From Candidatus Saccharimonadota bacterium (GTDB lineage Bacteria; Patescibacteriota; Gracilibacteria; UBA1369; 2-02-FULL-48-14), in NCBI GenBank assembly GCA_016699145.1, contig CP064962.1:150001-182000 (forward strand): a DNA stretch of 32,000 nt, in the 5' to 3' direction. This document shows positions 1 to 32,000 of this stretch, piece after piece (the stretch's first letter is position 1; the number at the start of each line of letters is the position of its first letter). Made by a program: the position numbers and the translations under genes. The notes under the pieces are model-generated. The model was not told the DNA's origin, made no database searches, and saw only the letters and a list, made by a program, of their open reading frames with translations.

Positions 1-220
1 CAGCATCGTGCTGACTCTTTTAAAAAAATGGAAAAACAAAGATCAAATTTACTTCAAACACATCATGATTTCCTTACGCCAAGGAGTCTTGCTCAGCATT
101 TGCACGGTGCTTTGTCTGGGTTTACTCATGCTCGGTTTTTTAAGAATTTGGAACGGCCTGCTTTTGGTCGCTCTCATCATGCTCATTGAATTTTACTTCA
201 GCGGAAAAGACGAGCTCTAA
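1..220 (+). CDS. C-terminal fragment of a hydrophobic membrane protein; ORF is open to the left window edge
   Basis: The frame is open from nt 2, so the listed GTG at 8 is probably internal. Two hydrophobic helices (LLSICTVLCLGLLMLGF, LLLVALIMLIEFYF). No family recognised. Its stop overlaps the lepB stop by 4 nt (convergent). Confidence 0.3.
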   Translation, partial: SIVLTLLKKWKNKDQIYFKHIMISLRQGVLLSICTVLCLGLLMLGFLRIWNGLLLVALIMLIEFYFSGKDEL

Positions 221-879
221 TCCAAATCACTCACCCAACGAAAGTGCGTGAAAGGGAAGAGTACCAATTTCACCTCTCCTTCAATGAACGATTCATCCAA
301 GTAAGGGGAGCTGTTTTCAGAGCAACCCAGTTGCTGAAAACAACGGCGCGAATCACTACTTTTGATGCGATTGTCTCCCATCACAAAATAACTGTCTTCA
401 GGAACTTCATAGGTTTCGGCACTGGAGCGATGAGGATGGGTGTTTCCAGTGTTTTCGGCATTCAAATAAGGCTCATCCCATTCAATAAAACGCCCTTCTT
501 CATTTTTCAAATAAACCAACCCATTCTTGACCAGAATAGTATCCCCGGGCAGACCTATCACTCGCTTGATATAATATTCCCCTTTTTCAGAGTAAGGAGC
601 TTGAAAAACAATCACATCGCCTCGCTCAAGCTCGGTCGGGGACCAGCCAAAAAGGTCCCAAACAGGGAAGCGTGAAACCAAAATAAATTCTCCATCTCCG
701 TTGTAACATTCTCCATTGAAAGAGTTGAAAGTGTCACACATCGAAGGCCCATGAATCCGAAAAGGAGCAAATATAAAATTTTGTATGAATAGCACCAGCA
801 CGACCACGATCACAATGTCCAATCCTATGTCCAAAAAAAAACGCGCGAATTTAAAATCTTTAGTCGTTTTTTCTTGCAT
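217..879 (-). CDS. lepB: Signal peptidase I
   Basis: 220-aa ORF with an N-terminal TM helix and the SPase I boxes GPSMCDTF (Ser box), GDVIVF, YIKRVIGLPGDTI (Lys box) and VMGDNRIKSSDSR. Confidence 0.9.
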   Translation of the reverse strand: MQEKTTKDFKFARFFLDIGLDIVIVVVLVLFIQNFIFAPFRIHGPSMCDTFNSFNGECYNGDGEFILVSRFPVWDLFGWSPTELERGDVIVFQAPYSEKGEYYIKRVIGLPGDTILVKNGLVYLKNEEGRFIEWDEPYLNAENTGNTHPHRSSAETYEVPEDSYFVMGDNRIKSSDSRRCFQQLGCSENSSPYLDESFIEGEVKLVLFPFTHFRWVSDLD

Positions 880-928
880 AAGGGTGTAAAATACAAAGGA
901 AGTCTAGCAAGAAAATATTCCCTCCACA

Positions 929-1501
929 ATGAAAACAGTGCTCGATCGATTCCTCTTTGGAAGTCTCCTGGATGAAGGAGAAAAAATCGTTTATGTCGCC
1001 CATATCCATCCCTTCATTGTCTATCCAATTTTATTCAAATCCACTTTTTTTGGACTCCTGATCCCTGCTCTAGGGTATTGGATTTTCCCGATGATGCCCG
1101 CCGTCTGGCTGGCCTGGGTTATTTTAGGAGGAATGATTTGTTTTTATCGGCTCACCCAATGGTACATGGATGCGTGGATCGTCACCAATATGTCGGTCAT
1201 CAACTTTGAATGGAACTCGCCCTTCAGCAAATCCACCAATCGCATCGAATTCGGAACCATAGAAACCACCACCAGTGAAATTCATGGATTTTGGGGAACG
1301 CTCTTTCGTTTTGGCAATCTGCAAATCGACAACGTAGCTTCCAATCCTATCGTTTTAAAAAACGTAGCCTTGCCCCAAAAAGTGGAGCGCATCATCATGG
1401 AAAATCAAAGCAAATTCGTCCACCACCAAGCCGTACGGGATCACGGTCAATTGAAAGAATTGCTCACAACTCTGTTGCGTTCGAACATAAAAAACGGTTA
1501 A
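929..1501 (+). CDS. Membrane protein with a bacterial PH-like (YdbS/YdbT-type) C-terminal domain
   Basis: 190-aa ORF with two TM helices followed by WIVTNMSVINFEW...IEFGTIETT...FGNLQIDN, a pattern reminiscent of membrane-flanked bPH domains. The family call is tentative. Confidence 0.45.
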   Translation: MKTVLDRFLFGSLLDEGEKIVYVAHIHPFIVYPILFKSTFFGLLIPALGYWIFPMMPAVWLAWVILGGMICFYRLTQWYMDAWIVTNMSVINFEWNSPFSKSTNRIEFGTIETTTSEIHGFWGTLFRFGNLQIDNVASNPIVLKNVALPQKVERIIMENQSKFVHHQAVRDHGQLKELLTTLLRSNIKNG

Positions 1502-1525
1502 ATGCAGCTGAATTAAAGAGCTCTT

Positions 1526-2956
1526 ATGGATCTTGAAGTGATCATCGGATTAGAAATTCACGCAGAGATGAACACTCGCACCAAAATGTTTTGCGCCTGC
1601 AGCAATGATAATTTTGGCAAAGAGCCCAACACCAACGTTTGTCCCATTTGCATGGGTTTCCCGGGCATGCTGCCTGTGGCCAATGTCGAAAGCATTAAAA
1701 AAGGAGCCATCGCGGCGATGGCTCTCAATTGCGAAATTAAAAAACATTCCAAATTCGATCGAAAAAACTACTTTTACCCCGATCTACCATCAGGTTTTCA
1801 AATTTCTCAGTACGACGAGCCCGTTTCTGAAAACGGCCATATCGAAATCCTTGTAGAAGGGAAGAAAAAACGCATCGGCATCCGCCGTTTGCACCTTGAA
1901 AACGATGCTGGAAAATTGACCCACAGCACTCAAGGCACCTTGCTCGATTTCAACCGAGCGGGGAAGCCTCTCATGGAAATCGTCTCAGAGCCGGATCTGC
2001 GCAGCGCCAAAGAAGCCAAAGAATACGCCGAGTCCGTACAGAAAATTGTGCGCTACTCTGGAAGCAGCGACTGCGACATGGAAAAAGGACAAATGCGTTT
2101 CGACGCCAGCGTCTCTTTACGACCTGTAGGGGACAGCAAACTCTACCCTCGCGCCGAAATTAAAAACCTCAATTCTTTTCGCTCTCTAGAAGCCTCCATC
2201 GAACGTGAAATCGCCAAACAAAGTGAAGCATGGGAGGCTGGCACACCCCCCACCATAGAAACCACCGTGGGCTGGGATGAAGACAAAGGTGACACTCATT
2301 TACTCCGTGAAAAAGAAAGCGCCGCCGACTACCGTTACTTTCCTGAACCCGATTTACCTCCCTTGGAGCTCAGTGAAGAACAGATTACTGAGTGGCGCAA
2401 AGAAGTGCCCGAATCTCCTTTAGCGGTCTATGAACGTTTCCTCAGCGAATACCAATTGAATGAAGCCGAAGCTCGCTTTTTTTCAGAAGATTCACGTTTC
2501 GCCCGACTTTTTGAAGAAACGGCGAAAGCCAGTAAAAATGCAAAAACAGCAGCCTCTTTTGTGGGCACTGTTTTGGTGAGCCGTCTCAAAGAAGCAGGCA
2601 AATCTCTTGCCGATTCTCCCATCACGGCTCAGCATCTCACTCAGCTCATTCAAATGATCGATGCCGGAAAAATTTCAAACAACGTGGCTAAATCCAGCGT
2701 CTTCGAAGCCATGATGCAAAGTGGAAAAATGCCCGCTCAACTCGTAGAAGAACTGGGCCTCTCTCAAGTCAGCGACACAACAGCCATCGAAGAACTATGT
2801 AAAAAAGCCATCGAAGCCAATCCCGAAGCTGTAGCCGATGTAAAAGCAGGGAAAAGCAAAGCCATGGCTGCCATCGTGGGCAGCGTGATGAAAGAAAGCA
2901 AAGGTAAGGCCAACCCTCAAATGGTCAACGAACTTCTCACTAAACTTTTATCTTAA
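1526..2956 (+). CDS. gatB: Asp-tRNA(Asn)/Glu-tRNA(Gln) amidotransferase subunit B
   Basis: 476-aa ORF. Diagnostic N-terminus IGLEIHAEMNTRTKMFC..CPICMGFPGMLP, plus LHLENDAGK and a C-terminal GatB/YqeY-like tail. No gatA or gatC adjacent. Confidence 0.95.
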   Translation: MDLEVIIGLEIHAEMNTRTKMFCACSNDNFGKEPNTNVCPICMGFPGMLPVANVESIKKGAIAAMALNCEIKKHSKFDRKNYFYPDLPSGFQISQYDEPVSENGHIEILVEGKKKRIGIRRLHLENDAGKLTHSTQGTLLDFNRAGKPLMEIVSEPDLRSAKEAKEYAESVQKIVRYSGSSDCDMEKGQMRFDASVSLRPVGDSKLYPRAEIKNLNSFRSLEASIEREIAKQSEAWEAGTPPTIETTVGWDEDKGDTHLLREKESAADYRYFPEPDLPPLELSEEQITEWRKEVPESPLAVYERFLSEYQLNEAEARFFSEDSRFARLFEETAKASKNAKTAASFVGTVLVSRLKEAGKSLADSPITAQHLTQLIQMIDAGKISNNVAKSSVFEAMMQSGKMPAQLVEELGLSQVSDTTAIEELCKKAIEANPEAVADVKAGKSKAMAAIVGSVMKESKGKANPQMVNELLTKLLS

Positions 2957-2957
2957 T

Positions 2958-3185
2958 ATGAAAAACAAGACCTTCTTCAAAAGCACTCCTTTTCTAGCCA
3001 CTCTCTTCCTCCTCCTTTTGCTTGCCAGCAACGGCCTCACAGCATGGGCTGTGTACTCCGTGAAAGAAAGCGAGTACAATGAACTCAAGTTGCGCATCGC
3101 CAGCACCATCGATCAAAAACTCAAAGTTCAAGATGAACTCGAAGAATTGAGACTGATCTGTCCCGTCGAAGAAACGGAAGAATAA
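2958..3185 (+). CDS. Small signal-anchored protein, hypothetical
   Basis: 75-aa ORF starting 2 nt after the gatB stop. N-terminal hydrophobic helix (FLATLFLLLLLASNGLTAWAV), then a charged coiled-coil-like tail. Confidence 0.4.
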   Translation: MKNKTFFKSTPFLATLFLLLLLASNGLTAWAVYSVKESEYNELKLRIASTIDQKLKVQDELEELRLICPVEETEE

Positions 3186-3202
3186 AATTTAACTCCACCG
3201 CC

Positions 3203-3460
3203 ATGCAATCTCTCGACATTCTGTACCTCACGCTTTCGGTCTGCATCACCTTGCTCACCGTTTTCGTTTCCATCACTCTCATTTACCTGCTTTTCATTTT
3301 ACGCGACGTGGTAAAAGTGACCGATCAAGTCAAAGACCTCGTTGAAAAAGTGAACACCTACATCACAAAACCCATTTTGCTCACCAAAAGCATCATCGAG
3401 TTTGTTTCCCCCTTCATTCAATCCGCCCAAGAAAAAGTAGGGAAGAAGAGGAGGGATTAA
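3203..3460 (+). CDS. Small TM protein, possibly DUF948/YtxH-like
   Basis: 85-aa ORF with one N-terminal TM helix followed by an amphipathic helix (VVKVTDQVKDLVEKVNTY). The family call is weak. Confidence 0.35.
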   Translation: MQSLDILYLTLSVCITLLTVFVSITLIYLLFILRDVVKVTDQVKDLVEKVNTYITKPILLTKSIIEFVSPFIQSAQEKVGKKRRD

Positions 3461-3467
3461 ATGCCCT

Positions 3468-4247
3468 CTAGCTTCTAGCTAACAGCGCTTTGAAGGAAAA
3501 CACCACCACCGCATTCCAGATGCGTTTTCCACGTTGAATCGGATTTAAAAAGAGCCTCCACAGCCACTCCAGGCCCAATTTTCTAAAGAGAAGAGGAGCT
3601 CGTTTAACCACCCCCGCATAAAAATCAAAGGAGCCGCCCACTCCCATCGCAATGCGAAGAGAAGGGAGTTTTTCAAAATATTCCGAAAGCCAAAGTTCCT
3701 GTTTAGGCGCACCATACGCCACAAAAAGAATCTGAGGTTTTGCTTTTAACACTTCTTCAAAAGCCTGTTTCCCAGGATTCTCAGAAGAAGCGCCGGCCAC
3801 TTTTAAAGAAGGCCATCGCTTTTGAAAATAAGCCGCTGTTTTCTCTGCCACTCCTGGTGCAGCTCCTAAAAAAAATATGGACCAATTTTTTTCAACCGCT
3901 TTTTCAATCACATCCACCATAAAGTCCGCACCATGAATGATTTCAGGGAAAACCCAGCGGAAGTAGCGCCTTCTAAAAAGATAGAGCACAAGCGCATTGG
4001 GGAAGGCAAGTACCCGAAGCCAACGGGGCAGAAACATTAAGGTACTCACCAATTGAAGGCCATTCCCATCGGGCAGCATCAAAGTACCTTTTTGCAGCGC
4101 CTTTCGGTACCCAGGGTTCCGAGAGGCTTCAAGTAAAATTTCTGGATTGGGTGTAAAAATCAGCTGTTTTTCATCCAAACGAGCTTGAGCCTGAACTCGA
4201 GTCAGAGCATCCACTTTCACTCCAAAAAAAGTCGTTCCATTTTTCAT
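3468..4247 (-). CDS. WecG/TagA/CpsF-family glycosyltransferase (N-acetylmannosaminyltransferase-like)
   Basis: 259-aa ORF with family blocks MLPDGNGL, ILFVAYGAPKQELW, GVGGSFDFYAGVVKRAP and GLEWLWRL..P.R. Its ATG overlaps the upstream methyltransferase stop (ATGA on the minus strand at 4244-4247). Confidence 0.85.
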   Translation of the reverse strand: MKNGTTFFGVKVDALTRVQAQARLDEKQLIFTPNPEILLEASRNPGYRKALQKGTLMLPDGNGLQLVSTLMFLPRWLRVLAFPNALVLYLFRRRYFRWVFPEIIHGADFMVDVIEKAVEKNWSIFFLGAAPGVAEKTAAYFQKRWPSLKVAGASSENPGKQAFEEVLKAKPQILFVAYGAPKQELWLSEYFEKLPSLRIAMGVGGSFDFYAGVVKRAPLLFRKLGLEWLWRLFLNPIQRGKRIWNAVVVFSFKALLARS

Positions 4248-4954
4248 GTGCGAGCAATGGTGATTAAATTTCGATCTTGTTTTTCATAGTGCACTGTATA
4301 GCCTGCCTTCTCTAATAAACCGCGAAGCTGTTTAGGGCGAAAGGCATAGTAATACCGTTTCACTCGATGTTTCCAGGGAATGAGCAGTCCTCGAAACCCA
4401 TAATTCGGCCACAGCACATTCCGCAGCCACGCCTTCCAAAAACGCAGCGACCACAGATTCCAATTCGTCATAAACAAAAACGCACCCGGTTTCAAATGCA
4501 TTTTCAGCCGCTTCAAAAACACAAGTTGATCCTTGGGCGGTAAGTGATGAAACGAAGCGATCATAAATGCAGCATCAAATTTCCCTCCCAGATTCGGCAA
4601 GTTCAAGATGTCCGCCTGAACAAAGCGGAGTTTCGCAGGGTCAATGACACCATCCGCAAAAGTGTCGACGCATCCGCGTGCCTGCTCAAGTAGCGCCTCC
4701 GATTGATCCACACCCACGTAAGAATGCAACTGCTTGTCTCGTAAAAAACCGAGCAAACGCCCATTGCCGCAGCCCAAGTCCAAAACTCGTAAGCCGGATC
4801 TTAAAAATGGCACAAAATCCTCAAACTCCTTCCAACTCGCTTGGCGCGTCTCCGAAAACTCCTCCGCGATCGAATTGTAGTCCCGCTTGACCTTTTCGCG
4901 GATTCTCTTAGAGTGCATGGTAGGCTGAGTGTTAACGAATCCCATGAAAATCAT
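4244..4954 (-). CDS. Class I SAM-dependent methyltransferase, Trm9/ALKBH8-MTase-like
   Basis: Motif I VLDLGCGNG. N-terminal YNSIAEEFSETRQASW resembles yeast Trm9 YNEIAPHFSQTRYKPW. Later blocks FDAAFMIASFHHL and RYYYAF..KQL..LLEKAGY also resemble Trm9. The likely true start is MHSK at 4918; the longest ORF start at 4954 would overlap elp3. Confidence 0.75.
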   Translation of the reverse strand: MIFMGFVNTQPTMHSKRIREKVKRDYNSIAEEFSETRQASWKEFEDFVPFLRSGLRVLDLGCGNGRLLGFLRDKQLHSYVGVDQSEALLEQARGCVDTFADGVIDPAKLRFVQADILNLPNLGGKFDAAFMIASFHHLPPKDQLVFLKRLKMHLKPGAFLFMTNWNLWSLRFWKAWLRNVLWPNYGFRGLLIPWKHRVKRYYYAFRPKQLRGLLEKAGYTVHYEKQDRNLITIART

Positions 4955-6575
4955 TCAAGAAGAGAATATCCTTAAAAACCTGCTCAAACAAGCGTCCAAA
5001 CTCCCTGAAAAAACGGAGGGGGAACTTCACAAACTCAAGAAGCGTTTCGCCCGGGACTACAAAATTTCTTTGCCCACAAACTTTCAACTGCAAACCGCTT
5101 ACGAGGAACTCTTAAAAGAAGGATGGAAAGGGGAGGCAGTTTTGCAACGTCTCATTCGTAAGCGAAAAATCCGGACCTTATCAGGCGTCAGCGTGCTCAC
5201 CGTTTTGACCAAACCTTATCCCTGCCCAGGCAAGTGTGTGTTTTGCCCCACGGAACCCGGCATGCCAAAGTCCTATCTTTCGAATGAACCCGGAGCCATG
5301 CGCGCTGTGCTTGACGATTTTCACCCTCAGGACCAGGTTCGAACTCGCCTCGACAGCCTCACACGCCAAGGTCACGAAACCGAAAAAATCGAGATGATCG
5401 TGCTCGGTGGCACTTTTTCAGCCTACAACCGCCGCTATCAAACGGACTTCGTGCGCGCTCTTTTCAATGCTTGCAATAAGGGCTTGCCAAAAGAAAAAGG
5501 CCCCACGGGACGTTCCCTTGAAGAGGCCCAACGCATCAACGAATCCGCCAAACACAAAATCATCGGCCTCAGCCTTGAAACCCGTCCCGACCACATCACC
5601 GAAGACGAAATTTTGAACATGCGCCGTCTCGGATGCACCAAGGTTCAAATCGGCGTCCAGCACATCGATCAAGCGGTACTCGACCTCAACAAGCGCGGCG
5701 AAAAAATTGAAGACACCATCAACGCGATGAAATTGCTCCGTGACGCGGGCTTCAAAATCGCTACTCACCTTATGCCCAACCTGCCCGGCAGCACTCCTGA
5801 ACTCGACCTCTGGGTGGTACAAGAATTCTTCCGAAATCCCGCTTTTAAACCAGACCAAGTCAAAATCTACCCCTGCGTGGTCACCCCTTATGCCGAACTG
5901 GAAGAGTGGTGGAGAGAGGGGCGCTACCAGGCCTACAGCGACGAAGTGCTCATGGATCTCCTTTACAAAATCCAACTCGAATTGCCCGAATACGTACGGG
6001 TCGAGCGCCTTTTCCGCGATATTCCAGGGGAGTCTATTCTGGAAGGCAGCCAAAAGACCAATATGCGCCAACTTCTCGAAGAGCGTATGAAAGCCGACGG
6101 AAAATTCTGCCGCTGCATCCGTTGTCGTGAAATCCGCGGCGAGTCTTACGATCCCAACGCCACGTCTTTGCGCATTCATGAGTTCGACGCCAGTGACGGC
6201 AAAGAATTTTTCATCAGTTTCAACCAAGCGGATCCAAAGGATTTGCTAAGCCAAAAAGACAAACTCTGTTCGCTACTACGCATGCGCTACTCCTCCTACT
6301 CACTTCAGGGCAAAACTCATTTCATCCCTGAACTCGACGGTGCCGCACTCATTCGTGAAGTGCACGTTTACGGAGCAGAAGTGAACGTGGGTAGCACTAA
6401 AAAAACCGCGTCTCAGCACGCCGGACTCGGCCGCCGCATGCTCGAAAAAGCTGAAGAATTGGCCAAAAAAGACGGATTTAAAAAAATGGCCATCATCGCT
6501 GGAGTGGGCACCCGCAACTACTATCGCAAATGGGGCTATGAGCTCGAAGGGACTTATATGACGAAAGCTCTTTAA
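4929..6575 (+). CDS. elp3: Elp3-type radical-SAM/GNAT tRNA uridine(34) carboxymethyl-synthase homologue
   Basis: 548-aa ORF. Radical-SAM cluster motif CPGKCVFCP (CX3CX2C) followed by MPKSYLSNEPG. C-terminal GNAT acetyl-CoA motif QHAGLGRRMLEKAEE. Overall length and domain order match Elp3. The start is GTG 4929 or, more likely, ATG 4944. Confidence 0.9.
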   Translation: MLTNPMKIIQEENILKNLLKQASKLPEKTEGELHKLKKRFARDYKISLPTNFQLQTAYEELLKEGWKGEAVLQRLIRKRKIRTLSGVSVLTVLTKPYPCPGKCVFCPTEPGMPKSYLSNEPGAMRAVLDDFHPQDQVRTRLDSLTRQGHETEKIEMIVLGGTFSAYNRRYQTDFVRALFNACNKGLPKEKGPTGRSLEEAQRINESAKHKIIGLSLETRPDHITEDEILNMRRLGCTKVQIGVQHIDQAVLDLNKRGEKIEDTINAMKLLRDAGFKIATHLMPNLPGSTPELDLWVVQEFFRNPAFKPDQVKIYPCVVTPYAELEEWWREGRYQAYSDEVLMDLLYKIQLELPEYVRVERLFRDIPGESILEGSQKTNMRQLLEERMKADGKFCRCIRCREIRGESYDPNATSLRIHEFDASDGKEFFISFNQADPKDLLSQKDKLCSLLRMRYSSYSLQGKTHFIPELDGAALIREVHVYGAEVNVGSTKKTASQHAGLGRRMLEKAEELAKKDGFKKMAIIAGVGTRNYYRKWGYELEGTYMTKAL

Positions 6576-6582
6576 AAGGCAC

Positions 6583-6611
6583 TTCCAAAACACACAACAA
6601 TCAGGTATAAT
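6583..6611 (+). promoter_or_regulatory. Candidate sigma70-type promoter for the 6633 gene
   Basis: TATAAT at 6606-6611 with TTCCAA at 6583-6588 (17-nt spacer). A small hairpin AAGAGA/TCTCTT follows, before the ATG at 6633. Confidence 0.3.
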
Positions 6612-6632
6612 AAAGAGATTTAATTCTCTTGA

Positions 6633-8258
6633 ATGAATGCACGCCAATCGCAAGGATCTTCCGCTCAATCTCAATCCGTCCCCGAAAAGTGGGGAGACAA
6701 GATTCTAGAGGTCTTGAATCTCTCCGATCAAAAAAAGGAACGTGCCGATTTAGCCATGACAGTTATGGAAGAAACTCCACCAGAACCTGTTTTAGATCGT
6801 GCAAGAAAATTGAAAGAGGAGGTGGACAAAGGAGAAAAACCTCGTGATTGGAGCTGGATGCCCACTGCCCTTAAGGTAGGAGTAGGGCTAGGAACGGCTT
6901 ATTTAAGCTGGAAAGTGTTCAGTAAACTTTGGACCAAAGAAGTCGATGAAAAAGAAGGAAAAAAAGACAAAGAAGCTTTCTTCAGTACAGCCGAAAAAGC
7001 AATCGGTTTAGCCACTCTCGGGGGAGTGGCTTGGCTCGTAGGGAAGGAGGCTATTCCAGGATATTTCAAGGATAAGATGGGGCTCGATGCCAAGAAAGAA
7101 ACGGTAGACCGCTTCATTGCAAGGCTCAAAGAAAAAGGAATGAAAGATGCCCTCGCCGAACTGACTCTCGATTCCGATGAAGCCTATTTGACTCGCATGG
7201 CCGAAACCATCAGTGTTGAAAGAAAATACATACTCAATTTACGAGATGTGAGTTACTCAACATTTTTAGAACATCGAAAAGGACAAATTTCTGGAAAATT
7301 TGGCTACGCCACGATGCAAATCGCTGAGATGGTGGGTTTTGACCTATCCAGTAATATTCCATTCACCAACGCTGACGATGACCTTCGTGAAGCCAATGCA
7401 GACGCCAAAATCCAAATCTACATTGAAGCGAATAGCACCGAAGAGGAGCGAAAAAAGAAAACCATTGGCGAACTATTACAAACGATTGATCAAAGAGAAC
7501 ATCCTGAAACTACACCCGAACTTACTAAGAAGCCTCTGATTTCAGAAGATCCAAAACTTTTAGAAGAAAAAGGTAAAAACACCAGCAATCTTATCAAATC
7601 ATGGGGAGAGGAGCCTCAAGAAGGACAGACTCCAAGCTCCGTCGAAAAGAAAGCAGGGGATCTTGTGGATGCAGCCGCAAAAGACGGGGGACAGCTTTTC
7701 TGCTATGAAGGGGTACTTTATCTCCTTTCAGGGGGCAGCATAATGGTGCTTTCCAGTTGTTCTTTCTTCGTAGACACCGTCTGCGACGTGGCTGAAGCAG
7801 CTGCAACGGAAGAAAAAACTGCGGGCAGTGTGGTGACTAGCTTTCTGGAACGCGGAGGACTGACTTACGTGGGAGGAGGAATGGCGGTAGGAGTCGCCAT
7901 AGCAGGTCTTCAAAAAGCAGGCATATTAAACGGAAGTGGGTCCGTAATTTTTGAAGCCTTAAAAGGAGCGGGAAGAGGAATCATTGCCCCTCTCAATATT
8001 TTCAAGGGGACCGCAATAGGTGCAAAAACGGTTTATGCCGGAGCTCAATGGGCGACGGATGAAGCTAAATTGCTCTTCTTCACAGCAAAAGAATTGGCAG
8101 ACCCAAGCAACAAACTGGTCTATCAACGAGCCAGAGCGGCCTGGGCTGCTGAAGAATTTTTAAAACTTTCGACGAAGCCAATTTCGAAAAAATCGCCGGT
8201 TGGGACATGGAAGGAATCAAATCTCGAGTCAAATCTACACTGCTTCCAGAAAACGTAA
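6633..8258 (+). CDS. Large uncharacterised membrane protein, part 1; may continue into 8207..9448
   Basis: 541-aa ORF. Two N-proximal TM helices (ALKVGVGLGTAYLSW, AIGLATLGGVAWLVG), a charged central region and a C-terminal Gly/Ala-rich hydrophobic cluster (GGGMAVGVAIAGL). No family recognised. Confidence 0.55.
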   Translation: MNARQSQGSSAQSQSVPEKWGDKILEVLNLSDQKKERADLAMTVMEETPPEPVLDRARKLKEEVDKGEKPRDWSWMPTALKVGVGLGTAYLSWKVFSKLWTKEVDEKEGKKDKEAFFSTAEKAIGLATLGGVAWLVGKEAIPGYFKDKMGLDAKKETVDRFIARLKEKGMKDALAELTLDSDEAYLTRMAETISVERKYILNLRDVSYSTFLEHRKGQISGKFGYATMQIAEMVGFDLSSNIPFTNADDDLREANADAKIQIYIEANSTEEERKKKTIGELLQTIDQREHPETTPELTKKPLISEDPKLLEEKGKNTSNLIKSWGEEPQEGQTPSSVEKKAGDLVDAAAKDGGQLFCYEGVLYLLSGGSIMVLSSCSFFVDTVCDVAEAAATEEKTAGSVVTSFLERGGLTYVGGGMAVGVAIAGLQKAGILNGSGSVIFEALKGAGRGIIAPLNIFKGTAIGAKTVYAGAQWATDEAKLLFFTAKELADPSNKLVYQRARAAWAAEEFLKLSTKPISKKSPVGTWKESNLESNLHCFQKT

Positions 8259-9448
8259 AGCAGCTACGAACTCGTTACATAGAATGGTTTTTAAGAAATC
8301 GAAAGGAATACCTCAAAGCAGCCAATCTCTCAGACGACTTCACCTGGCACTACGCTAAAAGTGGAGTGGATTTAACCGCTCCAGCGGAAGAGGCCAAACG
8401 TTTTCTTGCAGAAATAAAAGCAAGCCAAACAACCGCTTCCTTACGCGCTTTAAGCGAAGCAACGAACAGACCCGCTGGGGTAGAAACACCTCAAGCTAAA
8501 ATCAACCGATTGAGGAGCATGGCCACTAGTTCAGACTCCTACATGCGCAGCGCAATTGAAGAACGGGAAAATATGGTTCGACGCGGCATTCGAGGACCCG
8601 AGTTAGATGCGTTCGACACTCAAGTTCGAGAACACCTAAAAACCTCAGGCATAGAAGCAGAAACATTACTCGATGAACTCAGCAAAGAAACGCTTTCTCA
8701 TGAAGAAAAGGTCGCACTCAATGCAATCGTCCGTAAAGAATTGAGTACCAGCCTAGGAATTAAAGCAGTAGCCAAAGAAGTGAAAGGCCGCGGAATCATG
8801 TCCGTCGTCATCGGAACAGGCTATCTAGTTTATGAAACATATAAAGCGAATGAAGCGGGAAAAGACATGATCATCGACGGTGAACTCACCGCATTAGGAG
8901 AACAAATGGGTTGGACAACGCTCGAAACCATCATCAACGTGCTATGCCCATTTGGACTCACAGACTTTTATAGTGCAGCCATGGCAGAAGAAATTTTAAC
9001 AGATAGAAAATTAAGTGGCTGGGAACGTGCACTTCGTCTTGGAATGGGAACCTACAGTGCCTTTACAGATACAGTCGGCGTACTCGCTGCTATTGCCAGC
9101 AGTCCCGCCGCAGGAACGGCCGGAGCAGGAGTCTACGCCAGCGCCAATGCCGTAGAAGCAGCCGTGCGTCTCAGTCTTCGTGGCCTTGGAGCCAGCGATG
9201 ATCTCATCGAAACAGGCACACGACTCGTCCCTCGTTTAACAGAACTCGCACGTAAAGTAGGAGGTTATCGACAGTTGCTCGAACGCATGCAAAAAGTTGC
9301 TAGGGGAACCGGATACGCAATGGCAGGAGCAACAGCAGCATTCATGGGCTATACGGTAATGTACGACACTCGTGATGCAAAAGAAATTGAATTTGCGTCT
9401 ATTGAAATGCCAGAAATCCCAACAGAGGAGCCAAAGGCCGCTGCCTAG
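8207..9448 (+). CDS. Uncharacterised membrane-associated protein, part 2
   Basis: 413-aa ORF in the -1 frame relative to 6633..8258. That frame is open from 8153. Gly/Ala-rich hydrophobic segments (VLAAIASSPAAGTAGAGVYASANAV, GTGYAMAGATAAFMGY). No family recognised. Confidence 0.55.
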   Translation: MEGIKSRVKSTLLPENVKQLRTRYIEWFLRNRKEYLKAANLSDDFTWHYAKSGVDLTAPAEEAKRFLAEIKASQTTASLRALSEATNRPAGVETPQAKINRLRSMATSSDSYMRSAIEERENMVRRGIRGPELDAFDTQVREHLKTSGIEAETLLDELSKETLSHEEKVALNAIVRKELSTSLGIKAVAKEVKGRGIMSVVIGTGYLVYETYKANEAGKDMIIDGELTALGEQMGWTTLETIINVLCPFGLTDFYSAAMAEEILTDRKLSGWERALRLGMGTYSAFTDTVGVLAAIASSPAAGTAGAGVYASANAVEAAVRLSLRGLGASDDLIETGTRLVPRLTELARKVGGYRQLLERMQKVARGTGYAMAGATAAFMGYTVMYDTRDAKEIEFASIEMPEIPTEEPKAAA

Positions 9449-9527
9449 GGCAGGGAGGGAAAGGTGGTAACAACTTGGAAAGAAGCCTAACTAATTCTGC
9501 ACAATGTATCTTGTGTAAAGTTAATCT

Positions 9528-9752
9528 TCAGCTTTCCAAACCCAATTCCTCCAGAACTTCCTCTTCATCATAGCTATCCATCAACCTCACCAATTCTACA
9601 AGTCTTTGCCTCCTTTCTTCAATAATCCTCACCATTCGCAATCGGTGTCGTATCCAAGACAATTCAACTAGTTTTCCATCATCTGGCTCGATTGAATCAC
9701 TCTGAACCGTTTGAACATCATAACTCGCGATATCTAAGACTCTTCTAATCAT
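9528..9752 (-). CDS. Small acidic hypothetical protein
   Basis: 74-aa ORF immediately downstream of recG on the same strand. Helical and acidic C-terminus (DSYDEEEVLEELGLES). No family recognised. Confidence 0.35.
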   Translation of the reverse strand: MIRRVLDIASYDVQTVQSDSIEPDDGKLVELSWIRHRLRMVRIIEERRQRLVELVRLMDSYDEEEVLEELGLES

Positions 9753-9799
9753 AGGGCCACAAACTTGCGTTTATACGCGTTATTTTTTGAAAGACGGCT

Positions 9800-11845
9800 T
9801 TAAGCCTGGTCTGTGATTTCCATTTGCGCCTCTGCTTTGGCCACTTTTTCGGCAAGCACTGGGTATCCGATCAAATTTGGATCTTCGTCGACAAGGCGCT
9901 GAGCGCATGCACGAACGCGATCTAAAAGTTCTTTGTCGCCGAACGTTGCCATTTTAAGGTCCGGGATTCCACTTTGCTTCACGCCGTAGATTTCTCCAGG
10001 ACCACGAACTTCGAGGTCTTTTTCGGCCAAATCGAAACCAGAATTGAATTCTACCATATATTTCAAACGACGCAAGGCTTCGTCCGAGCCTGAATCTGTA
10101 AATAAGAAACAATAGGACTGATGTGCACCTCGCCCGACTCTCCCCCGAAACTGATGGAGCTGTGCGAGACCAAATCGATCCGCGCCTTCAATCATCATAA
10201 TGGTCGCATTCGGCACGTCGATGCCCACTTCAATCACCGAAGTCGAAACGAGGATGTCGATGTCACCAACAGCAAAGTTTTGCATCACTTCCGCCTTTTC
10301 ATCGCCCTTCATGCGGCCATGCAAGAGGGCCAACCGATGGTTCGGGAAAACCTCAGTGCGCAATCGGTCGAATTCCAAAGTCGCAGCCTTCACTTGCACC
10401 GCTTCCGACTCCTCAATCAACGGACAAACCACAAAAACCTGGCGCCCCTTCGCCACTTGATCCGAAACCCAAAATTCCGCGTCACTGCGTTTATGCTCGG
10501 GCACGAGCCGCGTCACAATCGGTGTACGTCCTGGCGGCAGTTCATCCAAGATAGACAAGTCCTGATCACCATAAATAGTGAGCGCCATGGTGCGCGGGAT
10601 CGGGGTCGCCGATAAATTCAAAAGATGCGGAAACCCCTGAGCCTTGAGCTTGGCACGCTGCTTCACTCCAAAACGATGTTGTTCATCAATCACCACAAGG
10701 CCCAGTCGCGCGAATGAAACGCCTTCTTGAATGATCGCGTGGGTACCAATCACTAGATCGCAGGTGCCCGTCGCAAGTTGACGCACAGTGTCTTCATGCT
10801 CACTCGCACTCATCGAGCCCACGAGCAGTTGAATATTGAATCCAAAACGTGAAAGAAAGGTTGTCAAATTCTTAAAGTGCTGCTTAGCCAAAATTTCAGT
10901 CGGTGCCATCAGCACACACTGGTAACCACTCTTCACCATCGCAAAAATCGCTGCAGCCGCCACGGCCGTCTTACCACTACCCACGTCACCTTGAATCAGA
11001 CGTAGCATTGGAAAGTCGCGCTTCAGATCACCAAAAATTTCTTCAATGGTGCGCTTCTGTGCACTCGTGAGTTCAAAGGGTAACGCATCGAAAAAAGCCT
11101 GCATGTCAAGTTCGGGCGTCAGCAGTTTTTTGTCACCCGTGAAGCCCTCTTGCCACCTTTTTTTGCGGCGCAACGCCATGAATTGCAGCATGAAAAGTTC
11201 ATCAAACGCCAATCGCTCGCGCGCTTTATTCAAAAATTCTTCATCTTTGGCAAAATGCACATGGTAGATCGCATCCGAATAGCTCATCAGCCTCTGCCCG
11301 TCGAGCACCCAGTGCGGCAAATATTCATCGAAGAATTTTGCATACGGCAAGAGGCTATAAATCTTTTCCCGAAGCCATTTTGACGTGATTTCCTCACTCT
11401 CTGGATACACCGGCACAATGCGCCCAGTGTGCAAGAGCACCTTCGATGGTTTTTCGTACTTCGGACTCATCATCATGCTCCTCCCCTTCTCGAACTTGAT
11501 TTTACCTGTCAAAATAATGTCGCTTCCCTTAAAAAACAGTTGTTTGAGATGACGTTGATTGAACCACATCACCGGCAATTCGCCTGTGGAGTCCGCCACC
11601 ACCGCGCGTGTCACCACTCCCCCAGCCCTCGTCGGAATATTCACCATGGACTTGATCTTAACCTGAATCACATTCACCTCATCCGTGCGCATCTCATTGA
11701 TCCTCGTGAACTCCTGCTCATCGCGATACGCCCGCGGAAAATAGGTCAAAAGATCGCGCAATGTCTTGATGTCCATCTCCTTGAGTTTCAAGATGTAGGA
11801 ATCGCGGGTCTTTAAAAGTTTGGAATCGAGTCGGTGGTCGAGCAT
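9800..11845 (-). CDS. recG: ATP-dependent DNA helicase RecG
   Basis: 681-aa ORF with an N-terminal wedge/OB region, Walker A GDVGSGKTAVA, DEQH box VIDEQHRFG, and helicase C blocks HGRMK, LVSTSVIEVGIDVPNAT and QLHQFRGRVGRG. Confidence 0.95.
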   Translation of the reverse strand: MLDHRLDSKLLKTRDSYILKLKEMDIKTLRDLLTYFPRAYRDEQEFTRINEMRTDEVNVIQVKIKSMVNIPTRAGGVVTRAVVADSTGELPVMWFNQRHLKQLFFKGSDIILTGKIKFEKGRSMMMSPKYEKPSKVLLHTGRIVPVYPESEEITSKWLREKIYSLLPYAKFFDEYLPHWVLDGQRLMSYSDAIYHVHFAKDEEFLNKARERLAFDELFMLQFMALRRKKRWQEGFTGDKKLLTPELDMQAFFDALPFELTSAQKRTIEEIFGDLKRDFPMLRLIQGDVGSGKTAVAAAAIFAMVKSGYQCVLMAPTEILAKQHFKNLTTFLSRFGFNIQLLVGSMSASEHEDTVRQLATGTCDLVIGTHAIIQEGVSFARLGLVVIDEQHRFGVKQRAKLKAQGFPHLLNLSATPIPRTMALTIYGDQDLSILDELPPGRTPIVTRLVPEHKRSDAEFWVSDQVAKGRQVFVVCPLIEESEAVQVKAATLEFDRLRTEVFPNHRLALLHGRMKGDEKAEVMQNFAVGDIDILVSTSVIEVGIDVPNATIMMIEGADRFGLAQLHQFRGRVGRGAHQSYCFLFTDSGSDEALRRLKYMVEFNSGFDLAEKDLEVRGPGEIYGVKQSGIPDLKMATFGDKELLDRVRACAQRLVDEDPNLIGYPVLAEKVAKAEAQMEITDQA

Positions 11846-11858
11846 AGCTAGAGAATAG

Positions 11859-12699
11859 CTAAGCTTGGAGGAAATTTCTACGACGATCAGAAGATTCTTT
11901 GTTTTTCAAAAAGTTCACCTTCTTTGAAACTTTTTTGCCAGTTTTCAGCTCCAAAGCCTTTCGCGTGTCCCCAGCAATTTTTCCGCCCGCCTGCGCATCT
12001 TCCTTAAGAGGATCAAAGCCATGAGTATCTTTAACTTCAGTGATTTCTGTCGTTGCCCGCTCTCCGAGCATGGAAAAAATCAACTCTAAATCAGTCATCA
12101 GGATCTCGCAAATTTTCCCGTTTCAAACTTTTATATTTCTTATACTCATGGGGCGTCATCCCAAAAGTAGCTTTAGAAATTTCAGCCGACAAAATCGCGT
12201 AATCTTTCGCTTCTTTAGCGCCACGTTTGCTCCATTCGTCGGTCAGCTCTTCTCGAATCGCAATCCCACGCATTCGTTTTTCGATCCAACTCTCACTGTA
12301 GCCCTTGGCTTTATAAAGCTCATGCGTTCGTTTTGTCGCCAACTCAGGATCTTCGATCTCTTTAACCCGTTCATACCCCACTTTAGCGAGCCACAGCTTA
12401 AAAGGTTCCGCTTTAGGAGAAGGAATAGATTGAATAATACGAAAAATACCTTCGGTGTTAGCACAGTCGGTCATATATTTCTTACCATCAACAGATTCTA
12501 ATTTCAGTTGTCGACAAAATGTCGACAACTCAGCTCCATCCTCAGTCTCAACTCGAACTTTCATTCTATACCAATAATCTCTAGGGTTTTCACTTTCCGT
12601 AAGAGCAGCAATCACATCCACAACCGAAAACCACCATTCTTCTTCATAGAAAATCTTTCGAATCGTGCGGCCTTCAAAAATGGAAAGCATATTGGGCAT
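11859..12699 (-). pseudogene. Bro-N domain protein (phage/mobile-associated family), split by a 1-nt frameshift
   Basis: ORFs 12091..12699 and 11859..12098 together cover the whole family as I know it: WWFSVVDVIAALTE, IIQSIPSPKAEPFKLWLAKVG, KRENLRD|(H)MTDLELIF, GGKIAGDTRKALELKTGKKV. The junction on the minus strand reads CGA GAT CCT G ATG ACT, which has one extra nt between RD and MTD (about 12099-12103). Confidence 0.8.
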
Positions 12700-12829
12700 G
12701 GAATTTGGGGTAATCTTTGGACCTCGAATTTTCTCACAAAGAAAATCGCCATGCTAGAGATTTTGTTTCAGGTTTTTGTCAGGATTTTTATGAAAAACAA
12801 TACGCAACAAATTGTCACGGCCAGCTATA

Positions 12830-13115
12830 ATGAATTCCTTACTTTTCGAAGAATATAAAAAAACAGGAGAATCTTTGGCTAGGAAAGGTCTTATTAACAG
12901 TCAAGATTTTAATAAGTTAATAGAAATGATAAGCAAGAAAGGATATTTCCAATTCCTACAAAGATGATCATCTTTTTGACGGGATAAGTGCAGATTATTT
13001 GGTTTCAGAGGATCAAAAAGGCGTAGCTTGTGCAAAAATCATATCTGCACAAAAGAACTACAAGAAAATATTAACCGCGGCAGATTTTCTAAACATCCCT
13101 GTACCAAAAGCATAG
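12830..13115 (+). pseudogene. Possible decayed small gene: a 45-codon ORF plus a +1-frame continuation
   Basis: ATG 12830..TGA 12967 encodes MNSLLFEEYKKTGESLARKGLINSQDFNKLIEMISKKGYFQFLQR. The +1 frame, open from 12933 to TAG 13113-13115, reads protein-like (DDHLFDGISADYLVSEDQKGVACAKIISAQKNYKKILTAADFLNIPVPKA) but has no start codon. The segment is very AT-rich. No family recognised. Confidence 0.2.
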
Positions 13116-13128
13116 GGGTCGGGGTTTT

Positions 13129-13413
13129 CTAAACTCTCCAAGGAAGTCCAGGTTTGCCATTAGGATTTAGAACGGCATCTACCCTAGCTCGATTAGCTGC
13201 AAGCCATGTATCATAAATTGCTTGACGTGCTGGGCTGCAATGATCCAAAAACCCAGGCCGATCTAAACCTTGTTTGAATAGTAAAGCTAAATCCTCAACG
13301 CCAGACGGAACTTCAGATGCTCCTGTTTCTGCTGCTTGCAAGCCTCTGTCTAAAACCTCCAAAATTTCTGAGTCTTTCACGGAATCGCGTTCAAATACGT
13401 CTATAAGTGCCAT
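13129..13413 (-). CDS. Hypothetical protein
   Basis: 94-aa ORF with no recognisable motifs. It sits between tyrS and the AT-rich remnant. Confidence 0.4.
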   Translation of the reverse strand: MALIDVFERDSVKDSEILEVLDRGLQAAETGASEVPSGVEDLALLFKQGLDRPGFLDHCSPARQAIYDTWLAANRARVDAVLNPNGKPGLPWRV

Positions 13414-13487
13414 AAATGAGAGTTATGAAAGACCAACCGTAGCATATAAGTTTGCTTTCGCACAAATCAGCACATTGAAAATAAGGG

Positions 13488-14708
13488 CTAGTCTCCTCTC
13501 ACCCTCCTAAAATTCCTCTTCCCAACCTGCAAAAGCTGCGCCTCGCCCGTCAGTTCCACCTCCCTCTTCACATCCTCAACCTTCTCGCCTTCCCACTTCA
13601 CCCCCCCACCTTCTATCAACTGGCGCGCCTTGCTCTTCGTACCGGCAAGCCCAAGTTCAGAAATCAAATCCACAATGTTCCAAGCACCGTTTGCGCCAGA
13701 GCCAGCTCCTAAAGTCACCTCCTCAATTTCATCCGGAATTTCCTTCTTTTGATGCACGGTCTTGAAGTGCTCCTCCGCGCGCTTGGCCTCCTCTTCCCCT
13801 TTATAAAGCTTCACAAGTTCGTAACCGAGTTCCATCTTCAAATTGCGGGGGTTTTCACCATCCTTGAGACGCTTCGCAACGCCAGCCAAGTATGCTCCAT
13901 CCTTGCGTCCAGCGAGTTCAAAGTAGATCAGAATGAGATCGTCGGGGATGGACATGGTTTTTCCGTACATGTCTTCGGGCTTGTCGTCCACACCGATATA
14001 ATTGCCGGTGCTCTTTCCCATCTTCATGCTGCCATCCGTCCCCACCAAAATGGGCACCGTCAAAATGTTTTGAGGTTCTTGTCCATAAGCTTTTTGCAAA
14101 GTGCGACCTGCCAATAAATTGAAAGTTTGATCTGTTCCACCGAGTTCCACATCTGCCTTGAGAGCCACGGAGTCGTAACCCTGCATGAGCGGATACATGA
14201 ATTCATGCATGGAAATCGGCTGATCATTCTTAATGCGTTCCTGGAACATATCGCGCTCGAGCATCTGCGCCACCGTGAACTGAGAAGACAGTGTGATCAC
14301 ATCTGCAAAGTTGAGTGGCGCGAGCCATTCGGCATTCCAACGCACTTCCACCTTCGAAACATCCAAAACACTGGCTGCTTGCTTCATATAATCCTTGGCG
14401 TTTGCCTCCAATTCTTCCTGGGTGCGCATGGGACGAGTTTCATTCTTGCCCGTGGGGTCCCCGATGCGTCCCGTAAAATTTCCAAACAGCAAAATGATCT
14501 GGTGCCCTAGGTCTTGGAATTCCTTCAATTTATGCACCACCACCATGTGTCCAAGGTGCAGATCAAAACCCGTGGGATCGATGCCGAGCTTGATGCGCAG
14601 CTGCTTGCCACTCATCAGCTTCTTTTTGAGGTCTTCCTTCACAATCACATCCGCCACTCCCAGGTTCAAAACGCGGTCAATTGCCTTTTCATCGGTAATC
14701 ACTGCCAT
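13488..14708 (-). CDS. tyrS: Tyrosine--tRNA ligase
   Basis: HIGH motif (DLHLGHMVV), GNFTGRIGDPTGK, KMSKS variant KMGKSTGN, and a C-terminal S4-like domain (ARQLIEGGGVKWEGEKV). I place the start at ATG 14708 (MAVITDEK). The longer ORF to 14819 has a non-homologous hydrophobic extension and would overlap the rluD start. Confidence 0.92.
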   Translation of the reverse strand: MAVITDEKAIDRVLNLGVADVIVKEDLKKKLMSGKQLRIKLGIDPTGFDLHLGHMVVVHKLKEFQDLGHQIILLFGNFTGRIGDPTGKNETRPMRTQEELEANAKDYMKQAASVLDVSKVEVRWNAEWLAPLNFADVITLSSQFTVAQMLERDMFQERIKNDQPISMHEFMYPLMQGYDSVALKADVELGGTDQTFNLLAGRTLQKAYGQEPQNILTVPILVGTDGSMKMGKSTGNYIGVDDKPEDMYGKTMSIPDDLILIYFELAGRKDGAYLAGVAKRLKDGENPRNLKMELGYELVKLYKGEEEAKRAEEHFKTVHQKKEIPDEIEEVTLGAGSGANGAWNIVDLISELGLAGTKSKARQLIEGGGVKWEGEKVEDVKREVELTGEAQLLQVGKRNFRRVRGD

Positions 14709-14765
14709 AGTCTTAAAAAATGAAGTAAACTTGGATGCGATCAGAGTAACAAGCCCCACACTCAA

Positions 14766-15665
14766 ATGCAATTTGAAACCCAAGTCAACGCCGAACACAG
14801 CGGAAAACGCGTGGATCAATTTTTATCAGACGCCACAGGCCAGACACGTAGCGCCGTGCAGAAGCAAATTCTGGCTGGACGTGTGAAGATCAACGGCGTG
14901 AGTCCCCACAAAACCGGAGTAAAACTGGCCACCGGCGATACCGTACAAATGCCCCTCGCCGGACTCCCTCGTCCCAAACTTAAAAAGAGCAATCTCAAAC
15001 TCGAAATTCTGTTCGAAGACGAGAAAATGCTCGTGATCAATAAACCTGCGGGCATCGTCGTGCATCCCGACTCCACTGGCCACCACGAAAACACCATCGC
15101 CAATGCAATCCAAGCTCATCTCACCGGTAAGTTCGAAGGTTTTCGCCCTGGCATCGTTCACCGCCTGGACAAAGACACCTCCGGAGCCCTCATCATCGCC
15201 AAAACGCCCGAAAGCCTCCACCATCTCTCCCGTCTCTTCCAAAACCGCAAAGTTCACAAAAGCTACCTTGCCTTGGTGAAGGATTGCCCCAAAACCACTA
15301 GCGGAAAAATCAGTGCCCCGATTCAACGAGACTCCCATAAACGAAAGCAGATGGCCATGCATCGCCAAGGTAAAAATGCAGTGACCACTTTTGAAGTCCT
15401 CGAAAACTACGGCTGGTGCAGCCTCCTCAAGGTGAACATCGAGACGGGACGCACCCATCAAATTCGCCTCCACCTCGCTGGCATTGGTCACCCCGTACTT
15501 GGAGACACAACCTATGGAAACAAACCTGTAAACGCACGGGCCTTAAAAGAACTAGAGCTCAAGCGGCAATTCTTGCACGCAAAAAATTTGGAAATCGATG
15601 GCAAAACCTTTGACGCACCGCTGTCTCAAGATTTAAACTTGGCCCTTTCTCATTTTGGCGTATGA
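14766..15665 (+). CDS. rluD: RluA/RluD-family 23S rRNA pseudouridine synthase
   Basis: 299-aa ORF with an N-terminal S4 domain (RVDQFLSD...), the catalytic motif HRLDKDTSGALIIAKT, and GRTHQIRLHLA. Confidence 0.88.
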   Translation: MQFETQVNAEHSGKRVDQFLSDATGQTRSAVQKQILAGRVKINGVSPHKTGVKLATGDTVQMPLAGLPRPKLKKSNLKLEILFEDEKMLVINKPAGIVVHPDSTGHHENTIANAIQAHLTGKFEGFRPGIVHRLDKDTSGALIIAKTPESLHHLSRLFQNRKVHKSYLALVKDCPKTTSGKISAPIQRDSHKRKQMAMHRQGKNAVTTFEVLENYGWCSLLKVNIETGRTHQIRLHLAGIGHPVLGDTTYGNKPVNARALKELELKRQFLHAKNLEIDGKTFDAPLSQDLNLALSHFGV

Positions 15666-16462
15666 TCGACAAATCCAAACTCATTTCACTGCTACAGAAA
15701 TTGAACTTCTCTCGCAATGAAGCACTCGTTTATTTGACTTTGCTGGAACTCAACGAGGCAATTCCAAGCACCCTTGCCCAAAAAACCGGCCAAAAACGAC
15801 CCAACTGCTACATGATTTTAGAAAAATTACGCAGCCGAGGAGTGGTCACCAGCGTCAAAAAGAAAAACCTGATCCATTTCCAAGCCATAAAACCCGAATA
15901 TTTCCTTGAAAGAGAACGTAGCAAAACCCAAGAAATAGAAAAATCCCTCACTGATTTGGCAAGCGCCTTACCCGAACTGCTCAGCCTGCATCAAAGATAC
16001 ACGGCCACTCCGCAAATGTCCGTCTACTACGGAAAAGAGGGCCTCATTCAAGTGATGGAAGAAACCTTAAACACAAAAGAAGATTTGTTGTGTTGGGCCA
16101 ATGCAGATCAAGCCTTTTCAAGCCTAGAAGATTACTACCCTCGCTACATCAAGAAAAAAGTCACTCGAAAAATTTGGGTGAGAGGCATTTTTGCGATGAT
16201 GCTACCGGAAAAAATTCCAACAAAGAGGAAAAAAGAATTGCGTGAAATCTATTTAACCCCAAAAGACGAATTCCCTTTTAAAAACGAAATCAACATTTAT
16301 GACGACAAAGTCGCCATCATTTCTCATGAAGACCAAATCGGGGTCATCATTCAAAATCAACACATTGCAGACAGTCAAAAAGCGATCTTTAATTTTGTAT
16401 TTAAACAGGTGAAAAAACAGTATAAACCAAATATCAAGAAGACTTCAGTGAAGTCTTCTTGA
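15662..16462 (+). CDS. TrmB-family winged-HTH transcriptional regulator-like protein (paralogue 1)
   Basis: 266-aa ORF. The N-terminal FSRNEALVYLTLLELNEAIPSTLAQKTGQKRPNCYMILEKLRSRGVV is a typical TrmB-type wHTH. Its ATG overlaps the rluD stop (ATGA at 15662-15665). Confidence 0.65.
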   Translation: MIDKSKLISLLQKLNFSRNEALVYLTLLELNEAIPSTLAQKTGQKRPNCYMILEKLRSRGVVTSVKKKNLIHFQAIKPEYFLERERSKTQEIEKSLTDLASALPELLSLHQRYTATPQMSVYYGKEGLIQVMEETLNTKEDLLCWANADQAFSSLEDYYPRYIKKKVTRKIWVRGIFAMMLPEKIPTKRKKELREIYLTPKDEFPFKNEINIYDDKVAIISHEDQIGVIIQNQHIADSQKAIFNFVFKQVKKQYKPNIKKTSVKSS

Positions 16463-16463
16463 T
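16433..16463. terminator. Perfect 31-nt palindrome, probably a bidirectional hairpin terminator, embedded in both convergent gene ends
   Basis: ATCAAGAAGACTTCA-G-TGAAGTCTTCTTGAT. Both stop codons (TGA 16460-62 on +, TCA 16434-36 read on -) lie in the arms. T-rich runs follow on both strands. Confidence 0.5.
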
Positions 16464-17249
16464 GCTCTTTTTATCGTCGGTGGAGAGCAAGTCTTTTTCT
16501 ATCAACCGAGCATACTCAAAAGCGAAATTAAATATTGAACGTTGGGTATTAGCAATAGCTTCATTTTGGAGAATAACTCCAACATTATCCTTATGAGAGA
16601 TAATGCTCATTTTATTATCATAAATATTAATCTCATTTTCAAATAAAAAGCGATCCTTAGGGATGAAATAAACCTCTCTTAGTTCTTCAGAAGCTCTTAA
16701 TTTGAAACCAAGTCCTACAGAATCATAAAGAAATAAACACCTCGTCCATATTTTCTTTTGAATTTTTTTAGCCAAATAGTGAGGATGATATTCTTTCAAA
16801 AGAGTATTAACTGCTAAATCTGTATTAGACCAACATAATATTTCTCCAGAAGTAGTCAACGTATCCTCCATTACCTGAATAATACCTTCTTTCCCTTCAA
16901 ATATAGACATTTGTGGCGTTATATCATATAAATGCTTGAGTCTAAGCATTTCAGGTAAAATCACTTCAAGATTCTTCAATTTTCTAGCTTGGTCTTCCAC
17001 TAAAGCAGTAGGGTCAACAGGACTATAAAAAAGGCTCTTGCCTTTTATAACATGACTAACCAATCCCTTTTTTTTAAGTTGCTCAAGGATAACATAAACA
17101 GTAGGACGTTTAAGTAAAGATTTTCTAGCAACAGAGCTAGGTAAAGATTCTCCTAACTCAAGAAGGGTTACGTACACTAAAGCTTCTTTTTCAGTCAAAC
17201 CCACCATGTTTAAAACTTCAATAAGGTCAAAATCAGTATTCATTCTCAT
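16434..17249 (-). CDS. TrmB-family winged-HTH regulator-like protein (paralogue 2, low GC)
   Basis: 271-aa ORF with N-terminal LTEKEALVYVTLLELGESLPSSVARKSLLKRPTVYVILEQLKKKGLV. Collinear with paralogue 1 along its full length, about 40% identity by eye. It starts 13 nt after the stop of the 396-aa ORF, so the two are probably co-transcribed. Confidence 0.65.
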   Translation of the reverse strand: MRMNTDFDLIEVLNMVGLTEKEALVYVTLLELGESLPSSVARKSLLKRPTVYVILEQLKKKGLVSHVIKGKSLFYSPVDPTALVEDQARKLKNLEVILPEMLRLKHLYDITPQMSIFEGKEGIIQVMEDTLTTSGEILCWSNTDLAVNTLLKEYHPHYLAKKIQKKIWTRCLFLYDSVGLGFKLRASEELREVYFIPKDRFLFENEINIYDNKMSIISHKDNVGVILQNEAIANTQRSIFNFAFEYARLIEKDLLSTDDKKSIKKTSLKSS

Positions 17250-17262
17250 ATTTAAACAAATG

Positions 17263-18453
17263 TTAAGTAGTTGAAGCAGCCCAAGAAGCGTTTTTATTAT
17301 CTTTAAAAAATTCCTCTAATCTACGTAAGCCACCCACACAAACACCCATAAATCTTAATTCTTTTGCTGAAGGAGATCGTGTATCCACTAAATCGGTGAA
17401 AGGTAAACTAGCAACTGTAGACATGTTAACCTGCATATCACTGGGTAAGAAATCATAAAATCTTGCTCTATCCAAATAAGGAGGGGTACGTCCAATCAAA
17501 CCAGAGATAATAAAACCAACACGGTGTTGATCAGAAGAATAATGAGAGGTAAGCCAACGAGCAACATTAAAAGGATACTCGCTAGAGCCACCAATAGAAA
17601 CAGTACAAGATTCATTCCCCCCATCGCCGAATGTTTGAGAAATTGTATGGTAATAAGCGTAACTTAAAGCCGATGTCAGATCAGTACTTTTAGCGTAACG
17701 CCTAGAATTCTTTGCCAAAACATCTAAAGTATCTTTGTCCATCAATTCTCGAAGGACAGTCAATTTTTCACGAAAACTCTCTGACTCCATTTCTTGTATT
17801 CTCATATCTATATCCTCCCGATCCAGCTTAATATCAGATAGATCAATCTTGTCACGTAACTGAGAAGGATAGAAAGCAGAAAGATAATCTTCTAAGAATG
17901 CTCTTTGCTGACCAGTAATCAATGCAGCTTGATCTAAATCTGTTCTATTAATAGCAGTAGATAAACTCGCTGTACTAAAAATTCTGAGACGAACATCAGA
18001 TAAAACCTCAAAGACAGACTTCAAACGTTGTATGCCTAATTCAGCGTATGCAGGAAAAGTAGGTGATAAAGAGCTACCATCGGTTCCAATCCCTACATTC
18101 AATTGCAAGCTTCGACGAGATTCCCTAGGACTTAAAACACGATTGGCGAGAGGGAATAAGTCAGAAAGACCAAAAACCGTGGTTTCCATCATACTAGAAG
18201 AACCGACAAAATCTCTTTCGGTCTCAGGTCGTATCAGTCTCTCCAACAATTTAGGTACTTCCGGATAAATTCTATCAAGGATCAGCTGAGGATTCCCTTC
18301 AAAAAGATTAAAAAGACGGTCCACAATTATATTTCCCTCTTGATTCAGTAAGAAACCTCTAACACCTTCACCTCTAAATTGATTGAGAGCAGTAGAAATG
18401 ATGTTACGTGCACGAGCCTCATCCAACAACGGCATCTCAGAATCAACTGACAC
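17263..18453 (-). CDS. Uncharacterised 396-aa protein (low-GC gene)
   Basis: Long uninterrupted ORF with no competing frames, and its own strong promoter. No TM helices and no motifs I can assign. The start is GTG 18453 or ATG 18435. Confidence 0.6.
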   Translation of the reverse strand: MSVDSEMPLLDEARARNIISTALNQFRGEGVRGFLLNQEGNIIVDRLFNLFEGNPQLILDRIYPEVPKLLERLIRPETERDFVGSSSMMETTVFGLSDLFPLANRVLSPRESRRSLQLNVGIGTDGSSLSPTFPAYAELGIQRLKSVFEVLSDVRLRIFSTASLSTAINRTDLDQAALITGQQRAFLEDYLSAFYPSQLRDKIDLSDIKLDREDIDMRIQEMESESFREKLTVLRELMDKDTLDVLAKNSRRYAKSTDLTSALSYAYYHTISQTFGDGGNESCTVSIGGSSEYPFNVARWLTSHYSSDQHRVGFIISGLIGRTPPYLDRARFYDFLPSDMQVNMSTVASLPFTDLVDTRSPSAKELRFMGVCVGGLRRLEEFFKDNKNASWAASTT

Positions 18454-18480
18454 ACTAAAAATTTTAGAATAAACAATGTG

Positions 18481-18514
18481 ATAATAGAAACTAATTTAAA
18501 AATGTCAATGTCAA
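18481..18514 (-). promoter_or_regulatory. Sigma70-type promoter with a tandemly duplicated -35 box, driving the 396-aa gene
   Basis: On the minus strand: TTGACATTGACA (two TTGACA copies, + coordinates 18503-18514), then a 16-nt spacer, then TATTAT (+ coordinates 18481-18486). This lies about 25 nt upstream of GTG 18453. Confidence 0.5.
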
Positions 18515-18614
18515 TGACACTGTTAATATTTTTAACAACAGCAAATAACAAAGTTGAGCTCAAATGCACTTTCGGAAAAGTAAAAACAGTTCAATTAGCT
18601 TAGGAAAGCGAAAA

Positions 18615-18690
18615 TGGTGCCCCGGGGTGGAATCGAACCACCGACCAACAGCTTAGAAGGCTGCTGCTCTATCCACTGAGCTACCGGAGC
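18615..18690 (-). tRNA. tRNA-Arg (anticodon UCU), CCA encoded
   Basis: The reverse complement GCTCCGGTAGCTCAGTGGATAGAGCAGCAGCCTTCTAAGCTGTTGGTCGGTGGTTCGATTCCACCCCGGGGCACCA folds by hand into a cloverleaf: 7-bp acceptor stem (one G-U), D arm GCTC/GAGC, anticodon stem GCAGC/GCTGT with loop CTTCTAA, and T arm GGTGG-TTCGATT-CCACC. Confidence 0.9.
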
Positions 18691-18696
18691 TCGGAT

Positions 18697-19461
18697 TCAT
18701 CCAATCTGAACATTATAAAGGAAATGAGGCAGCTCGGCAATGCTGTCCAAAGCCTCTGGATGCAAACTTAAATACACTTCCAAGCCAAAGGCAAGGATAT
18801 TATTGAAAGAATGAAAGGCCACCGAGGTCCAAACTGAACCTGTTCGACGATAGGTTTCATTCAAAATTAAACCCAAAATAAAAAGAGGAATAAAAGTCTG
18901 AAATTGCACATGGATGAGAGCAAATAAAACGGCACTGAGCACGCTTCCAAGCCAAAGAGGCCAAATCTTTACAAACACGCGATACACGAATCCACGAAAA
19001 AGAAATTCCTCCAAAAAAGGTGCGAATACGCCCACCAGAACAAAACCGATCAAAATGCCCCAAAAATCCTGACCAAAGAGAGGCAAATGCGATTCCTGAG
19101 CTTCATAACCCGGCAGCGCCGTTCCTGTCATATACAATGTCAGCACAATGCCAAGCATTAGCAAAACATAAGCAAAATAAGCCAAAAGCACCGTCGAAAC
19201 CAAACATTTTAAAGAAACTTTTTGAAACCCAAAATCATCCAAACGCGCATTGTATTTCGCGACCACAAAAAACCAAAGAGGGCAAAACAAAATAACAAAC
19301 TGCAAAAGGTACTGAATCAAAAAAGCAATGGACGGATGCAAAGTGATAAAAAAAACGTCCACTTCAGGAACCAAGGTCAAGAGGTAGACAAAAATCACAT
19401 ACAAAAAAATAGCAGTGCCAAAAACCTTGAGAAAATCTCGGAATTCAAAGCGGGTTTCCAC
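18697..19461 (-). CDS. CPBP-family (CAAX/Rce1-like) intramembrane metalloprotease
   Basis: 254-aa polytopic ORF with the three family motifs EEFLFRG, FALIH and HSFNN. Its stop lies 6 nt from the tRNA 5' end. Confidence 0.85.
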   Translation of the reverse strand: METRFEFRDFLKVFGTAIFLYVIFVYLLTLVPEVDVFFITLHPSIAFLIQYLLQFVILFCPLWFFVVAKYNARLDDFGFQKVSLKCLVSTVLLAYFAYVLLMLGIVLTLYMTGTALPGYEAQESHLPLFGQDFWGILIGFVLVGVFAPFLEEFLFRGFVYRVFVKIWPLWLGSVLSAVLFALIHVQFQTFIPLFILGLILNETYRRTGSVWTSVAFHSFNNILAFGLEVYLSLHPEALDSIAELPHFLYNVQIG

Positions 19462-19534
19462 CGTCGTGAAGGGGCTAGGATGGCTCGCATTATAAGAAAT
19501 TTTTTGCTACATTGAAAGCCCAAAGACTCTCCCC

Positions 19535-20578
19535 ATGATTGATCCCACTTTCATTTCAACCGAAGACGAAGCGACTCGCATCCCGCAAGCTCAAAAAATG
19601 CCGGAGGAAAATCAAAGTGAAAATGTGCTGCGTCCGCAATCCTTAAAAGATTACGTAGGTCAAGAAGAACTCAAGCGCAACTTAGATGTTTTTTTGGCGG
19701 CAGCTCAAAAACGAGGTGAAGCCATGGAGCATGTGCTCTTGCACGGCTGTCCGGGGCTGGGAAAAACCACTCTCGCTCTCATTCTAGCCAAAGAAATGGG
19801 CGTACAAATCCGAAACACGAGTGGTCCTGCTATTGAGCGCCCGGGCGACCTAGCCGCGTTGCTCACGAATCTACAGCCCAACGACGTCCTTTTCATCGAT
19901 GAAATTCATCGCCTGCGACCCGCCGTTGAAGAAATTTTATACAGCGCCATGGAAGATTTTTGCCTCGATTTAGTCGTAGGAAAAGGCCCTTCCGCACGCA
20001 GCATGCGCATCACCCTGCCCAAATTCACCCTCATCGGAGCCACCACCAAACTCTCTTCTCTTTCTTCACCTTTGCGTGATCGATTTGGAAACGTTTTAAA
20101 ACTGGAATTTTACAGTCAAAAAGACATTGAAGCCATCTTAAAACGCAGCTCCGACTTACTTGGGATTTCCATTGAAAAAACGGCTGCCCAGCGCTTGGCG
20201 CAAAGTTCGCGATCCACCCCTCGAGTGGCCAATCGACTCTTACGACGAGCGCGCGATTTTGCTCATGTGAACAACCACCCTCTCATTGCTTATGACACCG
20301 TGCTCGCCACCCTTGAACTGCTGGGAATCGACGAACTCGGCCTGGATGCCACAGATAGAAAATTACTTCTCACCTTGGCAGAAAAATTCAAAGGTGGACC
20401 CGTGGGTCTCTCCACCCTTTCAGCCGCCAGCAATGAAGAAGAAGAAACCGTCGAAGACATTTACGAACCTTTTTTGATGCAACTGGGCTTTCTGCAACGC
20501 ACCCCTCGAGGTCGCCTACTCACCGAAAAGGTTTACGCCCATCTGGGTCTTTCTTTCGCTAACCCCCTTTCTCAATGA
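19535..20578 (+). CDS. ruvB: Holliday junction branch migration helicase RuvB
   Basis: 347-aa ORF with [13 protein letters not shown], Walker [12 protein letters not shown], Walker [10 protein letters not shown], sensor GATT..L..PLRDRFG and [11 protein letters not shown]. Confidence 0.95.
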
Positions 20579-21774
20579 AACTTTCCACTTTAAAAATCAG
20601 CCTTTTAACCCTCAGCCTTTTTCTGAGCGCTTGCGGAAGCAGCGACGAATTGAGCGCCCCTCTCAGCCGAGAATACGAGTCCTACACGGGCACTTTGACT
20701 TCTTTGGGAAGCATTAAAGTCTCACCCATCGTGACTCACCTTTTTGAAACTCAAGAAGGCGATGTACTCTATGCCTTTTCCGAACGTTACGACCTGGATG
20801 AATATGCCAAGGCCATGGATGCTTATGGCATCGTCAGCACTTACGAAGAGCTCGACAAACCACTTTACGAAATCACTCGTTTGACCGAAGCCAAAGAGGA
20901 AGAAATCGAAGCCGAAGAAGTCACAAAAGTAGAATACCGCAATAGTGAACTCGGGGTCGTCACTCAAATCTATAGCAATTGGCAAGTGGAAATCAATGAC
21001 GCAAGCGGTTTGATTTCCTTCAAAATTCCTCATGAAACAGAAGAAACCGAAACGCCCGAAACCCCAGTGTTGGAAGACCACATCGACCTCATACAGTTCA
21101 GCCAGGTTTTGAGCAGCACCAGTGAATCCACTCCTGAAGAAAGAAGCACCGACATCAAAAACCATGTGATTGGAAATTACGCCGATCTCGCCAACATCGT
21201 GCCAGAACAAATCACCGTGGGCATCGATGCCGTCATGGGCCTGCGCTACAAAACTTCAGCCGGAAACATTCATGTGTTCATCCCTCGCGGCTCTGACCTC
21301 CTCGAATGGAGTTATCACTATTTATACACCGATGAAACCCTGCGCGTTCAAAACACCAACCTATTCAGCGCCGTGCTCAATGAGTTCCGCTTCATCACCG
21401 TGGACGAAATCCCTGCCGAAACTCCCGACTCTCCCGCCCCCAGCAGCCCCTCAGTGAGCCAAGTTGAAATCAGTAAATTTGCCACTCTCAGCAGCAATTT
21501 TGGCTTCACCATGTCCTACCCCGCCGCTTGGTATTACGTGGGTGGCAGCACCGGTTATTCCTTCGACGATGCCGAAATTGAAGAAGTCACGGCAGAAGCC
21601 CTCGTGAGGATGGAATTCAACACCGGCGCAGCAGAAGGAGTCGCACACAATGGAAATTTGGTATCCGTCACAAAAAAAGTGGATAGCCGAAGCTTCACCC
21701 TAACAGGTTCAGCTGAGTATCAAAACGTGATGCAAACCATGCTCGATTCAATCCAGACCATAAAAGCAGAATAA
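20575..21774 (+). CDS. Putative lipoprotein, hypothetical
   Basis: 399-aa ORF whose ATG overlaps the ruvB stop (ATGA). Signal peptide with lipobox LFLSAC. Acidic Glu/Thr/Pro-rich linkers ([24 protein letters not shown]). No family recognised. Confidence 0.6.
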
Positions 21775-21850
21775 ATCAAAGCCAATTGAATGCTAAGAAG
21801 CGCTAGATTTGCTAGAATGAAATGAAACTTTTTCATCCACTCCACTCCTT

Positions 21851-23281
21851 ATGAACAACCCCGATCAATTCAATAAATTCACTCGAGAAGCCAAACAAGC
21901 CCTGTTGGTGGCTCAAGAAGTCGCTAAAAAAACAGGGACTAGCTATGTGGGAACCGAGCACCTGCTCATTGGAATTTTATCTCAAAAAGCTTCCCTCGGA
22001 GCCACCGTTCTACAAAATTTTGGAGTCACTTTAGAAAATGTGAATTTGGTGCTCAAAACCGTAGGACGCACTCAAGTTTCATCACGCTCAAGCAAAAACC
22101 CTGGCGGACTTTCCGGCTTTGCAAAAAAAGTCATTGAAGACGCCATTCGCAGCGCACACGAATTTTCTCACAGTTTTGTGGGCACCGAGCATTTGCTCTA
22201 CGCCCTGGTGATTCAAGAAAACACAGCCGCAACCGTGATCTTAGAAAACATGAAAATTTCCCCTGAAGATTTGCGCCAGGAGTTGATTCAAACTTTTGAA
22301 CGCATGAAAAATGCTCCTCTGCCCAACAATGGAGGGCCGATGCACACGGCTCAAAATGTCAATCCTTTAGAATTCTTCTTGAATGGCCTTCAAGGAGTGC
22401 TTGCAGGACAAGACTCCAAAGAAACCGGATTCGACACGAAAAAGAAGGAGAGTAAATCTTCCACTCCCGCGCTGGATTACTTCACCACCGATATGATGGC
22501 GGAAGCGGCTCAAGAAAAAAAGATGGATCCCGTGATTGGAAGAGATAAAGAGATCGAACGTTGCATCGCCATTTTGCTGCGAAAAACCAAGAACAATCCC
22601 GTGCTCATCGGGGAACCGGGCGTGGGTAAAACCGCCGTGGTGGAAGGGCTCGCTCAACGCATCGTACGCGAACAAGTGCCCGACGCCATGCTCGACAAAC
22701 GCATCCTCAGTCTTTCTATGGCCTCTGTCGTGGCCGGCACCAAATATCGCGGAGAGTTTGAAGAACGCATCAAACAAATCCTAGAAGAAGCAGCCAGCCA
22801 ACCGAATGTGATTCTCTTTATTGATGAATTGCACACCGTGATCGGGGCTGGAAGTGCCGAAGGAAGCCTAGATGCAGCCAATATTTTAAAGCCTTCCCTT
22901 TCTCGAGGACGCGTGCAAGTCATCGGAGCCACCACCACCAACGAATACCGCAAACACGTGGAACCCGATGCCGCATTGGAACGACGTTTCCAATCGGTAA
23001 TGGTGGATGAACCTTCCGAAGAAGACAGCGTCGCCATCTTAAAAGGACTGAAAGAGTCCTTTGAAAACCACCACAATTTGGTGATCATGGATGAAGCCTT
23101 AGACGCTGCGGTAAAATTTTCCAAACGCTACATCAACGACCGCTTTTTACCCGATAAAGCCATCGACGTGATGGATGAAGCCGCAGCCTTAAAAGGCATG
23201 GTGGCCAAACAAGACAACGATAAGGTGAAAGATTTTCAACGCGAACTCAAACGCATCATCAAAGAAAAGAACATGCCGTAA
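21851..23281 (+). CDS. clpC: ClpC-type AAA+ chaperone, fragment 1 (Clp_N repeats + D1 ATPase)
   Basis: Two Clp_N repeats ([20 protein letters not shown]). D1 Walker [19 protein letters not shown] and Walker B ILFIDELH. The frame is lost at about 23263-23270. The UVR-like motif EQDYERAADLRQQE continues in another frame (23224..23418). Confidence 0.9.
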
Positions 23282-23378
23282 CAGAACAAGATTACGAACG
23301 AGCCGCCGATCTTCGTCAACAAGAACTGATTCTGAATGAAAAATTGAGGAAGAAAAACACGTCAAAATTCCTCGTGAA

Positions 23379-24047
23379 ATGCGAGGCAGCATCGACAGCG
23401 AAGACATCGCTCGGGTGATCTCTCGCATGACCGGCGTGCCTGTGACCAAGCTCGTGAAAGAAGACACCGATCGTCTGAAAGATTTAGAAAACATCATGAA
23501 AAATCGCGTGATCGGACAAGAAGAAGCCATCGAAAAAGTGGCTCGTGCCATCCGTCGTTCCCGCACCGGTATTTCCAGTGGAAAACGCCCCATCGCCTCC
23601 TTCATTTTTCTCGGTCCCACCGGAGTCGGTAAAACCGAACTCGTAAAAACCATCGCCAAAGAGGTTTATAACGACGAAGAAGCGCTGATCAAAATCGACA
23701 TGAGCGAGTTCATGGAACGCCATAACACTTCTCGCCTCACCGGTACCACAGCAGGTTACGTGGGCTATGAAGACGGCGGTCAACTCACCGAAAAAGTGCG
23801 CCGCAAACCCTACAGCGTGATCCTCTTCGATGAGATTGAAAAGGCACACACCGACGTGTTCAATATTTTTGCTTCAAATTTTAGAAGACGGTCATCTCAC
23901 CGATGGAAAAGGCCGCAAAGTGGACTTCACCAACACCATCATTGTGATGACTTCCAACATTGGAGCTCGCAAACTCACAGAAGGAGCCGCTCCTATCGGA
24001 TTCAAGATCAATTCCGAGGCCATGGACGTGGCCATGCAAGATTTTGA
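23379..24047 (+). CDS. clpC: ClpC fragment 2 (D2 ATPase, N-terminal part)
   Basis: The frame is open from 23340. It reads [22 protein letters not shown]2 Walker [14 protein letters not shown] and Walker [11 protein letters not shown]. Homology is lost after VFNI at the T5 run 23866-23870. Confidence 0.9.
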
Positions 24048-24495
24048 CCACAAACGTGACGAAGTCATGAAAGATCTCAAAGATCACTTCAAACCCGAAT
24101 TTTTGAATCGCATCGACAACATCATCGTGTTCCGACCCCTCACCCACGAACTCATCAAAGGCATCGTTGAAATCCACTTGCAGGACTTGCAAAAGCACTT
24201 GCGTGACAAACATCTCGCCCTTGAAATGACGCCCGAAGCACTCGACACTCTGGCGACCCTCAGCACCGATCCCGATTACGGAGCACGCCCTGTGCGCCGT
24301 AAGGTTCAAGAGCTCATTGAAGACCCGCTGGCTCAAGGCATTTTGGATGGAGAATTCACCGAAGGATCCTCATTCAAATCGTCAAAGAAGGGGACAGCAT
24401 CAAGCTTCAAAAAGGCACCGCTCAAGGAAAATCCAACGCAGGGATTAAAAAGCGCAGCTCAAAATCCTCTTTACAGGTTAAGAAAAACTAAGTAA
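23830..24495 (+). CDS. clpC: ClpC fragment 3 (D2 C-terminal part)
   Basis: Homology resumes at [33 protein letters not shown], followed by [18 protein letters not shown]. The last ~40 codons look out of frame; the alternative frame from 24372 reads [15 protein letters not shown]. Confidence 0.88.
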
Positions 24496-24588
24496 AGTGC
24501 AGCCGCTCGCTTTCTTCCGCTTGTGTCAGCCACAGATGGAACGGAGGGGCGGGTTTTACTCCTTATTCCAGACTGTGCAAACCTTATT

Positions 24589-25755
24589 ATGAGTGACTCA
24601 ACTCAAACCGTTGTAGTCCCTATGGACTCGCTTCTTAATGATTCCCCTGCTTTTACCCTTCCTGAACCTGGACAAATCGTAGAAGGCAAGGTGGCTTTTA
24701 TCAGTAAAAAACACATCATCGTGGATCTCGGGGGTGTGCTCACCGGTCTCATCTCCGGCCGAGAAATGAAAGATTCCATGGGCACTACAGAAGAACTCCA
24801 CATTGGAGACCTCGTGTCTGCCTGTGTACTCGAAGCGGAAAATGAAGATGGACTCGTGGTCCTCTCTCTTCGCCGTGCCAGCCAAGACAAGACTTGGGAC
24901 AAATTCGTCAAAGCTTACGAAGCCAATCAATCCCTCAAAGTTCGTCCTAAAGAAGCCAACAAAGGAGGATTGCTTCTGGAAGTCGATGGAATCAAGGGCT
25001 TCATCCCTGTTTCTCAATTGGCGCCGCTGCACTATCCTCGCGTGAACGGAGCCGACAGTGCCAAAATTCTGTCTCGCCTCCAAGAACTCATCGGACAAGA
25101 ATTCACCGTGAAAATCATCAGCATCGACAAGGAAAACGGAAAACTCATCCTCTCTGAACGTGCAGCTTTCGAACGCGAACGTTTCGACACTCTGGCTACT
25201 CTCAAAGCAGGCAGTGTGGTCACAGGAACCGTCAGTGGAATCGTGAAATTCGGTATCTTCGTGGCTTTCGACGGTCTCGAAGGACTCGTTCACATTTCCG
25301 AAATCGCTTGGGGACATGTGTCCGATGCTCACGACTTCGCTCGCCTTGGAGACAAGGTGGAAGTGAAAATCATCGGAATCGAAGGAGATAAAATTTCTCT
25401 GTCCATGAAGCAACTCACTCCTGATCCTTGGGAAGAAATCGAAAAGAAATATAAGATTGGTACCGTGATCAAAACCAAAATCAGCCGCCTAGCTCAATTC
25501 GGAGCTTTTGTTCAACTCGAAGAAGACATCACCGGCCTCATCCACAATTCTGAAATTCCTGGAAACCCCGATGACGCTGCGAAGGCTCTCGAAGTGGGCC
25601 AAGCCGTGGATGCTCGGGTGATCGAAATCAATAAAGACGAAAAACGCGTCGGGCTTTCTTTGCTCGAAGAAGGCGCTGCTCCTACTGAAAAAAAGGAGAA
25701 AAAGGCTAAGAAAAACGAAAAAGAGGAGGAAGAAGGGGAAGAGGAAAATGCTTAG
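24589..25755 (+). CDS. rpsA: 30S ribosomal protein S1 (four S1 domains)
   Basis: Four repeats of the S1 OB-fold pattern (G.IVEGKV, GFIPVSQL, G.VVTGTVSGIVKFGIFV..GLEGLVHISEI, GTVIKTKISRLAQFGAFVQL..ITGLIHNSEI) and a Lys/Glu-rich tail. ATG 24589 is preferred over the upstream GTG 24523. Confidence 0.9.
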   Translation: MSDSTQTVVVPMDSLLNDSPAFTLPEPGQIVEGKVAFISKKHIIVDLGGVLTGLISGREMKDSMGTTEELHIGDLVSACVLEAENEDGLVVLSLRRASQDKTWDKFVKAYEANQSLKVRPKEANKGGLLLEVDGIKGFIPVSQLAPLHYPRVNGADSAKILSRLQELIGQEFTVKIISIDKENGKLILSERAAFERERFDTLATLKAGSVVTGTVSGIVKFGIFVAFDGLEGLVHISEIAWGHVSDAHDFARLGDKVEVKIIGIEGDKISLSMKQLTPDPWEEIEKKYKIGTVIKTKISRLAQFGAFVQLEEDITGLIHNSEIPGNPDDAAKALEVGQAVDARVIEINKDEKRVGLSLLEEGAAPTEKKEKKAKKNEKEEEEGEEENA

Positions 25756-25768
25756 TCCAACTCTAGAG

Positions 25769-25798
25769 AAGAGCCCTCAAAAATGGGGGCTCTTTTTT
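25769..25798 (+). terminator. Rho-independent terminator of rpsA
   Basis: Stem AAGAGCCC (25769-76) pairs with GGGCTCTT (25787-94) across a 10-nt loop and is followed by a T-run to 25798. It lies 14 nt after the rpsA stop. Confidence 0.7.
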
Positions 25799-25827
25799 CG
25801 TACAAAGAAGTGTTCATAAAATAAAAA

Positions 25828-25850
25828 CTCTTTTCTTCAAAGAGCTTTTT
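25828..25850. terminator. Second, weak hairpin with T-runs on both strands
   Basis: CTCTTT (25828-33) pairs with AAAGAG (25839-44) across a 5-nt loop. It is followed by CTTTTT on + and by TTTTTATTTT on -. Confidence 0.3.
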
Positions 25851-25861
25851 AATAAATGATA

Positions 25862-25890
25862 TTGATGAGCTAAAGGGGTGAGTTTATACT
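25862..25890 (+). promoter_or_regulatory. Sigma70-type promoter
   Basis: TTGATG (25862-67), an exact 17-nt spacer, then TATACT (25885-90). The predicted TSS is about 25896-25898, at the foot of the long hairpin. Confidence 0.45.
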
Positions 25891-25893
25891 TAC

Positions 25894-25992
25894 CGGTGAG
25901 CGGAAGAAAATTGCCAAGGAGGGACTCGTCTACGTATGGCAATGTTGAACCAAGCCACTCCCTGACAATTTTCTTTCATTCACCGTTTCTTT
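25894..25992 (+). ncRNA. Candidate structured small RNA or rmuC leader/attenuator
   Basis: Nt 25894-25913 pair with 25966-25985: 20 positions giving 17 Watson-Crick pairs, 2 G-U pairs and 1 C/A mismatch. They enclose 52 nt and are followed by TTTCTTTC. A competing local hairpin is ATTGCCA (25910-16) / TGGCAAT (25937-43). The structure is directly preceded by the promoter above. Confidence 0.35.
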
Positions 25993-26030
25993 CAAAGGTC
26001 ATCATAAAACTATACAACATTTAATTAAGA

Positions 26031-27146
26031 ATGTCAAATACTATTCTAGCTCTTGTCTTAGCCATTCTGGCAGTGGGGGGACTCATTTTTTTCATCAATA
26101 AGAAGTTCAATGAACTGAAAACTCCTGCCGATGATTCCTCACAAAAATTGATGCTTCAACTGATGGCCGATCTTCGTAAAGAAGTGGGCGAAGGCCATGG
26201 AAAAAATCGGCAAGAACTGGAGGCAAAACTCAACCAAATGACTTTGCTCCTCAAACAACAGCAAAGCGACAACACTCAAACCTTGCAAAAACAATTCGCT
26301 CAAAGCACGGCCATCATTCAAGAAGTAACCAAGAATCTCACCCATCTTCAGGAGACCAACAAACAAGTCGTGGGTTTTGCAGAACAGATGAAAAGTTTAG
26401 AAAACATTCTTAAAAACCCAAAACAGCGCGGCATTTTAGGGGAATATTTTTTAGAAACTTTGCTGAATAATGTATTGGCTCCCGGTCAATATTCCATGCA
26501 ATTCAAAATGGCCAATGGCGAAATTGTGGATGCAGCCATTTTTTACAATCAAATGGTGATTCCCGTCGACGCAAAGTTTTCATTGGAAAAATACAATTTA
26601 ATGATGGAAGAATTGGATGCCGTTCGACGCGAAGAACTTGAAAAAGCCTTCAAAACAGATGTAAAAAAACGCATCGATGAAACTTCCAAATACATTCACG
26701 CCAACGAAGGAACCACCGACTTCGCCTTCATGTTCATCCCAGCAGAAGGCGTTTATTACAACCTGATGGTGGCTCAGGTGGGAAGTCTGCATGTGAATAC
26801 TGAAAACTTACTGGAATACGCCTTTAAAAAACGAGTGATCATCGTCTCCCCCACCTCGTTCTTTGCCTATCTTCAAACAGTGATTCAAGGCATGAAGGCC
26901 ATGAAAATGGAGGAATCCGTAAAAGAAGTCCTCAAAAACATTGAAACCTTAGGTAAGCATGTGGGCGCTTACGATGAATACATGCAAAAACTCGGTAAAC
27001 AATTGGGTACCACCGTAAACACTTACAATACGGCTTCTCGTGAATTCAAAAAAATCGACAAAGACGTTTATAAACTCAGCGACGGAAAAGTTGGCGGAAA
27101 CATCGAAGCCCTGCTTTTGGAAGAAAGGCCCTTAGAGGAGAATTAA
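26031..27146 (+). CDS. rmuC: DNA recombination protein RmuC
   Basis: 371-aa ORF with an N-terminal TM helix, a long coiled coil and the RmuC nuclease-like core (RGILGEYFLETLL, VIPVDAKF, FMFIPAEGVY, VIIVSPTSFFAYLQTV). Confidence 0.9.
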   Translation: MSNTILALVLAILAVGGLIFFINKKFNELKTPADDSSQKLMLQLMADLRKEVGEGHGKNRQELEAKLNQMTLLLKQQQSDNTQTLQKQFAQSTAIIQEVTKNLTHLQETNKQVVGFAEQMKSLENILKNPKQRGILGEYFLETLLNNVLAPGQYSMQFKMANGEIVDAAIFYNQMVIPVDAKFSLEKYNLMMEELDAVRREELEKAFKTDVKKRIDETSKYIHANEGTTDFAFMFIPAEGVYYNLMVAQVGSLHVNTENLLEYAFKKRVIIVSPTSFFAYLQTVIQGMKAMKMEESVKEVLKNIETLGKHVGAYDEYMQKLGKQLGTTVNTYNTASREFKKIDKDVYKLSDGKVGGNIEALLLEERPLEEN

Positions 27147-27172
27147 GTTTTCTGAGCGGGTGTCTTTGAGAC

Positions 27173-27382
27173 TAGAGGCTATCTCAAAAAAAGGAAAGGA
27201 CAAGAACGCAGAGGATTTTAAGCTGAAAGAGCTGAAGACGAAGTCGGCTTAGCTGGGTTAAGTCGACTGAGGATGAAGCTTTTGTAAGCAAAATAATCCA
27301 GTTCTTGCCTTTAAGAGTGCATGGACGGACACGAAGTCAGTGCCGTCCTAAATACTCTGGTCTTTTTTTGAGATAGCCTCTA
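27173..27382. repeat. 210-bp element bounded by perfect 21-bp inverted repeats (MITE-like or structured RNA)
   Basis: TAGAGGCTATCTCAAAAAAAG (27173-27193) is the exact reverse complement of 27362-27382. There is an inner 12-bp pairing of 27195-27207 with 27301-27312 (one bulge) and a hairpin at 27323-27348. Confidence 0.55.
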
Positions 27383-27713
27383 AAACAGAGCCCTGATGCA
27401 AACCCTTGGAGAAGCGATTCAATTCTCTTTGAATATCAGGACTGAGATAGAGCAGATTCTGCCTTTGCAAAGCCTGAATCTGCTCATAAAGGACAAGAAA
27501 ACTCTTTAAGTCATCTCCTTCAGACAAGCCTTTTTCCATTAAACATTGTACTTTTTCATTGACCCTTTGCACCAGGCCCAAAAGTTCCTCATGAGTTAAA
27601 GCTTCAAGCAGGTCCTTCTTTTCGGCTTGCTTTGGAGTCGGGCCTCCTCCTTCAGAATTAGAAGTGAGTCTATCCTCATTATTCATAGCTTCTAAAGCTA
27701 AGAACGTTTTCAA
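27348..27713 (-). CDS. Hypothetical protein (helical, charged)
   Basis: 121-aa ORF with no family recognised. Its last 11 codons are encoded by the right arm of the 21-bp inverted repeat. Confidence 0.45.
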   Translation of the reverse strand: MKTFLALEAMNNEDRLTSNSEGGGPTPKQAEKKDLLEALTHEELLGLVQRVNEKVQCLMEKGLSEGDDLKSFLVLYEQIQALQRQNLLYLSPDIQRELNRFSKGLHQGSVLEAISKKDQSI

Positions 27714-27756
27714 TTTTCAGTCAAGCCATTTGCTTTAAATAAAATTTATGGTTTAA

Positions 27757-28596
27757 TTGAAAGCTCTCTCTCACGGCACGAGCCTCACCTCATTCTATAC
27801 TGAAATGAATCATATACTCGACTCTCTCATGGACCCTCTCGTTATCCTTCACAGACATCTTTTAAGAGAAAAACAGGTAGGCAAAAAGGTAGAAGTGGAG
27901 GGCACCTCACCGAACTTACTCCAAAAAATCGCTCACTTTGGCCCCCTAGGCCTGATTCCATTTTTCCGAGAACAAATAGCTCAAATTCCAAACTTACCAC
28001 ACCTTGGACAAGGTCGCTTGGCTTTGATCGACAGCCAAGTCACTCCTCTAGCTTTCGATCCTCAAAGACTAGCACAGGCCGAAACCAATTTCAGAGCAGC
28101 GTTAGATTGTTGCAAAGAACCTATTTCCGCCGTAAGGGGACAAATCTTGATGCATTTGGGCGATATTGCCTACCTTAGAAATCAGCATCCAATAGCCTTG
28201 GCCTACTATGAGGCGGCCCATTCACAAGGCTTAAAAGATCCGGAGCTCTACTTCAGAACAGCTCAAACAGCATTCGCAATGCAAAGGATGCCTCCCGACT
28301 CCATCCAAACCCTGTTCAAAACGGCCATCAATGGAGGGTCCGTAGCGGCTTTGTACCCGTATGCGCAGTTCTTTAAAGCAAGGCATGACGGAATACCTCG
28401 CCTAACAGTACAACTTTGGATGCGCGCCGCAAGCTACGGGGACGAACGGGCCCAAATAGAGCTACAAAAGGCCGCACCTAGATGGAGACGCTGCATTGAG
28501 CAGGCCACTGAAGAAGAAGCAGCCGCAGATCGCAAGCAAGTGCAGGTGTACTGGGACCGCTTTTTCGCTAAAACCCATGATCGATTCGAAGCCTGA
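27757..28596 (+). CDS. Sel1/TPR-like repeat protein
   Basis: 279-aa ORF. Its C-terminal half has Sel1-like repeat signatures (AYYEAAHSQGLKDPELYF, LWMRAASYGDERAQIELQK). The start is TTG 27757 or ATG 27805. Confidence 0.5.
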   Translation: MKALSHGTSLTSFYTEMNHILDSLMDPLVILHRHLLREKQVGKKVEVEGTSPNLLQKIAHFGPLGLIPFFREQIAQIPNLPHLGQGRLALIDSQVTPLAFDPQRLAQAETNFRAALDCCKEPISAVRGQILMHLGDIAYLRNQHPIALAYYEAAHSQGLKDPELYFRTAQTAFAMQRMPPDSIQTLFKTAINGGSVAALYPYAQFFKARHDGIPRLTVQLWMRAASYGDERAQIELQKAAPRWRRCIEQATEEEAAADRKQVQVYWDRFFAKTHDRFEA

Positions 28597-28635
28597 CTTA
28601 AGCCTTGCCTTTGAACCTGTTTTAACCTAAAGTGG

Positions 28636-29880
28636 GTGGGCTTTATGGCCATCCCTCTTACACAACTCGCTTCCAAACTGGGTTTTACAGAAGCCGAAAT
28701 GGAAAAAAAAATCCTTGAACTTGGTTTTGACGTGAGCGAAAAATTGGAAGACGACTTAGCCGAACTCATCATTGAAGAAGTGCTGGGAAAGGTGAAAAAA
28801 AGTGCCGCCGAATTTTATGATGAAAAAATCGCTGAAGAACAAGAAAAAGAAATCGTAAAAAGCCAACGCAAACAAAAAGCAGGGAAAATCGTAAAAAAAG
28901 CCCCCGCTCGGAATTTTGAACGAATGGAAGTGCGCAAAGGAACGGTTGAAATCCCAGAAAGCATCACCGTAAAAGAACTGGCAGAGAAAACCAGTGTGAG
29001 CGCTGCCGTACTGATTGGAGCCTTGATGAAAAATGGAATTTTGGCCAACATCAATCAAGTCATCGACTACGACACCGCCGTGATCATCACGGCCGACCTC
29101 GGTGTGCAGCTTAAAAAAGCGCACGAAAGCGCAACTGCAGAAGATATTTTTAAGGGAAATTTAGAAAAACTCCTCGAAGAAGATGATGAAGCCATTTTAG
29201 AAAAACGCCCCCCTGTTGTTTGTGTGATGGGTCACGTGGATCACGGAAAAACCACTCTTTTGGACGCTATTCGAGACGCTCATGTGGTGGAGTCGGAAGC
29301 AGGAGGCATCACTCAACACATCGGAGCTTACCAAGTGGAGCATAAGGGGAGAAAAATCACCTTTTTGGACACCCCCGGACACGAAGCTTTCACCGCCATG
29401 CGTGCTCGTGGAGCTCGAGTGACCGATGTAGCCATTTTGGTCGTGGCTGCCGATGACGGAATCATGCCTCAAACCATCGAGGCCATCAATCATGCCAAAG
29501 AAGCCGGTGTACCTGTAGTTGTGGCCATCAATAAAATGGATAAGCCCGATGCCAATCCCAACAAAATCAAAGCTGAATTGGTTGAACACGGCCTACAATC
29601 CGAAGACTGGGGAGGTCAAACCATCATGGTGCCGATTTCTGCCAAAAAACAGGAAGGAATCAATGAATTATTGGAAAGTGTGCTCCTGGTTGCAGATATG
29701 CTCGATTTAAAAGCCAACCCAAAGCGCCCTGCCGTCGCCAGTGTGGTGGAATCTCACCTCGACCCCAGTTTAGGTCCGGTGGCCACCCTACTTGTGAACA
29801 CGGGAACGTTGAATGTAGGAGACAATTTCATTGTGGGGCAAACCTTTGGACGCGTGGAAATTGATGAAAGACGCGCATAA
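28636..29880 (+). CDS. infB: Translation initiation factor IF-2, N-terminal part (short N-domain + G domain + start of domain II)
   Basis: G-domain motifs [20 protein letters not shown] and NKMD. The likely start is ATG 28645. The ORF ends at an in-frame TAA (29878-80) inside the conserved region. Confidence 0.92.
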
Positions 29881-29940
29881 AAGAACCTTAAAACGCTGGG
29901 CCCCTCCGATACCGCTCAAATTGCCGGACTCAATGATCCT

Positions 29941-30705
29941 GTGGAAAGCGGCCAAATTTTACAGGTAATGGACACTGAAAAAATTGCTCGCCAAAAAGCC
30001 ATGCAAGTGCACAACATGGCTCGGGAAGAAATGATCAGCGCCGGAATGGGCATGCAAGAAATTTTACAACGCATCAAAGAAGGAACCCTCAAACTCTTAA
30101 AAGTAGTTCTGAAAGCAGACACTCAAGGCTCCTTAGAAGCCATCAAACAAGCGCTCGCAAAAGTGAAAAATGACGACGTTGCGATCCGCGTGATTCACAG
30201 CGGGGTGGGCTCCATTTCTGAATCGGATGTGATGATGGCTGCAGCCAGTCGCGGAACTTTGGTGCTGGGCTTCCACACCGAAGCCAATTTACAGGTTGAA
30301 CGCCTGGCCGAGCGCATGGGCATTGAAGTGGTGACTTATAAAGTCATTTATGAACTGATCGACGACCTCAAGAAGATCTTGACAGGCATGTTACAACCCG
30401 AACTCATCCACATTGAACTGGGCCAATTCAAAGTCATGAAGATCTTTTACACCGGAAAAAATGAAATGGTGGTGGGAGGAGCCATTACAGAAGGCAAAAT
30501 GGAAAAGAAAGCCAAGTTACGAGTTTTGAGAGAAGGTGAAAAAATCGGTGAAGGACAGCTCACCGGACTCAAATTGGTGAATGAAGACGTGGAGATGCTT
30601 GAAAAAGGCACCGAATGTGGAGCGCGTTATCAAGGAAAAGTGAGCCTACAAGAAGGCGACATTTTAGAAGCTTGGAAAGAAGAAAAGAAAATGAAGACCC
30701 TTTAA
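29941..30705 (+). CDS. infB: IF-2, C-terminal part (same frame as the N-terminal part)
   Basis: Homology resumes straight after the TAA (KNLKTLGPSDTAQIAGLNDPVESGQ) and continues through LKADTQGSLEAI, the C2 domain and GTECGARY. The listed GTG at 29941 is only the first start-like codon. Confidence 0.92.
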   Translation: MESGQILQVMDTEKIARQKAMQVHNMAREEMISAGMGMQEILQRIKEGTLKLLKVVLKADTQGSLEAIKQALAKVKNDDVAIRVIHSGVGSISESDVMMAAASRGTLVLGFHTEANLQVERLAERMGIEVVTYKVIYELIDDLKKILTGMLQPELIHIELGQFKVMKIFYTGKNEMVVGGAITEGKMEKKAKLRVLREGEKIGEGQLTGLKLVNEDVEMLEKGTECGARYQGKVSLQEGDILEAWKEEKKMKTL

Positions 30706-30713
30706 GTTTTGTT

Positions 30714-31748
30714 ATGAAAGTTCTTATAACCGGTGGAGCCGGTTTCATTGGCACCAACTACGTTTACGCTCATTTGGCGCGTCATCCGCAAGATGAGCTT
30801 TGGGTCTTGGATGCACTCACCTATTCAGGACATCGTGAAAATTTAGCAGAAGCCGAAGCCAAAGGAGTACACTTTATAGAAGGTCGCATCGAGGATGTTC
30901 CCTTTGTGAGAGACTTGTTCGAGACGGTGGGTTTCGATCTTGTGGTGCACTTTGCCGCCGAAAGCCATGTGGATCGCAGCATCAAAAACCCTGCTGCCTT
31001 CGTGCTCACCAATGTAGTCGGGACTCAAACTCTCTTGGATGCAGCTCGCGATTTCGAAGTAAAGCGCTTCCACCACATCTCCACAGACGAAGTGTATGGA
31101 GACCTCGGGTTCGGTTCAAAAGAGCGTTTCAACGAAAACTCACCCATCCGCCCCAGCAGCCCTTATTCAGCCAGCAAAGCTGCCTCCGATTTTTTAGTGC
31201 TTTCCTACCTGAAAACCTATGGATTGCCTGTGACTCTCAGCCGTTGTTCCAACAACTACGGCCCCTATCAAAGCCTTGAAAACCTCATTCCTCTGCTCAT
31301 CTCTAAAGCAGTAGAAGGCGGCGCTCTACCTCTTTATGGAACCGGAAAAAACGTGAGAGATTGGCTTTTTGTGGAAGATCACTGCGAAGCCATTTTGACC
31401 ATTTTAGAAAAAGGAAAAATTGGAGAAATTTACAATATTGGAGGGGACAGCGAACAAGAAAATGTAGAAGTGGCTCAAAACATTTTGCAAATCTTAAAAA
31501 AGCCAGAATCTCTCATCCACTTTGTAGAGGATCGCAAAGGGCACGACGAACGTTACGCCATCGATTTTTCAAAATTAAAGACCGAATTGGGCTGGAGTCC
31601 AAAAATGAATTTCGAAGAAGGGATGCGCCGCACCGTAGAATGGTATACACTGAGCACATATGAAAGGAGTCCTACTCGCGGGGGGAACCGGATCTCGGCT
31701 CGCTCCACTCACCAAAGTCACGAACAAACATCTGCTGCCGGTCTATAA
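30714..31748 (+). CDS. rmlB: dTDP-glucose 4,6-dehydratase
   Basis: MKVLITGGAGFIGTNYV Rossmann motif, catalytic YSASKAASD, and TVEWY near the C-terminus. The last ~29 codons are low-complexity and overlap rmlA, so the true end is uncertain. Confidence 0.9.
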   Translation: MKVLITGGAGFIGTNYVYAHLARHPQDELWVLDALTYSGHRENLAEAEAKGVHFIEGRIEDVPFVRDLFETVGFDLVVHFAAESHVDRSIKNPAAFVLTNVVGTQTLLDAARDFEVKRFHHISTDEVYGDLGFGSKERFNENSPIRPSSPYSASKAASDFLVLSYLKTYGLPVTLSRCSNNYGPYQSLENLIPLLISKAVEGGALPLYGTGKNVRDWLFVEDHCEAILTILEKGKIGEIYNIGGDSEQENVEVAQNILQILKKPESLIHFVEDRKGHDERYAIDFSKLKTELGWSPKMNFEEGMRRTVEWYTLSTYERSPTRGGNRISARSTHQSHEQTSAAGL

Positions 31749-32000
31749 GCAGCCCATGATCTATTACCCTTTGCTAAAAATGAAGCAAATGGGCATTGAA
31801 AGTGTTTTACTCGTGTCTGGAAGAGGCCACGCAGGTCACTTTTTGGAGCTTTTAGGAGGAGGAAATGAATTTGGCCTTAAATTGGCTTATGAAGTTCAAG
31901 AAGAAGCCGGCGGAATCGCTCAAGCTTTAAGCCTTGCAGAAGATTTTGTGGGAAACGAGCCCTTCACCGTGCTTTTAGGGGACAATATTTTCGAAGACGA
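31660..32000 (+). CDS. rmlA: Glucose-1-phosphate thymidylyltransferase, 5' partial; runs off the window
   Basis: ATG 31660 opens MKGVLLAGGTGSRLAPLTKVTNKHLLPVYKQPMIYYPL...GGIAQAL...LLGDNIF, the RmlA N-terminal nucleotide-binding signature. The ORF has no stop within the window, which is why it is missing from the ORF track. Confidence 0.9.
   Translation, partial: MKGVLLAGGTGSRLAPLTKVTNKHLLPVYKQPMIYYPLLKMKQMGIESVLLVSGRGHAGHFLELLGGGNEFGLKLAYEVQEEAGGIAQALSLAEDFVGNEPFTVLLGDNIFED

Follow-up and report, generated by a model that had tools for sequence, protein, structure and literature searches.

A 32,000-nucleotide stretch of DNA from a CPR bacterium (the window) carries a divergent gene pair, Elp3 and a Trm9-type methyltransferase, that quite likely constitutes a two-gene module for making cm5U34 and then mcm5U34. 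What supports this reading is the homology of the two proteins, the conservation of their active-site residues and the conserved pairing of the genes; the product is a prediction. In the first step, Elp3 alone, without Elp1/2/4-6, would carboxymethylate U34 at C5 to give cm5U34, by means of the [4Fe-4S]/SAM radical domain and of acetyl-CoA carried by the KAT domain. This step is inferred because the protein is homologous to the Elp3 enzymes of M. infernus and D. mccartyi, whose chemistry is established. In the second step, the Trm9-like methyltransferase would use SAM to esterify the carboxylate and produce mcm5U34, as suggested by the conservation of the cm5U-binding and catalytic residues of Trm9, and it would probably do so without Trm112. 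The original prediction that one gene pair provides both wobble-uridine steps in a bacterium finds support in profiles, essential residues and synteny, all of them read from sequence. The features of the region are the following:

3468..4247, minus strand: TagA/WecG-family glycosyltransferase (PF03808, E 2e-45)
4244..4918, minus strand: Trm9-like class I SAM methyltransferase (predicted cm5U34 carboxyl O-methyltransferase), 224 aa
4887..4914, plus strand: sigma-70-like match TTGACC-16-TAGAGT (9/12 positions), in the first methyltransferase codons and facing Elp3
4919..4943, no strand: divergent spacer between the start codons, 25 nt
4944..6575, plus strand: Elp3 (radical-SAM + GNAT/KAT tRNA uridine-34 carboxymethyl synthase, predicted), 543 aa

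The divergent arrangement of an Elp3 gene and a SAM methyltransferase gene described in the original prediction was recovered, with both ORFs in the same places and on the same strands. The longest ORFs span 4244..4954 (minus strand) and 4929..6575 (plus strand, GTG start at 4929). Alignments of methyltransferase homologues open at MHSKRI, for which reason its start is placed at ATG 4918; the resulting protein of 224 aa agrees with the NCBI call P0001. In tblastn, the Elp3 alignments open at ATG 4944, residue 6 when the ORF is counted from its GTG; this ATG is the likely start of the gene. With these two starts, each backed by homologue alignments, the distance predicted as about 25 nt between 4918 (minus strand) and 4944 (plus strand) becomes a spacer of 25 nt. 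The spacer measures 14 nt in the related assembly L083, and among relatives the HSP ends lie a median of 71 nt apart, with 60/66 below 250 nt. Since 25 nt is too short for two promoters, the control regions of both genes would overlap their coding 5' ends. Sigma-70-like sites show no excess in the region (2 found against 2.8 expected from shuffled sequence), and the match at 4887..4914 is only a weak lead to a possible promoter directed towards Elp3. The very short common spacer suggests that the expression of the two modification steps would be coordinated.

At the level of protein identity, Elp3 is full length, as had been proposed from its CPGKCVFCP and QHAGLGRRM motifs. It reaches 523.6 bits against TIGR01211 (cut-off 350), with residues 28-548 covering model positions 12-522 of 522. 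Pfam recognizes Radical_SAM and Radical_SAM_C, together with weak GNAT matches (E 0.003-0.008) at the expected position. Among solved structures the closest is M. infernus Elp3 (6ia8, 385 bits), followed by DmcElp3 (5l7j, 359 bits), and the eukaryotic chains from yeast, mouse and human give about 315 bits. The radical-SAM Cys triad is kept (CPGKCVFCP versus CPHGKCIFCP in M. infernus Elp3), the spacing between the first two Cys being one residue shorter in the window protein. The acetyl-CoA-binding Q/RxxGxG motif of the KAT domain is also retained (QHAGLGRRM versus QHMGYGRML in 6ia8), and the zinc motif of the inter-domain linker, CRCIRCRE, is identical in both proteins. A three-Cys zinc motif of archaeal/bacterial type and a basic N-terminal tRNA-binding extension have been described as features of Elp3 (PMC6367351). 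An N-terminal extension, common to M. infernus Elp3, is present in the window protein, where it contains the basic stretches KKRFARDYK and RKRKIR; the alignment with 6ia8 opens at query residue 53 and chain residue 32.

For the methyltransferase, Pfam and NCBIfam return generic class I methyltransferase matches only, all of them below equivalog cut-offs. This is what would be expected if the protein were a generic class I SAM enzyme acting on something other than tRNA, either a small molecule or a protein, and if its adjacency to Elp3 were inherited gene order. The fold search, which does not discriminate, leaves room for the same idea: the AF2 model (pLDDT 92.5) has a Rossmann-type strand order, and Foldseek places Trm9 only 5th among near-equal E-values without singling it out. 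Tree support is weak as well. In an NJ tree of 25 CPR, 12 fungal and 4 PDB outgroup fragments, CPR sequences plus fungal Trm9 split from the outgroups at just 54.5% bootstrap, a weakly supportive value; mean distances are 1.73 (CPR-fungal), 1.95 (CPR-outgroup) and 2.47 (fungal-outgroup). Profile comparisons weigh against a generic enzyme, as the reciprocal scores lie above those of any non-Trm9 solved methyltransferase. When a profile of CPR homologues (n=57) is run against the PDB, Yarrowia Trm9 (5cm2_Z) comes first with 79.8 bits (E 2.2e-21), profile positions 23-213 aligning with chain residues 3-193, the full length. The next-best match obtains 67.5 bits, about 12 bits lower, and the next-best alignments either break off ahead of the C-terminal elements that bind substrate or extend into them and fail to match the residues of Trm9. 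In the reverse direction, the fungal Trm9 profile scores 41.7 bits on its best non-Trm9 PDB chain and 47.9-104 bits on the CPR family, with 120/120 members above 41.7. HHalign of the CPR and fungal Trm9 profiles yields a probability of 99.9 (E 5.8e-34, 199 columns), and one homologue has been named 'tRNA (uracil-5-)-methyltransferase TRM9' by JGI. Both search directions therefore favour Trm9 as the nearest relative, in line with the original prediction. The motif resemblances to Trm9 that it had listed were borne out against the Yarrowia sequence: YNSIAEEFSETRQASW aligns with YNQIASHFSNTRYKPW, FDAAFMIASFHH with FDFAISIAVIHH, and RYYYAF with RYYHLY. These targeted tests support the assignment of the methyltransferase as a putative Trm9-type enzyme.

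The pattern of conservation in the family follows the mutagenesis of Trm9, essential residues being kept and dispensable ones not, a second argument against a generic enzyme. In yeast Trm9, it has been demonstrated that mutation of R29, D72, H116, W145, W168, R241, Y243 or N271 inactivates the enzyme, and that mutation of H24, K31 or D270 has no effect (PMC4678810). All eight essential residues are found in the window protein, where they correspond to R25, D71, H125, W153, W182, R188, Y190 and N217, and each is shared by no fewer than 95% of the 120 relatives. Y18 and H115 are likewise conserved (Y14 and H124), and the substrate-binding and catalytic positions, these two included, are kept in 114-120 of 120 CPR sequences. 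SAM motif I reads DLGCGNG, and the SAM-binding Asp, D71, is invariant (120/120 relatives). None of the dispensable residues H24, K31 and D270 is conserved in the CPR family alignment (n=120). The position of Y243 is more variable in the GTDB loci, about 18/79 of which do not have Y.

The relationship with Trm112 deserves separate attention. In Yarrowia Trm9 the hydrophobic patch covered by Trm112 is formed by V59, F78, V102, A110, P112 and F116 (PMC4678810). The V59 position is occupied by K/R/S/D/T in the CPR family (R44 in the window protein) and the F78 position by S/D/K/N/E (S66 in the window protein); F116 is retained. The polar character of these two patch-centre positions hints that the CPR Trm9-like enzyme may work without a Trm112 partner. 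Against this partner-free reading counts the continued conservation of D117, the Asp engaged in a salt bridge with Trm112. No Trm112 gene (PF03966) was detected among the window ORFs, small intergenic ones included, and no conserved small ORF adjoins the Elp3-methyltransferase pair in 80 loci. The polar residues are a departure from the eukaryotic holoenzyme that leaves the catalytic assignment unaffected. A validated Trm112 partner exists for Haloferax volcanii Trm9, whereas none is indicated for the CPR enzyme.

At least 527 relatives occur in GTDB representatives, and synteny was surveyed in 80 GTDB loci, 75 of them testable for Elp3 adjacency. The predicted conservation of the pair in relatives was confirmed, since Elp3 lies divergently and immediately upstream of the methyltransferase in 66 of the 75 testable species-representative loci (88%), which belong to many CPR lineages. 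Independent gene calls of L083 display the same divergent arrangement. The pairing survives at 33-40% methyltransferase identity in lineages where all other neighbours have changed, which is hard to reconcile with mere inheritance of gene order; a generic enzyme with a non-tRNA substrate is, on the whole evidence, very unlikely. Functional coupling of the methyltransferase to Elp3 is supported by these comparisons of gene order.

No third gene is conserved together with the pair, any other neighbour being found in at most 31/80 loci. This absence bears on a further alternative, namely that the pair acts on tRNA but its end product is other than plain mcm5U34. Either cm5U would be the main product and the methyltransferase would act on a subset of tRNAs only, or the ester would be converted further, as happens in eukaryotes, to ncm5U, mchm5U or a 2-thio derivative. 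An accumulation of ncm5U in yeast trm9 mutants points to extra pathway steps (PMC3110198), and the archaeal U34 derivatives, compared with mcm5s2U, have been called 'similar but not identical' (PMC2584109). The lack of a conserved third gene, together with the conservation of the residues modelled in contact with the uracil ring and the carboxylate of cm5U, makes such a product unlikely, and plain mcm5U34 is the preferred outcome.

Compared with the eukaryotic system of Elongator, in which Elp3 is the catalytic subunit, and Trm9-Trm112 (ALKBH8-TRMT112 in mammals), the two-gene module has homologues of both catalytic proteins and the same predicted two-step chemistry. It differs in that no Elp1/2/4-6 are expected, in the archaeal/bacterial CRCIRC zinc motif of its Elp3, in the polar nature of the central residues covered by Trm112 (Yl V59, F78), and in the physical, divergent pairing of the two genes in CPR. 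Archaeal Elp3, like that of CPR, stands alone without other Elongator subunits, and the archaeon Sulfolobus solfataricus is already known to have its Elp3 and Trm9 genes in one cluster (PMC2584109, PMC6144793); in the present case the host is a bacterium. The reference bacterial enzyme, DmcElp3 of Dehalococcoides mccartyi, is also stand-alone and has the same fold and motifs. It lacks the extended basic N-terminus and its activity is weak (PMC6367351, PMC7663514), while the N-terminus of the window Elp3 is longer by about 70 residues. The DmcElp3 literature (PMC6367351, PMC7663514) reports no Trm9 partner for Dehalococcoides.

MnmE-MnmG (cmnm5U/nm5U34) and CmoM serve the same purpose at the same tRNA position with enzymes unrelated to the CPR pair. 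CmoM, which converts cmo5U into mcmo5U, likewise forms a carboxyl methyl ester on the U34 side chain; it ranked 16th in the fold search and was not among the best 25 of 33 NCBIfam matches. Neither MnmE nor MnmG is encoded in the window. A tblastn search with the E. coli proteins, covering the window and the 80 loci (1.23 Mb in total), gave 0 MnmG and one GTPase-domain match, a result with no power, as even genes present in every genome would be included by chance only about 1.2 times each.

The prevailing rule for U34 holds that bacteria make (c)mnm5(s2)U34 through MnmEG and eukaryotes mcm5(s2)U34 through Elongator/Trm9 (PMC7663514, PMC5400242). Bacterial Elp3 has been called rare or confined to Dehalococcoides, and xcm5U in bacteria has been considered to be without evidence (PMC6367351, PMC7663514). 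No paper linking Elp3 or Trm9 to CPR bacteria was found in the searchable literature, which agrees with the earlier statement that this pathway is not known to have been described in bacteria, the archaeal cluster of Sulfolobus notwithstanding. CPR bacteria as a group probably use a pathway that textbooks assign to eukaryotes, given that most related species retain the back-to-back arrangement. More tentatively, and with the balance somewhat against it, CPR (Patescibacteria) might decode split codon boxes by an archaeal/eukaryotic-type xcm5U34 system that replaces the cmnm5/mnm5 system of MnmE-MnmG, with a stand-alone Elp3 and a Trm112-independent Trm9 in one divergent pair. If so, the rule 'bacteria = (c)mnm5s2U, eukaryotes = mcm5s2U' would fail for a whole superphylum, and the system could derive from an ancient archaeal transfer. 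CPR bacteria make up a large share of bacterial diversity, and an Elp3-Trm9 pair in hundreds of their species would show the full two-step pathway in bacteria. The pair would also extend the list of archaeal/eukaryote-like translation features in these organisms and give biochemists a two-protein system that is minimal by nature, perhaps with a soluble Trm112-free Trm9.

On its other side, the methyltransferase gene is followed by the co-directional TagA-family gene, whose start overlaps the methyltransferase stop by ATGA at 4244-4247. This overlap had been noted originally and recurs in the L083 gene calls; TagA is probably co-transcribed with the methyltransferase. Such an arrangement raises the idea that the methyltransferase is a partner of TagA/WecG in the synthesis of a cell-envelope glycopolymer, where it might methylate, for instance, a sugar or linkage unit. 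TagA lies downstream in 31/80 loci, among them six of the nine in which Elp3 is missing within 10 kb of the methyltransferase. All 31 are of Peregrinibacteria/Gracilibacteria type, and TagA is absent from other CPR lineages that retain the Elp3-methyltransferase pair, so TagA is limited to one clade whereas the pairing with Elp3 spans the whole set. Moreover, the active-site residues of Trm9 are still present in the methyltransferases from loci without Elp3, and no sugar O-methyltransferase family in NCBIfam matches with a good score. A glycopolymer role is accordingly regarded as highly improbable, and TagA is judged to lie outside the proposed tRNA module, its apparent coupling being the synteny of one clade. 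Other clade-level neighbours are GatB, signal peptidase and RecG, in 19-24 loci.

As originally stated, the window has a single tRNA, tRNA-Arg(UCU) at 18615-18690, 12 kb from the pair. Its link to the pair, originally noted as a possible coincidence, is indeed one, for this tRNA is a neighbour in just 2/48 related loci.

In the window, an Elp3 gene, encoding a predicted tRNA U34 carboxymethyl synthase, is transcribed divergently from a gene for a Trm9-like SAM methyltransferase, which is followed in turn by a glycosyltransferase gene. The coordinates of the three genes are taken from the ORF map and the sequence:

3468..4247, minus strand, WecG/TagA-family glycosyltransferase (TagA); its start codon and the stop codon of the methyltransferase share the tetranucleotide ATGA
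4244..4954, minus strand, methyltransferase ORF
4929..6575, plus strand, Elp3 ORF

The methyltransferase starts at ATG 4918 (minus strand), because the alignments of its homologues open at MHSKRI; ATG 4954 was ruled out, since both the homologues and the NCBI call begin at this same motif. The Elp3 alignments open at the Met of ATG 4944 and, therefore, the divergent spacer comprises 25 nt (4919-4943). The original prediction had described both the divergence with a gap of about 25 nt and the ATGA overlap with TagA, and the homologue-based starts and the window sequence bear it out on the two points. Such a spacer is too short for two promoters, so the control regions must extend into the opposite coding sequences. 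Linked expression of the two enzymatic steps is likely, and the two genes would be co-regulated. A single sigma-70-like match upstream of Elp3 and directed at it (4887-4914) serves as a lead only; in a promoter and terminator scan of positions 3000-7000, candidate sites were no more frequent than in shuffled sequences.

The assignment of the methyltransferase to Trm9 relies on profile comparisons and on its active site. Standard libraries place it in generic class I families only (Methyltransf_23/25/11), every NCBIfam match lies far under its cut-off, and an identical 224-aa protein (record P0001), encoded on a 1.34-Mb contig of a Candidatus Peregrinibacteria bacterium, is entered as 'class I SAM-dependent methyltransferase'. 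One homologue had been named TRM9 by JGI automatic annotation, so the assignment was already latent in databases. A single-sequence search of the PDB was unspecific; Yarrowia Trm9 (5cm2_Z) was among the few alignments extending past the Rossmann core into the C-terminal region. When the profile of the family alignment (A1, 57 sequences) was searched against the PDB, Trm9 ranked first (E 2.2e-21, 79.8 bits; profile 23-213, chain 3-193), followed by chains of at most 67.5 bits whose alignments either stop before the C-terminal substrate-binding elements or cover them without matching the Trm9 residues. In the opposite direction, a profile made from fungal Trm9 sequences, gathered with the Yarrowia chain as query, recovered 120/120 proteins of the Candidate Phyla Radiation (CPR) at 47.9-104 bits, and its top non-Trm9 chain in the PDB scored 41.7 bits. 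HHalign aligned the CPR profile with fungal Trm9 over 199 columns (probability 99.9, E 5.8e-34).

The functional positions of Trm9 were followed in an alignment combining the 120 CPR proteins with 111 fungal sequences. It has been demonstrated that yeast Trm9 is inactivated by R29A, D72A, H116A, W145A, W168A, R241A, Y243A and N271A, and that H24A, K31A and D270A produce no phenotype (Létoquart et al., PMC4678810). The eight essential positions, which correspond to R25, D71, H125, W153, W182, R188, Y190 and N217 of the window protein, are conserved in the CPR family (114-120 of 120), together with Trm9 Y18 and H115; the three dispensable ones are not. At the structural level, the AF2 model is confident (pLDDT 92.5) and a Foldseek search of the PDB with it is not discriminating, Trm9 ranking fifth in a list of dozens of near-equal class I methyltransferases (E ~1e-11 to 1e-13). 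A neighbour-joining tree of 25 CPR proteins, 12 fungal Trm9 sequences and, as outgroups, only four fragments copied from PDB alignments separates CPR plus Trm9 from the outgroups weakly (54.5% bootstrap) and does not recover CPR monophyly; it carries no weight in the assignment.

The window Elp3 is by its sequence intact and full length, covering the whole NCBIfam model TIGR01211 (ELP3) and scoring 523.6 bits where the cut-off is 350. Among solved structures it is closest to the Elp3 of the archaeon M. infernus (385 bits), ahead of D. mccartyi Elp3 (359) and eukaryotic Elp3 (~315). A residue-level alignment reveals the radical-SAM Cys triad, the QHxGxG acetyl-CoA motif, a zinc motif of the archaeal/bacterial Elp3 type (CRCIRC), and an N-terminal extension of ~70 residues, many of them basic. 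This extension matters for tRNA binding (Lin et al., PMC6367351) and, whereas that of Dehalococcoides Elp3 is short (PMC6367351), it is long in the window protein.

Conservation of the gene pair was assessed in GTDB species representatives, among which at least 527 relatives were found and the best 80 loci retained. These carry the labels Peregrinibacteria/Peribacteria, Gracilibacteria, Komeilibacteria, Falkowbacteria, Magasanikbacteria, Beckwithbacteria, Parcubacteria and Saccharibacteria, with a few labelled Gammaproteobacteria and one Humimicrobiaceae (Actinomycetota). Elp3 lies directly upstream and divergent (tblastn) in 66 of the 75 loci with enough upstream sequence (88%), at a median distance between HSP ends of 71 nt (<250 nt in 60/66), even where identity drops to 33-40% for the methyltransferase and ~40% for Elp3. 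Each of the remaining window neighbours is kept in at most 31/80 loci, and all-against-all clustering of the ORFs within 6 kb in the 80 loci found no third conserved family beside the pair; a Trm112-like gene and a thiolase were both absent. In another assembly (locus L083), genes called independently show the same layout: Elp3 and the methyltransferase are 14 nt apart, and the methyltransferase overlaps TagA by 4 nt. In nine loci, Elp3 is missing within 10 kb of the methyltransferase; the methyltransferases of these loci retain the Trm9 active-site residues, so Elp3 may sit elsewhere in those genomes. Six of the nine (L013, L042, L049, L068, L076 and L078) keep the methyltransferase-TagA pair. 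The Elp3-methyltransferase pair also occurs in L063 and in L014, L029, L033-L035, L039, L041, L050, L051, L064, L066, L067 and L069, from bins assigned to Humimicrobiaceae (Actinomycetota) and to 'uncultured Gammaproteobacteria', which points either to mislabelled bins or to a spread of the pair outside CPR.

Homology, active-site conservation and conserved pairing, all of them established at the sequence level, make a functional Elp3/Trm9-type U34 module a well-favoured interpretation. Elp3 alone would form cm5U34 by radical SAM chemistry on acetyl-CoA, as established for M. infernus Elp3, and the Trm9-like enzyme would then methylate the cm5U34 carboxylate to give mcm5U34, the predicted product on equally predicted tRNA targets. 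In Yarrowia Trm9, V59 and F78 are two central residues of a hydrophobic patch shielded by Trm112, whereas the CPR family carries polar substitutions at both (K/R/S/D and S/D/K/N, respectively). No match to PF03966 (Trm112) was obtained among the ORFs of the 32-kb window, small intergenic ones included. For the canonical bacterial U34 enzymes, tblastn with E. coli MnmG and MnmE over the window and the 80 loci (1.23 Mb) gave no MnmG and a single GTPase-domain match; as only about 1.2 chance inclusions per gene would be expected even if all the genomes carried them, this comparison had no power to show their absence. The sequence fits with a stand-alone, soluble methyltransferase that would act without Trm112, and the two proteins are read as bacterial orthologues of an already known pathway, probably in a Trm112-free variant. 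Clustering of Elp3 and Trm9 was noted earlier in Sulfolobus solfataricus, although there the host is an archaeon and here a bacterium, and Trm9-Trm112 has been characterised in Haloferax (PMC2584109, PMC6144793). Elp3 is present in 'numerous bacteria' according to a 2026 paper; the Elp3 papers describe it as rare in bacteria, or as restricted to Dehalococcoides, and state that there is no evidence of xcm5U34 in those bacteria (PMC6367351, PMC7663514). No relevant paper came up in full-text searches that paired Elp3 with Candidate Phyla Radiation, Patescibacteria or Saccharibacteria, and none of the papers listed by a broader search, which included Trm9 and several CPR names, links the two. The proposal of a bacterial U34 module, not known to have been described before and built on a full-length Elp3, a Trm9-like methyltransferase and their adjacency, is supported by these results.

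Two further genes of the window had been associated with the pair. TagA lies 3' of the methyltransferase in 31/80 loci, all of Peregrinibacteria/Gracilibacteria type, a subset in which GatB, signal peptidase and RecG are also nearby, and we read this association as clade-level operon packing and not as a functional link. A tRNA-Arg(UCU) (18615-18690) is indeed the sole tRNA of the window (ARAGORN); its suggested link to the pair as an Elongator substrate was rejected as coincidence, because it lies within 10 kb in just 2 of 48 loci, which share no consistent tRNA neighbour within that distance.

Other features of the window deserve mention. The infB gene (IF-2, 28636-30705) consists of two same-frame ORFs split by one in-frame TAA (29878-29880; …ERRA*KNLKTLGPS…), which, infB being essential, points to an error in sequencing or assembly; readthrough is another possibility. 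ClpB (21851-24495) is divided into three ORFs in three frames (21851-23281, 23379-24047 and 23830-24495) that jointly span the Clp_N, NBD1, NBD2 and D2-small domains, reflecting either two frameshifts in a pseudogene or assembly indel errors. The assembly may therefore carry errors; Elp3 and the methyltransferase are both intact. Directly 3' of Elp3, two large overlapping ORFs in different frames (6633-9448; 541 and 413 aa) have no Pfam match. L083 carries in this position one 1183-aa ORF (802-4353), also without Pfam match, and a check for a frameshifted version of it gave 23% identity over 162 aa only; these ORFs may represent a fast-evolving large protein. A protein with a Bro-N domain, typical of phage and antirepressor proteins (12091-12699), adjoins 788 nt without a convincing gene (12700-13487), and the whole (12091-13487) may be a mobile-element remnant. 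Finally, two TrmB-family winged-helix regulators are convergent (15662-16462, plus strand; 16434-17249, minus strand) and share 29 nt at their 3' ends.
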